A stretch of DNA of 64,000 nt from a virus. Positions 1 through 64,000 of this stretch are shown here, piece by piece. Numbering within the stretch: the first letter of the stretch is position 1; each line of letters opens with the position of its first letter. A program made the position numbers and the translations under genes. The stretch covers positions 27,985 to 91,984 of IMG/VR virus record IMGVR_UViG_3300032223_002784; one strand, written 5' to 3'. The notes below the pieces were generated by a model, which was not told the origin of the DNA, did no database searches, and saw only the letters and a list, made by a program, of their open reading frames with translations.

Positions 1-1355
1 TATTGAAATGTAGAAATAGAAGCAACATGCTTAAACTTCTTACGCAAATATTCTTTTACTTCTCCACGACGACGATCCATAAAATCTGTATCAATATCGG
101 GAAAATCATTACGCTCTGGATTAATAAAGCGAAAAAACAATAAGTCATAAACGATTGGGTCTACTTCTGTAATACCCATCAAATAACATACTAAAGATCC
201 AGCAGCGGATCCTCGTCCTGGGCCAACCATGATTTCATTTGTCTTTGCCCAACCAACCATATCACCAACAACAAGGAAATAACTAGCAAAGTTTTTGTCA
301 TCAATGATCTTAAGCTCTTCTTGGAGTCTTTCTCTGTATCTCTCATTATCTAGTCCTTTTTCTATTAGAGATTCTTCACACATTTTTTTAACTGTTTTTA
401 GTGCATTTGCTTTTGGTACTGGCAGCAAGTCAAGATTCTCATGAAAATCATAAACTTCAACCTTATTAGATATTTCTATTGTTGATTCGTATATATCTTT
501 TCTTGTAATCCCCGCTTTTTCAAAGTCCATACTAATTTCAGAATAGGATTGAATATAAACGTTAATATCAGCGAAAGAAATAGGGCGATTGGGATAAAGA
601 TGATCAAAGCGATCAATAATATTAGATTGTGCACGACCACTTGCGTAATCTGCTTCTTTGTTTTGCGTAGGCTTTGTGGATAAGATAAGGAGGAGTTCTT
701 CCAAATCCCTCTCTTCTTTCTTTGCAAAATGACAGTCTCCTGTAGCAACTGGCTTCACCCCAAACTCGTCTGCTAATGAAAGCAATGCGGTATTTAAACT
801 TTCAGGGTTATGGGCTTGAACTTCAATGTAAAAATCTTTTCCAAAACGTTCTTTGAATGATTTAACATATTCTCTTGCCTTTTCATTATCCCCACGTTCA
901 ATTGCTTTGGAAATAAGTCCATTCATACACCCTGACACTACAATTATACCGTCACCGAATTCAAAAAGGGCTTCCATATCAATTCGTGGCTTGTGATAAT
1001 AACCTTCGGTCCAAGCAATCTGTGAAAGCTTTTGTAAATTCTTTACGCCTTCATCATTTTTTGCAAGCAAAATAATGTGATTATAGAGTGAAGTATTGTC
1101 ATCACGCTTTGAAACAGCTCTTTTATCAAATCTATCTGTTGCAGAGATATATGCTTCTAGACCTAGAATGGGCTTCATTCCCAATTCTTTTGCAGCAATC
1201 TGCATGTCTCTATGGGAAGCTAGCGACCCATGATCTGTAATAGACAAACATGACTGACCTTGATTCTTTGCAGCCTCAAGTAATTCGTGAGGTGTATTAA
1301 GCCCATCCATCAACGAGTAATGGCTATGGACATGTAAATGTACAAAGTCAGACAT
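1..1355 (-). CDS. dnaE: DNA polymerase III alpha subunit (family C), N-terminal part; runs off left edge
   Basis: Manual translation from ATG 1355 (absent from ORF track): MSDFVHLHVHSHYSLMDG, TDHG (PHP domain), GPGRGSAAGSLV, FINPER, PDIDTDF. Confidence 0.96.
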   Translation of the reverse strand, partial: MSDFVHLHVHSHYSLMDGLNTPHELLEAAKNQGQSCLSITDHGSLASHRDMQIAAKELGMKPILGLEAYISATDRFDKRAVSKRDDNTSLYNHIILLAKNDEGVKNLQKLSQIAWTEGYYHKPRIDMEALFEFGDGIIVVSGCMNGLISKAIERGDNEKAREYVKSFKERFGKDFYIEVQAHNPESLNTALLSLADEFGVKPVATGDCHFAKKEERDLEELLLILSTKPTQNKEADYASGRAQSNIIDRFDHLYPNRPISFADINVYIQSYSEISMDFEKAGITRKDIYESTIEISNKVEVYDFHENLDLLPVPKANALKTVKKMCEESLIEKGLDNERYRERLQEELKIIDDKNFASYFLVVGDMVGWAKTNEIMVGPGRGSAAGSLVCYLMGITEVDPIVYDLLFFRFINPERNDFPDIDTDFMDRRRGEVKEYLRKKFKHVASISTFQ

Positions 1356-1382
1356 GTTTATCTTTTCTATTAGTTTTTTAGT

Positions 1383-2060
1383 TTACCACTCAACGGCTGA
1401 TGAGGATGATGAAGCAGTTTCTCCAGATGAGTCTGAAGTAATTCCTAGATAGAAATTCTCCTGCTCTTCGTATGGAACATCACGTACTGCTGATTTTTCA
1501 AGATCAAATAGTTCGTGCTTAGTTAAATCAATTGGAGAAGCATCTGCAGTTGGCAGAGGAATAATTGAATAATTAGTCTCTGTTGAAGTGCCTGTACGCT
1601 TTAACTTCCAATTAAGATTTGAAATGCTTCCAGTCTCTCCTGCATAATTAATAATCTCAGGAGTTGCAGATTTTGGTCCTGCGCCTTGTGAAAAGATTGC
1701 AACGTAAGGCTCTTCAGTACCGTCATCAACAAGAACGTTGGCGTAGAATCGTGAACGACCCTTCCAGCCAGCCTTGATGTCACGGCGATGTTGTTCGCAA
1801 CCAAAGCAACGGCCTTGGTCTTCAATTGTGCAAAGAGCTTTTCGCTTGTAATCTTTTGGATTTGTGTGTTCAATTGCAATAAATGCTAAACCAGCTTTTT
1901 CCAAATAACTTGGTGAGTCTGGATCAATTTCTTGCATAAAACGGATTTTTAGAGATTGACCATCTTTAAGTTGTAGCCATCTTCCTTTTTGTGAATCACC
2001 AGTGTTTGCTGGTTTGTCCATTGCCTTGTTCATGGCATTTAAGCCTTTTACTATTCCCAT
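1383..2060 (-). CDS. Single-stranded DNA-binding protein (phage type)
   Basis: Lies between primase and polymerase; Cys cluster; acidic Ser-rich tail ending in an aromatic residue (SSSSAVEW). Confidence 0.7.
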   Translation of the reverse strand: MGIVKGLNAMNKAMDKPANTGDSQKGRWLQLKDGQSLKIRFMQEIDPDSPSYLEKAGLAFIAIEHTNPKDYKRKALCTIEDQGRCFGCEQHRRDIKAGWKGRSRFYANVLVDDGTEEPYVAIFSQGAGPKSATPEIINYAGETGSISNLNWKLKRTGTSTETNYSIIPLPTADASPIDLTKHELFDLEKSAVRDVPYEEQENFYLGITSDSSGETASSSSSAVEW

Positions 2061-2111
2061 ATATTTCTCCTTAGTGTAAGGGGCTGTTTGGTGCCCTGTG
2101 TTTCTATTATA

Positions 2112-3071
2112 TCATAAAAGTGCATACTCAAAGTGCGGAATTGCACTCTTTACGCATATTTTTATTTCTTCATCTGTGAGATCTCCCACATCTTTGGCTC
2201 CATGTGGATAGACTGTGTTATAGTCATATGATGCCCAAAGAATATTTTTATTCTTTAATTTGTTAGCGATTGTACTTCCAAGTGCTCTTCCAGCAGTATC
2301 ATTATCTGTCATTATAATAATGGTAGATGAATACTTGTTTAAATGATTAATGTTGGTATCTGAGATACTTCCACCTAATGTAGCGACAGCATTTGGATAT
2401 CCCGCCTGCCATAATCGTATAGCATCAAAGCTAGACTCAACAACGATTATTGTTCCACCTTCACGCTTAGCTCTATGCAAATTAAACATTGTTTTATTTC
2501 GTGGAAGGTTGGGGCTATTTTTAAAAGACTTGCCCTCTATTGATCTTCCAATAATACCAACGGGTAGGCCATCTGGTGAGTGTAATGGCACAGTGACCAT
2601 GCTCATATTTTCAGAATATCCTAATGAAAAGTGTGCAATGGCATCATAATTAATTTTACGTGAGGCAAAATACTCTTTGGCTTTTTCATTAGACAACAGA
2701 TTATTATATAACTTGGCAAGAGTCTCTTTTGGAAATTCTGTAAAGTCTGGCTTTTCATCAAGAAGTTCTTTTAACCCGTCCTCAAATGCTTCTCCCTCAG
2801 ATTGCTTGTTTGCGGATATAAAACGCAAAGCTTCAAAATCATTTCTTTTTGTAAGTGCTTTAACTAAATCTAATATTGTTCCAGAGGAGTTGCAATTTTG
2901 GTTATAGCAGATGTATAAGCCTTTTGAATAACTTACTGCAAATGCTGGAGAGTCTGTATTATGATGAAAAGGACATAGGCATAAAAAGTCTGTTCCTGTT
3001 TCTGAAACTACTTCAATATTGCAAGAACGCAGAATAGAGCGGAGATCCGCCTTACTATATGCATCTGTCAT
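2112..3071 (-). CDS. dnaG: DNA primase (CHC2 zinc finger + TOPRIM)
   Basis: CPFH...C..C zinc finger; VVESSFD and DND TOPRIM motifs. Confidence 0.92.
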   Translation of the reverse strand: MTDAYSKADLRSILRSCNIEVVSETGTDFLCLCPFHHNTDSPAFAVSYSKGLYICYNQNCNSSGTILDLVKALTKRNDFEALRFISANKQSEGEAFEDGLKELLDEKPDFTEFPKETLAKLYNNLLSNEKAKEYFASRKINYDAIAHFSLGYSENMSMVTVPLHSPDGLPVGIIGRSIEGKSFKNSPNLPRNKTMFNLHRAKREGGTIIVVESSFDAIRLWQAGYPNAVATLGGSISDTNINHLNKYSSTIIIMTDNDTAGRALGSTIANKLKNKNILWASYDYNTVYPHGAKDVGDLTDEEIKICVKSAIPHFEYALL

Positions 3072-3356
3072 TTATTTTCCTTTAAGTATTAAACTCTGAC
3101 CCGAAAATCCTTCATATTGAAGTGCCTTGGATTTTCCAAGATACATTCCATACATAACGAGATTGAAAGAATAGTGATCTTTCTCTTCATTATATTTTAC
3201 ATTAAACTGTGGCTGCATGTCAAGTACAGGAACATATCCTTTATCCCGCATCTGCTGGACTAGAAGTCTCTCGTAATTTTCTCTTGAGCTTTGGAATATA
3301 GAGTCATCTTTGATTGTCCCACTAATCCAAAAGTCATGTATCTTTCTTGGGTACAT
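3072..3356 (-). CDS. Hypothetical protein
   Basis: 94-aa ORF abutting primase, with an upstream extended -10. Confidence 0.75.
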   Translation of the reverse strand: MYPRKIHDFWISGTIKDDSIFQSSRENYERLLVQQMRDKGYVPVLDMQPQFNVKYNEEKDHYSFNLVMYGMYLGKSKALQYEGFSGQSLILKGK

Positions 3357-3407
3357 GATCCACCTATCTTTGGTACAATTATACCAAGATAAGCAGTCAT
3401 TACATAT

Positions 3408-4634
3408 TTATTGAATTGGGTTATCATAAAGCTCAGTTACAATTCCCCGATTTATATCCCAATCTAAATAAAAGCCAAACTCTGTACCATGACGATTTTT
3501 TCTACTAACAATTTCCATGATGTTTGTATCTGGAGTTTTGTGAATTGCAATTGCCATATCTGCATCATATTCAATAGCCTTTGACCAAGCCACCTGATTA
3601 AGCATTGGTGGAGAATCATGGTCTGATGACTCTTCGGCGGTTGCTGCAGTAATATCAATTACTGGAATATTATTTCTGACTGCAAGCATTTTAAATTCAC
3701 GAGAAATATTCATGTTACGCTCTGTAGGAGCTTTTGAGTTATTTGAATCAGAAAATAATTGATGATAATCTACAATGACAAGATCTGGCTTATGCTGGTC
3801 AATCTTGGCTTGAACTGTTGTAGGTGTTACTTGACCTGAACCTTCATTGGACACCAAGATGAATTGATTTTTGTCTGCAAACTTTTTTGTTCCCCAGTCA
3901 TCAAAAGCATCAATATCAATTGCTCCTCTTGAAAAATCTGAAGCTTTAAATAAACCAGAGCCCATCATAGTATAAATACGGTCTCTCATGTTTTCTGGAG
4001 TCATTTCAAGTGAAACAATCATAGGCTTAAAACCCTGTTCCCAAGCCTTACAGGCTAGATAAGATGAGAACCATGTCTTACCCTTACCTGGCCAACCAAT
4101 CATCACTATAAGGTGTCCTGGAGCCATTCCAGTGGGGTAGGCATAGTCAATAGCCTTAAACCCTGTCATAATTCCTGGACTTCCGCCCATCGCATTTGAA
4201 CGATCTCTTACTGCTTCAAAATGCTTTTCTGCAGATTTAAAATCTGTAAGGTCAACATCTCTTACATTAGCAGTTAATTTGCCAAGACTATTTAGTTCAG
4301 ATTGCATTTGAGAAATAACTCTTCCCGACGCTTCTGTTTTTAGACTTGCACCAGAGGTGAGAAGAAGGTTTCTTAATCTACCAGCAAGGTATTCATTTTT
4401 TAATCTGTCAACATAATAAGCAGTCTCGCCTTTTACCTTCTCTGGTTCAAAGTCTTTAAATCTTTCAGTAAGAACTGAGATATCTGGAACAGCCTTAAAT
4501 TTAAGGTAATAGGACTTTAGGCCTTCCCAAACATCTCTGTGGGAAGTAAAGACTTCATCAATATTATCTGCAAGAACCGTAGAAATATCTTTGTTCTCAC
4601 ATACTGCCGTGATGACTGCGGATTCAGTGTTCAT
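3408..4634 (-). CDS. dnaB: DnaB-like replicative helicase
   Basis: Walker A GWPGKGKT, SLEM, IVDYHQL, IEYDAD, KNRHG; ATG at 4634 preferred. Confidence 0.93.
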   Translation of the reverse strand: MNTESAVITAVCENKDISTVLADNIDEVFTSHRDVWEGLKSYYLKFKAVPDISVLTERFKDFEPEKVKGETAYYVDRLKNEYLAGRLRNLLLTSGASLKTEASGRVISQMQSELNSLGKLTANVRDVDLTDFKSAEKHFEAVRDRSNAMGGSPGIMTGFKAIDYAYPTGMAPGHLIVMIGWPGKGKTWFSSYLACKAWEQGFKPMIVSLEMTPENMRDRIYTMMGSGLFKASDFSRGAIDIDAFDDWGTKKFADKNQFILVSNEGSGQVTPTTVQAKIDQHKPDLVIVDYHQLFSDSNNSKAPTERNMNISREFKMLAVRNNIPVIDITAATAEESSDHDSPPMLNQVAWSKAIEYDADMAIAIHKTPDTNIMEIVSRKNRHGTEFGFYLDWDINRGIVTELYDNPIQ

Positions 4635-4956
4635 TGTCTCTTTCTTCAACCATAGATTTTGTCTTTGCCCTGATTAATTCCCGACGGGATTTATCTTCTT
4701 GTGTTTGTTGTAAAGTTAAATCTAGCTTTTCAAAGTTATAAAAAAACCAAGATATAGGATGCCCTGGCTTTGAGATCTTAAAATAATATTCTAATAGTAC
4801 CTTGGCTCTGTCATATCCAACACTATCAACTACATCTTGCATAGCCCACTTTTCACGGTACCTATTTACAATTGCAGTCTTCTTATAAACTTCTTTATAA
4901 AGAGTACAATAAAGCCCAACTAAGCCGTAGGCTAGCTTTGCTTCATCTTTGGTCAT
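4624..4956 (-). CDS. Hypothetical protein (possible helicase loader or replication accessory)
   Basis: Overlaps helicase start; function inferred from position only. Confidence 0.6.
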   Translation of the reverse strand: MTKDEAKLAYGLVGLYCTLYKEVYKKTAIVNRYREKWAMQDVVDSVGYDRAKVLLEYYFKISKPGHPISWFFYNFEKLDLTLQQTQEDKSRRELIRAKTKSMVEERDNEH

Positions 4957-5171
4957 TTCTTTCCTTTACCCTTAGTCAATTCATCTTCAATTTCGTTAAC
5001 TTTTTCCATTAACTTGTTCTCAACGAAAGTATACACCCTATTGGTGGCTTCATCAATACTTTCATTGTCCCTCTTAAAATCTTCAATTCCAATTCCAACC
5101 TTAAGGCTTTCATAATTTCCTAGGTTGCGAGTAAATTGTAATTCAACCTTAACGTTCGTTTGGTTCGTCAT
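4953..5171 (-). CDS. Hypothetical protein
   Basis: 72-aa ORF in an overlapping operon. Confidence 0.7.
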   Translation of the reverse strand: MTNQTNVKVELQFTRNLGNYESLKVGIGIEDFKRDNESIDEATNRVYTFVENKLMEKVNEIEDELTKGKGKK

Positions 5172-5388
5172 CTTTTACATCGTCCCTTTCAATTAAAGCA
5201 AACCCTGGCTTAAACTTCTTAGTACCTTTGTCTGCAAGATGCTGATACAACATCATCAGTCTGTCTGATATGGCTATCATACCATCTAGGTCATCCTTTT
5301 GTCCAGCGATCTCCATTGCATATTCTAAAACTCTAATTGCTGAATCTAATACTTGTTTTGCTTCTTTACTTAATTTATCATTTACCAT
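5149..5388 (-). CDS. Hypothetical protein
   Basis: 79-aa ORF in an overlapping operon. Confidence 0.65.
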   Translation of the reverse strand: MVNDKLSKEAKQVLDSAIRVLEYAMEIAGQKDDLDGMIAISDRLMMLYQHLADKGTKKFKPGFALIERDDVKDDEPNER

Positions 5389-5897
5389 TCAGGTTGCTTC
5401 CAAACTGGGACAAATTCCCCTTCATTGTTTTTAACATATAAGATGTTCTCTTGTTTCATTATAGCTTCTATTTCCGCTCTACTAGGCATATCTCCTGGGG
5501 TGATCCCGCCATCTAATCTTGGTCTACCTCTATGAACTGTTTTAAAGAAATCATGCATTTTTCTAACGTCGTCTTCACTCCAAAAATATTTTCCTGGAGT
5601 TTTATTTCCATTTAAAGAATAAATTTGTTGCGGAAACTTTATATCTCCACGATATAGATGCCACTTAATGGTGTCTTCATGCTTACCAATAATTTTAACA
5701 ACTTCAGAGATTGGGTAAGCGTGTTGTTTATTTTTATTAACTTCCGTCAAATTATAAGCAACACGCTTTTCCAACTGATAGTCCCAAGCGACTAATAGGT
5801 CCTCGGCTCGTGAACGTCTTAAAACTTTATGCAACTTGGAATTTAAATAGAAATACCGAAGTTGTGGTGTAGTTTTTCCTCGTTTTTTGCGATCCAT
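5382..5897 (-). CDS. Putative helix-turn-helix DNA-binding protein
   Basis: YPISEVVKIIGKHEDTIKWHLYRG resembles a MerR/excisionase-type HTH. Confidence 0.6.
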   Translation of the reverse strand: MDRKKRGKTTPQLRYFYLNSKLHKVLRRSRAEDLLVAWDYQLEKRVAYNLTEVNKNKQHAYPISEVVKIIGKHEDTIKWHLYRGDIKFPQQIYSLNGNKTPGKYFWSEDDVRKMHDFFKTVHRGRPRLDGGITPGDMPSRAEIEAIMKQENILYVKNNEGEFVPVWKQPEW

Positions 5898-6028
5898 GAT
5901 GCAAACCTATTTTCTCTTCTGACCATCCATCTTTTGCCACACATAATGCAAAAAAGCTCCACACGTAAATTCTGGGCATAAACCCTGTCTACGAATACTC
6001 TTCCCTTGCATTTTTTGCATTTCATCAT
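5843..6028 (-). CDS. Small zinc-ribbon protein
   Basis: CKKC...CIMC. Confidence 0.65.
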   Translation of the reverse strand: MMKCKKCKGRVFVDRVYAQNLRVELFCIMCGKRWMVRRENRFASWIAKNEEKLHHNFGISI

Positions 6029-6047
6029 TATTTAATTGTTTATCTGA

Positions 6048-6227
6048 TTACTTAGCTGCTGGCTTTGCCTTGTCAATAACAGCCTTAAGAACTGGACCAA
6101 GTACACCAACGAGTGCTGCCCATGCTACCTTCTTAATATCATGGTTTCCACCCTGATAAATGGCTACTGCTGCGGTTGCAGTCGCATATAGATAATGCTC
6201 TACAAGTACCTTTGTCTTTGCGTTCAT
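6048..6227 (-). CDS. Small membrane protein, holin-like (59 aa, not in ORF track)
   Basis: MNAKTKVLVEHYLYATATAAVAIYQGGNHDIKKVAWAALVGVLGPVLKAVIDKAKPAAK; AGGAG RBS; two hydrophobic segments and a basic C-terminus. Confidence 0.65.
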   Translation of the reverse strand: MNAKTKVLVEHYLYATATAAVAIYQGGNHDIKKVAWAALVGVLGPVLKAVIDKAKPAAK

Positions 6228-6244
6228 TTGTTTCTCCTTATATG

Positions 6245-7006
6245 TTATGCGGTAAAAATTTTACCGTCAACTACACAAGTGTAGTCTCTTGTTATTTGGA
6301 TTAATTGCATGTGTGGATAGTCATTGACAACATGTGCCACTGCAAATCCAGCCTGCCAATTCTTTTGAATTGAATAATCCATCTTGGTTTCATCGCATAG
6401 GTGGCCAATTTCATATCCACGTTGCTCTTGCCCCGTGATATTGTATGTTTGAAAATAGGCTCCCATGCGGTGAGAATGTCCACGAACTAGAGAAACTCCC
6501 CAGTTGTTGACATCATTACGTACAGATTCTCCAGAGTGTTTAGAAATGGACTCGCCATGATGACCATACATATCACCATAGCGTTTAACAGGAGGCTCGT
6601 TATATTCGTGCCAGTTAATGCCATGCTTTTTATATTCATAGAGTGAATCTGGTGTAATGAATTCTAGAAATGCTGGAGCTTTCTTTGCCAAGTAATCACC
6701 ATGTCTTGTCCAGCCATGATTACCATCGTGAAAATGTAATTCTGCTTCTGGTCCTGCAATCTGTCTAAGATCTGCAAGAAAATCTCTTGTTCCTGTTACT
6801 CCGCCATCACTGACTGGAATACTAAATTCTGCAGGATATTCTGCTGCCCAACGTGATGTTGAATCTGCATCGTCAATGTCTCCAAGTAGGTCAACTGCGT
6901 CTGGCTTGAACCACTTCATAACTTTCATAAAGAGTTCTACTTTTCTTGGATCATGGCGGGGGAAATGAATATCCGATACCATCATCCACTTTAAGTCATT
7001 AGTCAT
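6245..7006 (-). CDS. Calcineurin-like metallophosphoesterase
   Basis: SDIH, GDIDD, GNHG, HHG, GHSH motifs. Confidence 0.88.
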   Translation of the reverse strand: MTNDLKWMMVSDIHFPRHDPRKVELFMKVMKWFKPDAVDLLGDIDDADSTSRWAAEYPAEFSIPVSDGGVTGTRDFLADLRQIAGPEAELHFHDGNHGWTRHGDYLAKKAPAFLEFITPDSLYEYKKHGINWHEYNEPPVKRYGDMYGHHGESISKHSGESVRNDVNNWGVSLVRGHSHRMGAYFQTYNITGQEQRGYEIGHLCDETKMDYSIQKNWQAGFAVAHVVNDYPHMQLIQITRDYTCVVDGKIFTA

Positions 7007-7057
7007 ATAATCCTTTTTCTAGGTTTAGTTAATTGTAGCGTACTATGTTATATTCTG

Positions 7058-7318
7058 TCAAGCAACGTGTGCTTTGTTATGTTCTATTCTTGAGCATAAA
7101 AAAAGATTAACTAATCTATTATCTGTTTTATCTTTATTTATGTGATGAATGGTTTCCCAATCTTCAATAACTCTATTTAGTTGTTTTTCTATCATCAGTC
7201 TGTGTTCATAATAAAAGCCCCTGAAGGCTTTTGGATGTTCGGGGACTCTGATTAATACATAGCCTTCCCGACTAATTCTTCTATCACGTTTTGTCCAAAC
7301 TCTGATAGGAGTATACAT
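7058..7318 (-). CDS. HNH endonuclease
   Basis: YEHRL...IHHINKDKTDNRLVNL...H. Confidence 0.85.
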   Translation of the reverse strand: MYTPIRVWTKRDRRISREGYVLIRVPEHPKAFRGFYYEHRLMIEKQLNRVIEDWETIHHINKDKTDNRLVNLFLCSRIEHNKAHVA

Positions 7319-7339
7319 TATTAAATTTTAGAACTTCTC

Positions 7340-7744
7340 TTAAGCATCTAGTGTATCTCCTTCAACGTGCGTGGATATATCTTTTTCACTAACTTTAAGA
7401 ACTTCTTTACTAACCCATTCTATCACATCTGGATTGGTAATGTGCCTTCTTTTTGAATCGCTTATAAGATATATTTTACCATCTGCAATGTTTTGGACCA
7501 AAGATCCATCTCTAAAGCCCAACACTCCTGTTATTCCAAATCCCGCCATTTTGGATTCTGTTGTAATAACGACGGGAAGATCCCATGACAACATTGCCTT
7601 TTCTGAAACAAATTTAAATCTTTTTACACCTTTGATGTAAAAATATCCTTTTTCAGTATGAGCAATTAATCCGCTAGGGACTATAGGGTTGTATGTTTTA
7701 TTGCTTTGTGTTTGTTTTTTCTGAAAGGCTTTGAGAATATTCAT
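7340..7744 (-). CDS. Hypothetical protein
   Basis: 134-aa ORF. Confidence 0.7.
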   Translation of the reverse strand: MNILKAFQKKQTQSNKTYNPIVPSGLIAHTEKGYFYIKGVKRFKFVSEKAMLSWDLPVVITTESKMAGFGITGVLGFRDGSLVQNIADGKIYLISDSKRRHITNPDVIEWVSKEVLKVSEKDISTHVEGDTLDA

Positions 7745-7886
7745 CTATAGCTTTCTGCTTATCTTCTTGATCCTGCATTACTTGTGTAATTTCTGCTCTA
7801 AGTACAGCGATTTGAGTCTCATAATTTGAAACTAATTCACCAATACGTTGTTGTAGAGCAGTAATGATTAATTCTGCTTTATCCAT
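7698..7886 (-). CDS. Small coiled-coil protein
   Basis: Heptad-like sequence. Confidence 0.65.
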   Translation of the reverse strand: MDKAELIITALQQRIGELVSNYETQIAVLRAEITQVMQDQEDKQKAIDEYSQSLSEKTNTKQ

Positions 7887-7902
7887 TGTATTCCGTTTCT
7901 AT

Positions 7903-8184
7903 TTACTTGGTTATAGTAGAGGCTGTTTTGTCTGCTGCTGCTTGAGCTGACAATTCTGCTGCCTGAGCTGCTTCAAGAGATTTAATCTCATTTTGCAAAA
8001 CTAACTTTTGAGAAGCAATACTTGCAAGTTGTAAATTTACGCCATCAATGTTTGATTGATTTGGAATTGTTACTGCTTGAGACTCAAGTAGGCTAATCTG
8101 TTGATTATACTCAGAATATAGGATATTCTTCAAGTGTTGCTGCACAATTGTGAGCTTGTCTTCTACGCTTAATTCTAGATTCAT
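7903..8184 (-). CDS. Coiled-coil hypothetical protein
   Basis: AGGAGG RBS and extended -10 upstream. Confidence 0.7.
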   Translation of the reverse strand: MNLELSVEDKLTIVQQHLKNILYSEYNQQISLLESQAVTIPNQSNIDGVNLQLASIASQKLVLQNEIKSLEAAQAAELSAQAAADKTASTITK

Positions 8185-8218
8185 TTTGTTTCCTCCTTTC
8201 TTATTATACCATTATAGC

Positions 8219-9124
8219 TTACTTTGAGTCAACTAAGACTTCTCTGTTTTCAAAGTCTAACCCCGCAAAAAGGCCATATTCAGATAAAGACCTTTCCTCG
8301 CCTAAATGTAATTTTCCAACTTTTTTAAAGACAAAAGTATCTATAATTTCTTTTTTAGAGATTACATCAATTTCTGCAAATTGATCTTGAAAATCAGACC
8401 ATATTAACCTTCTCATATTTTTAGGCGGGTTTGTGTGGTCAAAGTATAAATGCGACATAAATTGTTTTGTTGGAACCACTGGGGTAAATCCGTTAGTATA
8501 TGCCCTTGCTGCAATAAAAATTTCTTCTCCATAAAAAGCTATGTCTGTATTGGGTGTTATAAATGGCCCAACTGTAAAAACAGAGCCACCTGAGATTGAT
8601 CTTGAAAAAATGTTGTCTTTTGGGTTTGGCATAGCTGTTTGTGTTGGTATCATTATATCTTTAAACTGTTGTACATTTTCATGAAAACTAATTTCTGAAA
8701 CTGAATTTCCACGATCTTCGTCTATTGAGAAATCATCATTATACCAATAGTTTTTTGGATAATTAGTTATTAATGGTTTTTTAATTCCCATAGACTGATA
8801 TTCTTGTGTAAGATTAACTAAATATTCATCCCATCCATCTATAAATCTGCTATGTGAATCTATTTGAAAATAATAATCTTCTCCGTTATAAAAACTATGA
8901 GCTATTGATCTTCCAACTCCCAGCCCTATATTCTCTGGAGCCTTGCTTACTTTATACTTTACACATTCTAGTTCTGGTATAGTAATTTCTTGTTTTTCAA
9001 AATAACAAAGATGTACTCCAAAATTAATTTGATATTTTCCAGAACTTTTATTTATAGCATCCCTGATAGTTCTAGGTAACTCAAAATCATGATATGCAGC
9101 TAATTGAATAAATATACTTTTCAT
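8219..9124 (-). CDS. GT60-like polypeptide/hydroxyproline alpha-GlcNAc-transferase family glycosyltransferase
   Basis: IFIQLAAYHDFEL..TI, YYFQIDSHSRF..GWD (DSH motif) and FYGEEI match recalled motifs of the Gnt1/OGNT family. Confidence 0.75.
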   Translation of the reverse strand: MKSIFIQLAAYHDFELPRTIRDAINKSSGKYQINFGVHLCYFEKQEITIPELECVKYKVSKAPENIGLGVGRSIAHSFYNGEDYYFQIDSHSRFIDGWDEYLVNLTQEYQSMGIKKPLITNYPKNYWYNDDFSIDEDRGNSVSEISFHENVQQFKDIMIPTQTAMPNPKDNIFSRSISGGSVFTVGPFITPNTDIAFYGEEIFIAARAYTNGFTPVVPTKQFMSHLYFDHTNPPKNMRRLIWSDFQDQFAEIDVISKKEIIDTFVFKKVGKLHLGEERSLSEYGLFAGLDFENREVLVDSK

Positions 9125-10101
9125 AAATTTTCTCCGTATGGTTGCTCTTTATTATACTTTATTTGTGGTATTCCAGCAAATACTTCTGGCAAAGGTTCGT
9201 TGTTAAATGTGGGTTTTTTAAATAATTCTGGGTTTTCTTCACCCATTTTTTTTCTTTTTAAATAAAGATTAATACAGTATGCTGCTGCTGAGTTGCCTGC
9301 CTGATATTCTAGGTTATTATATGACCCGTATCTTGCTTGAAACTTAGAGTATATAAAATCGTGATGATAACAATGAAAATGATAATAGTTTTTGTAATAA
9401 TCTAACCAGTCAGATCCAGAATCAATGGTATCAATTACCTTAACATTTTTTTCTTTATATACAGAAGACAAGATTATTTCTGCTGCGTACAATGAACATA
9501 CGCCAGTGCTTAAGCCTATTGTTCCTCTAAAAAAGGATTTGCCCCATTCACCATCATCATGCCATCCATAATATATATTTTTACAAAGATCATCTGATAA
9601 CCTCATAATTTCTATTAAATTTTCTTTTGAACAAATTATTGTTGGACCCATATCGCTTATTCTTTTATACTCTGGATAACCAAACATTCTGGCTGCAACA
9701 TAATAGTCTTTTATTTGATTTTCATTTGTCGTATAGTTCCCTCTTCCAATATATATATCATGTTTATTAAATGGAAATTCATTCATTTTTGAAGTAAATA
9801 AAACATCTGTATCTGTTTTACAAACATAGTCATATTCTTCAAGATATTCTGGTTTATCATATGGAAAAACTAAAGATTTAGCAAAACTATAATCTTTATA
9901 ATATTTTTTTTCTGGAACAATATATTTAAATACTTTAACATTTGTGTATAAATCTATATAATCCGCTACATCTGGATGAGCATAAATTATAAAAGTAAAT
10001 CTTTCATCTAAATCCTGACCGCTAAAAGTCATTAGATTGCATTCGTCTATAAATTTATTATTCCAAAATTCATCAACATATGCTGTTATTGCAATTTTCA
10101 T
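9121..10101 (-). CDS. Putative GT-A fold glycosyltransferase
   Basis: YDYVCKTDTDVLFT (DxD) and a late HFHCYH; start at MKIAITAY through an ATGA overlap. Confidence 0.55.
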   Translation of the reverse strand: MKIAITAYVDEFWNNKFIDECNLMTFSGQDLDERFTFIIYAHPDVADYIDLYTNVKVFKYIVPEKKYYKDYSFAKSLVFPYDKPEYLEEYDYVCKTDTDVLFTSKMNEFPFNKHDIYIGRGNYTTNENQIKDYYVAARMFGYPEYKRISDMGPTIICSKENLIEIMRLSDDLCKNIYYGWHDDGEWGKSFFRGTIGLSTGVCSLYAAEIILSSVYKEKNVKVIDTIDSGSDWLDYYKNYYHFHCYHHDFIYSKFQARYGSYNNLEYQAGNSAAAYCINLYLKRKKMGEENPELFKKPTFNNEPLPEVFAGIPQIKYNKEQPYGENL

Positions 10102-10193
10102 TTTAACCCCAAATTGCTGATGCACAAGTTGCATAAACCATTTGGATCTATTTGCGCCATACTTATTGGAAAAAAGTATTTATTATTATTCAT
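10098..10193 (-). pseudogene. 31-aa remnant resembling the N-terminus of a radical SAM protein
   Basis: MNNNKYFFPISMAQIDPNGLCNLCISNLGLK*; breaks off where CxxxCxxC would be. Confidence 0.35.
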
Positions 10194-10277
10194 TTTATTG
10201 AATCACTGGTCCTTGTCTGTTAATGTATATTTGTAGTGTTGTGTAAAAATCTTATATGAATGAAGAATCATTATTTA

Positions 10278-13200
10278 TTATCCTACAGCTCCAACATATG
10301 CTGAAGCACCTGCACTATTTTTTGCACGTACATAAATTCTTACCCATTTATAGCTTCCAGTAGTTTGTGTACCCGCTAAAGAAAGTCCAGCTGTTGTGCC
10401 TGGTGAAGTTGGTGTTGCGTTTGTATAAACATTAGAAAATGGACCTGCCTGTAACATTCCGCATTGTACATAAAAGTCATATCCCGTAGCTGCACTATGT
10501 GTTGAATCAACTGTTGGTGCTGACCAACTTGCACTAAATGGTAAAGTTACTCCCGATGCTGCTGAACTGGCTGTCAAATTATTTACCGTATTTGGTATAG
10601 TGATAGGTGCTGCAGTAGTAGTTGTAGTTGGTGCTGCAGTAGTAGTTGTAGTAGTTGTAGTAGTGGTTGTAGTAGTTGGTGCTGCAGTAGTAGTTGTAGT
10701 GGTTGTAGTAGTAGTTGTAGTAGTGGTGGTTGCACTAGTAGTAGCACCACCTAAACTTACCCAGGATCCATTTCCATTATAATTAACTCCTCTAACCCAG
10801 TAGTATCTTGTTGTTGCAGCTGCTAAGGAGTCAACATATGAGCTTGCCGTATCTAGTGCTGTGTAGGTTGCAGCTGTTGAAGAAATTGGTGCAGAGTTAA
10901 TTGAAGATGAATAAATATCATATCTAGCAGCTGTAGCTGGGGAAGTATTATGAATATTGTTTTTAATGGTAGACCAATAGTTATATGTAGAATCATTATA
11001 TTGGGTCCATGAAGGTGTAAGAGTAGTTGTACCTATTGTTACTCCTTTGGATGTTGGTGATTGTGGAGCACCAGGATAGAACCAGTTTGCCGTTGTTCCT
11101 GTTTGACCACTAACATTTGAATATGTTGTTGTGCTGTTTTGCCCTGTACCATTTGGACCACTCCATCCAGTTGCTACCATATAATAATATCCAGCTTCTG
11201 GTATATCGTATAACTTATTTAACGATGTATCTATTGTTCCAGAATCATATAATAAATAAGTGTTTACATTTCCATATGAAGAAACCCCGCCACCATTTGT
11301 AGCTCTATATATTGAGACTACAATACTAGAAGCATTTGTTGATGAAACAGATATGTATCCTTGTGTACCAGAAACTCCTGAAGAGCCCTGAATAACTACA
11401 AATGTAGGTGCTGATGGAATAACAGAATATGTTGCATTAAATGACCCTAGGCCTCCTGCTGCTGTTGCATAGCTTGGAGTAATTGCTGTTGTTGTTGGCA
11501 GAGTTCCTAAATTTGTATTAGTTCCAGTTCCATCTGTTGTTGAATATGCAGTTACATTGTTTAATGTAAATGTTCCTCCATTTGCAGTCATATCTAATGT
11601 AAAGGTTGTACCTGTTTGAGAAGCACTTGTAAATGTTCCATTTCCAGAAGTGGCTCCAGATATTGTATAATTTACTTTATAGCTTCCAGCATTTGTTGCT
11701 GATGCCCAGCTTACTCCCGCCACCTTGTTAGCTCCAACTGCAGTTATAGTGGCATAAAAAGTTCCAGAATTAGTTATGGGCCAGTAATCATCATATGTTC
11801 CATTCCCTTGGCCTAATGACGTAGATGTAGATAAAAAATCAGTTGCTGTATGACCCGTAGATATATATGGGGATAAAACTGTATAGTTTCCATTGCTAAA
11901 ACTTGTTCCATAAATAGTTTCTGTATATGAAGATGTATTAGATGGCTTTGAACCAACAACCCAATCCAACATAACAGCATTTATATAAGTTGATCCAGTT
12001 CCTTGAACTATTGTTGGTGTACTTGGAGTTGTTGGTGCAGTACTTGCATTGTACACATTATTAATTGTAAATGCACCCACAGGTGCAACAGGAACTGCTG
12101 TCTGATTTAGTTGTGAACCAGAATACGATAGTCCTGTAGCATATTTATATTTTGGAGTAACATAAACAGTATATGTTGATCCATTCGTTAATCCCGTTGG
12201 CGAAACAGATGTTAGGGTTGAATCTGTAAGTGGATATCCAGTTAGTGATGTTCCTAAGTTATTTCTAACATCTATGTCATAAACATTTGCAGTGGTGGAA
12301 GACCATCCTTGAGTAAATGTACCTGATCCTTGAGTTTGAGTTCCCCACGATATTGTTGGAAAATCTTGTCCAGTAGGTACTATCCCACCTGAGAATGCTG
12401 CACTTCCAGGAACCCCCTGCATTGATGAGCCTGTATATGGATACATATCTGTTGTTGTAGTATAAGAACTTCCTGGTGATGCTGTAAAGACATAAGCGGT
12501 ATTAGCACTTGTATTCACATAATTTGTAATGTTTGGCAAATAAACAGACACGCCTGCGCCACTTATATAATAATATCCATAGATGTTAACAGAAAGAGTA
12601 TTTGTTCCTGTTGTATAATAAGTCCATGTATTTCCAGATGTGAAACTTTTTATTACTATATTACTAATATTTCCTGGTGGCCCTGGCGTAATAGCTGATC
12701 CCATATATATCCATCCAGAGTACCCAAGAACGGGATCATTATTTCTTCCTCGTACCCAATAATAATAAGTAGTATTTCCAGTAAGTGGCACCACTGTATC
12801 AGTAAATGTATTGTTTGTCGTATAAGATCCAATTGGAAGAGTTCCAGTAGCGGTAACACTTGAAGATGGTGTTGTAGCTGATGAAGAACCATAATATTCA
12901 AGAGTATTATTATTACTTTGAAATGTTACGTTATCTCCTAAATAGCTACTTTGAGCTACTAATTTCCAGTTTGACGGAATATAACTTAAAGTTATTCCTA
13001 GGGAAGTTGTAGCTGCAACTGATTGTGATGAAGTTCCTATTGGCACTCCAGGATAAAATATATTTGTGTTATATATTGTAGAATAATCGCTTGTAGTTCC
13101 ATGAGAATTAGTAGCCGTTACATACATATAATAATATCCATAACTTGGTATACTATAAATTAATGTCCCAGTGCTTGATGTGGCTGTATCATATGTTGTC

Positions 13201-15041
13201 TGTGTTGCCCAGCTACTACTACCTGATCTATATATAGTCGCAGTCATAGATGTTGCGCCTGTTGCGGTAGCTTTTATATAACCATTATTACCAATAAGTC
13301 CACTTAAGCCTTGGCTATATGTAAATTGCAATGTTCCAGGTGCGGGTGTAGAGTTATATGGTCCATATGAGGCACTTCTTATTCCTACCCCCGCTGCGTT
13401 ATAAGCGATAACACTATAATAATATGAGCCAGCTGGCAATCCCGTATAATTAATTGCACTATTATTTGTTGTTTTTGTTGTTCCTATGTTAGTCCAGGGA
13501 CCGCTAGAAGCAGAAGAATAAGATAATTGATAATATGAAGAAGAATAAAGACTTCCCCAAGTTACGTCTGCAGCTTGATCTGCTGTCCAGGTCATAACAG
13601 TAATTGATTGTTGCTCTGGTAAATCATACATTAATTGAGGAATATTATAATAAAAATCGGAATATGCCCCACTTGTTCCATTTTCTGCTATTGTTTCGCT
13701 TGTAATATATTTACCACCACTTGTTACTCCTCCCGCTCCTGTTGCAGTTGTATATTGATATGCTGGAAGAATAAATGAGTGATTTTGGTTTTGAGATGTA
13801 TCAAGCCCACCTGCAGAATAAAATATTCCAGGTACGGGGACATATGTTGTATAAACTTTTCCAGATGAGTTTGTGATATACCCTCCCGTTCCATTTGTTG
13901 TCACCGTTGAAGAATTCAGCCAATATGGAAGCCACGACACTGCATATGTACCGCTTGGTGCTGGAGTCCAAGTTCCTGTATTAATATTTACTGTTCCCCC
14001 AGCAGTGAAAGATATTGCAGAATTTGTTTTAGCAGAATCATAAATATAACCTACTGGCGAACTTGCCGTCATTGTTGGAGCAGTTACAACTACTGGAGGA
14101 GAACTCATCAAACTTGTTGATCCAAAAGCAATTACTGGTGATCCAGAATAATCTGTACCGCTATTATATTCTGTTTCAATAACATAAAAATAATTATTCA
14201 AATCTGTAGTTGTATTTGTTGTATATGTTGATATTAATTGCATATTTGTTGCATTCCATCCCTGAGATATTCCTATCCCAGAAGTTATTGGAGTAGCATT
14301 TGACACTATGCTTGCAGCATCAGTATATAGAGTTGTACTTTTATACCATTTAACTGTTCCCCTTGATGCATCTGTTGCATATGGTTCGGTATTATCCCAG
14401 TTAGCGGTCCATGTTATTGTTGCCCCAGGCTTTAAGGTTCCAGTAGAGTATGTAAACCCATAATTAGTATTTGAAGGAGATTGAGAAACAACCCATACTT
14501 TATACCAACCTGTTGATTGTAAATCAACCCCTGGAATATTTTGTGTATTATTATCAGTTATTTCAAAATCTAAATACTGCCCAGCCCATTGTGAGTTAAT
14601 GGTAAGTCCATTATAATTTTTTGTTCTTAAATCAACTTTTACAGCTGAAGAATACGTTCCAGATAACGGTGATCCTGTTGTGTAATCTGTTGGAATAGTT
14701 AAAGTTCCACCCGTTGAAGTGCTATTTAATAAAACACGATATGCATAGCTTGTGCCCGTAAAACCAGTATTGTCCCATGTACCATTTAATCCATAAAGTA
14801 TATTGCCAGCGGTGGTGAGTCTTACATAAGTATTTACATATACGGGTGATCCAGTAGTGCTAGTTGAAAACCAGGGGGAAACTGTTGTATACGGACCTAC
14901 TTTTGGCCAAAATTGTTTCCAAACTCCTACTGCAGTTTTTATATATAATCTTTTTGCAGGAGACCATGTACTTACTGCTGTTTTAATAAAGAATTTTTTA
15001 GTTGTTGTCCATGTATTTGTTGCTGTTTTAAAATATAACAT
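10278..15041 (-). CDS. Large virion protein with FN3/Ig-like repeats and a mucin-like Thr tract
   Basis: 1587 aa, S/T/G/Y-rich; FN3-like YYYWVRG and YYYSVIAYN motifs; poly-Thr before a terminal FN3-like domain. Confidence 0.75.
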   Translation of the reverse strand: MLYFKTATNTWTTTKKFFIKTAVSTWSPAKRLYIKTAVGVWKQFWPKVGPYTTVSPWFSTSTTGSPVYVNTYVRLTTAGNILYGLNGTWDNTGFTGTSYAYRVLLNSTSTGGTLTIPTDYTTGSPLSGTYSSAVKVDLRTKNYNGLTINSQWAGQYLDFEITDNNTQNIPGVDLQSTGWYKVWVVSQSPSNTNYGFTYSTGTLKPGATITWTANWDNTEPYATDASRGTVKWYKSTTLYTDAASIVSNATPITSGIGISQGWNATNMQLISTYTTNTTTDLNNYFYVIETEYNSGTDYSGSPVIAFGSTSLMSSPPVVVTAPTMTASSPVGYIYDSAKTNSAISFTAGGTVNINTGTWTPAPSGTYAVSWLPYWLNSSTVTTNGTGGYITNSSGKVYTTYVPVPGIFYSAGGLDTSQNQNHSFILPAYQYTTATGAGGVTSGGKYITSETIAENGTSGAYSDFYYNIPQLMYDLPEQQSITVMTWTADQAADVTWGSLYSSSYYQLSYSSASSGPWTNIGTTKTTNNSAINYTGLPAGSYYYSVIAYNAAGVGIRSASYGPYNSTPAPGTLQFTYSQGLSGLIGNNGYIKATATGATSMTATIYRSGSSSWATQTTYDTATSSTGTLIYSIPSYGYYYMYVTATNSHGTTSDYSTIYNTNIFYPGVPIGTSSQSVAATTSLGITLSYIPSNWKLVAQSSYLGDNVTFQSNNNTLEYYGSSSATTPSSSVTATGTLPIGSYTTNNTFTDTVVPLTGNTTYYYWVRGRNNDPVLGYSGWIYMGSAITPGPPGNISNIVIKSFTSGNTWTYYTTGTNTLSVNIYGYYYISGAGVSVYLPNITNYVNTSANTAYVFTASPGSSYTTTTDMYPYTGSSMQGVPGSAAFSGGIVPTGQDFPTISWGTQTQGSGTFTQGWSSTTANVYDIDVRNNLGTSLTGYPLTDSTLTSVSPTGLTNGSTYTVYVTPKYKYATGLSYSGSQLNQTAVPVAPVGAFTINNVYNASTAPTTPSTPTIVQGTGSTYINAVMLDWVVGSKPSNTSSYTETIYGTSFSNGNYTVLSPYISTGHTATDFLSTSTSLGQGNGTYDDYWPITNSGTFYATITAVGANKVAGVSWASATNAGSYKVNYTISGATSGNGTFTSASQTGTTFTLDMTANGGTFTLNNVTAYSTTDGTGTNTNLGTLPTTTAITPSYATAAGGLGSFNATYSVIPSAPTFVVIQGSSGVSGTQGYISVSSTNASSIVVSIYRATNGGGVSSYGNVNTYLLYDSGTIDTSLNKLYDIPEAGYYYMVATGWSGPNGTGQNSTTTYSNVSGQTGTTANWFYPGAPQSPTSKGVTIGTTTLTPSWTQYNDSTYNYWSTIKNNIHNTSPATAARYDIYSSSINSAPISSTAATYTALDTASSYVDSLAAATTRYYWVRGVNYNGNGSWVSLGGATTSATTTTTTTTTTTTTTTAAPTTTTTTTTTTTTTAAPTTTTTAAPITIPNTVNNLTASSAASGVTLPFSASWSAPTVDSTHSAATGYDFYVQCGMLQAGPFSNVYTNATPTSPGTTAGLSLAGTQTTGSYKWVRIYVRAKNSAGASAYVGAVG
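10605..10730 (-). repeat. Imperfect trinucleotide repeat encoding T15-AAP-T13-AAP-T5-AAP
   Basis: (agt/tgt/ggt)n runs separated by Pro-Ala-Ala codons on the + strand. Confidence 0.95.
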
Positions 15042-18000
15042 TTAGTATGATACCCACAAATCTCCTACGTACCCGCTTGAAGCTTGTGGGGTTGTTGCTG
15101 CTGGTGCATTATATATTGCATATCCACGAATTATATCTCCTGCTGTAATTCCTGCTGAAGTAACGGTGTTAGGAGCAACCATTATTGTTCTCAAGAAATT
15201 AGCATTGGTTGTCAGGGTTGAGCTTCCTGCAGCACCATCGCTTGTACCAGATTGTGAAATATCTCCATACACGCTAAGGCCATTGATTGATAATCCATTA
15301 GTTCCAAGTTTTACATACTGTGTCCCTGCATTAAAGTACTGTGTTCCGTTATTATAATAATAATATGTATTTGATGGCACGAGGGTTTGCATAACAATTC
15401 CAGTTGATGCAAAAGATTGAAAAACATTTGAGTTTGCCTGCATATAAATTCCACTTGAATTCATAGCTTGATAAACTCCTGTTGCTGCTTGCATATACAC
15501 GCTATTTGTGGTTGCTCCTGTTGGCGAACCTGTGGGTAAAGTTGGTCCAAATAAACTTATAAATGTATTTGTACTGGCACTTAGATTAATTGTACCATTA
15601 GAGAATGTAGCCCACGAACCATATGTTGTTGATGGTGTGTATGTTGTTGGATTGGTTGAAGTATATATTAATATTCCAGCAGTTGTTGGAAAGTTTGTTG
15701 ATCCCGCTTTATCAATTATCATTCCAACTGCAGGTCCACCAGAAAGTTGTAGTCCTGTTGTTGTTGCACTAATAAATGGGCTGCTTGATCCAGTGCTAAA
15801 GTAATCCCATGCACCAGTATACATACCAATTCCATTAACTCTTGTGCCATATGAATCTTTAAATCCGCCACCGCTTGCTGATGTTCCCATTGCAAGAAAT
15901 GGTGTGCCCGTAGGTGCTGTTGAATCAGTAAGAGAAGGGGACGATCCTCCCCAAGGTTGTGTACTAGTAGCTGCTGGTGCGGTTAAATAAACATTGTTAT
16001 TTCTTGTTATTAAATATGCAGTTCCAGCAACATCACCTAAAGATATCCAGTCTTTAGCTGCATCAATTGTTATAATATTTTTTGTGCTTGCTGTTCCAGC
16101 TGTTGAAACTGTAATAGCACCAGTTATATCTGCTCCTCTTGCATAAAGTTTTCCACCTAATGTGACTCTAAAAGCATTTGTTGTTGAATCACCTGCTGCA
16201 CCACCTGTTCCCGCCCAAAATACGTTAGTGCCAGTTGTTGTGGCTGCACCATATATACCAGCAGAATATCCAGCTACGCTTCCATTTGATACAGATATTG
16301 TTCCTGCAGACGAGTCTAGGGCTATATTTCCATTTCCACCAGAGGATATGCTGGCTATTTTACTTGCATTAATTGTCCATCCGCCTAGATATGCAGCAGT
16401 ACTATAAAGATTATATAGCGTTCCATCTGGGGCGGTAGATGGCGTTGTAAGTAATTGTGTTGAGGTAGAGCCAGATGTCCAAGCATATAGTCCGCTAGGA
16501 TTAAATATTAATCCTGGAGTGCCTGATGCTGGCAATGTTCCAGATGTTTGTGGAGAATATAATGAACCTCCAGATATCAATACGTTTCCAGTAAAAGATC
16601 CACCAGTTGCATTTATTGGGCCAGATAGGTATGCACTTGATGCATACAGCGTTCCATCAGTTCCAATATGTGCTCCAGATGCTGGTCTAAAGATAATTAC
16701 TGTTGATGTTGGAATATTAGCTGATACGCTTGCACTTAAAACAACTGTTGTGGATGTTACAGAGCTTACAGTGGTTCCTGCTGGCAATAATGGAATTCCC
16801 GCTGCAGTATATGCATAAACAACCATACCTGCAACTGGTGAAACTGACGCTCCATTAATTGTAGTTGCTGTAGTAGTAAATGTAAGTGTGGTTCCAGATG
16901 CAGTTGCTGCTGATGTTGTAAGCTTTAATGGCTGTACTATAGATCCAACATCTAATGTTCCACCTGTAATAATTGCATTGTTGGCATATAGCGTACCTGA
17001 AGGTGTCACTGCAAATTTAGTATTATCTCCACCTGATGCTGTTGATCCTGCCCATATAGAATATGATGCTGCTGCAAGCGAATTAATTCCAACGTATGAA
17101 CCCGCTGATCCAAGGTTTTGAATAGAATTTGTTCCAACTATCCAGTTACCAATTCTTGCATCAGTTGTGGTAAATGTTCCAGTCCCAGTAGTTACATTTC
17201 CTAGAATCTGTGTGGTTGGATTTCCAGATGAATCGTATGCAGAAATATTATTTGATTGAATTGTAACTCTTCCACCACTATTTGTTAACATGGCGGTTCC
17301 ACTATTTGCATAAGTATATGTATTTAATCCAGTTGATGCTACAGAGAATGATGTTGTTGAAGGTGCTGGGGTAGCAAGAATGGTTCCTGATGTTACATTA
17401 AATACTGAAGGATAAACTCCAACTACTGTAACTGATTGACCCGCTACAAATGTTGAAGCAGCTGCTGGAGATATAGTATATGTTGTATATGTTGTTGTAG
17501 CCACTACATTAGAAATTGTATAGCTTGTAGCAGCAATAATAGAACCAGTTGAAGAAATTAATAACGGTCCATTAAATGAACCTCTACTTGCATTAACTTG
17601 TCCCGATATATTGAGTGCATTTTGATCCCATACAACTTGATTTCCTGAAGCTCCTACTGAAAAATATCCATTTGAATACCATTGGTTGTAGTTATTAATA
17701 TACATTCCATCAAGCGACCCCGCTGCTGTTCCACTTACTGGAATATTTATAGGGTTTACGCCTTTACCAATTTTCATGGTTCCACTATTAACAGTCATTG
17801 CTCCAGCGAAATTACCTGCTGTAGCATTAATGGTTCCTGTTGCAGTCAAAGCATTTGTTGATGGGTCAAATTTAAATTGATCATTTAATGAAAAGTATCC
17901 AGCAGTGTCAATATAGAATGGAGTTCCATTGTTAAACCAAACGCCAGTACCTGAATAAAGTCTATTTACTGGTTGTGCAGTTTGTATATTGCTATATGTT

Positions 18001-21000
18001 CCTGATCCATCAATATATATTGCATAAGGGCTTGTTGAGCCAACTCTGAATGATTTTGTATTTAATATTGTTGCGTCAACTTGACTTGCAGTTACTGCAC
18101 CCGCTTGAATTTGATTTGCAGCAATAGTATTTGCAGCGACATCTCCATTGGATACTTGTAATGTAGATCCACTTGCTTGTGGGCTTGCTGCTGCTGCACC
18201 ATTAAAGTCTTTAGCAACGACCTTAGTATAATAAACTTGCGGAGTAGTTCCAGATGAGAAATATACAAGCTGTGTCGTAGCTGCTCCATATGTGGCACCT
18301 GGTAAAGCTTTAATAAGTGCAAAGGTTGACGATGTTTGAATTGCAAGAGTTGTGCTATATGCCATCGCTGTTGCATACTGACCAATAATAGATCCTGTAG
18401 CACCAATGTTATTTGATACAGCAAACGTAGTAGATGTAGGTGCTGGCGAGGCTAAAACAGTTGCATTTGAAATTCCAAACGTTGGCGATATACCAGATAA
18501 AGAAATTGTTTGTCCAGCAATAAATGTATGAGTAGCAGAGGTTGTATAAATAATATTTGCTCCTGATACTTGTGCACCTGTCACTATTGCAGTATTTCTA
18601 TCTGGAGTAAAATTATTTGTAGTTGATATATGTACTTCATATGTAACTGGATCTGGATTAGAAACAAGAGGCCAAGCTACCTGTAGTGCACCAAACATGG
18701 GTGTAATTGTTGGTGACACTGTTAAGCCATTTGAAGCAACCCCATCATTACTTCCACCCAAAGCATTTAGAGTTACTGTTACTGGATTAGTTGGAATACT
18801 TTCAACATTATAGATATCTTTTGTATATACTGCAACGCCATAAGAGGTTGATGCTACTAAGCCAGAAATAGCAAAAGTTGTTCCTGGGGTATATTGCTCA
18901 AAAAGTAATGGATAAAAAGTAATGGTATTTCCAGTTACGGCAGCTGTATTTTTTACATTTAATGTAACTACGCTTGTTCCAGCATTAATAGCGGTTATTT
19001 CTGCTCCCGTGCCAATACCAGTACCAGATACTGCCATGCCAACAGATAGCCCCGTTGTATTTGCAAAAGTTATAGTAAATGTATTTATTGCTCCCGCTGT
19101 TGCAGTCTTTGTAATAATGTTTGTATTATCAAACAATAATACTCCATATGTACTGATTGTAGTAGTAGGTGAAGCAAGAGACATATCGTTCCATGATGCT
19201 AAAGCTGAGTATGATTTTGCTGATACAGAAAGGCCAGTAGGTGTTGCTACAGTTTGTGTTGTTGTAGATGAAGTTAGGGTTGTACTATTTACGCCAACAT
19301 TATTATACTGATCATATGCCTGTGCAATAAAATCATAAGATGTTCCAGGTGTGAGATTGGGTATGGAATAGTTTGTTGTAGATGTTCCACTTACAAAATT
19401 TACAGATGGAATATTTATCATAGTCATATTTGCCTGCAAGGTACCTGTTGTACCATAACTCAAGAAATATCCTTTAGTTGATGTAGCAGTAGTTTGAAGT
19501 TGAATTGTTATGCTATTTAATGCTTGTGCGGTACTTGCTATAGAAGGCGGGTTTGGTGCTGTAGTAATAATAACCGCTGGATTTGAAGGAGTTACTGAAA
19601 CAACATTTGAAGATAAAGATTCATATCCAAATGCATCCACATACCTTACAATAACATTTCTTGGTGCATAGAATATTGAAGGAATAGTTGCTGGTCCACC
19701 ACCAGTATATACAATTGAAGTAAATGTATATGTTCCTGATGCAGTTGTAGTTAAATTAGATGCAACAACAGAACTTGTAGAAGTGTTATATGTTGATAAA
19801 GTAAGTTGATATGTTCCTGCACTCAACAATGTTATTGCTGAAACAAATGTATTTGCTGGAACTCCCGCTCCAGTAATCAAATATCCTGGATAATTTCTAA
19901 AGTCTGCGATGGCAGTTATTCCATTGTCATCTAGCACGTTGTTTACCGTAAGAAGATTTTGACTTGCAACGTTTGATCCACCAGTTGCTGTAGCTACTGA
20001 TCCAGTCATATAGTCTGGGAAGTCATTTGTTAAGGCATAAGTTGTGTATGCAGTATATGACTCATATATTTCTCCAGCAATAGCGTACGGCGTTGTTGTA
20101 AAATCAAAAGTAGAAATATATCCATTTGTGATTGGAACAACTCGTGCTACTGGAATTGTAGTAATCAATGGATTTAATCTTGTTGCAATTGATATTGCCG
20201 TTCCTGTGCTTGATACATCAACAGAAGAATAACTATTTAATGTTCCAGTATATGCTGTACTTATGTTTGAAGCTCCAAATTGCCCCGTTAAATCTGATAA
20301 AGAAATTACTTGTGTTTGATTAACCCCAATTACGTTTCCAGTGACACCTGTTGCTGTTCCCACTGTTGTGGTAGTAGCATTCAATACTTTAAATCCACCC
20401 GTAACTAAAGAAGTGATACTATAGGTTCCATTATATCCAGATGGTGTCGCACCTGAAATAGTTACACTTGATCCAACTGATACTGTTGAGGATGTATAGT
20501 ATGTTGCATATGTTCCATCTCCAGACATTCCAGTGATGGTTATTGAAGATGTTGTTGGATAAAAATAAAACTTTCCCGTCGCTCCATTTGCTGAGTTTAA
20601 TGTTGTAACATATCTAACTCCTGCATTTGATGTTGGTAATGTGAAAGGTATATATATATTATTTAAAGAATTTGCTGCTGGTAGGAAACTAATTGTTCCT
20701 GAAACCGCCGAATAATTAGCTACCGTTAACGGCACCGTAGTTGAGCCAGGTGTATAAGAACTTGCTACTAGGGCTGCACTACCGATACCAGTTCCAAATA
20801 CTGACATTCCCGCAACAATATTTGTTGCACTTCCAACTGTTATTGAAGTTGCAGAAATTGATCCCGATGCAGTTGTTGATGTAACTCCGCCCCACGTAGG
20901 TGTTCCAACTACTACATCGCTTGGCTGTGTGGTATTGACATATCCGAGTGTCTGTGGTGTTGCTGGTTTTCCTGGTGTAGAAAAAGTAGTATAGACTCCT

Positions 21001-21983
21001 CCAGAAGAAGAAAACCTGGCGTAGACATATCTTTGATTATAGTTTGGGCTTGTTATATTTGCTGGATTAATTTTAGAAAAATAAGTTCTTACTGCTACCC
21101 CAGGCCATGCCGTTGTTGTTCCACCAACAGTATAGCTTGCTGGCGTATATCCATCTGCAGCATATGTTATTGTTGGGGCTGAGCCAGATGTAGATTCAAT
21201 TTCCCAAATATCAATAGCATCAAATGCACCTTTTGCCATTTCTGATGTATTTGTAACTGTTGCTACATATCCATTAATTGCATTTACCACATTTATTGTT
21301 GGTGGATTAAGATTAAGTACATAAGTTGGTACGCTGGTTGCACATACTGTAGCACTTACGTTATTAAGTACATCTGCTACAGACACACAAATTGCAGTAA
21401 GTTGTGGTGTAAAAATATTGAAAAGATAAGTGTTTATTGCTTTTGTTACATATATTACTTGAGATGTTGTTCCTGCAGCTATTGGGTATCCAGTATACCT
21501 ATTTGTTACTGCAGAAGATCCAGTTCCCGCCGTTAATGACACTATAAATTGAGACATTGTTGTGTTTGTAGATAAAGTTGGATCCCAAGTAAATGATATC
21601 TGTAAATCATCTCCAGAGCCTGCTGTCCAAACCCCAGCAACATAAGTTCCCCAAGCTGCTACAACATTTGTTGGATCAGTTGGAACAATTACTGTTGGTC
21701 CACTACCCCCTGGATATACTACTGGCGGTTGATTATTTATTGGAGGAATAACAAAAGAATCTGGATTTCCTGGCAATTTTGTTACAAGAGAAGCATCTGA
21801 ACGAGATGTTAAATTAGCCATATTGATTGGTCTTCCAGTACCATCAACAATTACAACTTCTGCACCTTGTCTTGCTAAGGTCTGAGCATACTTACCATTT
21901 TTTAGGCGTGGGTCATTAACATCAATGAAGACTGTTTGTCTTTTACCAACCGTATTAGGAGATTGGTAATTGTTTTTTGCCAT
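15042..21983 (-). CDS. Giant tail fibre / host-specificity-like protein with FN3 and beta-rich repeats
   Basis: 2313 aa downstream of the tail-tip genes; FN3 motifs; IAANQIQAGAVTA spike-type repeats. Confidence 0.75.
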   Translation of the reverse strand: MAKNNYQSPNTVGKRQTVFIDVNDPRLKNGKYAQTLARQGAEVVIVDGTGRPINMANLTSRSDASLVTKLPGNPDSFVIPPINNQPPVVYPGGSGPTVIVPTDPTNVVAAWGTYVAGVWTAGSGDDLQISFTWDPTLSTNTTMSQFIVSLTAGTGSSAVTNRYTGYPIAAGTTSQVIYVTKAINTYLFNIFTPQLTAICVSVADVLNNVSATVCATSVPTYVLNLNPPTINVVNAINGYVATVTNTSEMAKGAFDAIDIWEIESTSGSAPTITYAADGYTPASYTVGGTTTAWPGVAVRTYFSKINPANITSPNYNQRYVYARFSSSGGVYTTFSTPGKPATPQTLGYVNTTQPSDVVVGTPTWGGVTSTTASGSISATSITVGSATNIVAGMSVFGTGIGSAALVASSYTPGSTTVPLTVANYSAVSGTISFLPAANSLNNIYIPFTLPTSNAGVRYVTTLNSANGATGKFYFYPTTSSITITGMSGDGTYATYYTSSTVSVGSSVTISGATPSGYNGTYSITSLVTGGFKVLNATTTTVGTATGVTGNVIGVNQTQVISLSDLTGQFGASNISTAYTGTLNSYSSVDVSSTGTAISIATRLNPLITTIPVARVVPITNGYISTFDFTTTPYAIAGEIYESYTAYTTYALTNDFPDYMTGSVATATGGSNVASQNLLTVNNVLDDNGITAIADFRNYPGYLITGAGVPANTFVSAITLLSAGTYQLTLSTYNTSTSSVVASNLTTTASGTYTFTSIVYTGGGPATIPSIFYAPRNVIVRYVDAFGYESLSSNVVSVTPSNPAVIITTAPNPPSIASTAQALNSITIQLQTTATSTKGYFLSYGTTGTLQANMTMINIPSVNFVSGTSTTNYSIPNLTPGTSYDFIAQAYDQYNNVGVNSTTLTSSTTTQTVATPTGLSVSAKSYSALASWNDMSLASPTTTISTYGVLLFDNTNIITKTATAGAINTFTITFANTTGLSVGMAVSGTGIGTGAEITAINAGTSVVTLNVKNTAAVTGNTITFYPLLFEQYTPGTTFAISGLVASTSYGVAVYTKDIYNVESIPTNPVTVTLNALGGSNDGVASNGLTVSPTITPMFGALQVAWPLVSNPDPVTYEVHISTTNNFTPDRNTAIVTGAQVSGANIIYTTSATHTFIAGQTISLSGISPTFGISNATVLASPAPTSTTFAVSNNIGATGSIIGQYATAMAYSTTLAIQTSSTFALIKALPGATYGAATTQLVYFSSGTTPQVYYTKVVAKDFNGAAAASPQASGSTLQVSNGDVAANTIAANQIQAGAVTASQVDATILNTKSFRVGSTSPYAIYIDGSGTYSNIQTAQPVNRLYSGTGVWFNNGTPFYIDTAGYFSLNDQFKFDPSTNALTATGTINATAGNFAGAMTVNSGTMKIGKGVNPINIPVSGTAAGSLDGMYINNYNQWYSNGYFSVGASGNQVVWDQNALNISGQVNASRGSFNGPLLISSTGSIIAATSYTISNVVATTTYTTYTISPAAASTFVAGQSVTVVGVYPSVFNVTSGTILATPAPSTTSFSVASTGLNTYTYANSGTAMLTNSGGRVTIQSNNISAYDSSGNPTTQILGNVTTGTGTFTTTDARIGNWIVGTNSIQNLGSAGSYVGINSLAAASYSIWAGSTASGGDNTKFAVTPSGTLYANNAIITGGTLDVGSIVQPLKLTTSAATASGTTLTFTTTATTINGASVSPVAGMVVYAYTAAGIPLLPAGTTVSSVTSTTVVLSASVSANIPTSTVIIFRPASGAHIGTDGTLYASSAYLSGPINATGGSFTGNVLISGGSLYSPQTSGTLPASGTPGLIFNPSGLYAWTSGSTSTQLLTTPSTAPDGTLYNLYSTAAYLGGWTINASKIASISSGGNGNIALDSSAGTISVSNGSVAGYSAGIYGAATTTGTNVFWAGTGGAAGDSTTNAFRVTLGGKLYARGADITGAITVSTAGTASTKNIITIDAAKDWISLGDVAGTAYLITRNNNVYLTAPAATSTQPWGGSSPSLTDSTAPTGTPFLAMGTSASGGGFKDSYGTRVNGIGMYTGAWDYFSTGSSSPFISATTTGLQLSGGPAVGMIIDKAGSTNFPTTAGILIYTSTNPTTYTPSTTYGSWATFSNGTINLSASTNTFISLFGPTLPTGSPTGATTNSVYMQAATGVYQAMNSSGIYMQANSNVFQSFASTGIVMQTLVPSNTYYYYNNGTQYFNAGTQYVKLGTNGLSINGLSVYGDISQSGTSDGAAGSSTLTTNANFLRTIMVAPNTVTSAGITAGDIIRGYAIYNAPAATTPQASSGYVGDLWVSY

Positions 21984-21995
21984 GATCCCCCCGTT

Positions 21996-22487
21996 TTATC
22001 TTGGACCTATTGCTATCCAATTCACATATAGCGATGCATTTGAACCAGAGCCATCAAGTGTTTTTGTGGTCCCAGGTCTATACAGTCTGTAAGAAAATCC
22101 TGTGGAGGTTATATTATATAAGCTAATTACAATGTCAGAGTTTGATGTTGAAAAAGAAGTTCCCGCAGAACATGTTGCTGTTACTACGGGTATTGAAGAA
22201 AATGCATTTGCCCCCGTTGTTGCATTTGCAAATGTAACTGTGTTTGTATAAATATTAGATGTAGCCGTATCGCTATGATATGAAGTTGCTCTTCCAAAAA
22301 GGATTGCTTGAGACCCTGAATCAAATTGATGAGAAAATGAGACTGAACTCCAGTCTACTGTTCCAGCCGAACCAAAGTTATTAGTTAGATTATTTAAACT
22401 ATCACTATGCTGATTTACTACGTTAATAACCTGATGCCAAGCTGCCAGATCTATAATAGAAGGATCTGATATTTTAACATATGCCAT
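21996..22487 (-). CDS. Minor tail protein with possible H-type lectin-like C-terminus
   Basis: AFSSIPVVTAT...ITSTGF...VNWIAIG. Confidence 0.6.
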   Translation of the reverse strand: MAYVKISDPSIIDLAAWHQVINVVNQHSDSLNNLTNNFGSAGTVDWSSVSFSHQFDSGSQAILFGRATSYHSDTATSNIYTNTVTFANATTGANAFSSIPVVTATCSAGTSFSTSNSDIVISLYNITSTGFSYRLYRPGTTKTLDGSGSNASLYVNWIAIGPR

Positions 22488-22553
22488 TTTTACCCGCCCT
22501 TTTTACGCTTATTTATAGTAACATTATACCATTTAATTGGTTTTTAGGCCATA

Positions 22554-25500
22554 TTATAGTGCTGTGCCTTTGCCAAGCATATTTAATACTAGGGTGGTTT
22601 TGAATCCTTGATCAAATGAATGAGAAACAGAATGAACAAAGTATGTTTGAGCATTAATTCTAGATAGGCTATATGTCAAAGTTATTACATCTCCCACCTG
22701 TATAAGTGGGTTTCCAAATATAGTTAATGAAGTATCTTTTGAGAACCCGTCAAATCCCTGGGCAATTACTTTTAACATTTTATTTGCAGAATCAGGGGAC
22801 TGTATCCATTGAGAATCTACTTGTGCAACTTCAGATGCATTTGCTGGATCAGTAATTTTTTCAAGCAAAACGGGATCTGATGGAGCTATAATTTCATGTG
22901 TCCAAAGATTAAGATTAATGTTAAAGGAATTTGTTGCATCTGATTGTTTGCTTAAATAAACCATGTGTGATGAGTTATTAACAATTGCCATCTTTGCCCT
23001 AAATCCAGTATTTATAGGTGTTGAGTAGGAAAGAGAATATTCATCAACATTTTGTTTTTGATAGTAAGATTGGTCAGTAGGTTGTGTGCCTGGGAAATAA
23101 TACCATAGATATTCAATTGGTAATACATCTACGGAAACTGCTGCTGGGGTAGTATATTGAACATCATATACATTTATTCCAACAACCTCTGGGGTTGTTT
23201 GCATCATGTAATTACTATACTTTGAATATAAATTTTGTCCTTGAATCAATCCATTTAAAAATTCTCTATCTTGATACCAGTAACTTACACTTCTTTCTCT
23301 TAATGGCTTTGTTGATGCATAAATTTCTCTTAAATTAGCAGAATTTGTTGAAGAACTAATTGTTGATGGATATGTTATACTAGTAATTGGGACTGGCAGA
23401 GTTGATGTGTAGAATCCAAACTTTGTTCCAACTGTGTTTATTGTAGATCCAGCATTAATATTTACTTTCTTTCTTAGCCCAGTCAACGTATTTTTTGCTG
23501 TTGTGCTCCACCCATATGCAATGTCAGAATTTGATAATGTTGCAGCTGTTTGCCATCCTGTAATTTCAGTATTATTTAAAAATACTTGTATAAGCTCTCC
23601 GTTATCTTCTCCCAGATTTGCATCTGTTCCATCTGAATAAAAATGAGCAACCTTTAATTTAAAAGCTTGATCTGTGGCTGCACGATATGAATAGTTGCTA
23701 GCTGCTCCAGAACCTGGCACTTTAACTAAAACTTTTTCAAAATTATTGATAATAGAGTTTACTGTTCCAGTTACTTCTGTCCATGCAATTACGGTTGGAG
23801 TTGTACTAACAACTTTATATATAGCCATGATATATCTATATATTGGTGTTGTGTATAGTTGGCCAGTTTTTGGATCTAATTGATTATACTTAATAAGTTC
23901 TACAAAATATGCTCCAGATGGACTTGATCCAGTCAAATTAAAAAATAAACCAGAGGCAGATACTGCAATATCTGGGAGATCAAATTTAACTGAGTATGTT
24001 TTGTATCCAGGATCTGTAACTGATGTTGGGTAAACCAAGCTTTTTGTTGAAGCTGGAGCGGTAAGTGCTATTTTATTCACGCTTGGGTTTTTTGGATCAG
24101 AGGTTGTGCTATTAATAATTGAAGTTGTTGAGGTTCCCGTTGTCATAGCATAAGACGAGCTTATTGTTGCTTCGGACAAACTCTTGCTTGCAATATTTGT
24201 TGCAACCCTTGTATGTGCTGAAGGAACCGTGCCAAAAAGGCCTCTTTGAACATTTGTAATGTATCCTGTCGGGGAAATAATAACATTGTAATCAGTTGCT
24301 GATGTTGGCATCCCATTAGAATCCAGAGAAGACACCGTAAGTCCTATTTGATTGTTCTTGATGTATCTATTAATTTCAGAAGATAATTCAATGTCACTTT
24401 TAACTGATACGGTAGATGAACCTACGGTATATTCTTTATAAACAAAAGATACAAGTTCATTTTCTATGACTGCATAACCATTATTATTCAATGTAAACGT
24501 ATGGAATATATCAAGAAGATCATTTGTATTTAATTGAAATTTATTTGCAGTCTGTGACATATCAGAAGCAAGGTAATTAAATCCAACAGAATCTAGAGTG
24601 GTCTGTTGCCATACAACATCGTTAGATGTAGTATAAATAAATGAAGGCGATTGTGCCACATTTGGATTTGTTGCATTTTGTAAAGCCAGGGATTGCTTAA
24701 TTTTTGGAGTTTGATATTTCAAAGCTATTTTTCCAGGTTTTGCTTTATTGCTTACAGAATATCCACCTTCAATTACACTTGAATCATTTATTGTAAGCTG
24801 AGATGTGCTATTGGATAAAACATCAGCCAAGCTTTTGAAGTTCATAACCCCATACTCATCAATCCAAGCACCTATTTGATAGGCTAGGAATATGTCTGCC
24901 AATGTGTCTACAATTGTAGAATCTCTACTATTGCAATAGAAATAGGCTAAATCTAATGGCATGGTCTTGCTATTACAGATCTTATACAAAGAGTCATAAT
25001 CATAATCTGTGAATCCCGCCAAATCTAAGATGTTGGTTATTACCTCAAATACTGGTTTTAGATTAGATACATAATCTGGCACTGGAGTTGTTTGAAGATA
25101 TCTGGTGACATCAAAACATTGGATCTTAACATCTTTAATGTCTGTCTCATCCCAAGTATCTGAGTAGAATACTCCTCCTGGGATATATGTTCCCGTTGGA
25201 GAGTTTACTTGAATAAAAGCTTTTGTTGTTGAGTCAAAATAAGACTTAAGCCTAAAATTAATATAAAATTTAATATTTTTTCTTAACATGTTTGACAAAA
25301 TATTTGTTGATAAATTACTTTGGCTGGCAAAAATAGGAATGAATGTTGTACTTGTTACAATAGGAATTGCAGTTAAATTAAGAGTTGCATCATTTGCATT
25401 GATTGAGGAAATTGGAACAAAGTTGTTTTTGCTGTCTAATGACTTACTGATATCAAGAGTTTTAACAAACTTGGTTAAATCAATTTCAAGTCTTGGAGAA

Positions 25501-26717
25501 ATTTCTACTACCTGCATTCTTGATGCATCTGAGGTAAAATTTGTATTTGAAGAGGTAAATGATGAATTTGTAGTTTTGCTGATTTGAGTAATAGTTATTT
25601 TTTTAAAAGATGTGTAAGGTGAGACTAGACCCGCATTAGTAATGGCTGGCATCGTAGACCATTTTGTTTTAGTCCATGCAGTGCCTGTCCAATAGAGCAC
25701 GAGCACTCCAGTAGTAAAAGAATCTGAATTGGCTGGAGGTGTTATTGAGGTACTTCCATCAACCGTAAGTATTGTTCCATCAAGATAGATATTTATGGTT
25801 GGAACAGTTATTAATGTATTAAATTTTATGACAAGCTTGTTTGAATTAATATTTTGTGAATATAGACCCGTAATGCTTAAAGATGAAGAATCTGAAACAA
25901 AATATTTGTATGGAGCCATATCATTTGCCAATGCATTTTTAAATACAGGGACTGGTGGGGATGCCATAGTAAAGCTTGGAGTTTGAATAATTGGACTTAC
26001 TGGAGAATATGTTGTAGGCTGACTGGTGAGTACAGAGCTTGTTACTTTTCTGAATGCTGTTGGAAATGTAGCATTAATATTTCCAGATCCAACATATGAT
26101 TCTCCTGGGCGGAAAAATGTGAATGGGCTTTCTGTAGGCCAAAGGGGGTTGTGTTGATAATCAAAATATGTAGTCTTGTATATTTCAGGCGTAGTATAAT
26201 AAATTGTTTTATTAGAGCCTTGATCAGAACTTAATGTGTTTACCTGCAATGTAAATGTAATTGATGTAATATTATCTGAAGTTCCAGATGAACCAATATA
26301 TGTAACAATTTTAGTCCAACCTAGGGAATTGATTTCTGCTGAAGATGAACCAAATTGAGTTGATGAACCACCTTGAGCAAATGCACTTAACATTACTGGA
26401 GTTGCATCACTTGTTTTCATATATGTTACTATCTTATATGCATTTCCAGCACTTACTGTTGTATTAGATGTATATACTACAGATCCTGTATTGCTTGTTA
26501 ATGCAAAGCTATTTGTTGTAAATCCCGCATAAGCATTAGCTCCTGTTATTCCCGCCACAATAGTGCTTGAGGTTGATACAGTTTCTGCTACACCAGTTCC
26601 TGCTACTGTAAGATATGGTGGATTAAATAAGTTTTGATTCCATTCGGCTGAAACAACTGGTTGCAATTCAATTGAACTGGAGTTCAAAAAGATATTTGAA
26701 GATACATTACTAAGCAT
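22554..26717 (-). CDS. Minor tail / tail-tip hub protein
   Basis: Second gene after TMP; GNPLIQVGDVITL C-terminal hub-like motif. Confidence 0.75.
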   Translation of the reverse strand: MLSNVSSNIFLNSSSIELQPVVSAEWNQNLFNPPYLTVAGTGVAETVSTSSTIVAGITGANAYAGFTTNSFALTSNTGSVVYTSNTTVSAGNAYKIVTYMKTSDATPVMLSAFAQGGSSTQFGSSSAEINSLGWTKIVTYIGSSGTSDNITSITFTLQVNTLSSDQGSNKTIYYTTPEIYKTTYFDYQHNPLWPTESPFTFFRPGESYVGSGNINATFPTAFRKVTSSVLTSQPTTYSPVSPIIQTPSFTMASPPVPVFKNALANDMAPYKYFVSDSSSLSITGLYSQNINSNKLVIKFNTLITVPTINIYLDGTILTVDGSTSITPPANSDSFTTGVLVLYWTGTAWTKTKWSTMPAITNAGLVSPYTSFKKITITQISKTTNSSFTSSNTNFTSDASRMQVVEISPRLEIDLTKFVKTLDISKSLDSKNNFVPISSINANDATLNLTAIPIVTSTTFIPIFASQSNLSTNILSNMLRKNIKFYINFRLKSYFDSTTKAFIQVNSPTGTYIPGGVFYSDTWDETDIKDVKIQCFDVTRYLQTTPVPDYVSNLKPVFEVITNILDLAGFTDYDYDSLYKICNSKTMPLDLAYFYCNSRDSTIVDTLADIFLAYQIGAWIDEYGVMNFKSLADVLSNSTSQLTINDSSVIEGGYSVSNKAKPGKIALKYQTPKIKQSLALQNATNPNVAQSPSFIYTTSNDVVWQQTTLDSVGFNYLASDMSQTANKFQLNTNDLLDIFHTFTLNNNGYAVIENELVSFVYKEYTVGSSTVSVKSDIELSSEINRYIKNNQIGLTVSSLDSNGMPTSATDYNVIISPTGYITNVQRGLFGTVPSAHTRVATNIASKSLSEATISSSYAMTTGTSTTSIINSTTSDPKNPSVNKIALTAPASTKSLVYPTSVTDPGYKTYSVKFDLPDIAVSASGLFFNLTGSSPSGAYFVELIKYNQLDPKTGQLYTTPIYRYIMAIYKVVSTTPTVIAWTEVTGTVNSIINNFEKVLVKVPGSGAASNYSYRAATDQAFKLKVAHFYSDGTDANLGEDNGELIQVFLNNTEITGWQTAATLSNSDIAYGWSTTAKNTLTGLRKKVNINAGSTINTVGTKFGFYTSTLPVPITSITYPSTISSSTNSANLREIYASTKPLRERSVSYWYQDREFLNGLIQGQNLYSKYSNYMMQTTPEVVGINVYDVQYTTPAAVSVDVLPIEYLWYYFPGTQPTDQSYYQKQNVDEYSLSYSTPINTGFRAKMAIVNNSSHMVYLSKQSDATNSFNINLNLWTHEIIAPSDPVLLEKITDPANASEVAQVDSQWIQSPDSANKMLKVIAQGFDGFSKDTSLTIFGNPLIQVGDVITLTYSLSRINAQTYFVHSVSHSFDQGFKTTLVLNMLGKGTAL

Positions 26718-27235
26718 TAGATCTCCGTAAATTCTATTTTGAGATCAACATAGTCATAACCTAAGTTTACTGCACCCGCTCTTCTCTTTTTTATGTTATA
26801 AGTAAATGTTGTCATAAAAGCATTATAAACTTGACCTGGGCTGGAATCAGCATCTACATATGTTGTAGCATCAGGTATTTTTGGATCAACTGTTGGAATT
26901 GTATCTTGAGCAAATATGAGCTTTACGTATACTGGCTGAAAAGCATTTGCCTCATAGAAAGCTTTTATCCATGCTCCGCCCTTGGCTCCATATACACCTT
27001 CTGAAGCACTATAATCAACAAGGTTGCTATCAAGTGTTGGAAGATCTACCCAATCTGCTGATATAACAAATTTCTTAGCAATTATAAACTTTCTTAAAGT
27101 TCCATCAGCCATTCTATCTGTTGACTCTATGAGGTTGTACGAAATATCAATCGGTTGACGATTATGGTCTGTTAGCTTGTACCAAGTTACATTATCTAGG
27201 GAGATCTGAACTCCTTGTGGAATTTGGAATATCAT
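26717..27235 (-). CDS. Distal-tail-like minor tail protein
   Basis: Immediately after TMP; RMADGTLR motif. Confidence 0.7.
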   Translation of the reverse strand: MIFQIPQGVQISLDNVTWYKLTDHNRQPIDISYNLIESTDRMADGTLRKFIIAKKFVISADWVDLPTLDSNLVDYSASEGVYGAKGGAWIKAFYEANAFQPVYVKLIFAQDTIPTVDPKIPDATTYVDADSSPGQVYNAFMTTFTYNIKKRRAGAVNLGYDYVDLKIEFTEI

Positions 27236-30200
27236 TGCGGTACCGCCTTTACCTTTGTATGAGTAACAGTAGATCCATTTTTAGTGGTCTTTTTTTCATG
27301 AGTTGCAAGTGTCTTTAATAGTTTATCATGAACTGCTTTAGCGGTAGCTGCAGCATTAGCACCAGCCTGTACGTTTACATGTACAGTTGTAGAAGCTCCG
27401 CCAGCTGCTGGAGCACCACTCAAAATTGGCATCTTTGCAACACTTAAAATTTTCTTATCTATAACTTTTACATTATTAGCAATTGCGTCAGTCAATGTTC
27501 CAAGTGCCTCTGAGAAGACATCTGTTCTGGCTTGAATTGTATCAATTTGTTCTTGTGCTTTTGCATCTTTAGTCCCAGCATTAAAATCTACTGTGGCTCC
27601 CGCTGCCTGCTGCTTAAGCATTGCAGCTTGCAAGAAGTTTCCAGATATGAGTGCTTCTTTTGCTTGATTTGCAAGATCTTGTCTTTGTTGATCATAATCA
27701 AATTGACGTTTCTTTTCAGCAGTTACTTTTTGCTCTGCTGCAAGTTGATCTTTAAGTCCTTTAAGAATTTTATTTTCAGCACCAACTCTTGCTTCCAAAA
27801 TCTTTTTGACTTTCTTTTCTTCTGCAGTTCCTGCAAATGGAGCTGATGCTGCTGCAGATGCTGCTGCTGTTTTTGCGTCTGCTGCTGCTTTTGCTTTTGC
27901 GTCTGCTGCTGCTTGAGCTGCTGCTGCTTTTGCTGCATCTGAGTTGTATTTAGCAATTTGAGCAGCAAGGGTTGCCATTGCTTTTGGATCTTTAATTAAT
28001 TTAGTTAAAGCTAATTTATCCAAATTCTTAATGAGTCCATCTGCTTCTGCAGTTGCAATCATCATGGATTTTCCAGTGTCCCCAACTACCGAATTAATTG
28101 TTGTAAATCTTTTAGCAAGATCTGTTTGTCCCATTTCATTAAGTTTTGCTGCAAGTAGTGTTCCAGATGTATATGCATCTAACCCACTTTTATCTAAGGC
28201 GTTCATTGATGCTATTAATGTCTTGGCAGTTGCATTTCCATCAATCATGCTTGTTCCTACTGTGCCAAATCCGTCAGCTAAATTCTTTTGTTCCTTATTT
28301 AAATCTTTATAGGTTTTTATAAAACCACGATTTATACTCCAAGAAGTGTTTGTAGCACCTGCTGCTGCAACTAGTTTACTCAACAATGTTTGTTGTGCAG
28401 TTCCAGCATCTTTTGTTGCGGGAATAATTTCTTTTAATGCTGCTTTAAGATACTGTGTTTTCCCAGCATATTGAAGCATTGCAGCAACCATCTTTTGAAC
28501 ACCTTTTGGATCCATGCCTGCTGCTACTTGTGCTGCAGCAAATTGCTTAATTGTTCCAACAACAGAGCCAACACTCTTATAGCCTTTAATTGCATCTGCA
28601 GTTTTCTTCATTGGATCATCTTTTCCAAGTTTTCCAATTGCTTGTGATGCTGCTTGAATTTCAGTTAATGTTTTTTGAGATGTAATTCCAGCTTGCTTTA
28701 TATCTTCTGTGAAATGAATTACTCTATCTGTAGGAGGCTTTAATGATCCCCCGAATGCGGTTATTGCTGCTGCACTTGCAGTAAATGATGCTTGTGCAAT
28801 TGCTTGATGTTCTTTCTCGGCCTTCATTAATGCGCCAATACCACCCGTTACAAGGCCTAGTGCAGCTCCTGCTGCTGCTCCCCAAGGTCCGAACATCATT
28901 CCCATTCCAGCCATGCTAGAAACGCTGCTAGTAATATTAGAAATATTTGAGCCCTTTGGTAATTGGCTGGCAATCATTTGACCGCCCATCATTAATCCAC
29001 CAGACAAGGCCATCTTTGACTGAATGCCAAGTTTTCCTTCTGGGGTCATTACTTTGCCCTTTATTTTTCCTAAAAGCCCAGTGTTTTGTGTAAACTTTCC
29101 ATTTTCCATACTTGGGCCAAATGGTTCTTCTGTTGGTCCAACAGTTCCATAATTTTCAAATCCTGGAAGGGAAGTTTGAGAAACAGATTGGCTTGTTGAA
29201 CGTACTTTAGGTGCACCTTCTTTAATTCCCGTAACAACTCCATCAACTAAATTTGTCGCTGCACGTTTTGTTGCTTTTGAAGGAGATGCTGCTTCTGCTG
29301 CAATATTAATTTCAGAAACAACATTTTCTGCAGTTCTTTTTGCTACAATTTCTCCAGCATCTCTTGCGCCTTTACTTAAATTTGGACGACTCAATATTTC
29401 AGTCATGCTTTCTTCTCTTGGCCCATAAACATGTCCCATTTCCATGCCTGTAGCAGAAGTATTTGACCTTCTTTCAAATAATGCTCGTGCTGCTTGACCT
29501 AGACTAGAGAAGCCTCTTACATTTGTTGATTTAACATTTTGTATTGGCTTTCTTGCTTTTGAAGGAGTTGTCTCTGTTGGCCTATCCGTTGCAGTTTGAA
29601 TAGATCCATAAACATCTGGATCTAATCCAAATACTTTTCTTATGACACCTTTATCAACATCCTTACTTATTAAATTTACTTCTTTTTCAACATCTTGACC
29701 CGCTTTTGTCCATGCCAATTTATATCTTTCATCTGCATCAGTAATATGCTTAAATGTATCATCATAATGCTTTTTAAGCTTATCGTTAAAATTCTTTACT
29801 ATCCCAGAGTATTCTTCAGCTATTGGGTCAAAGCTTCCTGCTGCAACTTGAGTTTTTGAAGGTTTAATTCCTCTTGCTTCTCCAATTCTTAATGCTAAAG
29901 GACTTAGGATTTCTTCATCCCTACCTGGGGCACCCGCACCTATTGAATTTTGGGCTCCTGATTGAAGTCTTACGGCATATTCTGGATACGTAGCAATTTT
30001 ATCTCCAGATCTTCCAATTCCCAGACCTTTAGCAAAACCTGGTAAATCTCCTTGAATCATAGCATTAATAAATGGTGCATATTTAGCTGCTTTATCCTTT
30101 GGAATAATTTTCTCACCTGGAGTTAATAATGCAGGATAAGTATCTCCATTTCCTGTTCCAGGGACTGTTCCCCCAGAGGCAAAACCTGGAAGATGCATTT

Positions 30201-32145
30201 GAGTAATGATTCCTGCTTCTTTTGCAATTAATCCAACCTCTGTGCTTGCACCCATTGTAGATACAAGACCTTCCATACTAATAGTTAAATTCTTAATTGC
30301 TTGATTTAATAGATCAACAGAATCAACATCATTCATTATTCCTTTACTAAATAAATCTGCAGCTTGTGTTGAAGCAATTACTTCTGGAGTAAACAATTGT
30401 TTTAATGTTGTTCCGCCCGTGATTAATTGTTTAAAGCTAAATACTGTCTTTATAATATATCCTAGGAAGTTAGCCATAAGACCAGTTAACATAATTACTG
30501 GTCCCGCCAAAGCTGTTCCAATTGCTGCAATTCCAAGGATTGATTTAATTGGGCCTGGAAGTCCAGCAAATGCTTTACTGATAGAGTTTGCAAAGCCCAT
30601 TAATGCTGTGGCAATTTCAAGAATCTTTTGTCCTACTGGAATTAAATCAGCCTTAAATGTTTCCATAGCTCTTTGATATTTTCCAGTTACTGACTCTGTA
30701 GCAGTTTTCATTTCAGAGTTTGCTACACCAGCAAGCTGTGCACTATTTGCATTCATTAAATCAAAAGCAGTTTTAGTCTGGCTATTCGCAGCACCTAAGT
30801 TTGTAATAAGTGCTTGAATTCTTGCTTCTTGGAACTTACCAAAAAGCTTTTCAATTAATTGTGATTGAGCAAGTGGAGCAAGTCCTTTAAGTGCCTGTTG
30901 TAAAGACATAATCATCTTAACAGGATTGCCCTTGTTTTCTGTAGCAATAGATCCTACATCAATGTTAAATGCAGCAAATGCTTTCTTTGCTGCTACGGTT
31001 GGATTGATAAGTGATGCAATTGCAGATTTAATAGCGTTAGCAGATTGAGCTGCTGGAACTCCCGCTTCTTTCATGGCAACCATCATTACAGCAGTATCCT
31101 TGAATGAGCCTCCAAGTTGTTCAACAATTGGCCCAACTTTTGGTATACCTGCTGCTAAATCTTGTAAGCTTGTTGAGGTTTGGTTTTCTACGGCGTTTAA
31201 GAAATTTACAGCATCAGATAATTGATTTGTATTAAGCTTATAAACATTTTGCAAAGAAATAGTTGTATTCATAGCATCTTGAGTGCTTAATTCACCAAGC
31301 TTTGAAAGTCTCATAGCTTCTCTGGTCGCTGTTATAAGATCCACGCCAGTTTTACCTGTAGCAGCAAGGTCAGCTGCCATAGACGCTGTATCTTTTACTG
31401 CAATACCCATAGATGATGCAAGTTCTTTTGCAAGACCGAGTGTCTGTTGTTTAATTGCATCAAGTGCTTGCTTTGAAGGCTGTTGTAAGCCTGTTCCATA
31501 AACTTTTTGAAGTCTTACAATTTGATCATTTACATCTTTAAAAACACTTGCTGCTTGTTGACCAAATAGCATAAGTGGAACTGACATACCAACAGTTAGC
31601 TGACGACCAGCCCACTGAGTATTTTTACCCCAGTTAATTAAAGACTTAGAACCTTCTTGTACCGCTAAATTATAAATATTTTGTTCATTAGCTGCAATCT
31701 TTGTAGCATTTGTTACTTCATTAATTCTTGTTGGAGTAAATACAGAATAGAATCCCTGTTTTGTAGGATCAGCAGTAATTACAGAATTTTGAAGCTTTGT
31801 TTGTTCTAATGCGAGAGCTTTAACGTTTGACATTGCAGTACCAGATTGCTGTCTGATAATACTATAATATTGTCCTAGTGATAGCTTTCCGTTCTGAAGT
31901 GCCTGCCCAAATTTTTCAGTTTCTGTTCTTAACTGGACAGTTTGTTGGGTAAACTGACCCGTTGAAAGCATTGTATTTTTAAATGCAGCTGATGCTGAAT
32001 TTAAGTCTTTTGTTAAACTAGTACCTAGTCCAACTCCAGCAACGCTTTTATTTAATGCGTCTACTTGTAGCTGAAGAGCCTTGATGCTTGAATTTATAGA
32101 TGTAAAGTCGCCAAGTGCGACTATATTAAGTTCTACTCTTGCCAT
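27232..32145 (-). CDS. Tape measure protein
   Basis: 1637 aa, Ala/Gly-rich and helical; TP901-type core; FASGG.VPGTGNGD..PALLTPGE motif; follows the tail chaperones. Confidence 0.95.
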   Translation of the reverse strand: MARVELNIVALGDFTSINSSIKALQLQVDALNKSVAGVGLGTSLTKDLNSASAAFKNTMLSTGQFTQQTVQLRTETEKFGQALQNGKLSLGQYYSIIRQQSGTAMSNVKALALEQTKLQNSVITADPTKQGFYSVFTPTRINEVTNATKIAANEQNIYNLAVQEGSKSLINWGKNTQWAGRQLTVGMSVPLMLFGQQAASVFKDVNDQIVRLQKVYGTGLQQPSKQALDAIKQQTLGLAKELASSMGIAVKDTASMAADLAATGKTGVDLITATREAMRLSKLGELSTQDAMNTTISLQNVYKLNTNQLSDAVNFLNAVENQTSTSLQDLAAGIPKVGPIVEQLGGSFKDTAVMMVAMKEAGVPAAQSANAIKSAIASLINPTVAAKKAFAAFNIDVGSIATENKGNPVKMIMSLQQALKGLAPLAQSQLIEKLFGKFQEARIQALITNLGAANSQTKTAFDLMNANSAQLAGVANSEMKTATESVTGKYQRAMETFKADLIPVGQKILEIATALMGFANSISKAFAGLPGPIKSILGIAAIGTALAGPVIMLTGLMANFLGYIIKTVFSFKQLITGGTTLKQLFTPEVIASTQAADLFSKGIMNDVDSVDLLNQAIKNLTISMEGLVSTMGASTEVGLIAKEAGIITQMHLPGFASGGTVPGTGNGDTYPALLTPGEKIIPKDKAAKYAPFINAMIQGDLPGFAKGLGIGRSGDKIATYPEYAVRLQSGAQNSIGAGAPGRDEEILSPLALRIGEARGIKPSKTQVAAGSFDPIAEEYSGIVKNFNDKLKKHYDDTFKHITDADERYKLAWTKAGQDVEKEVNLISKDVDKGVIRKVFGLDPDVYGSIQTATDRPTETTPSKARKPIQNVKSTNVRGFSSLGQAARALFERRSNTSATGMEMGHVYGPREESMTEILSRPNLSKGARDAGEIVAKRTAENVVSEINIAAEAASPSKATKRAATNLVDGVVTGIKEGAPKVRSTSQSVSQTSLPGFENYGTVGPTEEPFGPSMENGKFTQNTGLLGKIKGKVMTPEGKLGIQSKMALSGGLMMGGQMIASQLPKGSNISNITSSVSSMAGMGMMFGPWGAAAGAALGLVTGGIGALMKAEKEHQAIAQASFTASAAAITAFGGSLKPPTDRVIHFTEDIKQAGITSQKTLTEIQAASQAIGKLGKDDPMKKTADAIKGYKSVGSVVGTIKQFAAAQVAAGMDPKGVQKMVAAMLQYAGKTQYLKAALKEIIPATKDAGTAQQTLLSKLVAAAGATNTSWSINRGFIKTYKDLNKEQKNLADGFGTVGTSMIDGNATAKTLIASMNALDKSGLDAYTSGTLLAAKLNEMGQTDLAKRFTTINSVVGDTGKSMMIATAEADGLIKNLDKLALTKLIKDPKAMATLAAQIAKYNSDAAKAAAAQAAADAKAKAAADAKTAAASAAASAPFAGTAEEKKVKKILEARVGAENKILKGLKDQLAAEQKVTAEKKRQFDYDQQRQDLANQAKEALISGNFLQAAMLKQQAAGATVDFNAGTKDAKAQEQIDTIQARTDVFSEALGTLTDAIANNVKVIDKKILSVAKMPILSGAPAAGGASTTVHVNVQAGANAAATAKAVHDKLLKTLATHEKKTTKNGSTVTHTKVKAVPQ

Positions 32146-32148
32146 TCA

Positions 32149-32415
32149 TCACCCCTCCATTTGCATAAAGCCAAGTCCTTCATTAATTCCAAAGCCTTCA
32201 CTTGATGCAACATTACTACTCTTTAATTCTGTAATATCATTTGGCGTTTCATCTTCTTCAATGTCAACACCATTTACAGCAGCAGTAAATCTTTTGTCAT
32301 CATTGTCTTTCTTTCTAAGTGCCTCTATAATTACTATAAGCTCTTCTAAAGAAAGACTGCTTTCTAATTCGTCAAAGTTTTTCCAATGACCAAGTAGAAA
32401 TACTTCGGACTCCAA
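32149..32415 (-). CDS. Tail assembly chaperone, frameshift extension (gpT-like)
   Basis: Its frame is open back to the slippery site at 32460-32466. Confidence 0.8.
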   Translation of the reverse strand: MESEVFLLGHWKNFDELESSLSLEELIVIIEALRKKDNDDKRFTAAVNGVDIEEDETPNDITELKSSNVASSEGFGINEGLGFMQMEG

Positions 32416-32426
32416 GGAGCGTAGGT

Positions 32427-32762
32427 CTAGTTCGTCCCAACTAGTGCCGCTCCCAGAAGGTTTGGGTCTGTCAACTTCAAACCACCGCAGATTTCAAGAA
32501 TCTTCATCATGGTAGGGACTTCAATAATTTCTTCAAACTTATCTTTATCTACAGATAGTTCAGGGCGTAGTGTTTCTAAGCAGACCATTGCTGCTTTGAT
32601 AAAAATGTCCATAGCAATATCTTCAGATGAGTTTTCCTCAAGATCCATTTCTCTAATTACAGTCATGAATTTTCTTAATTGCTTTATAGGTAGGGGTTTC
32701 AGAGTCAGTACTGACCCATCAACTAGTTCAATCTCTAATACATCATATATTGTCGTTGCCAA
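32427..32762 (-). CDS. Tail assembly chaperone (gpG-like)
   Basis: Lies between major tail protein and TMP. Confidence 0.85.
   Translation of the reverse strand: MATTIYDVLEIELVDGSVLTLKPLPIKQLRKFMTVIREMDLEENSSEDIAMDIFIKAAMVCLETLRPELSVDKDKFEEIIEVPTMMKILEICGGLKLTDPNLLGAALVGTN
32460..32466 (-). other. -1 programmed frameshift site C CCA AAC
   Basis: X XXY YYZ heptamer in frame; the -1 frame reads PSGSGTSWDELDLRSLESEVFLLG into the next ORF. Confidence 0.85.
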
Positions 32763-32822
32763 TTTATAGCTCCTTTTGTTAGTTAAATTATACCAATAAA
32801 TTGAGCATATACAAATTCAAAG

Positions 32823-32845
32823 ACCCCGCCTTTTATTGACGGGGC
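32823..32845 (-). terminator. Putative intrinsic terminator after major tail gene
   Basis: ccccgcc...gacgggg inverted repeat. Confidence 0.55.
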
Positions 32846-32878
32846 CCCTGAGTACAATATTAAATTGTTATTAAGTTT

Positions 32879-33670
32879 TTAGTAAGCACCGTATACACGG
32901 TCAATAACGACACCATATTCCATACCTGAGTATGCTGGATCGCTATCTGGTAAGCAACGGAAGTTCACTGGGAACACTGTTGCTGCATCACGCTTAAGCG
33001 CATGCATTGTTGTATCAATAGAAACAACACGACGTGCAACATATACACGCTCTTTTTGACGAGCAACTGAAGTAGTTGAACCTATACCTACTGTTACTCC
33101 TGCATCTGCTGTAGTTACTGAAGCACCAATCTGTGCTGGAGCTTGTCCAACTGCAACTAGAGTGCGCTCTACTGGAGCATCTCCCAATGCACCTGCAGCC
33201 ATTTTTAATGTTGCTGCTGGAGAATCTACTGATGTGTAAATAGTAGAATCGTTAGGAATCAAGGTTGTAACTGCTTGAACAGCGGTTCCAGATGAGTTTG
33301 TTCCATATACATAGTCAAGTTGACCCCATGAAAGTTGAAGATTCTCAAGAGTTGCCTCTGTAAGTTCTGTCTTAAGCATAACCTTTAGAGATTGCTTAAA
33401 TAGACGAGCTGCGTCAAGAAGCTGATCTACTGCTACTTCGCCGTATGAAGGTTCGTAAGAAACTTCAAATCCTGTTGCTGTATATCCAACCTCACGGAAT
33501 AGATTAGATGCAAGAAGACCTGAGCGAGCTGATGTTGTATTATTTGATCCGAACAATGTTGTTAGGTCAGATGCTTTTGTAGTTGGGCGTTGCTGATCGT
33601 TTGAGCTGTTTCCAACGCTAACGAAAATAGATGCTGCACCAACAATAATATTTTTTGTATTTGTAGCCAT
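32879..33670 (-). CDS. Major tail protein
   Basis: NIIVGAA, VGYT..G, V.VDQLLD; position before the chaperones. Confidence 0.88.
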   Translation of the reverse strand: MATNTKNIIVGAASIFVSVGNSSNDQQRPTTKASDLTTLFGSNNTTSARSGLLASNLFREVGYTATGFEVSYEPSYGEVAVDQLLDAARLFKQSLKVMLKTELTEATLENLQLSWGQLDYVYGTNSSGTAVQAVTTLIPNDSTIYTSVDSPAATLKMAAGALGDAPVERTLVAVGQAPAQIGASVTTADAGVTVGIGSTTSVARQKERVYVARRVVSIDTTMHALKRDAATVFPVNFRCLPDSDPAYSGMEYGVVIDRVYGAY

Positions 33671-33770
33671 TTTTTTTATTTCACCACCTTATTTATTTTT
33701 AGATTAAAAAAAAGATGACATTTTACTTCCTCATAGAAAATCATATCATCAATGTCTAATAAATCAAAGT

Positions 33771-34286
33771 TTAAGCATATCTTCCAGTAATTGGGTCTAG
33801 GTCTCTGACATAGGCATATGAGATTGAAATATCTCCACTCATAAACCCGCCTTCATCTGTAAAAGATTGAACTGGGTCTGCAGAGTCTAGCCTAAAATAC
33901 ATAAACTTAAATGGGCTATTTGGGGTCAATTGAACATTTATATCCCCCGCTGATTGATCATATCTTCTGAATAGATCAACTAAAAAGTTGGTAATTGCTT
34001 GTATTTGAGCACCATTTCTTGAAATAATTTCAAGCATAATTACTTCCTCAGACATCCACCAGCTAACACCTGTTTGTTTTTGCTGAATATCATATGTGAA
34101 ATATGGTTTTCCAGGCAATAGGTTGTTCATTTCTGGTATTTGCTGTGCTGGAAAAATTGGTATTAATGCATCTGTAAATCCATCTGCAAAATAATCACTT
34201 GCTTTAAAAAGTCCTGCATTTTGTAGTTCTAGCCATATTGCATTTATAACATCCCTAGAAGCTACTTTTGTGTAGTCTGGAGTCAT
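33771..34286 (-). CDS. Tail terminator-like protein
   Basis: Synteny only. Confidence 0.6.
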   Translation of the reverse strand: MTPDYTKVASRDVINAIWLELQNAGLFKASDYFADGFTDALIPIFPAQQIPEMNNLLPGKPYFTYDIQQKQTGVSWWMSEEVIMLEIISRNGAQIQAITNFLVDLFRRYDQSAGDINVQLTPNSPFKFMYFRLDSADPVQSFTDEGGFMSGDISISYAYVRDLDPITGRYA

Positions 34287-35002
34287 GATATCACATCCAT
34301 TCCGCCACTAATACTGTTGGCAATTTTTGCTACTGCTGTTTTTACTTGTGAAACTTTTTGTCCATTTGTGCTTAAAACTAATGATACATCATTTGCTATT
34401 TTTTCATATACTCCAGATGAATCCATGATGGTGTTTCCATTCCTTACATACCAATCATACATAAATGATTCAAAAGATCCTTTTGTTTGAATACCGCCTG
34501 GATGAGCTATGTTGATGGTAGTTCCAGGTCTGATGAATACCATTCCGTTTCCGCCCATAAATGCTAAAACTCTTCTTGCAGTAAAAGAAACCATGTTTCC
34601 TGATTCCATTACACTTGCTTTATCTTTAAAAATGCTTCTTCGTGAAACGATTTTTCCAGTTCTTCCTGGGGATAATAACTCAGGGTTAATTGGAACTGGC
34701 ATTTTAGATGGAAGAAATCTTGAAGATATAATTAGATCTCCACCAATTACGGACGAACGTTCTAAAACAAACAATCTTTTTGTTGAGTTTCCAATTGAGC
34801 CCCATTCATAAACATGGTGCATTTTCTTAGGATTTCTTCTAGCATAGTTGTCTGCTGCCTTCATAAATCTTTCACCAGTAATAGCAAATGTTGCTTTTCC
34901 AAGTTCTTCTAAAACTGATGGGGATGTTAAAGCTTTGACTCCCGCCAATTTATTTTGAACTTCTTCCATAAGTTGCTTAGTATCAATTTGAAGTTGGATC
35001 AT
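34283..35002 (-). CDS. Neck / tail-completion protein
   Basis: Synteny; HHVYEWG motif. Confidence 0.55.
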   Translation of the reverse strand: MIQLQIDTKQLMEEVQNKLAGVKALTSPSVLEELGKATFAITGERFMKAADNYARRNPKKMHHVYEWGSIGNSTKRLFVLERSSVIGGDLIISSRFLPSKMPVPINPELLSPGRTGKIVSRRSIFKDKASVMESGNMVSFTARRVLAFMGGNGMVFIRPGTTINIAHPGGIQTKGSFESFMYDWYVRNGNTIMDSSGVYEKIANDVSLVLSTNGQKVSQVKTAVAKIANSISGGMDVIS

Positions 35003-35435
35003 TATCCTGCACCTGTACTCTTAGCAAGGTAGACTCATAATAAGATATCTTGCCAAATGGGTCAAGAACTGCATGTGCTGCAGTAATTTCAAATATTGTA
35101 TCTGGAGTATCAATTTGATCAGTTTCAATAAATACTTGTTTGCCATCGCTTGAACGAATATTTTCTATTCTCCAACGCTTTGAAAGTAACTCTAGACCTT
35201 TTAATTTAAGCTGAACCTTTTCAGAATATTCTCCTTCTTGGCCTTTTCCAAAAATTTTATTGTCAGATCTTGACGAAGATCCACCAACTTTAATAGGTTC
35301 TATTTTGCAATTAATTGTCTTGTAATATACCCATTCTCTGACAATAGCACCAGTTGATGGGTCTTGGCGATTTTGTTGCTTATACACATCAGCCTTCATG
35401 TTCATGACAGAGGCTATGAAGGATGAATTAAACAT
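34983..35435 (-). CDS. Head-to-tail stopper
   Basis: Synteny and size. Confidence 0.6.
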   Translation of the reverse strand: MFNSSFIASVMNMKADVYKQQNRQDPSTGAIVREWVYYKTINCKIEPIKVGGSSSRSDNKIFGKGQEGEYSEKVQLKLKGLELLSKRWRIENIRSSDGKQVFIETDQIDTPDTIFEITAAHAVLDPFGKISYYESTLLRVQVQDNDPTSN

Positions 35436-36385
35436 TAGATTATCACGATATTCATATTGCGGTATTGATCAAGAATATTATCAACTGTAATATTCCCTGT
35501 GCCATTGAATGCACCTTTAGCCATTTCAAATGAAATTTCGCTAAGATCAACTTTTTGCAAATATTTATTTCTCCAATTATAATCATTTGAAAGAATATCT
35601 TGAATAAGCAGCATTGAAGCTAGCTTGATGTCTTCTGGAATATACTTATATCCTATTTGACCAGTAAAACTATATCTTGAGCCATCTCTGAAGCGTCCAT
35701 AATAGAGCACAGTAGGGTCTATCTGGTTGTCATATCTTAAATCCCAACCTGGGTATGTGATTCTAATCTGCTTGCCTGTAGGGCTAACCTCAAGCGGGAA
35801 ACCAAAAGTATTGTAGATTGGAGATACTGTATTATCAATAATAAGAATATCGTTTTCATAAACTTTATCAATCGTCAATACTCTTTCAGTCATTTCACAA
35901 GCATCTGAGCCCATTCCTACAACTTCTTGTGAGCCATAGTATGTATAAAATTTAATGCCCGTATATCCATTAATAATTGTTCTTGCTACTTTTTCAGCAC
36001 TGACAATATCTTTGGGATCATGATAATTAATTTCTGCTGGAGTTGATCCCATTCCAAAGAAATCAATAACTTGTGCTGGAGTAGAATATGGTGTTTCTAC
36101 TTCATAAAATTCTGTTTGAGTAACAGATCTTCCATTTTGAATGTAAGCCCAGCGAACCTCTAAAACAATATTGTTTTGTGTAAGTGCTGGGCTTAAAGTA
36201 TAGGAATATTTCCCAACTGGACTTTCGTTAGTTGCAGCTATATTGGAGTATCCCGCAATGGCTGTTGTATCGCCATCTGCATTATAAATGCTTAGGGTCG
36301 GAACACTATCTGCCTGACTTAATACCCCGTTGTTATAAACCTCAAGGTAGATCTTTTCTTGACTTCCTTTTTGTATAGTCTGCAA
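35435..36385 (-). CDS. Head-to-tail adaptor
   Basis: GYKYIPEDIKLAS..L, TGN..VD.IL..Y. Confidence 0.7.
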   Translation of the reverse strand: MQTIQKGSQEKIYLEVYNNGVLSQADSVPTLSIYNADGDTTAIAGYSNIAATNESPVGKYSYTLSPALTQNNIVLEVRWAYIQNGRSVTQTEFYEVETPYSTPAQVIDFFGMGSTPAEINYHDPKDIVSAEKVARTIINGYTGIKFYTYYGSQEVVGMGSDACEMTERVLTIDKVYENDILIIDNTVSPIYNTFGFPLEVSPTGKQIRITYPGWDLRYDNQIDPTVLYYGRFRDGSRYSFTGQIGYKYIPEDIKLASMLLIQDILSNDYNWRNKYLQKVDLSEISFEMAKGAFNGTGNITVDNILDQYRNMNIVII

Positions 36386-36400
36386 TTGAATTGCCCCCTG

Positions 36401-36799
36401 TTATGCGTAGTACTCTTGTGCCTCTCGTGGAGTCGCAAGGCGAAAACCATCTTGTGTATCAAAAATTCTTTGAGCATCTGCTTCTGCCATTGCAACGAAT
36501 GGATGTTCTGTTGAAAAAGTATACCCTAGCGTTTGATAGGAATGATTGCTTCTTTCCATCTTTACTAGTACTGAGTTAGTTGTCTTCATGATCTTACTCT
36601 CTCTTTTCTTCTTTTCAATCTCTGGTACTTCAATTTCCTGCTTTTCAGTGTTTGTGAACTTGTCGTACATTTGGAAGGAAATTCCTTCTTCTTCAAGAAG
36701 TGCAATGACTTCTTGTTTTGTTTTAGATCCTTCGGTATCTACTCCGAAAGTCTCTGCGACTTTTCTTAGTTCTGTAATTTTTAGATCTGTAAATGACAT
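36401..36799 (-). CDS. Hypothetical protein with HeH/Rho-N-like N-terminus
   Basis: LKITELRKVAETFGV...KTKQEVIALL. Confidence 0.6.
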   Translation of the reverse strand: MSFTDLKITELRKVAETFGVDTEGSKTKQEVIALLEEEGISFQMYDKFTNTEKQEIEVPEIEKKKRESKIMKTTNSVLVKMERSNHSYQTLGYTFSTEHPFVAMAEADAQRIFDTQDGFRLATPREAQEYYA

Positions 36800-36841
36800 G
36801 TATTTCCCTTTCGTCAATGTTAATTATATCAGAAAATGGCT

Positions 36842-36871
36842 AAGGGGAGATATCTCTATCTCCCCCGCCTT
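36842..36871 (-). terminator. Hairpin terminator after major capsid gene
   Basis: ggggagata-tctc-tatctcccc. Confidence 0.7.
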
Positions 36872-36885
36872 GCAACTAATTAATA

Positions 36886-38022
36886 TTAGTATGTATTGCC
36901 GCTTGCACCACCAGTTACATTTGCGCCGTTTGTGACGGAACCGAATGCACCTGAAGCTACTGTACCTGCAACCTTGATATTCTTAACGATAACGTGTGCA
37001 TCGTAGTTTTCCATAACGCAACCAACACGAATGAATAGTGTATATTCAATTGTGTCTTTCTTTGGCTGGAATAGACGATAAACTGTTACGTCACGCTTGA
37101 TACCAATGATAAAGTTCTGAGGGAATGTCAAGTGAACATCGCCATGCAAGCCTGAAGGGCTTGTATAGTCGCCTGCACGAGTTTCATCCATCAAAGGAAC
37201 GTTAATTACTGGGATACCAAATGCGTATGGTGTTACAGAACCTGGACCACCATCGTTAGCAGCAACATCACCACGAATAACGCCAGAAGCGATATCAAAT
37301 GGATTGAAGCCTGTTGAAGTCATTGAAGTAAGATTGAACAAGTAGTCTTGTACCAAGTTAGATCCTGTGAAGAAGCGAAGTTGGTTACGACGTTGCTTGT
37401 ACTTACGTGGCAATGTCTTGATTGCGAGGTTGAAGACTGACTTATCAAGTCCTACACCCTGTGCATCAACAACGTGTGCGTTGTCCAATGCGAGTTGACG
37501 GAAGCCCTTGAACGCTGAAAGCAAACCTGTGCTAGTTCCTGTACCGTTGATGAGAACATCCTCAATATCATTACCAGCTTGGGTAGCCATAAGACGTGCA
37601 ATGTGGTCTTCTAGATCTGGACCCTCAACGTTGTCTTCTAGAGACTCTGCTGAAAGTTCCCAGTCAAGGCGTAGCTTACGAGTTGTAAGAGAAACCTTGT
37701 TGAATGATGCAGCTGCGTTTGAAAACGCTCCAGCACCACCTGCGACACCTGTATAATCACGAGGATTATCTTCCTGTGCAACTGTCATGATGCGCTGTCC
37801 TACGGACACACGATCAATTTCAGTTGTGTTTGAACGCATGCGAATTGTACGAGCTGCCTTAGCAAGAATCGTAGCATCCCACATGTAGTCCAAGAAACGG
37901 TTAGCCTGATCTGGATAGAGAAGACCATTACCGCTTAGAGTAGCAGTATCTGTAGATGCTTGTACTGCTGAAGAACCTAGATTAGTAGTATCAATTACTT
38001 TTTGTAGAAGTTCATTACTCAT
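36886..38022 (-). CDS. Major capsid protein (HK97 fold)
   Basis: GLL.PDQANRF, ESLEDNVEG, position after protease, distinctive codon usage. Confidence 0.92.
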   Translation of the reverse strand: MSNELLQKVIDTTNLGSSAVQASTDTATLSGNGLLYPDQANRFLDYMWDATILAKAARTIRMRSNTTEIDRVSVGQRIMTVAQEDNPRDYTGVAGGAGAFSNAAASFNKVSLTTRKLRLDWELSAESLEDNVEGPDLEDHIARLMATQAGNDIEDVLINGTGTSTGLLSAFKGFRQLALDNAHVVDAQGVGLDKSVFNLAIKTLPRKYKQRRNQLRFFTGSNLVQDYLFNLTSMTSTGFNPFDIASGVIRGDVAANDGGPGSVTPYAFGIPVINVPLMDETRAGDYTSPSGLHGDVHLTFPQNFIIGIKRDVTVYRLFQPKKDTIEYTLFIRVGCVMENYDAHVIVKNIKVAGTVASGAFGSVTNGANVTGGASGNTY

Positions 38023-38053
38023 TTATTATTTCACCACCTTATTTTTTTTTAGA

Positions 38054-39451
38054 TTATTTTGTTAAGCTTTGTACACCGAGGAAGTGTCCTTGCCATATGC
38101 TTTTTTGGATTTTGAAATCCTCCGCTGGTCCCGAAAGATCAGTGGACTTCTTAACTGCAGTTGCAGATTCAAAACCTTTAAGTTGATTATCTACATAATC
38201 AATCTTGCCGTACATATCTGTAACTGACTTATTTAGTGCCTCATGCTTTTCTGACAAAGCAACATGTTCCTTCTTCAATTCCTCAAAAGAAGAGGTCATT
38301 TTAACTAGTTCATCGTTAGTTGCGTTGATAACCTTTTGTAGGTCACCAATTGTTGCTGTTTGTAGAGCATAGTTCTTTTCAATAGACTCACCAAAGAAGG
38401 TTTTCAGGTCAGTGACCATCTTTGTAAAATCAAGTGTATCTTCAACCTCAGATAGTTCTACAGCCTTTTCAATGGTTGTATCTTCTGGAGTTTCTTCTAC
38501 AGATGAAACTTCTTCGGCTGGAGCTTCAACAGCTGTGACTTCTGCCACCTCTGCATTTGTATCTTCTGCCATGTTATTTCCTCCTTCGTTGAGTGAAATG
38601 TCATCACTCTTTTTTATTTTTGTTCCGTCATGGAACAAAACCTTTTGCTTATCATCTTGATCTGGATAAGTATTAATAGTTGAATTGCTATCAATTGTGT
38701 TTCCTGGAGCTGCTGTTTCTGTAGCTTCGTGTGTAGAAGTTGGTGCATCATCTTTCTTAAAATAAGAATCAATCACTTTTTCAACTGCTTCAAACTTCTC
38801 TACATCTGCTTGTTCAACCCAACCAATGTTAGTCATTGAATCTCCACAAACAACACAATTCTTTTCAACTGCATCCGCTGTTGATGCTACTTCATCAGTA
38901 GTACACCAAAATACATTTTCAGTTACAATTCCCGCTGCCATTTTTTGGATAGAAAAAATATTTGCTAGAGGATTTGCAGGTGAATCAACTAAAGAGAGTT
39001 CGTGCAATTCATACTTATGAATTACTCTACGGCTATCTGATCCATCATCTGACTTTTCCATTTTAGCATCTACAATGTTTCCACCAATAGAAAATCCTGT
39101 ATATGTACCATCTAGGCATTTCTCCCATGCATCTTGTGCACCTTTTGAGACATATGCTTCAACAAAGATTCCATTATACTTTTGTCCAGACTCTGCGTCA
39201 AAAAAAGTATCTTCTTTGAAATTAAGCATTTTGCCAACTGCTGATGGGCCATGCATTTCACGAATATTTCCTCTGAAGTTATCAAATGCAGTTTTGTTAG
39301 CTTCAGCAGTGATAATGTCTCCATGCTTATCAAGATTGTCCAGGGAGGCAAAACCAGATACAGTTCTTTTTTCCTTGTTAACTTTCGCAATTGGGAAAGC
39401 CAAGGTCATTGTGTTTTCGCTGTTGTTCCAGTACGTCTTTTGAATATCCAT
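38054..39451 (-). CDS. Prohead protease with acidic/coiled-coil scaffold extension
   Basis: IREMH, GFSIGG, ELSLVDSPANP. Confidence 0.88.
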   Translation of the reverse strand: MDIQKTYWNNSENTMTLAFPIAKVNKEKRTVSGFASLDNLDKHGDIITAEANKTAFDNFRGNIREMHGPSAVGKMLNFKEDTFFDAESGQKYNGIFVEAYVSKGAQDAWEKCLDGTYTGFSIGGNIVDAKMEKSDDGSDSRRVIHKYELHELSLVDSPANPLANIFSIQKMAAGIVTENVFWCTTDEVASTADAVEKNCVVCGDSMTNIGWVEQADVEKFEAVEKVIDSYFKKDDAPTSTHEATETAAPGNTIDSNSTINTYPDQDDKQKVLFHDGTKIKKSDDISLNEGGNNMAEDTNAEVAEVTAVEAPAEEVSSVEETPEDTTIEKAVELSEVEDTLDFTKMVTDLKTFFGESIEKNYALQTATIGDLQKVINATNDELVKMTSSFEELKKEHVALSEKHEALNKSVTDMYGKIDYVDNQLKGFESATAVKKSTDLSGPAEDFKIQKSIWQGHFLGVQSLTK

Positions 39452-39502
39452 ATGTAAATAAATAATAGCAGAGGTTATGATTAACTCATAATTTAACTGA
39501 TA

Positions 39503-39844
39503 TTATTTTATGATTTTAGAGTTGATCTTTATGACCTTCTTTACATCTACCCCTTCAGATTTATATACTTTTATTTCTGGAGCCTGCTCTGGAACTCCCG
39601 CAATCCCATCATTGATGTTGTTGACATATGGGGTTTGTATATGAGAATCTGGAAGCACCCCTGGATCTGAAGAACTGTGGTGTGAGGCTAAACCACCAGT
39701 TATAAAGCCCATTACGGGGTAAATTAAGCCTGTAATTGACTTCTGGAAACCTGTAGCTGCCCACATTCCATATGAGCTTATAAGGGCTATTCCAAGCTGT
39801 TTTGCATCAGAGATATTAAACTTAAAGTGTTTTTTTAAACTCAT
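39503..39844 (-). CDS. Membrane protein (holin candidate)
   Basis: Two N-terminal hydrophobic segments; coupled to the endolysin gene. Confidence 0.5.
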   Translation of the reverse strand: MSLKKHFKFNISDAKQLGIALISSYGMWAATGFQKSITGLIYPVMGFITGGLASHHSSSDPGVLPDSHIQTPYVNNINDGIAGVPEQAPEIKVYKSEGVDVKKVIKINSKIIK

Positions 39845-40689
39845 AACGCTCCCTTTAAATTGTCATAGACTATTTGTGGAACTACTCCACCTTTAACTAT
39901 AATGCCTAGCTTTGCATCAAATTTTGTTAATCCCACCTTTGTTTGAACATTCATCGTTCCTGTTGCATACTTAGGGTCAAGTAGTTTCTTTTTGACTAGT
40001 GCCTTCTGTATTGTTAAAACTGCATCATTTGTCTGGCCTATTGCAAAAGAGTTTTGTGATGAAGGAAATGGTGGGGCAATAAATACTGTTGTTGATGTTG
40101 TGGTTTTAGTACTGGTTGTAGTTCCTGTATGCATAACCCCTGTAGTACCTGCAACTAAGGCTCCTGCTGTACCTACTGCTGCTGTAGTTTTCTTACTTTT
40201 AGAAACAGCAACAGTTGGTTTTACTATAACTGGATATTTTGGCCTTATTACTGCAATTACAAAAAGATAATTTCTATGAACTCTCCAACAACCTTCTTGG
40301 GTTGGATCATTTGGATTCCCAGTATTAAAAGCAATTGCGGAAAATCCTCCAGGGCTTGCTGCCTCACATAACTCTACATGATCTGCTACTCCATCGCCAT
40401 TCCAGTCATACATGACCAAATCGCCTGGTTGCATTTGAAATTTATTAACAACCATACCTTGTCTCTGAAACCATGTAAGTGCTGTGGGATTATAAGAAAA
40501 GCCTTTTGTAGTTTGTGCAGCAATTAAATGAGATAAACCCAATTGTCCAAAACACCAACTAATTCCCATTGCACAATAAGGAGCATTAGGAACTCCATAC
40601 CAAATTCCATATGGATTTTCATTTCTTGCTCCTTCATGAAAACCTATTTGGCTTCTAGCAACGTTTAAAACATCTAGGGCAGTAGCCAT
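39841..40689 (-). CDS. Endolysin: CHAP/NlpC-type catalytic domain, Thr-rich linker, PG-binding-like domain
   Basis: ARSQIG..E...N..YG.WYG..APYCAM; PGDLV.YDW..DG..DHV. Confidence 0.8.
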   Translation of the reverse strand: MATALDVLNVARSQIGFHEGARNENPYGIWYGVPNAPYCAMGISWCFGQLGLSHLIAAQTTKGFSYNPTALTWFQRQGMVVNKFQMQPGDLVMYDWNGDGVADHVELCEAASPGGFSAIAFNTGNPNDPTQEGCWRVHRNYLFVIAVIRPKYPVIVKPTVAVSKSKKTTAAVGTAGALVAGTTGVMHTGTTTSTKTTTSTTVFIAPPFPSSQNSFAIGQTNDAVLTIQKALVKKKLLDPKYATGTMNVQTKVGLTKFDAKLGIIVKGGVVPQIVYDNLKGAL

Positions 40690-40692
40690 TTG

Positions 40693-42282
40693 CTATGCCT
40701 GTTGTCTTCCCTCACCTTTAGCATTTCTAGCTGTTCCCATTTTATCTGGAGCATTTAGAACTCTATCTTGGCTTCTTGTTTTATTACCACTGGCATCTGA
40801 TGCAGCATCTTGTGCAACTTTAGGATTAATAATAAGAACATCATCTCCACCTTCAAGTGGGGCCATGCCACGACGTGAACGAACTTCATTTGGAGTAATA
40901 ACTTGATCTTTAAGATAACGATCATCAATTCTTGATTGAGTTTCTTCATCTGTCAATGCAAGTTCATTAAATCTTAAAGTAAATGCATCAGTAAATTCTC
41001 TGATAATTAAATTAATTTTATGTTCAAGTTCTTCTTGTCTTGGACGACAAACTTGCTCTTTAAATGTTTTATCTGCATCTTTAGCATTTGCAAGAGATAC
41101 ACCTTGTGGCATACCAATTTTGCTAATAGGCACTCTGTGAGCAATAAGAATACGGTCTCTATTTTCTACTGCATAATTCTTGAATGAAGAGTCTTGAACT
41201 CCCGCCTCAACAGGATCCATCTTAAACTCTACACGGCCTTGCTCTCCATCCGATGGAAGAGGAATATAAAGTGTTCTGTGATTTCTTCCCTTAAGCCCTG
41301 TTTGAAAGAATTCAAGAAGTTTACGCTCTGAATCAGCAGTAAGCTTTGCACCCTTTACAGTAATAATATAGCGAGGCACTGCTTTATTCTCAAAATAATC
41401 AAGATTAAATCTTTGAGCAAATTCATCTCCCGCAACAGCATTCTTTGCAGAAAGAACATCGGGAACTCCATAGTATGTGTTAGATGGAGTAAATACTTTG
41501 AAGTGAATAACTTCATTTGGCTGAGGGTCTGTTCCAATTTGATCTGGAGTTTCTGTATCTCCAAAATTTCTAAAAAATGTATAGCGATTATATACGACCT
41601 GAACAAAACCATCACGGTGACGACGGATTCTCATAGTTGTTGTTGGAATATGACCAAGATATCCAATCTTTCCAGTTGCAGTTCTACCAACTTCAAGATA
41701 AGCATTTCCTGTTGATTCAAGATCAATAAAAACTTTTTTCATGTTTTCAATAAAAGAATCATCTGAATTCATTGACTCAAGATAATCTCTTAGTTGTACT
41801 TTTGAATCTTCAATTCTTGAACGGATTTTATCAAGCTTCTTTGGATTATCCATAGCCTCTTCAACCTTCTTGGTTGTAGCCCATGTCTCTTCAAATTTAT
41901 ATCCTAGTCCAACTACGTTGGCTGCTTTAGCATTTACTGCTGAGTGATGGTATGGAGATACATCATATAGTTGTGCTAAATATAAAAGGTTATATGGAGG
42001 TTGTACAATTTGAAATAATGAATAACCAGTAAGGTCTAGTGGGTCAAGCTTTTTAGACTTTGCATCATCCCGCCCCGTAAATGATTTTTCTAGTCTTGTC
42101 GCATTACGACGGAGGTTAGGATTAATACCCTCCATCTTACGAATTTCATCCCATGATTTAGAAAATGGATCTTCATAGGCTTCTCCTGATGCACCGTTCA
42201 TTCCAAAGTCTACATTTGATCGGATTTGAACTTCATTTTTTTCATCATCAAAATCATTAACAACGGTTACATTATGATCCAT
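40693..42282 (-). CDS. Portal protein (PBSX/HK97-like)
   Basis: GNAYLEV, NEVIHFK, YYGVP, YFENKAVP, ITPNEVR. Confidence 0.93.
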   Translation of the reverse strand: MDHNVTVVNDFDDEKNEVQIRSNVDFGMNGASGEAYEDPFSKSWDEIRKMEGINPNLRRNATRLEKSFTGRDDAKSKKLDPLDLTGYSLFQIVQPPYNLLYLAQLYDVSPYHHSAVNAKAANVVGLGYKFEETWATTKKVEEAMDNPKKLDKIRSRIEDSKVQLRDYLESMNSDDSFIENMKKVFIDLESTGNAYLEVGRTATGKIGYLGHIPTTTMRIRRHRDGFVQVVYNRYTFFRNFGDTETPDQIGTDPQPNEVIHFKVFTPSNTYYGVPDVLSAKNAVAGDEFAQRFNLDYFENKAVPRYIITVKGAKLTADSERKLLEFFQTGLKGRNHRTLYIPLPSDGEQGRVEFKMDPVEAGVQDSSFKNYAVENRDRILIAHRVPISKIGMPQGVSLANAKDADKTFKEQVCRPRQEELEHKINLIIREFTDAFTLRFNELALTDEETQSRIDDRYLKDQVITPNEVRSRRGMAPLEGGDDVLIINPKVAQDAASDASGNKTRSQDRVLNAPDKMGTARNAKGEGRQQA

Positions 42283-42629
42283 TATGCTAGCCCCATTTCT
42301 CTTTGCTCTTTAATAAATTCCATCATTGCTGGCAAATCTTGAGGATCTGGTACTAAGCCCATTTCCATTCTTTTTCTTTGTTCAGCTAACTCTTCATCAG
42401 TTACTGGTCTATGTCCTGAAAAAAATATAGGTTTTCCTTCATTCAGTCCATACCCAACTGCTGCATCTTTTAACTTTTTAATCTGACGCAAATCACCTTT
42501 AACTGAAGGTATACTTAAATACCCGCCCTCATCATCCATAATCAAAGTATCGTCTGGCATCTGCCACATATACATTCCCCAGTTGACCTCATCAACTGAC
42601 GTTATCTTCATTGGATTTGTAGGTTTCAT
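42282..42629 (-). CDS. Hypothetical protein (leaderless start)
   Basis: ATG 42629 lies 7 nt downstream of TGGTATTAT. Confidence 0.7.
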   Translation of the reverse strand: MKPTNPMKITSVDEVNWGMYMWQMPDDTLIMDDEGGYLSIPSVKGDLRQIKKLKDAAVGYGLNEGKPIFFSGHRPVTDEELAEQRKRMEMGLVPDPQDLPAMMEFIKEQREMGLA

Positions 42630-42722
42630 ATACACATAATACCATTTTATTCGGCTAAAGCACAAATAATAGCCATCAAACTACCATTATTTTATAATTA
42701 AATGATGTTTTATGCCAAAGTA

Positions 42723-42750
42723 ATAGGCCCCACATTTCTGTAGGGCCTAT
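42723..42750 (-). terminator. Putative terminator
   Basis: ataggccc...gggcctat inverted repeat. Confidence 0.55.
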
Positions 42751-42767
42751 GTTAAAGAGTTAATCTT

Positions 42768-45700
42768 TTATGCTTGTGCTTCGGTCCAAGATATGCGACC
42801 AAGTACTGCTTGTGATGTTGTTGAAAGGTTAGTTACAACAATTGTCAGTGTATCTGGTCCATCTGGGTAAACTCCAGCGTTTGAGTATCCAAATCCTCCA
42901 CCTTGTAGAGAATTTCCAAGGTCACGGACTAAAGAAATATCTGAAGTTCCTGTACTTGAAACAAAGAATCCTCCAGTTCCTTCTCCTCCAAATACTGTAA
43001 CGTTGTTACCTGCATAGTCTGCAATTTGTGCAAGACTTGAGCTTGGTACGTTGACAGCATTTCTAACAGAGTTTGTCCATGCAATATTCGTCAATGTAGA
43101 AGAAGACCCTGGATTAATTACTGGAACTGCATTTAAGAATGCTTGTACAAGAACGTTTCCAGTCGTTGTACCTACAAGACTAATATCAAGTGTCTTGAAT
43201 ATAAGTTGCATTCTATTAATAAGTTCACGAGTGCCTAGGGCACCTGTAATACCATTATCAACCGATGGGGCTACTCTTAGTGAGAATAGTGCTTTTGCAT
43301 TTCCACCTGATAGTGAATATGAATTTGTTCCACCTACGGTAACAGAGTTGTTAAGAACAATGTGGGTAGAATCTGTAACAGAAACAACATATGTTCCATC
43401 TGGTATAGACCCCGTACCTGCTGTACCAGTAGTGATAACCATTCCAGGAACAATGTTTGTATTGGCTGCTGATAGAGTTAGTGTAGTAGATGCAGTTGCA
43501 GTAACGTTTGCAATTGTAACTCCACCATTTGGAGCAAGCGTTGTTGATTGAGTTTGTCCATAGTTAAATACAAGAGACTTATCATCATCATAGCGACCAT
43601 CCATAATAACCGAAGTACCCCAGTGTGAAAGCCCTGGGCCATATGTAGGATATGCAAGCTCTACAACTACTGGAGATGTAGCAACATATGAGTATGTAAG
43701 ACCGCTTGTTGTTGTTGAACCTGTTGTTCCGCCATATGCTAGTGGTGGGAAAATTGCATTTCCTGTAGGGTTAATTACTGCACCATTTGAAAGAGTTAAA
43801 ACAGATCCAACAATTGCTTGAATGAATGTGCCCTCTGGGAATGCTGGGTGAATAATTCTTTGTCCTACTTGAAGACCTAGAATTGAACCAGCTGTTACCG
43901 TATTAGATCCAGCAGCACCGCTTGAGAGTGCTACAGAAGTGTTTCCACCTTGAATACGAGTACATCCAGTAAATGTTAATGTTGTCTTTCCAGTGTAGTT
44001 AATAGCTTCATAGGACTGTGCAGCAATATTATTTGTACTTCCTGGTCGGATAATCAAAGTTCCAGAAGATGGAAAGTTTGTCGTATCTGCTACGTTGATA
44101 ATTGTATCTGTAGAACCAATCTGTGAAGTAAGGATTGTATATGGAGCAATTGTTGCTGATTCATAACGTGCTGGCAAGTTAGCAGAACGTGCCCAAGCCA
44201 TATTATTATTGTTGTTATTTGGAAGTCTTGTGACCCAAATAATCTTACCCTTAGCTCCTCTGAATCCCCAACGAATAGATCCAGCACCATACCATGAAAA
44301 ATCAATAAAGAACATCTGCATCCTAGAAAGATCTAAGTTGTATCCTGATGGGCCTGCTCCGTCAAGACGATCAATTGTAAATGCATCCTGGCGAACTTTT
44401 GCATCAATTGTTTTTGTAACAATTACGTTTGAAGCAGATGCACCACGATATTGAGATGAAAGTGTTAATGATGTGTCAGACCCAATATCTTGAATCTTGT
44501 ATGACATACCACGAATAACAATCCAGTCACCTGCAGCAACTTGCTTATTAAACAATGTTGGAAAGTTTGTTGATCCTGTTATAGTAGTTGAGCCTTGTGT
44601 AACAGAAACACGACCAGAAATCTGATATGTTGAATAACGACGAACAGTATAAAGATTTTGTCCATCATACTCAAAGAATGCACCGTTTTGATTGTCATAA
44701 ATGCCAAGTCTAGTAACGGCTCCGTTCCAATTTGTTGCTGAAACATAGGCTGGGCCAGTTGCTTGAGTTGTGGCAAGTGTTGCTATAGCAGTAATTAAGA
44801 ATGTATTGTAATTAACAATTCCCGAAACCGCATAATAGCCATTATATCCATTATCTGTTGAACCAGAAATTGCAATTTCATATCCTGGTTGTAAATTGTG
44901 TTTTTCTTTAACTGTTACAGTAATTGTAGATCCTACTGCAAGTCCAGTTGATGACATATTATCAACATTAAGTGTTGGTTTTAGAATTGTGCCAGAGGAC
45001 ATTGTAATTCCCTTGCCTGATTGATATCTAAAATAACGACGTGTTTGACGAATAAGAGTATTATTATTTGATCCCGCATTTGATTGGAAAAGAATTCCGC
45101 CATCAAAAGCTCTATGTTGAACTTGTCCTTGTGGACGCATAAATACTGCTGAGCTAAATACATAGGATGTAGCAGTAACTGCTGCTGTCAAAGGTTGATT
45201 TAAAGTAACGATTGTTTGAGTTGCACCAACTGTAGTATTAGTAACAAATGCTGATGTTGGAATACCTACTCCAGATACAGTCATTCCTGGAACAATTCCA
45301 GATGTTGATGTCACAACAAAAACGCTTGAACCAATAGCTCCTGCAGTTCCAGAAGCTGCTACTGCTGTAGCTGTTGTGGATGCGGTTACAGTTCCAGATA
45401 CGCCTGCGGGGGTGTAATAAACAAACTGCGTTGGACTATTGATTGTTGCAACAGCAAAGTTACCATTAAGTGCGGTAACTCCAGTAACACCAGCTATAGC
45501 GATTTCATTTCCGATTGAAAGTCCATGAGGAATTGTTGTTGTTACAACTACTCCTTGTGTTGCTGAAAATGTTGTTGTTCCTGATGTTAAGCTTGTGATT
45601 GTTGGAGCTGTCCCAATTTGTGAATTAGAAAAGTATGCTTCTTGAATAATAAGAGATCTTCCTGAATCATATATGGATGATGAGGCAAATGTAGTAGAAA

Positions 45701-46577
45701 TTGGTGACCTAGAGGTATAAGTAAATGTAGATTCTGATGCACGAGATTCAACAAGATATCTTCCATTTGCATTTGGGGTTAAAGTATCAATTACGTTAAT
45801 TGGAGTTCCAACTGGAGGGACAACACCTGCCGTACAAGTTGGAGTTGTCATTGTTGCTGTACCTGTTGTTACATTTTGAATTTGGAATGTTGTTGAAGAA
45901 GGAATTGCAATAATTTGTGCTGCTGTTACGTTAAATCCTGCAACAGATGCACCAGTGGTTGTTACATATTGTCCTACTGAAAAGCTATGTGCTGCAGATG
46001 TTGTATATGTTGCAATATATGTTGAACCATTTCCTGCTGCAGCAGTAAGTGTTGCTGATTGTGTTGTTACTGCAACGGTAATGCTTCTAGATCCTGCTGT
46101 TGAAGTTGTAATATTAGAAAGAGCAAGATTTTGATAATTATATCCATATGTTGCTGGTCGGTTATTAACCAAAGAAAGAGATTCCCACTTAGAAGATTGT
46201 GGGCCATATTCAAAGTCTGTGTCAATAAGTGCTTGTGGAGTAGAGACCTTAAGTTTACCTACTGCATCTTGCATTTCTTCCGAAGGAACAATTTGTTCCT
46301 CATACTCATCAAGTGTAATTTGAATTTCATCATCTGAGCTAAGTGCTGCTGTGTTATATTTTAATACAATGCTTGTATAATCATTACCATCTGTGCCTAC
46401 GCCTGTGTTAAAAGTCACATAGCCTAATGATGGATCGGAGAAGTTATAAATGACCTTATTTGCGGTAATGTCCGTGATAAGAATAAGGTGCTCATGAGGC
46501 ACATAGTGCGGGAATGTGATTGTTCTTGTTACTGGATTAAATGTATACCAGGTTTCCTTCATTATTTTACGTGCCAT
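42768..46577 (-). CDS. Large virion structural protein with repeated beta modules
   Basis: 1269 aa; TT..AHGL..G repeat modules; RQTRRYFRYQSGKG. Confidence 0.65.
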   Translation of the reverse strand: MARKIMKETWYTFNPVTRTITFPHYVPHEHLILITDITANKVIYNFSDPSLGYVTFNTGVGTDGNDYTSIVLKYNTAALSSDDEIQITLDEYEEQIVPSEEMQDAVGKLKVSTPQALIDTDFEYGPQSSKWESLSLVNNRPATYGYNYQNLALSNITTSTAGSRSITVAVTTQSATLTAAAGNGSTYIATYTTSAAHSFSVGQYVTTTGASVAGFNVTAAQIIAIPSSTTFQIQNVTTGTATMTTPTCTAGVVPPVGTPINVIDTLTPNANGRYLVESRASESTFTYTSRSPISTTFASSSIYDSGRSLIIQEAYFSNSQIGTAPTITSLTSGTTTFSATQGVVVTTTIPHGLSIGNEIAIAGVTGVTALNGNFAVATINSPTQFVYYTPAGVSGTVTASTTATAVAASGTAGAIGSSVFVVTSTSGIVPGMTVSGVGIPTSAFVTNTTVGATQTIVTLNQPLTAAVTATSYVFSSAVFMRPQGQVQHRAFDGGILFQSNAGSNNNTLIRQTRRYFRYQSGKGITMSSGTILKPTLNVDNMSSTGLAVGSTITVTVKEKHNLQPGYEIAISGSTDNGYNGYYAVSGIVNYNTFLITAIATLATTQATGPAYVSATNWNGAVTRLGIYDNQNGAFFEYDGQNLYTVRRYSTYQISGRVSVTQGSTTITGSTNFPTLFNKQVAAGDWIVIRGMSYKIQDIGSDTSLTLSSQYRGASASNVIVTKTIDAKVRQDAFTIDRLDGAGPSGYNLDLSRMQMFFIDFSWYGAGSIRWGFRGAKGKIIWVTRLPNNNNNNMAWARSANLPARYESATIAPYTILTSQIGSTDTIINVADTTNFPSSGTLIIRPGSTNNIAAQSYEAINYTGKTTLTFTGCTRIQGGNTSVALSSGAAGSNTVTAGSILGLQVGQRIIHPAFPEGTFIQAIVGSVLTLSNGAVINPTGNAIFPPLAYGGTTGSTTTSGLTYSYVATSPVVVELAYPTYGPGLSHWGTSVIMDGRYDDDKSLVFNYGQTQSTTLAPNGGVTIANVTATASTTLTLSAANTNIVPGMVITTGTAGTGSIPDGTYVVSVTDSTHIVLNNSVTVGGTNSYSLSGGNAKALFSLRVAPSVDNGITGALGTRELINRMQLIFKTLDISLVGTTTGNVLVQAFLNAVPVINPGSSSTLTNIAWTNSVRNAVNVPSSSLAQIADYAGNNVTVFGGEGTGGFFVSSTGTSDISLVRDLGNSLQGGGFGYSNAGVYPDGPDTLTIVVTNLSTTSQAVLGRISWTEAQA

Positions 46578-46651
46578 TTATTTATCTCCCTTTAATATTG
46601 TCGTTGACCTTTATTATAGCATTTTTCTATTCAAAAGGTAAAAATGTTGTT

Positions 46652-46852
46652 TTAAACTACAGGCCTAGTATTTAAGATATTTGGCTGGTTTCCCGCCTCT
46701 ACCCAGCTGATATATTCTACAAAATCTGGGTCCTCATTGCTTTGGCAGGGAGCAACTTGAAATTGATCCAAGTCCCTAATGACTACTCCCTCATCTAGTA
46801 TAATTGTATACATATTATGAGTCCGAATCCACATATAATGACATAATATCAA
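46652..46852 (-). CDS. Small protein (possible fibre chaperone)
   Basis: DPDFVEYISWVEAGNQP; follows a fibre gene. Confidence 0.5.
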   Translation of the reverse strand: MILCHYMWIRTHNMYTIILDEGVVIRDLDQFQVAPCQSNEDPDFVEYISWVEAGNQPNILNTRPVV

Positions 46853-48926
46853 ATGCTGTTGTTACTGCCGTAAGGTTATTTGATCTCCACATTTGCATTC
46901 CCAAAAGTGTAGTTGAGTTTGGCAACTGAGTACCAACTGTTGCTGCTTTTAAGGTTCCAATAGCTGTGACCTTGGTTACAAGATTTGTCACAATATAAGA
47001 AGTTGAGTTTGTTGATGTTGAGGCGTTATAAAGTGTAAGTTCATAGTAATTATTTGGATCTACTGGAAAAGATGATCCTAATGAAATAGGTGTTTGTGCT
47101 GCTGACCCGCCATAATATAGGCTCAAATATCTATCAGATGCTCCATGCCCAACACCCATTGAGTTAATCAATGTGCTTGGCTCTACGTTTGTAGCTGAAG
47201 AAGTTGATGAAGATAGTCCATAAAATCCTCTTGCTCCATTTGTCATGGCCCAAGTTGCAGTTGAGTTGCTTCCAGTAAGGGTCTGGTTTACTATAAAGTT
47301 TGTTGTTGCAGTTACACCATATACTGTAAATAAGGTATTGTATACAGCAGATGTTGCACCTGAAACTGTTACTAATGACCCCAGATATGGGGGAGTTGTT
47401 GTTGAAAATGTTGAAAAGTTAGCTGAATAAGTAGCTGTTGATGTCGCTCCTGTGGCGGTGCTGCTTACGGTAATGCTTGTACCTGCAGTAACTGCTACAA
47501 CTGTATAATTACCATTAAATGCCGTAGTTGTTGAACCCGCAATTGTAATAGGTTGTCCTACCACAACTCCTGTAGTTGTTGCAGTTGAGTACACAACTGT
47601 GCTGTAAGAATAGTTGGCTGTTGATGTTGCACCAGTTGCTGTGCTTAATACAGTTATGCTTGTGCTTCCAGTAACTGCTGAAACCGTAAAGGTACCATTA
47701 AATGCCGTAGTTGTTGCACCTGCAATTGTAATCTGTTGCCCTACGGTAATACCTGTAGTTGTTGCAGTTGAATATGTAACTGTAGTTCCTGTGCTGGCAA
47801 TTGCGGTAATTGATACTCCCGAAACAGGTGTTCCTGCAGTAATGGCAGTGATTGCAACAGCTGATTGCACGGTATTAGTAATTGCAGTAATTGATACTGC
47901 ATCAGTACACGGAGCAAATCTTTGTACAGAATAAAATCCTCCTAGGCCAGTACCATCTCCCATTGTAAACATTGCCGTTGGAAGCCTTAAGGATGGAACA
48001 GATCCTGCTGTTGCAGATGAAGCAACATATCCAATTCTTTTTGTTCTTGTAACTGCATTTGTTGTTGCTGGTGTTCTTGCTGTAGCAGTAGCTGTACTTG
48101 AGGTAAATGTTGGGAATCCCCAAATTCCTGGAGCGGTTGATGAACCAGCACCTGGAATCCAACCAGAAGTTGGTCGGTGTCCAATAGAAGGCTGAAGCAA
48201 CGTACTTAAATTAGAAGTAATTCGTTTTGTTTTATTTGTTAAAACAGAGATACTGTTTGTATCCATAATTTGATAATAGTTAAAGGAAGAGGTTCCTGTT
48301 ATATCTGTTGCTTTATTATTTGAGAACCAAAGAGTACCGCCATTAACAGTTCCCGTGTCTACTGGGATAATTGCTACGGCTAGTTTAGCACCAGTATCAG
48401 CATCATTATCTCTGGTTAAAACCATTGGTATACCACCAGCACCTTGAGTCACAACAATCCAAACACCATTTTGCCTTGCATCTGTTTGATCTTTAAATAA
48501 TACTCTTTGATCTGTAGTAATTGGCTGATCATCAATGCTAATTTCACCTGTTGCTGTATATGTGAATGTATCAGCAGTTCCACCTTCGTCTGGAATACCA
48601 GCTCCAACAACATAGGTTCCAACTTGATTTGTTGTTGTTGCTGCTGTTACCTGCTCTTTAAGTTGGAAAGAAACCCATTGTGGACCACCGTTTTCTAATT
48701 TTGATCCATATGACATAAGTAATTGTCCAGCAGTTCCTGCATCCGTGGAAGAAAAGTTTCCATTATCATTTGCATACATAACTCCAGCAACAGTCGGTGG
48801 AATTTTATCAAATTGAATCATACCAACAATGTCTAATCCCCCAGTGACTGCAAGCCCATTTGTAACATTTAAGTTACTAATAACTAGTTCGTCTGGGTAT
48901 GGAAAGTTAATCTTTTGAATTGGCAT
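46815..48926 (-). CDS. Fibre/decoration protein with a tandem ~61-aa duplication
   Basis: DQRVLFKDQT..RQNGVW module; duplicated STATTTG..VGQ.ITIAG.TTTAFNG. Confidence 0.65.
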   Translation of the reverse strand: MPIQKINFPYPDELVISNLNVTNGLAVTGGLDIVGMIQFDKIPPTVAGVMYANDNGNFSSTDAGTAGQLLMSYGSKLENGGPQWVSFQLKEQVTAATTTNQVGTYVVGAGIPDEGGTADTFTYTATGEISIDDQPITTDQRVLFKDQTDARQNGVWIVVTQGAGGIPMVLTRDNDADTGAKLAVAIIPVDTGTVNGGTLWFSNNKATDITGTSSFNYYQIMDTNSISVLTNKTKRITSNLSTLLQPSIGHRPTSGWIPGAGSSTAPGIWGFPTFTSSTATATARTPATTNAVTRTKRIGYVASSATAGSVPSLRLPTAMFTMGDGTGLGGFYSVQRFAPCTDAVSITAITNTVQSAVAITAITAGTPVSGVSITAIASTGTTVTYSTATTTGITVGQQITIAGATTTAFNGTFTVSAVTGSTSITVLSTATGATSTANYSYSTVVYSTATTTGVVVGQPITIAGSTTTAFNGNYTVVAVTAGTSITVSSTATGATSTATYSANFSTFSTTTPPYLGSLVTVSGATSAVYNTLFTVYGVTATTNFIVNQTLTGSNSTATWAMTNGARGFYGLSSSTSSATNVEPSTLINSMGVGHGASDRYLSLYYGGSAAQTPISLGSSFPVDPNNYYELTLYNASTSTNSTSYIVTNLVTKVTAIGTLKAATVGTQLPNSTTLLGMQMWRSNNLTAVTTAFDIMSLYVDSDS

Positions 48927-48927
48927 T

Positions 48928-50553
48928 TTATGCTCCCGCTCCTACCATTATGTCCATTGCGTCAAATGGATAGTATGTTGTAACTGTTGATATATCTGGA
49001 CCTGCCATATATCTACCATTAAATTGAGATCCTGCTGGAATTGGATCTGGAAAAGCTAAATACCCATCAGAATCTATAAAGCAATATTCATATCCAAAAA
49101 CTGTTTGATATACAAAGTCGGGTGTGCCTATTGGCTGGGTTACACCATTAAGTGTTATTAATAATCTAAATTGATTAGTAATTTCAATGGGTTCCCCTTG
49201 GTATGTTAGTTTAAATCTATTTTCAATTCCGTCAAAATATTTTTCAATATTATCAATTGGAATAATTTGTTCAAGTTGTGGTTGTCGTGAATTGGATACA
49301 GTATTAAAAGTAATTGGGTCAACACCAAGACTTTGATCAGCTTTAAAAGCTGATGACCAAATAGTTCCGCCGTTGATCTCTCCTAAAGCAACGGGGATAA
49401 TCATTGATGCTACCTTTTGAGTAGTATCAACATCGTTATCACGGAACATGGTAACATATCCTACGGTATTAGACATTACTCCATCATCAGTAATTATATA
49501 AACACCATTTGCTGCATATGATGGAGTTGTCCAAATTGTTTGATCTTTTACCAAAATTCTATCATCAACTTGTAATTGATATCCATCAACAATCAATGGT
49601 CCATCCGCAGCTAGTGCTATCTGGTCTGGGTATGTAACTTCTTGGATATTTGATGTAGAAGATGGCCAGGAAATCAACTCATGATTTGGGTTTACGGTTA
49701 CTCTTGTAAATGATCCTTCTAAAGGCTTTGTTGTTGCAACAGTTGCTTGTTCTTTAAGCTGAAAAGAAACCCATTGTGGACCACCGTTTATACCCGCAGT
49801 TCCATAAGACATTAAAAGTTGTCCAGGATTTCCGTAGTTTGGTGCAGTCATAGAGCTTACAAAGTTTATAGGAGAAGATCCCCATGTTGATTCATCAGAT
49901 AGTGTACAAACCCAAACAGTTCCGCCATTGCTTCCTCCTCTAAATACTTGAATTAAAGAAGCAGATAATTTACTGCGTGTATCAGCATCATTATCACGCA
50001 TTAATACTGTTGAGCCACTCATGCCTGTTGAAATAGATTCAACTACATAAATACCATTTTGTGTTGGATCTGGTTGATCTTTTACAAGAATTCTTTCTCC
50101 AACATCAACATAATCTCCATCAATAGGGATCCACGTTCCATGAACTGTTAGTGTTGCTGGAGTTACACCTTCTACTCCATTATCATATGTTACATCTGGA
50201 AAATAAACTTGATTTGTTGCTACAGAAACTGGCTCATGCACATTATATTGAACAAATTGTGGACCACCATTAGAAATATCTCCATATGACATAAGTAGTT
50301 GTCCAGCATTTCCTGGATCAGCGGATGTAATATTATTTACTGCATCTGTAAATAGAACTCCGCCAGCTTGTGGTGGTGTTGTTGGGCTTGCATTAATTCC
50401 AGCATATGCTAAATCATTCCAATGGTGTATCCCGTCACCAATTTTTTGTTTGTGTGTATCTAATTCAAGGCCTAATTCACCTTCTGCAAGGATTGGATTT
50501 GTGGAAGTCCACAATGATGCTAAACCACGTCTAAACTGAATTTGTATAGCCAT
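48928..50553 (-). CDS. Fibre protein with Mtd-N-like N-terminus and two RILVKDQ modules
   Basis: MAIQIQFRRG...WTSTNPILAEGELGLELDT..KIGDG. Confidence 0.7.
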   Translation of the reverse strand: MAIQIQFRRGLASLWTSTNPILAEGELGLELDTHKQKIGDGIHHWNDLAYAGINASPTTPPQAGGVLFTDAVNNITSADPGNAGQLLMSYGDISNGGPQFVQYNVHEPVSVATNQVYFPDVTYDNGVEGVTPATLTVHGTWIPIDGDYVDVGERILVKDQPDPTQNGIYVVESISTGMSGSTVLMRDNDADTRSKLSASLIQVFRGGSNGGTVWVCTLSDESTWGSSPINFVSSMTAPNYGNPGQLLMSYGTAGINGGPQWVSFQLKEQATVATTKPLEGSFTRVTVNPNHELISWPSSTSNIQEVTYPDQIALAADGPLIVDGYQLQVDDRILVKDQTIWTTPSYAANGVYIITDDGVMSNTVGYVTMFRDNDVDTTQKVASMIIPVALGEINGGTIWSSAFKADQSLGVDPITFNTVSNSRQPQLEQIIPIDNIEKYFDGIENRFKLTYQGEPIEITNQFRLLITLNGVTQPIGTPDFVYQTVFGYEYCFIDSDGYLAFPDPIPAGSQFNGRYMAGPDISTVTTYYPFDAMDIMVGAGA

Positions 50554-50556
50554 CTA

Positions 50557-50745
50557 TTAAACCCCTCCCGCATCTATTCCTACAGTACCACCATATACCG
50601 ATGTTGGTGAACCTGCATCCCAATTTACATTAGGAGAATACAAAATGACATACCATGCTAAATCTGCAGAATTATACTGCCAGCTTCTTAAGCCGTCTGT
50701 GTATACTTGACCATCTGCGGGACTATCGGGAAAATTAAGTGCCAT
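50557..50745 (-). CDS. Small virion-associated protein
   Basis: MALNFPDSP.DGQVY...W. Confidence 0.6.
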   Translation of the reverse strand: MALNFPDSPADGQVYTDGLRSWQYNSADLAWYVILYSPNVNWDAGSPTSVYGGTVGIDAGGV

Positions 50746-50797
50746 TATCCTCCTATTATATCAAAGTAAATAGAAAATGCCTATATTACACAAAACC

Positions 50798-51679
50798 CTA
50801 CATTAGAACTTTGTTTAATTTAATAGTAGCATTTGTTGTTGCTGCGTCAGAAATAGTTATGTTTAGGTTCATGTTGCCAGAAACAGCGGTAGCAGATATG
50901 GCAAATCCTGTCAAAGTTGTTCCTGTGGCTATGGCACCATATTCAACTGAAGTGACAATAGTCCCGTTTGTGCCCACATTAAATTGAGAGGTTCTAGCTT
51001 TTGCCCCCTGTTTTATAGATACAATATAGCTTATTGATGTAAATGAAGATATTGGGGTTGTGTCTACTGCAGTTGCTGTATTTGCAGATAAAGTAAAGGA
51101 TAAAGATTCATGTTGAACTCCGCCAGAGGCCAGAAGATATGTGTTTGTATCAACAGATCCATTTCCTTTTAAAAATTGATTTGCAGTTCCTGATGTAATA
51201 GCAAGTGAATCAGCAGTTACTTTTCCAACAAATGTTGGATTGGATAATGTAGCATAATTAGAGATATTAGCATATGCACCTGTACCCAAAGTACTAGTTA
51301 GTGGATAATTAACAGTATCAGCATAAGCCATTGTGCCTAGGGTGCCTAGTATTCCCGTTGAAGCTGCTTGTACAGAAAGTTCTACCCATTGAGTTGAGGT
51401 GCCATCATTTACATATGTAAGCATAGCTCCATTATTAGAGTTTAACCATCTGTCTCCAACTGTATTTCCAGATGTTGGTGCAGATGTTGCATAAGTATAT
51501 TTTGCTCCCGCAGAAGATCCACTTCCACCACCACTACCTGAAGAATCTACCCATGTTGAACCATTGTATACATATACATGATAATTTGAAGAGTTTACAT
51601 AAAAATCTCCAACTTTTGGATTACTTGGGGGTGTAGATAAGACTAATGAGTTTAATGCTGTTAATCTTTTTATAGACAT
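50798..51679 (-). CDS. Fibre-like structural protein
   Basis: P..P..GD.W-type repeats; Gly/Ser linker. Confidence 0.6.
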   Translation of the reverse strand: MSIKRLTALNSLVLSTPPSNPKVGDFYVNSSNYHVYVYNGSTWVDSSGSGGGSGSSAGAKYTYATSAPTSGNTVGDRWLNSNNGAMLTYVNDGTSTQWVELSVQAASTGILGTLGTMAYADTVNYPLTSTLGTGAYANISNYATLSNPTFVGKVTADSLAITSGTANQFLKGNGSVDTNTYLLASGGVQHESLSFTLSANTATAVDTTPISSFTSISYIVSIKQGAKARTSQFNVGTNGTIVTSVEYGAIATGTTLTGFAISATAVSGNMNLNITISDAATTNATIKLNKVLM

Positions 51680-51717
51680 TTAATTCCCCCTATATCTTTA
51701 TTTTCCTATTATAGCAT

Positions 51718-51756
51718 TTAAGGGGGATAGAGAGAATGTCTCCCTTCCCCCTTAAA
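51718..51756 (-). terminator. Putative terminator hairpin
   Basis: tttaagggg...ccccttaaa inverted repeat. Confidence 0.55.
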
Positions 51757-51772
51757 CTTTAATTATTTAAAC

Positions 51773-53857
51773 TTATCCAACAATTACTACGTTATATGTT
51801 GTAGTCGTTACAGGTGCTACAGCAAATCCAATTGTTACTTGGTTTGTAGTATTTCTTGTAATATCTACTTCAACATCAGCAAACTGAGTATCTGGAGTTG
51901 AGGATGTTTGATATACACTAACTGTTACATCATTTATTCCTAAACTGTGTGTAATTGGGAATGTTGTTGTTCCAGTTACACCGCCGTCAGTTGAAGTTCC
52001 AGTAATTGTTCCAGTATACTTTCTTACTCCATATCCAGAGGCAAATGTAATTGCGTTTCCAGATATTGTAAGGCCTGTTCCCGTTACTACCGCAAGTCCT
52101 GCTGTAGTTGAAGTTACTGCCCCTGCTGGGTTTAATCTTAATTGTAAAGTATTTCCACTTAGTGAAAGTCCTGAAGTTCCAGTTCCTGTAGTTGAATCAA
52201 ATGCTGATCCTAGTGCTATTGAAACTTGGTTTCCAGTTACTGATATACCAGTTCCTGCTGTTACCGAACCAGAACCAGAACTTTGCGAGAATGTAATTGG
52301 AGTTGTTCCAATAACAATAGTTCCTGGTTGATTCATTATCCAGCTTGTATTTTGAGTTGTTGGCGTTCCAGTAATTTCTGCTGCTGGGGCAACAATATAT
52401 AGCATATCTCCTGCTGCTACTTCACCCGCTACACTTTGATCATAATCAGAAGCACGGGTAAGTATCCAGTTAGTTGAACCAGAACCTACGTTTGTAACAA
52501 CATAAATACCATTTTGGAATGTAGTTGTTTGATTCTTGATAAGAATTCTATCTCCAACAATTGGAGTTACGCCATCAATTACAAGTTGAGCTTGTGTACC
52601 TGAATTTGTAAGAGTTGCTCCTACTCCTGCAGTTCCATTTGAATATGTAGCGGTAAGTGCTGAAACGGTTGCTGTTACTGCAGAATCGTGTGCATTAACA
52701 CCAGAAGCAATGTTATCAACATATTGCTTTGTAGCAACTTGAAGTGCAGATGAAGGGTCTGTGGAAACTGTAACTTGAGATACAGCAATATTTCCAGAAC
52801 CGTCACGTTGAACAATTGCATTGTTTACGTTTGTGGCTGTAGATTGTGTCCAGGTTGGTGCAGATGTTCCAGCAGAAGTTAATACATAGCCAGTTGTTCC
52901 AACCGAGCCAATTGCAAGTCCTGATGATGTTGAATAAACAATTCCTCCTGCAGCTGCAGTAAGATTAGAGTTTGTTCCGCCGTGTGCAAGATCAATTATT
53001 GAGCCATTCCAAGTACCTGTTGTAATTGTTCCTACAGATACAAGTGAAGAAAGTGTTGTTACTGCTGTATTAACAAGAGTTCCAGATGTTGGGAGGGTTA
53101 CAGTTGTTGCACCTGTTGATGTAAGTGTAATTGAATTAGCACCACTTGTTGCAAGCGTAGAACCATTAGCAAGAGTAAGGGTTCCTGTAGTTGTAGATAC
53201 AGTTAAACCATTAATAGATGTAGCAGTAGCAACACCGAGTGTAGGTGTTGACATTGTTGGACTATTTAATGTTGGAGATGTTAAAGTTTTAGAAGTTAAA
53301 GTTTGAACAGAATCAAGATCTGCAAGTGTATGTGTCGCTGGAGTTGATCCATATCTTGCCAAAACTCCATTTGCTTGAACAAGCCAAATATCACCAACGT
53401 TAGGGGAAGTTGGTGCTGTTCCTGTTGGAATATTTAATGAAGCAGAAGATGTTGTAGAGGCTGCAAGAGTTGTTGTACTTCCTACAGAAAGTGTTCCACC
53501 TAATGTTGTTGCATTTCCTGATTGAACTGTAATTGTTCCAGGGAATGTCAATGCAGATGGAAGAGAAAGTGTAACTGTTCCTGTTGGAGTAGATCCCGAA
53601 GCTGTAACTGTAATCTGATTTGCAGTACCTGCAAAAGTTGTTACTCCATAAAATGTTGATGCTCCTACAATTATTCCACCATTGACGGGGTTCCATGTAG
53701 AGCCAGTATATGTGTAAAGCAGGTTGTTACCAGTATTAAAGTAAATTTGTCCTTGGACGGGTGTGATTAGTGCTGGTGCACTTCCTGATGCATGAATTAC
53801 TGCATTGAGTAATTGATTACCTTTTAAATTTATGTTAGTTAAAAATACTTTTGCCAT
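51773..53857 (-). CDS. Fibre/decoration protein
   Basis: ATKQYVD, GDRILIKNQT..QNGIY, C-terminal ITHSLG. Confidence 0.7.
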   Translation of the reverse strand: MAKVFLTNINLKGNQLLNAVIHASGSAPALITPVQGQIYFNTGNNLLYTYTGSTWNPVNGGIIVGASTFYGVTTFAGTANQITVTASGSTPTGTVTLSLPSALTFPGTITVQSGNATTLGGTLSVGSTTTLAASTTSSASLNIPTGTAPTSPNVGDIWLVQANGVLARYGSTPATHTLADLDSVQTLTSKTLTSPTLNSPTMSTPTLGVATATSINGLTVSTTTGTLTLANGSTLATSGANSITLTSTGATTVTLPTSGTLVNTAVTTLSSLVSVGTITTGTWNGSIIDLAHGGTNSNLTAAAGGIVYSTSSGLAIGSVGTTGYVLTSAGTSAPTWTQSTATNVNNAIVQRDGSGNIAVSQVTVSTDPSSALQVATKQYVDNIASGVNAHDSAVTATVSALTATYSNGTAGVGATLTNSGTQAQLVIDGVTPIVGDRILIKNQTTTFQNGIYVVTNVGSGSTNWILTRASDYDQSVAGEVAAGDMLYIVAPAAEITGTPTTQNTSWIMNQPGTIVIGTTPITFSQSSGSGSVTAGTGISVTGNQVSIALGSAFDSTTGTGTSGLSLSGNTLQLRLNPAGAVTSTTAGLAVVTGTGLTISGNAITFASGYGVRKYTGTITGTSTDGGVTGTTTFPITHSLGINDVTVSVYQTSSTPDTQFADVEVDITRNTTNQVTIGFAVAPVTTTTYNVVIVG

Positions 53858-53877
53858 TTGCTAGCCACTCCCCTTTT

Positions 53878-54492
53878 TTAAGCTAAATATGCGTACCCAG
53901 ATGTTGGAGATGACAGAGTTACCGTCAAACTATTCAAGCTGGTGTAAGCAATATCCGCCTCAAGATTATTACCACTGTAGTCTATTATATCAACAGATGG
54001 ATTATAAGCTAAATTGTGATTTATAATCCAAGTTGTTGAATTTGATTGTTGTTCATATGTAAACGACCAACTGGACTTTGGAACAATTGCCTGTGCATTT
54101 GTCCATATCCCGCTGATTTTTGAATAAATTAGATTGGCGGTACTTTGGATATATGTATCTCCATTATTGCCCAAAGAATTGCTTGGAGTAGATGTCCCAG
54201 TATAAACAGAGTATCCTGTTTGTCCCGTTGCACCTGTTGCTCCCGTTGCTCCTCTTATAGAAACTCCTGAATTAGGCCAAGATGTAGTTTTTGGTCCATA
54301 AAGGATGTCAGTAATTGTATCTAAATAGTAGTCTCCTGCAAGACCAATAGAATTTGAAGGAAGTCCTGAACCATTAAGTATTGCAGATCCTCTTGGACCT
54401 TGCATTCCCGATGTAGAAACAGTAACTTTGTTGACTTGCTCAACTACAGTTATTACATTATCTTTTTTTATTACTGTGATGCTCTCTGTCAC
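53878..54492 (-). CDS. Structural protein with short collagen-like stretch
   Basis: GATGATGATGQTG; WIINHNL. Confidence 0.65.
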   Translation of the reverse strand: MTESITVIKKDNVITVVEQVNKVTVSTSGMQGPRGSAILNGSGLPSNSIGLAGDYYLDTITDILYGPKTTSWPNSGVSIRGATGATGATGQTGYSVYTGTSTPSNSLGNNGDTYIQSTANLIYSKISGIWTNAQAIVPKSSWSFTYEQQSNSTTWIINHNLAYNPSVDIIDYSGNNLEADIAYTSLNSLTVTLSSPTSGYAYLA

Positions 54493-54842
54493 GAGATAAC
54501 TCCTGGCTTAACCATAAACCAGCCAGTTTCTAATGTTGAGACTCTACCAGATTGATCTATTGATTGAATTTCATATTTTGCTCTTGGAAGTGTAAAGTTT
54601 TTTGTTTGTGTTGGGGTAAACTCAACATGAATTTTTCCAGTTCCAATCACTGTAATTCCACTATTCAAAGATAGAGTTGCACAAACTACAGATCCGCCCT
54701 CTTTATCTCTTACTTCTGCTTTGAATGTATACCCTGCAAAATCAATATATGCACCTGTGCTATCTTGCACGGTGATATCTACTGCCCATGTATTTCCTTG
54801 AATTACATCATAATTAATTTCTTGAATAGCCATTATCAGCAC
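54489..54842 (-). CDS. Small Ig-like (BppU-N-like) structural protein
   Basis: QGNTW...ID..GY......VR pattern. Confidence 0.55.
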   Translation of the reverse strand: MLIMAIQEINYDVIQGNTWAVDITVQDSTGAYIDFAGYTFKAEVRDKEGGSVVCATLSLNSGITVIGTGKIHVEFTPTQTKNFTLPRAKYEIQSIDQSGRVSTLETGWFMVKPGVIS

Positions 54843-54897
54843 CCCATAATAAAGTATTTATATAGACATAATACCACTTATAAGCATTAATTCATAG

Positions 54898-54927
54898 AAA
54901 AACCCCGTCCACTGGTGACGGGGGTTG
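54898..54927 (-). terminator. Intrinsic terminator after RNR
   Basis: aaccccgtc-cactggt-gacgggg(g)tt with a T-run on the minus strand. Confidence 0.75.
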
Positions 54928-54941
54928 TAATCTATATTTTA

Positions 54942-56876
54942 TCAGTTACTGCCAATATCTACAATCTCACATTCTCCAGATACACAAGCCAGTGCCTGAG
55001 TTCCTGTAGTTGAGTCTTCAAGTTCATAAAGTGATAATGCTGTCCAATCAATAACCTTTGGCATCTTTGAAAGCATTTCCTCATATTGATCTTTTGTGAC
55101 TTCTTGATATGGAGCCTGAACATATGTATGTTCAGAATAAGGCAAAAATGAAATTCCTGAAACTTCATCAAAGTGCTTATAAACCCAAGCACCCACTTCC
55201 ATCCACTCATCTTCTTTTACAGATACTGTAATTGAAGGCTTATGCTCACACCAGTGACGTTGATATGTCAGCCAAATCTCAAGTTGTTGAATTGCTGTTA
55301 CTTTGTCTCTTGTAATAGCATGCTTTGGAGCTTTTACAGGAAATGAAAAGACTGTTGTATCATTTGGTTTCATTGCATCATCTTCTGCAGGAATATTTGA
55401 ATCCTTGAGAAATTGTGTAATAGGATCTTTTTTGTCCCCACGAACTGTACGAATATAATAATCTGAATGCCATGCATGCATTCCTGAACTCACCCCGACC
55501 AATTGGGACACTGTACCCGAAGGCTTAACACAAGTTACTGCTGCTGAAGCGGGAATCCCAATTTTCTCTGCCTCTTCAATGTTTGTAGAAACTGCAAATT
55601 CACGAAGTTGATCTAGAACATTTGCAAGTTTTTCTAGTCCTTCTTGTCCAGAAAAGAACTTGTGGCCAAATTGTCCAGTAAGAGAAACTCCCAAAAGTCT
55701 TTCCTCTTCTGTATTATCTTTCCAAATTTTACGAATATATTTAAAGTCTGTAAGCGTTGACTGCCATGTCCCAAGGATTGAAGCAAGGCGAACTTTATTC
55801 TTAACGTCTTCTACTGTATCTGACTCACGAAGAACAACTTCTGAAAGATTGCAAAACTGATATGGGCGAAGAATGATTTCAGAACAAGGATTTGTTCCAT
55901 AATGAATGTCTGGGCTACGGCGACCATATTTTGCTGCTTGTGCTTGTGCTGCTGCAACATTATAAATTCCACGTTCTCCAGATTTTGAATCATACAAAGA
56001 TTTCCATTCTGCTATAAACTGTTGCATTTCAGGCTTACGTGAATATGCAACTGAATTATTTGATAAAGCCCGTTGTGTATTTTTTTCCCACCAATTACCA
56101 GCTTTTGCTTGAGCCATTTCAATATCATTAATATTTGAAAGAGAAATCATTGCAGAACGACGAACTCCTCCTACAACAACTACTTCTCCAATCTTACACA
56201 TAATGTCATGAGCTTCAATTGGCTTAAGGCTGCGACCAAGTGCTCCTTTAAATACTTGAATTGTAAAATCAAAAAGATTTACTAGTGGCTGTGGGCCCGA
56301 TGATCTACCACCCATTGTTTTAAGACGAGCACCAGAAGGTCTAACTTTGCTAATATCAATTTGAGGAATCTGTCCTGCCCAGAGCAAGCCTAGTAGTTCA
56401 CGATATGCTTTTGCCCAACCTTCTTTAGAATCTCCAACAATAACGACTGTATCTGATTTTTCAAGTGTTTCAGGAAGTGGCGGGAGTTTATTAATGTATT
56501 TATACTCAACAGAGAATCCAACACCAGTGCCACACATTAAAATATACATCGCTTCATCAAATGATCTTGCATTGTCCACTGGAAGGAATGCACAGTTATA
56601 TCCTGAAACATTTTCTCTTTCTAGTGCTGCTCCAGCCGTCATAACAGAACGCATTGAAGGCATGACATTACGATTAAATACTGCATCACGAAGTTCTGCA
56701 AGAGTTTTATCGTCAGGAACATATCCATGTTTTTCACGCAATTGAATAACCATAAAGTTAAAGTATCGGTCTACAGTTTCTCCCCAAGTCTCTCGTCTAT
56801 TCTCGTTTTCTAGCCAACGGGCGTAACGAGATAGTGCAATGAAATTTTCATATGGGTTAGAAATAGTATTAGACAT
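54942..56876 (-). CDS. nrdJ: Class II (adenosylcobalamin-dependent) ribonucleotide reductase, monomeric RTPR type
   Basis: YNCAF, GGVRRSA, TNPCSEI, CVKPSGTVSQL, C-terminal ACVSGECE; no beta subunit nearby. Confidence 0.92.
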   Translation of the reverse strand: MSNTISNPYENFIALSRYARWLENENRRETWGETVDRYFNFMVIQLREKHGYVPDDKTLAELRDAVFNRNVMPSMRSVMTAGAALERENVSGYNCAFLPVDNARSFDEAMYILMCGTGVGFSVEYKYINKLPPLPETLEKSDTVVIVGDSKEGWAKAYRELLGLLWAGQIPQIDISKVRPSGARLKTMGGRSSGPQPLVNLFDFTIQVFKGALGRSLKPIEAHDIMCKIGEVVVVGGVRRSAMISLSNINDIEMAQAKAGNWWEKNTQRALSNNSVAYSRKPEMQQFIAEWKSLYDSKSGERGIYNVAAAQAQAAKYGRRSPDIHYGTNPCSEIILRPYQFCNLSEVVLRESDTVEDVKNKVRLASILGTWQSTLTDFKYIRKIWKDNTEEERLLGVSLTGQFGHKFFSGQEGLEKLANVLDQLREFAVSTNIEEAEKIGIPASAAVTCVKPSGTVSQLVGVSSGMHAWHSDYYIRTVRGDKKDPITQFLKDSNIPAEDDAMKPNDTTVFSFPVKAPKHAITRDKVTAIQQLEIWLTYQRHWCEHKPSITVSVKEDEWMEVGAWVYKHFDEVSGISFLPYSEHTYVQAPYQEVTKDQYEEMLSKMPKVIDWTALSLYELEDSTTGTQALACVSGECEIVDIGSN

Positions 56877-56937
56877 TTTTTGGTCTCCTGTTTTATTGTT
56901 AGAATTTGTTAGAACTTAAGTGTACCACAAAGAAATT

Positions 56938-57939
56938 CTAAAAATGCTGTTTTTGAATTTCTTTCAATCTTTCTGCTGCTGGTTTTGTAACACGGGCCCA
57001 ACTAAAATCTTTATGAACCAAAAATGAGTTTTTGTAAGCTATGTCACTATATCTTTCATAGTCTTGTGCAACATTCAACATATGTTCTTTTAATTGCTGA
57101 TAATCTGGCTTCATCATATTTCCTGGATGAATTATTGGCCAAGGGGATGGAGCCCAAACAGAATCTATCGGTAGCGTTATGTAATTTGCATAACTTGCCC
57201 AACCTGCCGTACAGATTGTTGGAATTCCTTTAGCCATTCCTTGAAGTGGATTAAAACCAAAACCTTCTCCCCAGCTAGGGTAAACGAATACATCACATAA
57301 ATCATATAGACCATTTATTTGTTCTACTGATAGCATTGATTCAATTGTTTTTATATTTTTATAAAATGCTCCAGGTGATCCATACACCTTTTTTGTAATT
57401 GGATCATAAACCTTTGTTGTATTTAATCCAGTACACTTTAAAATTAATTCATAGTTCGGATCATCGCCAAATACAGATATAAAAGCATCTACAACCATCT
57501 GAGCATCTTTTCTAGACGATGGCTCACCGATATGTAGAAATCTAAGTGGGCGGGACTTATCTAAATTTCTTTTCTTTGGAATCCAAGTATCCTCTACACC
57601 ATGTTGATATATAAATACTGGCTTACTTGTATATTGTCTAAAAACATTTGCTGTGTATTCATTAGTTGCCCATACTTCATCAACAAGTTCTGCTAGAGGT
57701 ACTTTCCAAGAAGGAAAAATTTCAGTTGATTCCCAAGGTGTATAACCAATTCTATATTGATTTATAGCAAATGAATATTTATCTGGTTGAATAAATGATA
57801 TACCAATATTAGGCTCTAGTGAGCGTGTTACACATTCAATTCCTTGTTTACCAAGTTCTTCAAATATATGAAATGATGCTTCACCATAGCCAACATTTCT
57901 ATCCATCCACTCAGGTGCACCTGTAAAAGAGACTTTCAA
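56938..57939 (-). CDS. Glycosyltransferase family 4 (GT-B)
   Basis: RK, DVFVYPSWGEGFG..PL.GMA.G.P. Confidence 0.88.
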   Translation of the reverse strand: MKVSFTGAPEWMDRNVGYGEASFHIFEELGKQGIECVTRSLEPNIGISFIQPDKYSFAINQYRIGYTPWESTEIFPSWKVPLAELVDEVWATNEYTANVFRQYTSKPVFIYQHGVEDTWIPKKRNLDKSRPLRFLHIGEPSSRKDAQMVVDAFISVFGDDPNYELILKCTGLNTTKVYDPITKKVYGSPGAFYKNIKTIESMLSVEQINGLYDLCDVFVYPSWGEGFGFNPLQGMAKGIPTICTAGWASYANYITLPIDSVWAPSPWPIIHPGNMMKPDYQQLKEHMLNVAQDYERYSDIAYKNSFLVHKDFSWARVTKPAAERLKEIQKQHF

Positions 57940-58015
57940 ACTATACCCCGCCTTGTTTTTCTTAGTATATCATGATAAACTAGTATTTACGACTATTTAC
58001 CCCAGGAGGTTCAAA

Positions 58016-58756
58016 TTGAAAAATATGAACAAAGTAAGGCTAAGAACAGTATGGATTATGATATGTGTGATGATTATCACATTATTTTTTGGAGATATTT
58101 CTCCAGTTAATGCACAAATGAGGCAACTCATAGTGTACAATCATAATATATTATATATTAATAAATATAATAACTTAGTTAATATAAAAGATATTATTAA
58201 TATAGATTATATTAAATATAATAAAAAGATAAAGAGTAAGCTAAAATCTAATTATTTAGTTAAAGACCTATCCTCTGGAAAAACTTTTTTAATGCCACTT
58301 TACAATGTTAGATTAAGTTTAAATTCCAAAGTAAGTGATAGTGTTTTTATCTCTAGACTAGCAAATGCAATTAAGTCTCATGAGACTGGCGGAACAACAG
58401 CATACTCCCGTCATTCATATTCAAGTAGTGCATGTGGTGCATACCAATATATGCCATCAACTTGGAATAATTTTATGGGATACAAAACCGCTTGTCAGGC
58501 ACCCGCTTGGGTTCAAGACATGAGAATAATTGGAGAATTAAAAGCTTCATACGCCAAATATCACAATTGGGAAAAGGCAGTGGCAGCGCACTTTTTGCCT
58601 TCAAGAGCAGGAAACATGAATACTTGGAATCTGAGAGTTCCAGGGAACCCAACTGTAATGCAGTATGTTTCTTCAGTATTCAAGAAGGCCAACATTAGAA
58701 TGGGATATGTGACAGAACAATGCTTAACCAAGTCTTTTCAGCCTACTACAATTTAG
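58016..58756 (+). CDS. Secreted/membrane-anchored lytic transglycosylase-like protein
   Basis: AGGAGG RBS before TTG 58016; N-terminal hydrophobic helix; HETGG...SSACGAYQYMPSTW. Confidence 0.75.
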   Translation: MKNMNKVRLRTVWIMICVMIITLFFGDISPVNAQMRQLIVYNHNILYINKYNNLVNIKDIINIDYIKYNKKIKSKLKSNYLVKDLSSGKTFLMPLYNVRLSLNSKVSDSVFISRLANAIKSHETGGTTAYSRHSYSSSACGAYQYMPSTWNNFMGYKTACQAPAWVQDMRIIGELKASYAKYHNWEKAVAAHFLPSRAGNMNTWNLRVPGNPTVMQYVSSVFKKANIRMGYVTEQCLTKSFQPTTI

Positions 58757-58977
58757 CCCTTGAGGGCAAGGTTGATTTTTTGGCTTGTCCGATGCATCAG
58801 GGGGATGAACCAGCAGTTTTCCCTCTGATCCATTCTAGCGAAGATGAAAAAATTGTGCTACACTGTTTAGCGTGTGGCTATAGGAATTGGGCTGGACAAC
58901 AGCTTTATGAAAACATTTTAGAGAAAGTAAAGAGGTTTACAAATGACGACAACAGCGAAGAATTATACGAAGGGTAG
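58720..58977 (+). CDS. Zinc-finger-like hypothetical protein
   Basis: CPMH...CLAC. Confidence 0.65.
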   Translation: MLNQVFSAYYNLALEGKVDFLACPMHQGDEPAVFPLIHSSEDEKIVLHCLACGYRNWAGQQLYENILEKVKRFTNDDNSEELYEG

Positions 58978-59485
58978 ACAAGGACACGCAATTCAAGTTC
59001 TAGTACTACACAGTGCCGAAAACCAAGAACTCCCTGGACAAGCAGTGCATTTAGAACAATGGTTTGCTGGAAGTACAGCACCACAGGCAAGTGCTCACGA
59101 AATGATTGATAATAAAGTAGTTAAAATTTCCGTAGATGATGTTGACACGGCATGGGCCGTTGACGATTTCCCGTTGAACTTAGTTTCAAAATCTTATGAG
59201 CTGACAGGTCATGCAAATAATACTGCAGCACAATGGGCAGATGCATATGAGTCTGCCGTTATTACTCTTGCTGAAGGCGAAGTAAAAAAAGATATGGCTA
59301 AATATGGAATTCCAGCACATCACCTCACAGATTCCGAAATTGTTGCTATTCACAATGGAAACAAAGTTTTGAAGGGAATTTGTACGCATGCTGATATCTC
59401 TAGGGCTTTAAAAGTCTCTGGAGGGCACCAGGACCCAGGAATTAACTTCCCAATGGCTCAGTTTATTGCGGTGGTATCAAAGTGA
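58943..59485 (+). CDS. N-acetylmuramoyl-L-alanine amidase (Amidase_2)
   Basis: LVLHSAE, ASAH, TAWAV, THAD...HQDPG.NFP. Confidence 0.85.
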   Translation: MTTTAKNYTKGRQGHAIQVLVLHSAENQELPGQAVHLEQWFAGSTAPQASAHEMIDNKVVKISVDDVDTAWAVDDFPLNLVSKSYELTGHANNTAAQWADAYESAVITLAEGEVKKDMAKYGIPAHHLTDSEIVAIHNGNKVLKGICTHADISRALKVSGGHQDPGINFPMAQFIAVVSK

Positions 59486-59958
59486 CTTATATGCCAGCTA
59501 TGGGCGATTATGGGGTAGTCAAAACTAATGGTTGGATGGGTATGTTAATTAGGGTTGGCACACTCTCCCGATGGAACCATGCTTTTATTTATATTGGAGA
59601 CGGGAAGATCGTAGAGGCTAATCCAAAGGGAGTAGCAATTTCAAATGTATCTAAATATAAAGATATTGCTTGGAACCAACATGAACAACTGACGGAAGCT
59701 CAAAGACAAAAAATTGTCAAGAGAGCAAAGCAAATGGTTGGTGAGCCTTATGGCTTTGGTGCAATTCTTGTAATTGCCCTTAAAATACTTGGACTCAAGA
59801 TAATTGCCAAATTGAGAAAATTTGCGGAGAATGAAAAGAGTGTAATTTGCTCTCAACTTGTCGCAATGTGCTATAGTTATGCAAAGATTAAAGTTTCAGA
59901 TAAGCCACATGCATTCACAACTCCTGGAGATCTAGCATTTAGGTTGATTTATCAGTAA
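59482..59958 (+). CDS. Permuted papain-like NlpC/P60 (YiiX/YebB-like) protein
   Basis: WNHAFIY..EA...VG.PY...ICSQLVA...TPGDL (His before Cys). Confidence 0.82.
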   Translation: MTYMPAMGDYGVVKTNGWMGMLIRVGTLSRWNHAFIYIGDGKIVEANPKGVAISNVSKYKDIAWNQHEQLTEAQRQKIVKRAKQMVGEPYGFGAILVIALKILGLKIIAKLRKFAENEKSVICSQLVAMCYSYAKIKVSDKPHAFTTPGDLAFRLIYQ

Positions 59959-60674
59959 TGAATAATTTACCAGAAGGATACCTTCCATATCTTGATAAAG
60001 GATATGTGGGTTTAGTAAATCATATGGGTACAGACTTAGATATAGCAAATTCTGCAAGAGTCTCATATAATAAACAATCATCACTTACCCCCGAAGGCGA
60101 ATTGAGTCAGCGGGACGGGAAGTTAATTGATTTCCTTTGGAAAGAAGAACATACTTCACCATTTAGACATGCAGTTCTATCATTTGAAATTTATGCACCA
60201 CTTATGGTTGCAAGACAACATTGGAAATATGCAGTAGCATCTACATTTGTTGATGATCAAAACGGATGGAATGAGTCGTCAAGGAGATATGTAACTGAAA
60301 ATGAAGAATTCTATATACCAAGTCCATATTCTTGGAGATCTGCCCCTGAAAATTCAAAGCAGGGATCTGGAGAACCAATTACTTCTGGCTTTGGAATAGA
60401 CTTAACTACAAAACTTAACAAGTATGCCGAAGAAGGAATGGTATTGTACAACCAAGCCCTTTCAGTAGGCGTAGCACCAGAGTTAGCAAGATTATTTTTA
60501 CCTGCATATGGAATGTATGTCAGATATCGTTGGACAGTGAGTTTGCACGGAGTAATGAATTTCTTAGAACAAAGACTTCCTCATGATGCACAATACGAGA
60601 TACAAGAGCTTGCTCGTCAAGTGAGCGTTTTGGCAGAAGAGAAGTTTCCTCATAGTTTGAAATTGATCAAATAA
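59958..60674 (+). CDS. thyX: Flavin-dependent thymidylate synthase
   Basis: ANSARVSY, HTSPF, ARQHWKY...NESSRRY, ARLFLP, AQYEI. Confidence 0.93.
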   Translation: MNNLPEGYLPYLDKGYVGLVNHMGTDLDIANSARVSYNKQSSLTPEGELSQRDGKLIDFLWKEEHTSPFRHAVLSFEIYAPLMVARQHWKYAVASTFVDDQNGWNESSRRYVTENEEFYIPSPYSWRSAPENSKQGSGEPITSGFGIDLTTKLNKYAEEGMVLYNQALSVGVAPELARLFLPAYGMYVRYRWTVSLHGVMNFLEQRLPHDAQYEIQELARQVSVLAEEKFPHSLKLIK

Positions 60675-61156
60675 TGGATTTTCTACCCATAGTCAACAAT
60701 AGGTCTTGCGGAACTTGTACAAAGTGCTGTGAGGGCTATTTAAAGGCCGATATCAAGGGAAAGATGATGGGTATAGACGATGACGGTAAAGTGGTTCCAT
60801 GTCAATTTGTCAAAATAGGAGAAGGATGCGGGTCTTATGCAGATAGGCCTATTAGCCCATGTCAGATATTTAAGTGCGACTGGCTCACAAATGAGCAAAT
60901 GCCAGAAACATTCAAACCTTCAATAAGTAATTCTATATTCTCTACTCGTACAATAAGAGGAGTAGAGTACACCATGCTCATTGAGGCGGGACGGAAACTG
61001 GATGCAGAAGTTCTGTCTTGGGCCATATCATATCATCTGGAAAATGGATCAAACTTTGCCTGGAGGGTCTTAGGCAACATATTCTGGATAGGCTCAGAAG
61101 AATTTAATAAAATGATGGATGAAGACTATCCGCTTTTAGAGCCATCACATGGTTAA
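60674..61156 (+). CDS. CxxCxxCC (YkgJ-like) metal-cluster protein
   Basis: CGTCTKCC...C...C..Y.DRP..C..F.C. Confidence 0.75.
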   Translation: MDFLPIVNNRSCGTCTKCCEGYLKADIKGKMMGIDDDGKVVPCQFVKIGEGCGSYADRPISPCQIFKCDWLTNEQMPETFKPSISNSIFSTRTIRGVEYTMLIEAGRKLDAEVLSWAISYHLENGSNFAWRVLGNIFWIGSEEFNKMMDEDYPLLEPSHG

Positions 61157-61391
61157 AGTCTGGATAGAAAGAGCCTATATAGAGCCACATGACCCAAATG
61201 AAGACAATTTTAGTATAACGATCCACCTTGACAATATCTTGGTAGGTAAGGTAACATTAGATAATCCCAAATCTTGGCTGTATACTATTAGTAATGAAGA
61301 TGGTGATTTGGTTATAAACAATTCGGCGGGGATGGAAGCCAAAAAGTGGGATCATATTACTAAAGAAATACTAGGAGAGATAGATGAGTGA
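61149..61391 (+). CDS. Hypothetical protein
   Basis: Coupled ORF. Confidence 0.6.
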   Translation: MVKVWIERAYIEPHDPNEDNFSITIHLDNILVGKVTLDNPKSWLYTISNEDGDLVINNSAGMEAKKWDHITKEILGEIDE

Positions 61392-61668
61392 ACTAAAGGA
61401 TCCAAATAAGCCAGAAGGAACATATATGGCTATAATGGAGAATATGCGTGAACTTCTAGGTGCTATATATATCCAAGAGATGCGTAACTATGATATGTTA
61501 AGTATTATTGCAGATAAGCTAGGTGCGGATGCTAAGGGACTTAGCCAATTGCACACGCAAGGAGAAGTCCTTGCTCCTCCCGCCTCTTTTATATTTGAAG
61601 AAGAACAGTCAGCTGAAGCTGACCTACAAGACTCTTTGCTTCAGGAAGATATGACAAATGAGAATTAG
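61384..61668 (+). CDS. Hypothetical acidic protein
   Basis: Coupled ORF with GGAG RBS. Confidence 0.65.
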   Translation: MSELKDPNKPEGTYMAIMENMRELLGAIYIQEMRNYDMLSIIADKLGADAKGLSQLHTQGEVLAPPASFIFEEEQSAEADLQDSLLQEDMTNEN

Positions 61669-62437
61669 TGATATTGTAAGCGATATGTATTATGGTCCTG
61701 TTGAAGACTCATATGGTATTCATACCAACAAGTATATTTTTTTTATTCCTAAGTCTGGTTTTGCACATCTTAAAAAAGGTTTAGAAGCACATTATATCCA
61801 AACAGAGTATCTCCTTGAATGTACTGATGAAGAATTGTCTGAATTAGGCAAACAAAGACCTAGGAGATCTTCTCTAGAGGAAGTTAACTATCAGATAGAG
61901 AGAAAAGAGTTTGATCTAGCTCATATAAAGGCTAGTAATCTTATTTCTAGACTCCCCGTCTTTTCACAATCAAGAAATCGCAATGGAAAACAACATATTG
62001 CTGATAAAAGATGGAGAGATGCTCTTAAAAATGAAAATCCAAAGGTTTTATCTCTAATTGAATACTACAAATATGAAGAAAATTTTATAAAAGCTACTTT
62101 TCCTGATGTAGAATGGACAAAAGGCACATTTGCTATCTCTCCATGCCATATTTATCCTGCTAAAAAGGATAGAGGAGAAGATTCTTGGACTCCCGACAAA
62201 ATTTTAAGAGATTTAAGCCTTGTAAATAAATGTTTTGATAAAATTTCAGCTTCTCCACTAAATGGAAAGCATGCTGTATCTATAGAAGATGCAAATATTG
62301 CTCTTGATTATCTTGATCTATTTGATTTTAATGATCTTTCTGTATCCCGCCAAGCTTTGTATCTAATTTTATCTAATAGAGTCGTTGATGGCTTCTATGA
62401 AAACTTTGATTTTACAGATATTGATCTAGGAATTTAA
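61658..62437 (+). CDS. Hypothetical protein
   Basis: 259-aa ORF, no recognised motif. Confidence 0.7.
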   Translation: MRISDIVSDMYYGPVEDSYGIHTNKYIFFIPKSGFAHLKKGLEAHYIQTEYLLECTDEELSELGKQRPRRSSLEEVNYQIERKEFDLAHIKASNLISRLPVFSQSRNRNGKQHIADKRWRDALKNENPKVLSLIEYYKYEENFIKATFPDVEWTKGTFAISPCHIYPAKKDRGEDSWTPDKILRDLSLVNKCFDKISASPLNGKHAVSIEDANIALDYLDLFDFNDLSVSRQALYLILSNRVVDGFYENFDFTDIDLGI

Positions 62438-62568
62438 AAATATAATTCTTTTTCTTCATACAATTTTATTTTCAGCTCTTTTGCGTGTAATCCACAATAT
62501 CTAAACACTCCATATATACAATGGATTGTTTCCAGATGTTCCCGCCAACATTTATCACAAGATTGCAT
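62434..62568 (-). CDS. 44-aa leaderless Cys/His (zinc-finger-like) protein, not in ORF track
   Basis: MQSCDKCWREHLETIHCIYGVFRYCGLHAKELKIKLYEEKELYF; TGCTACAAT ends 7 nt before the ATG. Confidence 0.55.
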   Translation of the reverse strand: MQSCDKCWREHLETIHCIYGVFRYCGLHAKELKIKLYEEKELYF

Positions 62569-62604
62569 ATCATTATTGTAGCATTTCTGCCGCTGATCTT
62601 ATAA

Positions 62605-62620
62605 TGTGACGTGCGTCACA
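62605..62620. promoter_or_regulatory. Perfect CRP-type box
   Basis: TGTGA-cgtgcg-TCACA. Confidence 0.7.
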
Positions 62621-62744
62621 CTAATTTCAAATTGATCAAAATGTTAATGGCCAATTATTTTGTATGATACACTTTTTGAAAAGGCATTCCAAAATTTTAT
62701 AGTGCGCCCGAAATGTCCGTTTTGATACCATTCCACGCTCATAA

Positions 62745-62843
62745 TGTGGTCTATATCACATAAAAAAGGCTGTTTTGGGCTTGACTTTTGTCTATTCGTT
62801 CTGTTATACTTACAGTATTGAAAGTTGATAAAGGTTATCAACT
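62745..62843 (+). promoter_or_regulatory. Composite early promoter 1
   Basis: TGTGG-N6-TCACA; TTGACT-18-TATACT; TGTCTA-N10-TATACT; leader hairpin. Confidence 0.75.
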
Positions 62844-62866
62844 AGAATAAAAGAAAGGTTCATAAA

Positions 62867-63079
62867 ATGAACACTATATATAATGAAATTAAAGATGAGT
62901 TTGGTGTAGAGGCTACTAGTGCCTACTATAAGACTCCCGTTCTACCTGTGCGTATCGCACAGCGTATAAATAATAAATACCCTAGCGAAATGGGTTCATC
63001 TCGTTTCACTACTACTCTAAATCCAAAGGCTGTGCTTATCGCTAAGCGATACATGAGCCTAGTAATGGGTGTCAAGTAA
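62867..63079 (+). CDS. Small early hypothetical protein
   Basis: GAAAGG RBS after promoter 1. Confidence 0.7.
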   Translation: MNTIYNEIKDEFGVEATSAYYKTPVLPVRIAQRINNKYPSEMGSSRFTTTLNPKAVLIAKRYMSLVMGVK

Positions 63080-63189
63080 TGACTATCCTTACCTATATCC
63101 TTCGTACTATCATGGTGCTATCTATAGTGCCACTCTCTCTACTTATGTATGCTATGTATCAAGATGTAAAGACATGGGGTAATGAATAA
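63079..63189 (+). CDS. 36-aa single-pass membrane peptide
   Basis: MTILTYILRTIMVLSIVPLSLLMYAMYQDVKTWGNE; TAATG coupling at both ends. Confidence 0.6.
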   Translation: MTILTYILRTIMVLSIVPLSLLMYAMYQDVKTWGNE

Positions 63190-63359
63190 TGAAAAGACTT
63201 ATAGTTATAGTGATGATAGCACTACTCATCCCTACCCCCGCCTATGCTAAGACATACCATACACCTAAGCACACAGTGCAACACTATGGATATACAGTGC
63301 ACAGATCTACACATATATATTGCCCATATACTGGTTGCAAGAAATCACTAAAACAATAA
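63189..63359 (+). CDS. 56-aa secreted peptide
   Basis: MKRLIVIVMIALLIPTPAYA|KTYHTPKHTVQHYGYTVHRSTHIYCPYTGCKKSLKQ. Confidence 0.6.
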   Translation: MKRLIVIVMIALLIPTPAYAKTYHTPKHTVQHYGYTVHRSTHIYCPYTGCKKSLKQ

Positions 63360-63366
63360 TAACGCA

Positions 63367-63397
63367 GGGCGTGTCTACTTGACATGCCCAGCTTTTT
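63367..63397 (+). terminator. Intrinsic terminator
   Basis: gggcgtgtc-tactt-gacatgccc followed by agcttttt. Confidence 0.7.
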
Positions 63398-63423
63398 GTG
63401 TCGGCGCACTCGGGCGTGTCGCA

Positions 63424-63541
63424 TGTGACTAAGAACACATACGCTGAGCGTCTCAGTATTTGGAATTACTGGCTAGTAAGTTGAAATTTGTCAGTACCCT
63501 ATGCTATAATTCCATTATAAGAAATTGACAAAGGTTGTCAA
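63424..63541 (+). promoter_or_regulatory. Composite early promoter 2
   Basis: TGTGA-N6-ACACA; TTGAAA-18-TATAAT; TGTCAG-N10-TATAAT; leader hairpin. Confidence 0.8.
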
Positions 63542-63566
63542 AGATTTATAAAGAAAGGAATTCAAA

Positions 63567-63779
63567 ATGAATTCACTAAATGAAATAACAGTAGTAGTAG
63601 AACCTACTCACCCTATGGCTAGTAGCAATACTAAGTCCCCTTTCCTATTCCGCCTTTCTAATGGTAACTACATTAGCCGTATGGCGTATGTCTATCTTGT
63701 AGCCTCTGAGGGTCTTATCTCTCACCGCTATCTTTCCCCTAATGAAAGTAAGTGGGTATTTGAACAGCGTGTGGCGTAA
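63567..63779 (+). CDS. Small early hypothetical protein
   Basis: GAAAGGA RBS. Confidence 0.7.
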   Translation: MNSLNEITVVVEPTHPMASSNTKSPFLFRLSNGNYISRMAYVYLVASEGLISHRYLSPNESKWVFEQRVA

Positions 63780-63836
63780 GTCACACCGCCCAACACGGCG
63801 TGTCGTGTTGATAATGTCAGACCCCTATGCTACAAT
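63770..63836 (+). promoter_or_regulatory. Composite early promoter 3
   Basis: TGTGG-N6-TCACA; TTGATA-17-TACAAT; TGTCAG-N10-TACAAT. Confidence 0.8.
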
Positions 63837-63869
63837 TCCACTATAAAGAAAAAGAAAAGAGAATTATAA

Positions 63870-64000
63870 ATGACTTACAGTTTTGATACAAAAACAGACC
63901 GCTGGGCTGAACTAGCAGACGAATACCAATCTATGTTAGATGAACTAAAGGAACTAGATACTGAAAGCGTATTTATTCCAACCGCAGATTTTGACGAGGA
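63870..64000 (+). CDS. Small acidic early protein, runs off right edge
   Basis: MTYSFDTKTDRWAELADEYQSMLDELKELDTESVFIPTADFDE... Confidence 0.6.
   Translation, partial: MTYSFDTKTDRWAELADEYQSMLDELKELDTESVFIPTADFDE

What the first reader, a model, noticed from the sequence alone, without database searches (positions are those of the whole stretch)
8219..15041. Candidate virion mucin-type O-glycosylation system: GT60-like transferase + second GT + mucin-like virion protein
Seen: a 1587-aa FN3-rich tail-region protein carries T15-AAP-T13-AAP-T5-AAP (10605-10730) just before its terminal domain. It is followed directly, on the same strand, by a DxD GT-A-like gene and a gene with GT60-family motifs (IF.QLAAY.D, QIDSHSRF..GWD, FYGEE). 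Established: GT60 enzymes of Trypanosoma cruzi and Dictyostelium add alpha-GlcNAc to Thr in mucin domains (T. cruzi mucins have T8KP2-like repeats), while the Gnt1 branch modifies Skp1 hydroxyproline. Some mycobacteriophages glycosylate their virions with their own GTs. Inference: this phage initiates and extends O-glycans on a mucin-like stalk of a virion appendage, giving stiffening, shielding or adhesion. The GT4 at 56938 may also contribute.
Basis: partly seen in the sequence, partly recalled or inferred. Interest (0 to 1): 0.85.

Follow-up and report, generated by a model that had tools for sequence, protein, structure and literature searches.

The report
Phage mucin-type tail-fibre glycosylation cassette
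An uncultured actinophage-like virus encodes two soluble sugar-adding enzymes, one shaped like the animal enzymes that start mucin glycosylation, directly after a tail protein with a pure-threonine stalk; this pairing recurs in dozens of related phages, so the phage probably sugar-coats that stalk, though no experiment has shown it.

Summary
P0003 (1587 aa, 10278-15041, minus strand) carries T15-AAP-T13-AAP-T5-AAP at 10605-10730. Two glycosyltransferase genes follow it.

The gene at 8219-9124 is a clear PF11397/GT60 member (109 bits against a cut-off of 21). Its model aligns end to end with the catalytic domain of GT27 polypeptide GalNAc-transferases (Z 21.6). The gene at 9121-10101 is DUF7164, a DxD GT-A enzyme whose closest folds are GT6 blood-group transferases.

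Comparative evidence:
- 58 of 62 GT60 loci with enough flank have a Thr-run or (PT)n linker protein within 6 kb upstream. None of 69 has one downstream.
- In whole phage records, T6 runs sit almost only in that one gene.
- Four collinear relatives whose P0003-type fibre lacks the tract also lack both GTs.
- DUF7164 nearly always accompanies GT60 and is fused to it in two loci.
- Pro lies at +3 after the last Thr in 63% of runs, as in the GalNAc-T sequon.

Caveats:
- Thr-AAP linkers are common in phages without GT60. Many of those carry a different, mutually exclusive GT, which this scan has already noted on other DNA.
- The GT4 at 56938 is probably unrelated.
- No sugar has been demonstrated.

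Verdict: a new variant of phage virion glycosylation.

The parts
10278..15041 (-). P0003, a 1587-aa distal tail or fibre protein and the candidate acceptor. It has an N-terminal triple [FY]-[VI]-K-x5-W motif, FN3-like modules, a Thr stalk and a small tip domain.
   Evidence: Translation. It is the last gene of the tail module and the order is collinear with phage Blueeyedbeauty. Homologues share the N-terminus and FN3/Flg_new domains.
10605..10730 (-). Mucin-like stalk T15-AAP-T13-AAP-T5-AAP (residues 1438-1479).
   Evidence: It is the only T6 tract in the 92-kb record. The closest relative, P0180, keeps it as T11AAP-T9AAP-T9AAP.
10281..10604 (-). 108-aa C-terminal tip domain tethered by the stalk. 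It has one Cys and is replaced by an unrelated 102-aa tip in the nearest relative.
10102..10277 (-). Spacer holding the remnant of a deleted radical SAM/SPASM gene. Codons for ISMAQIDPNGLCN are joined, in another frame, to CASAIWG-stop.
   Evidence: Sequence. Both pieces match the N- and C-termini of the rSAM gene that lies just upstream of GT60 in relatives.
9121..10101 (-). P0002, a DUF7164 GT-A glycosyltransferase and candidate glycan-extending enzyme. The ORF runs to 10134, but the conserved start MKIAITAY is at 10101.
   Evidence: PF23741 E 7e-19. D102 and KTDTD 106-110 are invariant. The model has pLDDT 88.5 and its top Foldseek hits are GT6 A/B transferases. It is adjacent to or fused with GT60 in relatives.
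8219..9124 (-). P0001, a GT60-family enzyme with a polypeptide-HexNAc-transferase-like fold, and the candidate initiating enzyme.
   Evidence: PF11397 E 3.7e-31. Model pLDDT 94.6. Z 18-21.6 to GT27 GalNAc-T catalytic domains over residues 1-300. D89, H91 and H225 are invariant. No TM segment.
8203..8232 (-). Promoter-like site (11 of 12 matches, with TG) at the end of the GT60 gene. No terminator-like site lies between P0003 and the GTs.
   Evidence: This is a consensus match only, and the count is not above the shuffled controls.

Best explanation
P0001 and P0002 form a two-enzyme, cytoplasmic, mucin-type O-glycosylation unit for the Thr stalk of the tail-fibre protein P0003.

Proposed mechanism:
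1. P0001 is a retaining GT-A enzyme of the GT60/GT27 kind. It transfers a HexNAc (GlcNAc or GalNAc) from a UDP-sugar to Thr hydroxyls of the Tn-x-A-P units while the fibre protein is still in the cytoplasm.
2. P0002 (DUF7164, with a GT6-like fold) adds a further sugar.
3. The dense glycans turn the 42-residue stalk into a stiff, extended, protease-resistant spacer that holds out a small, exchangeable tip domain.

Shown: the enzyme families and folds, their linkage to each other, and their linkage to Thr/PT linkers in relatives.

Inferred: the acceptor, the sugar, the order of action and the benefit.
For: Enzyme identity:
- PF11397 at 109 bits against a cut-off of 21.
- The 29 best PDB entries for the model are all polypeptide GalNAc-transferases, at Z 18.3-21.6. 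The next family scores 16.6.
- A D-S-H motif plus a later His are invariant.
- Neither GT has a TM segment.

Linkage to Thr/PT linkers:
- 58 of 62 GT60 loci have a Thr-run or PT linker within 6 kb upstream on the same strand. None of 69 has one downstream, and none lies on the opposite strand.
- The linker sits in more than 40 unrelated carrier protein families.
- In 7 GT60 phage records, 133 of 136 T6 matches lie in the single gene next to the cassette.
- Relatives L202-L205 are collinear, have a P0003-type fibre without a tract, and have no GT60 or DUF7164.
- The nearest relative keeps the tract and both GTs while swapping the tip domain.

Linkage between the two GTs:
- DUF7164 has GT60 in its flank in 17 of 23 loci. 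Three of the others are cut at a contig end.
- The two are fused in L013/L014.

Substrate and sugar supply:
- Pro is at +3 after 301 of 480 Thr runs. This matches the +3 Pro of the GalNAc-T sequon (bioRxiv 10.1101/2020.06.25.171371).
- A GalE-like epimerase follows GT60 in 36 loci, and the genome in question has an epimerase elsewhere.
- A clade with (PT)n linkers instead of Thr runs adds a 2OG-Fe(II) oxygenase.
Against: - No sugar has been detected; all evidence is comparative.
- Thr5-AAP-Thr5 linkers occur in at least 118 other IMG/VR stretches. Only 4 of these have GT60 nearby. None of 11 near-complete such records has GT60 anywhere. The linker therefore does not need this enzyme.
- Adjacency could partly reflect a shared position at the variable end of the tail module.
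- The PT-plus-oxygenase covariation is a single clade, so it counts as one event.
- One GT60 clade (L064, L068, L069, L082) lies between a Toprim gene and a sigma-factor gene with no tract in view.
- The match of D89/H91/H225 to the GalNAc-T2 metal ligands rests on the alignment offset and my memory of the residue numbers.
Confidence: 0.6

Rival explanations
1. The Thr stalk is an unmodified flexible linker and recombination junction. The two GTs act on something else, such as a host envelope glycan, a host protein or another phage product. They sit beside the fibre gene only because the end of the tail module is where accessory genes accumulate.
For: Thr-AAP linkers are widespread in phages without GT60. 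About three quarters of such loci with at least 3 kb downstream have neither GT60 nor the alternative GT nearby. One GT60 clade lies in a replication and regulation context. The GT genes have lower G+C (0.30 against 0.37), as accessory genes often do.
Against: The fold is specifically that of peptide O-GalNAc transferases. Both enzymes are soluble, with no flippase or membrane partner. Tract and GTs are gained and lost together on one backbone. The linker chemistry (Thr runs or PT) follows the enzyme set while carrier proteins differ. A second, unrelated GT family occupies the same slot right after Thr-tract genes and never co-occurs with GT60.
Confidence: 0.2
2. The GTs do modify the fibre protein, but not on the Thr runs. 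The acceptors would be Ser/Thr of the tip or FN3 modules, or, in relatives, hydroxyproline in PT repeats as in the Skp1 pathway. The Thr runs would serve only as spacers.
For: GT60 includes Gnt1, which acts on hydroxyproline (general knowledge). Relatives with PT linkers add a prolyl-hydroxylase-type 2OG oxygenase, PF13640. P0003 is rich in Ser and Thr throughout.
Against: This genome has no PF13640 gene, so hydroxyproline is unlikely here. The conserved feature across more than 40 unrelated carriers is the linker, not any domain. The tip domain is swapped between close relatives while tract and GTs stay. The +3 Pro after Thr runs fits a Thr acceptor.
Confidence: 0.12
3. The cassette makes or modifies a small glycosylated peptide (RiPP-like), not a virion part. 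The small Cys-rich 76-aa protein or the ~100-aa Thr-rich proteins seen in relatives would be the precursors.
For: Relatives place a radical SAM/SPASM enzyme and a six-Cys 76-aa protein beside GT60. Some carriers are only about 100 aa long.
Against: This genome has lost the rSAM gene and lacks the 76-aa gene, yet it keeps both GTs and the tract in a 1587-aa structural protein. Most carriers are 300-1000-aa proteins, some with tail-fibre or minor-tail PHROG matches.
Confidence: 0.05

Closest known systems
CAZy GT60 polypeptide alpha-GlcNAc-transferases of Dictyostelium and Trypanosoma cruzi, and the cytoplasmic Skp1 enzyme Gnt1
   Same: Same Pfam family, PF11397. Single catalytic domain without a ricin-type lectin domain, as described for GT60 against GT27 (PMC8724618). 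The presumed acceptors are Thr-rich mucin-like repeats. The enzyme is soluble, like Gnt1.
   Different: The enzyme is viral and about 300 aa long, with no membrane anchor. The presumed acceptor is a phage tail protein made in the bacterial cytoplasm. Sugar and linkage are unknown. No prolyl hydroxylase is encoded in this genome.
CAZy GT27 polypeptide GalNAc-transferases (for example human GalNAc-T2), which initiate animal mucin-type O-glycosylation
   Same: Closest solved fold over the whole protein: Z 21.6, 259-262 aligned residues, rmsd about 3.2-3.4. There is a D-x-H motif with a later invariant His. The acceptor-like repeats have Pro at +3, as in the T/S-P-x-P sequon.
   Different: Only 12-17% identity and no PDB hit by sequence. 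No lectin domain and no Golgi anchor.
Virion O-glycosylation of mycobacteriophages Che8, Corndog and Myrna (Freeman et al. 2023, cited through PMC12363180)
   Same: Phage-encoded glycosyltransferases are proposed or shown to decorate the phage's own structural proteins.
   Different: The GT families differ. As I recall it, the capsid and tail-tube subunits are modified there. Here the capsid and tube genes have no tract, and the candidate acceptor is an internal linker of a distal fibre protein. Here nothing has been shown experimentally.
The unnamed phage GT family (YYAWQVEVM...HDSD...WCADMW) that earlier notes of this scan call HPAT/SGT1-like and found beside poly-Thr virion proteins on other DNA
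   Same: It occupies the same slot, usually within 100 nt downstream of a Thr-AAP tract gene, in 28 of 118 tract loci. It sometimes occurs with, or is fused to, the same rSAM family.
   Different: No detectable homology to GT60 (hhalign E 0.77). Its similarity to DUF7164 is limited to the DxD region (E 0.05). The two families never co-occur in my sets.
O-glycosylated Pro/Thr linkers of actinobacterial cellulases and secreted proteins (general knowledge)
   Same: Thr/Pro/Ala-rich linkers between folded modules, in an actinobacterial setting, where glycans are thought to stiffen the linker and protect it from proteases.
   Different: In my understanding, those are modified by membrane Pmt-type mannosyltransferases during secretion, not by soluble GT-A enzymes in the cytoplasm.

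Membership tests
GT60 / Pfam PF11397 (GlcNAc) | Match to the family profile above the curated cut-off | tested here: met
   109.3 bits against a cut-off of 21, E 3.7e-31, two stretches spanning the profile. The six-frame genome search agrees.
GT60 / Pfam PF11397 (GlcNAc) | GT-A catalytic domain related to GT27 but lacking the C-terminal ricin-like domain | tested here: met
   The model (pLDDT 94.6) aligns over residues 1-300 to the GalNAc-T catalytic domains at Z 18-21.6. The protein ends at 301 aa. This feature is as described in PMC8724618.
GT60 / Pfam PF11397 (GlcNAc) | Metal-binding D-x-H motif and a distal His | tested here: met
   D89, H91 and H225 are invariant in 24 homologues. Given the 1-to-135 offset in the structural alignment, they fall at GalNAc-T2 positions of about 224, 226 and 360. 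The residue numbers of GalNAc-T2 are from memory.
GT60 / Pfam PF11397 (GlcNAc) | Transfer of alpha-GlcNAc from UDP-GlcNAc to peptide Thr or Hyp | not testable with these tools
   Needs an enzyme assay.
GT6-like retaining Gal/GalNAc transferases (for P0002/DUF7164) | GT-A fold with DxD and closest structural similarity to GT6 | tested here: inconclusive
   DxD (D108-T-D110) is invariant. The Foldseek top hits are all GT6 A/B or alpha3GalT, at E about 1e-8, but TM is only 0.41-0.55. There is no sequence-level match to any named GT family.
Mycobacteriophage-type virion glycosylation | Glycans demonstrated on virion proteins | not testable with these tools
   Needs mass spectrometry or glycan staining of virions.
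Mycobacteriophage-type virion glycosylation | Acceptor sites on the capsid and tail-tube subunits | tested here: not met
   No Thr, Ser or PT tract occurs in the capsid (36886-38022) or tube-like (32879-33670) genes. The only tract in 64 kb is in P0003.
Skp1-type hydroxyproline glycosylation (prolyl 4-hydroxylase plus Gnt1) | A 2OG-Fe(II) prolyl hydroxylase partner | tested here: not met
   There is no PF13640 match in the 92-kb record. A PF13640 oxygenase is present only in the relative clade with (PT)n linkers.

The most novel reading that the evidence does not exclude
The window holds a reduced copy of a widespread, modular tail-fibre maturation cassette of uncultured phages. In its full form the cassette combines a radical SAM/SPASM enzyme, a six-Cys 76-aa protein, an optional prolyl-hydroxylase-type oxygenase, a mucin-type initiating GT, a GalE-like epimerase and an extending GT.

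It would act on beads-on-a-string receptor-binding fibres whose Cys-rich modules are joined by Thr-run or (PT)n linkers. Two unrelated initiating GT families, GT60-like and the YYAWQ family, would be interchangeable in it.

On this reading, phages independently built eukaryote-like mucin or extensin chemistry, together with RiPP-style tailoring, for their adhesins.
Probability: 0.35. Interest if true: 0.85.

Novelty: new variant of a known kind. Interest (0 to 1): 0.72.

Why it matters
As far as I know, glycosylation of a phage's own particle by its own enzymes has been shown only for a few mycobacteriophages, on capsid and tube proteins. This finding points to a different and apparently much more common design.

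- The initiating enzyme belongs to the same superfamily as the enzymes that start mucin glycosylation in animals and protists.
- It is placed right after a tail-fibre gene with a mucin-like stalk.
- The family has at least 395 relatives in IMG/VR and is almost entirely viral.

If true, three things follow:
- Receptor-binding fibres of many environmental phages carry glycan 'bottle-brush' spacers. This would affect fibre reach, protease resistance, adsorption and antigenicity.
- Small soluble peptide O-glycosyltransferases with a simple Tn-x-A-P acceptor become available as tools.
- There is a concrete test case for the origin of GT60/GT27 enzymes.

Cloned genes and a synthetic peptide would be enough to test it directly.

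Tried and rejected
Tools that gave nothing or were unavailable:
- blastn of the region and tblastn of P0002 and P0003 against 50,697 sequenced phages found nothing. P0001 hit only four jumbo Xanthomonas/Stenotrophomonas phages at 23-25% identity.
- Profile searches of PDB sequences with the GT60 alignment found nothing even at E 10. Only fold comparison links it to solved structures, and no Gnt1 entry appeared among the rows shown.
- NCBIfam gave nothing for either GT.
- The Freeman 2023 paper is not held.
- No structure was predicted for P0003, because both folding jobs went to the two GTs.

Ideas rejected:
- DUF7164 is not detectably the same family as the YYAWQ GT. hhalign gives E 0.05, limited to the DxD region.
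- The rSAM enzyme is not strictly tied to Cys-rich tips. Many loci have Cys-rich tips without rSAM.
- The PT-linker/oxygenase covariation cannot be used as statistical evidence, because it is one clade.
- The GT4 at 56938 is probably not part of the system, because the same gene order (GT, then RNR) occurs in Streptomyces phage Blueeyedbeauty, which lacks the module.

Literature: searches found no paper linking GT60 or PF11397 to phage virions, and none on rSAM/SPASM with tail fibres.

Full report
**Setting**

The window is bases 27985-91984 of a 91,984-bp IMG/VR virus record, estimated 86% complete. Nearly all genes from 1 to 57.9 kb lie on the minus strand. PHROG matches give a siphovirus-type order: GT4-like gene, RNR, fibre-like genes, portal, protease, major capsid, adaptor, Ig-domain tube-like protein, tape measure (27232-32145), minor tail protein (22554-26717), a 2313-aa protein (15042-21983), then P0003 (10278-15041). 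After the two GT genes come small ORFs, a metallophosphoesterase, a DnaB-like helicase and a primase.

The portal is 54% identical to that of Streptomyces cluster-BE phages such as Blueeyedbeauty. That genome is collinear with the window but goes from its 2021-aa minor tail protein straight to small ORFs and the metallophosphoesterase. P0003 plus the two GT genes are therefore an addition to a conserved backbone. The GT genes also have lower G+C, 0.30 against about 0.37.

- P0003 carries T15-AAP-T13-AAP-T5-AAP at residues 1438-1479, nt 10605-10730, followed by a 108-aa tip.
- The tract uses mixed ACT, ACA and ACC codons.
- It is the only long Thr, Ser or PT tract in the window. All 18 T6-pattern matches in the whole record fall in it.
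- The motifs quoted for the GT60-like gene, and the DxD of the second gene, are present.

**The enzymes**

P0001 (8219-9124):
- It matches PF11397 at 109 bits against a cut-off of 21, and PHROG 24687 'glycosyltransferase'.
- An AlphaFold model built on 24 homologues has pLDDT 94.6.
- The 29 best PDB entries are all GT27 polypeptide GalNAc-transferases. They align over model residues 1-300 to the catalytic domain, at Z 18.3-21.6, and the next family scores 16.6.
- D89-S-H91 and H225 are invariant in the family. Their positions are consistent with the Mn-binding D-x-H...H of GalNAc-T2; the residue numbering of GalNAc-T2 is from memory.
- GT60 is described as a GT27-related family that lacks the ricin domain (PMC8724618). 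That description fits a 301-aa protein.

P0002:
- Its conserved start is MKIAITAY at 10101, not 10134.
- It matches DUF7164 and has an invariant D102 and K-T-D-T-D at 106-110.
- Its model has pLDDT 88.5, and the closest solved folds are GT6 blood-group A/B and alpha-1,3-Gal transferases.

Neither protein has a membrane segment. Both should therefore act in the cytoplasm.

**Do relatives pair GT60 with Thr tracts?**

Yes, in the direction from GT60 to tract. P0001 has 425 homologues among metagenome proteins and 395 confirmed stretches in IMG/VR, of which 80 loci were fetched.

- Of 62 loci with at least 2.5 kb upstream, 58 have a Thr-run or PT-repeat linker within 6 kb upstream on the same strand. 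None of 69 has one within 6 kb downstream, and none lies on the opposite strand.
- The tracts sit in more than 40 unrelated carrier protein families, 100-1040 aa long. Several carriers have tail-fibre or minor-tail PHROG matches.
- In seven GT60-bearing records of 55-118 kb, two of them at least 97% complete, 133 of 136 T6 matches fall in the one gene next to the cassette.
- Of 480 Thr runs of four or more, 301 are followed by x-A-P. AAP occurs 185 times, VAP 34, PAP 25 and SAP 22. Pro is thus at +3 from the last Thr, the position held by the 'proline pocket' of GalNAc-Ts (bioRxiv 10.1101/2020.06.25.171371).

**A natural control on the same backbone**

- The closest P0003 relative, P0180, appears to come from the same assembly as the 98%-identical GT60 and the 94%-identical DUF7164: all three are listed with a longest contig of 9,965 bp. 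It keeps the stalk as T11AAP-T9AAP-T9AAP but has a different tip.
- Eleven more distant homologues share the N-terminal triple [FY]-[VI]-K-x5-W motif and have no Thr run.
- Four IMG/VR loci with such tract-less fibres (L202-L205) are collinear with the window down to the metallophosphoesterase, helicase and primase. They contain no GT60, DUF7164, rSAM, 76-aa protein or epimerase.

Stalk and GTs are thus present together or absent together, although this probably reflects a single acquisition.

**The second GT belongs with the first**

Of 23 IMG/VR loci with DUF7164, 17 have GT60 in the flank. DUF7164 is often directly upstream, as in the window. Three others are cut at a contig end, and two are distant at 24-25% identity. 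In L013/L014 (also fetched as L223/L224) the two form one 594-aa fusion, with DUF7164 at the N-terminus.

**The wider cassette**

The usual order in relatives is: carrier protein, a 145-aa protein, a 76-aa six-Cys protein (weak DUF6171 match), a radical SAM/SPASM enzyme, GT60, and a GalE-like epimerase.

The window has lost the rSAM gene. The spacer at 10102-10277 still encodes ISMAQIDPNGLCN and, in another frame, CASAIWG-stop. These are the exact N- and C-termini of the relatives' enzyme. This confirms another first-stage note.

A clade of 12 loci uses (PT)n linkers instead of Thr runs, and all 12 carry an added 199-223-aa 2OG-Fe(II) oxygenase, PF13640. This echoes the prolyl-hydroxylase-plus-Gnt1 logic of Skp1 modification, but it is one evolutionary event. 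The carriers of L026 (Thr runs) and L077 (PT repeats) share a 245-aa N-terminal anchor, followed by small Cys-containing modules separated by the respective linker type. The genome in question has no such oxygenase, so Thr is the likely acceptor here. It does encode an epimerase elsewhere.

**The reverse direction fails, and this limits the claim**

Only 4 new ones had GT60 in the flank.
- GT60 was found in 3 of 24 larger records, and in none of 11 records that are at least 90% complete.
- The most recurrent neighbour in those loci, in 28 of 118, is a different ~320-aa protein with no Pfam match (motifs YYAWQVEVM, HDSD, WCADMW). It usually lies within 100 nt downstream of the tract gene and never occurs together with GT60.
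- A look-up by sequence shows that earlier notes of this scan, on other DNA, describe this family as an HPAT/SGT1-like GT paired with poly-Thr virion proteins.
- It has no significant profile similarity to GT60 or DUF7164.
- About three quarters of tract loci with at least 3 kb downstream have neither enzyme nearby.

So Thr linkers can exist without a dedicated neighbouring GT. Where GT60 is present it is almost always beside one, and a second, unrelated GT family fills the same slot elsewhere.

**Exceptions and weak points**

- L064, L068, L069 and L082 form one GT60 clade that lies between a Toprim gene and a sigma-factor-like gene, on short contigs, with no tract in view.
- L057 has two GT60 copies and no tract. 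L061 has only an (ATT)n-type repeat.
- Close GT60 homologues in cellular genome bins are on short contigs and are probably phage DNA. More distant ones occur in SAR86 and other bacteria.
- The promoter-like site at the end of the GT60 gene, and the lack of a terminator-like site between P0003 and the GTs, suggest co-transcription with the tail genes. These are consensus matches with counts no higher than in shuffled controls.

**Verdict**

The most likely mechanism is cytoplasmic, mucin-type O-glycosylation of the Tn-x-A-P stalk of a distal tail protein, with a GT60-like enzyme initiating and a DUF7164 enzyme extending (confidence about 0.6).

The main rival is that the linker is unmodified and the GTs have another target. 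The GT4 at 56938 is a backbone gene and is probably unrelated.

I found no paper in the held library that connects GT60 or PF11397 with phage virions. I class this as a new variant of phage virion glycosylation, and as a second enzyme family for a theme this scan has already met on other DNA.

Noticed in passing
window 10102-10277: Remnant of a radical SAM/SPASM gene. The first ~13 codons (ISMAQIDPNGLCN) are joined, in a shifted frame, to the last 7 codons (CASAIWG-stop). The roughly 950 nt between them, present in relatives, are gone.
   Followed up: yes
window 10101-10134: The ORF of P0002 is probably annotated 11 codons too long. All homologues start at MKIAITAY (10101), which is preceded by a GGGG-type ribosome-binding site.
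   Followed up: partly
L013:9131-10915 and L014 (same gene also in L223, L224): A natural 594-aa fusion of DUF7164 (N-terminal) with GT60 (C-terminal).
   Followed up: yes
L122:297-2309 (minus strand): A 671-aa open frame directly after a Thr-tract gene begins like the YYAWQ-type GT. It linked that family to the radical SAM/SPASM proteins in clustering, so it is probably a GT-rSAM fusion.
   Followed up: partly
L065, L070-L074, L076-L078, L081, L055, L062: One GT60 clade has (PT)n linkers instead of Thr runs. All its members add a 199-223-aa 2OG-Fe(II) oxygenase (PF13640, prolyl-hydroxylase type) between the 76-aa protein and the rSAM gene. Shorter 153-162-aa dioxygenase-like genes occur in L008, L022, L035, L039 and L040.
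   Followed up: partly
L026:8765-8995 and 53 other loci: A conserved 64-92-aa protein with six Cys (C-x2-C ... C-x2-C-x-C ... C-P-[IL]-[GD]-K-W) and a weak DUF6171 match accompanies GT60 more often than the rSAM enzyme does. Its function is unknown.
   Followed up: partly
window 14900-15041 (P0003 N-terminus) and homologues P0180-P0192: The N-terminus has three tandem copies of a short [FY]-[VI]-K-x5-W motif, invariant across the family. It may be the attachment site to the tail.
   Followed up: no
window 48928-53857 (minus strand): Three further fibre-like genes lie between the RNR and portal genes. They have PHROG matches to tail-fibre or hyaluronidase N-termini and to head-decoration Ig domains. 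None has a Thr tract.
   Followed up: partly
L064, L068, L069, L082: A GT60 clade outside the tail module, between a Toprim-domain gene and a sigma-70 region 4-like gene. No Thr or PT tract is present on these short contigs.
   Followed up: partly
L202:3751-4440 and L203:14643-15263: Two collinear relatives without the Thr tract or the GTs still carry a 2OG oxygenase of the same family, downstream of the P0003-type fibre gene.
   Followed up: no
protein atlas neighbours of P0001: One viral protein cluster (796 aa) combines PF11397 with GT7 beta-4-galactosyltransferase-type domains. A bacterial cluster combines PF11397 with methyltransferase domains.
   Followed up: no

Follow-up and report, generated by a model that had tools for sequence, protein, structure and literature searches.

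Two promoters at the end of a contig from an uncultured lake phage, P2 and P3, appear to open an array of hybrid promoters, which would drive the rightward small-gene arm of the phage genome. Each such promoter combines a WW-TGTCRG-W-S-S element (−28 to −19) with a strong −10 box that usually has TGn, exactly 10 nt separating the hexamer from the −10 box; the −35 box is optional. Judging from sequence comparison, we put the probability at roughly 0.6 that P2, P3 and their family are PafBC-type "−26 element" promoters read via the host activator PafBC. With this arrangement, the phage probably borrows the DNA-damage switch of its host for a block of small genes.

The window, that is, the whole stretch of DNA analysed (64,000 nucleotides), comprises bases 27985–91984 of IMGVR_UViG_3300032223_002784, a linear IMG/VR virus record of 91,984 bp that is 86% complete and has 37% G+C; the end of the window (64000) is the end of the contig. 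A crude gene map of the record shows a long leftward arm (~1.6–85.9 kb), which within the window holds structural genes and ribonucleotide reductase. From 85.9 kb onwards lies a rightward arm that is cut off by the contig end and whose tail is formed by three rightward genes at 36–976 of the record. The record breaks off 164 bp past P3, where the promoter array begins, and the P2 and P3 of the window are the truncated beginning of a larger array whose remainder is missing from the record. A related 110-kb contig, binned with a MAG labelled "cyanobacterium", ends in the same part of the genome, ~1 kb past its ribonucleotide reductase gene, while the record ends where that array begins; the repetition of the promoters may have fragmented both assemblies.

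WhiB, which is used as a marker of actinophages (PMC10202952), was found above the Pfam cut-off in all six genomes searched, namely the record and five complete or near-complete relatives. Because all these phages encode WhiB, the host is an actinobacterium, and by its gene content the phage is an actinophage despite its low G+C. Its portal protein is 53–54% identical, over the full length, to those of Streptomyces phages of the Stanwilliamsviridae. In a search of sequencing runs, those holding the phage DNA were lake and freshwater metagenomes, and no RNA run was listed with it. Megablast of positions 60000–64000 against cultured phages gave no match, a distant blastn matched ThyX only, and blastn of the promoter region returned chance matches only. 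Relatives of the ribonucleotide reductase occur in MAGs of many phyla; we rejected these as a host clue, as they look like mis-binned phage contigs.

All three sequences that the preliminary description had listed as promoters (P1–P3) are present on the plus strand, each with a gap of 10 nt between the upstream hexamer and the −10 box. P1 (62781–62810) consists of TTGACT (62781–62786) and TATACT (62805–62810) with an 18-nt spacer between them, in which TGTCTA (62789–62794) and a TGt are found. P2 (63481–63517) has TTGAAA (63481–63486) and TATAAT (63505–63510), an 18-nt spacer containing TGTCAG (63489–63494) and TGc, and a predicted start at the conserved A at 63517. P3 (63808–63843) has TTGATA (63808–63813) and TACAAT (63831–63836), a 17-nt spacer containing TGTCAG (63815–63820), then ACC, and TGc, and a predicted start at the A at 63843. 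TG stands at −15/−14 in all three. As had been pointed out, the −35 spacing differs between P2 (18) and P3 (17) at constant TGTCAG-to-−10 spacing. Furthermore, a 32-nt direct repeat underlies both P2 and P3, its two copies being 88% identical.

Behind each of the three promoters come a short leader, then a ribosome site of the GAAAGG type and then a small ORF that belongs to no known family. Downstream of P1, a leader hairpin (62823–62843, 9-bp stem, AAG loop; −8.0 kcal/mol, z −2.7) precedes the first small-gene operon, three ORFs of 70, 36 and 56 aa without a known family (62867–63359), which is closed by an intrinsic terminator (63367–63399, 9-bp stem followed by a T run) that separates the P1 and P2 units. 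P2 is followed by a leader hairpin (63525–63541, 7-bp stem, AAG loop) and drives a 70-aa ORF of no known family (63567–63779), and the first ORF driven by P3 (63870–64000) runs off the contig end; all these features lie on the plus strand. PHROG scans of the small ORFs behind P1–P3 gave no match.

Several further features were observed around these promoters. The leader hairpins of P1 and P2, with their 7–9-bp stems and AAG loops, lie directly past the predicted starts, and similar hairpins with differing stem sequences follow many promoters of the relatives, a pattern resembling compensatory change; they could be RNA stability elements or the site of a regulator. On the minus strand, a perfect consensus promoter (63541–63514; TTGACA, 16 nt, TATAAT; 12/12) is directed leftward from the P2 leader hairpin, so that it and P2 face each other; it may be due to chance or be an antisense promoter. 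In the gap ahead of the small-gene block lies a perfect TGTGA-N6-TCACA palindrome (62603–62618) of the CRP/GlxR type. Directly upstream of many array promoters in the relatives are hairpins that contain GCGTGTC and have no T run, probably the terminators of the preceding units; the hairpin ahead of P3 (63780–63812) folds weakly (z −1.4).

Within the window alone, the number of sites is no more than chance would give, with two matches to TGTCAG-N10-TAnnnT against 1.07 expected and 28/100 shuffles reaching two; the significance comes from the relatives. P2 and P3 are also the only such sites in the whole 92-kb record. The 18-nt core of their repeat led to three IMG/VR relatives, and a looser pattern scanned across IMG/VR found 67 loci with TGTCAG, nearly all with 33–40% G+C. 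As an empirical background, we replaced the hexamer of this pattern by TGTCGG or TGTCAC, which gave five loci in each case. The TGTCAC loci were single matches at chance level, and four of the five TGTCGG loci proved to belong to the same family, with mixed TGTCAG/TGTCGG arrays. In such mixed arrays of four IMG/VR relatives, TGTCGG accounts for up to 3/7 sites; different hosts or relaxed selection at −24 could produce the mixing.

A scan of the five complete or near-complete relatives (100–116 kb) for the motif found 10, 19, 16, 6 and 15 sites, as opposed to ~1 expected from shuffles. In each, all sites are on one strand and inside a single 5–14 kb stretch of the small-gene block. In one relative, this stretch belongs to a 19-kb rightward small-gene arm that converges on an 82-kb leftward arm with WhiB and the rest of the genome. 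The few recognisable products of the small-gene block (DUF932, GP88 and DUF1281_C) fit an accessory block of a putatively early type. The 10-nt gap is likewise conserved in further copies: in three genomes, 45 sites have a spacing of 10, compared with 1–4 sites at each of the spacings 6–9 and 11–15. The array was not seen in the Streptomyces relatives Blueeyedbeauty, Coruscant and BillNye, whose 0, 3 and 0 sites are similar to the controls. Nor was it found on a 57-kb related phage contig binned with an Aquiluna MAG, from which the small-gene arm may be absent.

In 58 related contigs, we found 362 unique sites. The family logo, WW-TGTCAG-W-S-S-...-(c/a)TGn-TAtAAT, also shows an A that is conserved seven bases past the −10 box; positions −35 to −31 stay below 0.35 bit, so that no −35 box is conserved. 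A −35 match of 5/6 or better occurs at 20% of the 362 sites, compared with 0.6% in a shifted control, and 73% of them have TG at −15/−14 together with a near-consensus TATAAT. Family sites with TGn and a strong −10 box could fire by sigma-A alone. We also defined the sites without reference to the hexamer, by W-S-S, TGn and TAnnnT only. At these sites, TGTCAG was found 157 times, TGTCGG 18, TGTCAC 3, TGTCAT 2 and TGTCTA 0 times, with all other hexamers at background. These counts indicate that the family element is TGTCRG and that the TGTCTA of P1 is no member. P1, which the preliminary description had taken as a degenerate third copy, is by its sequence an ordinary sigma-A-type promoter that scores 10/12 against the −35/−10 consensus with TG present; its TGTCTA fills the −26 position, yet is not among the variants used by the family. 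We also considered whether CTGACA, the reverse complement of TGTCAG, might be the −35 box of a divergent promoter, and rejected this, as nothing is conserved at the would-be −10 of such a promoter.

The published PafBC consensus is tGTCgg(N10)tA(N3)T without a −35 box, and the PafB helix-turn-helix (HTH) contacts −23 to −28, with R46 and R50 reading the GTC triplet (PMC8635444). The phage TGTCAG lies at −28 to −23, followed by N10 and TAnnnT, and so coincides with both the consensus and the contact region. Like the PafBC-dependent promoters of Mycobacterium, Streptomyces and other actinobacteria (PMC8635444, PMC6789036), known as RecA-NDp promoters and read by "sigma adaptation", the phage sites have TGTCRG with its GTC at −28 to −23, exactly 10 nt to TAnnnT, no conserved −35 box and the same W-S-S. 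They differ in what they precede, since the 6–19 phage sites per genome stand ahead of small genes without assigned function and not ahead of DNA-repair genes. They also differ in having a near-consensus TATAAT, mostly with TGn, where host PafBC promoters have a weak −10 box; in being A-rich at −31 to −29; in strongly preferring A over G at −24; and in that ~20% of them have a −35 box as well.

For a quantitative comparison, we used recA upstream regions from actinobacterial genomes (72 unique promoters); none of our claims draws on genomes flagged as unpublished. In the largest recA set, a strict TGTCRG-N10-TAnnnT precedes the recA domain at 60 of the 80 loci, and close variants occur at most of the others. 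The strict sites divide into 31 with TGTCGG and 29 with TGTCAG, and TGTCAC is typical of Acidimicrobiia. At −24, recA promoters have A in 49% and G in 50%, whereas the phage family has A in ~90%.

Flanks were compared at positions that the search pattern does not force, in 313 phage and the 72 recA sites. At −22, the phage sites have T in 69% and A in 25%, and the host recA sites T in 60% and A in 35% (T/A together, 94% and 95%). At −21, the respective frequencies are C 42% and G 47% in the phage and C 42% and G 57% in the hosts; at −20, C 51% and G 40% versus C 42% and G 56%, so that S fills −21 and −20 in ~90% of phage and 98% of host recA sites. At −19, the phage has C in 42% and T in 31%, and the hosts C in 65% and T in 19%. 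The triplets after the hexamer also rank alike, TGG being ahead of ACC in both sets and TGC and TCC also common. Moreover, in the same phages (63% A+T), W-S-S follows 81% of promoter TGTCAG hexamers but 4% of other TGTCAG. This agreement of the flanks is the strongest argument that one protein surface would read both the phage and the recA sites. Disagreement was seen at −30 and −29, where A reaches 73–77% in the phage and hosts favour T at −29, which we counted against PafBC as the reader.

As the preliminary description had suggested, we searched for pafBC in hosts, and plausible lake hosts carry both pafBC and a TGTCAG recA promoter. In eight small complete genomes (1.35–1.47 Mb, ~46–52% G+C around recA), the recA promoter reads TGTCAG-(T/A/C)(G/C)(G/C)...TAnnnT, as in TGTCAG-TGG...cTGc-TAccTT; TG precedes its −10 box in 7/8, and the promoter is immediately followed by a LexA box. 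One of the eight, G226, has a RecA with 97% identity to the RecA of a 'Ca. Planktophila' MAG. A tandem WYL pair is present in 5/5 searched Planktophila-type genomes and also in the Aquiluna MAG. In G226, the pair matches PDB 7P5X and 6SJ9 (PafB and PafC), and its reading helix, RMFERDK with R46 and R50, is intact. The strict motif has six matches in this genome, compared with one in the control, and precedes recA, a DnaQ-like exonuclease gene and a DUF6504 gene with an SOS box. At three G226 sites, two of them ahead of the genes for the exonuclease and for a trypsin-like peptidase and one ahead of an ORF without a known family, the start codon lies 6–7 nt past the −10 box, so that the transcripts would be leaderless. 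At another G226 site and at recA, a LexA box directly past the −10 box suggests dual control. TGTCGG was found in the recA promoters of the Aquiluna MAG and of three other small lake-sized genomes. On these sequence features, Nanopelagicales are a reasonable candidate host. Streptomyces recA promoters use TGTCAG too, although the cultured Streptomyces phage relatives have no array.

The proposed mechanism would run as follows. A constitutive host PafBC heterodimer would be activated by single-stranded DNA, the PafB HTH would bind the GTC of the element, and PafBC would bridge to sigma-A region 4 ("sigma adaptation"), thereby recruiting host RNA polymerase to the phage small-gene block. That PafBC is the reader, single-stranded DNA the trigger and the genes early are three steps that we infer. 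Several points weigh against this mechanism. It needs single-stranded DNA at the moment when the small genes are switched on, when the presence of such DNA would be hard to account for. Both window copies, like ~20% of the family sites, have a usable −35-like box, TTGAAA at 18 nt in P2 and TTGATA at 17 nt in P3, which a PafBC complex would not use. The near-consensus and mostly extended −10 boxes, with which sigma-A might act alone, and the missing array in the cultured Streptomyces relatives count against it as well. In addition, the flank of P2 after TGTCAG is TAC and not W-S-S.

An activator encoded by the phage itself was the other option raised in the preliminary description, which had placed a WYL-type gene outside the window; no WYL protein was found in the record or in the five complete or near-complete relatives. 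No sigma70_r2 domain was found in the phages, and phmmer with Planktophila-type PafB and PafC against all ORFs of the record and three complete relatives found no similar ORF. MotA_activ and T7-type RNA polymerase (PF00940) were likewise absent from six phage genomes in searches that had no positive control. The phage promoters carry a bacterial −10 box with TGn, which sets them apart from T7-type RNA polymerase promoters, and they differ from T4-type middle promoters both in the absence of MotA_activ and in the sequence of the box. Of the PafBC-type interpretation in the preliminary description, sequence analysis supports the published geometry, the TGTCRG tolerance, the recA-like flanks, the actinophage identity and the existence of plausible lake hosts, but neither the phage WYL activator nor the third copy.

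The most serious competitor, though an unlikely one, is that the "−26 element" is read by some other factor, either a host activator of the SiwR kind or an unrecognised phage protein. The latter might enter the cell together with the phage DNA or be produced from the leftward arm, and would act on this gene block in the manner of T4 MotA/AsiA or as a shut-off repressor. Actinobacteria do have more than one activator at −26, and SiwR uses a GGA triplet there (PMC10693628). Most phage ORFs are of no known family, which leaves room for an unrecognised DNA-binding protein; in the A-richness of −31 to −29 and in −10 boxes that are strong throughout, the phage sites depart from host PafBC promoters; and the lack of an array in the Streptomyces relatives is what a clade-specific phage factor would produce. 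However, the hexamer, its R degeneracy, the spacing and W-S-S all coincide with recA promoters, which is hard to explain with an unrelated reader. The searches for WYL, sigma, MotA, PafB/C-like and T7-type RNA polymerase genes (those for MotA and the polymerase without positive control) brought up no candidate, and Planktophila-type genomes have a single HTH-WYL pair.

We consider it improbable that the sites are plain sigma-A extended −10 promoters without an activator, in which TGTCAG was kept through descent from one duplicated cassette, perhaps captured from a host recA-type promoter. The 88% identity of the 32-nt P2/P3 repeat would fit such copying, and the TGn with a TATAAT-like box at 73% of sites is in general −35-independent. 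Furthermore, the leftward arm runs on TGGTATAAT-type promoters without TGTCAG. Across the 362 sites, however, TGTCRG, W-S-S and the spacing are constant, whereas the sequence that separates the element from TGn is free to vary. This pattern indicates selection on the constant positions and not recent copying. Moreover, none of the extended −10 promoters on the leftward arm has the element. A chance match in AT-rich DNA, to which the window's two matches against 1.07 expected would lend themselves, has a negligible probability and is refuted by the family data, with one-strand arrays, exact spacing and 67 loci versus five in the control scans.

The leftward arm has TGGTATAAT-type extended −10 promoters and a few of the TTGACA-N17/18-TATAAT type, all without TGTCAG, and this absence indicates that the element marks one gene class. 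Extended −10 boxes of the form TGGTATAAT, TGCTATAAT or TGATATAAT precede structural and other leftward genes. In the window, they lie a short way upstream of minus-strand genes with starts at ~22487, 32762, 36817, 46577 and 51679, often right after a G+C-rich hairpin and mostly without a −35 box, and they make up a second promoter class.

Known phage systems share parts of the proposed arrangement. The host-takeover module of SPO1 is an early-promoter array of a large lytic phage, built from ordinary sigma-A −35/−10 promoters. The arrays described here resemble it in having many close promoters on one arm, with one to three tiny genes each and terminators between them, and differ in that the conserved upstream element would be the box of a host activator. 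In coliphage 186 (tum), CTXphi and GIL01, phage genes are under the host SOS repressor LexA, at single sites in temperate phages, and act through repression and RecA-dependent release. There too, the site of a host regulator ties phage genes to the DNA-damage circuit of the host, but the box would here belong to an activator and is repeated in an array.

The middle promoters of phage T4 offer another parallel, with an upstream box at a fixed distance that replaces the −35 box for one class of phage genes; the MotA box at −30 and its adaptor on sigma region 4 ("sigma appropriation") have been compared with PafBC (PMC8635444). Whereas T4 brings its own MotA and AsiA, no MotA_activ, WYL or PafB/C homologue was found here, so that the adaptor would be the host's. 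The SiwR-dependent dinS promoter of M. smegmatis likewise has a WYL activator at −26 and a normal −10 box, but SiwR reads GGA in a 19-bp imperfect palindrome, in contrast to the non-palindromic TGTCRG of the phage (PMC10693628). A recent paper (PMC12848934) cites work in which pafBC is linked to mycobacteriophage resistance. PafBC "sigma adaptation" is so far known only as a host DNA-damage response, and our literature search found no paper describing phage promoters built on it.

A wider model, which we regard as rather doubtful in its entirety, would make host PafBC the master switch of the small-gene arm throughout this lake actinophage clade, triggered without −35 recognition by phage DNA entry or by host damage, for example from sunlight in surface water. 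With its 6–19 strong sites, each genome copy would titrate PafBC and weaken host repair and defence, and the phage WhiB, also acting on sigma region 4, could then redirect transcription to the TGGTATAAT promoters on the leftward arm.

If PafBC is indeed the reader, these phages would be the first class to run a whole gene block off the box of a host activator instead of its own MotA-like factor or a LexA operator, and infection of very abundant lake bacteria would be tied to DNA damage and the sensing of single-stranded DNA. The 362 sites would then be natural variants of the −26 element for dissecting PafBC specificity. The variant of the motif may, in addition, help to predict the hosts of uncultured actinophages, with TGTCAG pointing to Planktophila-type hosts, TGTCGG to hosts like the Aquiluna MAG and the three small lake-sized genomes, and TGTCAC to Acidimicrobiia.
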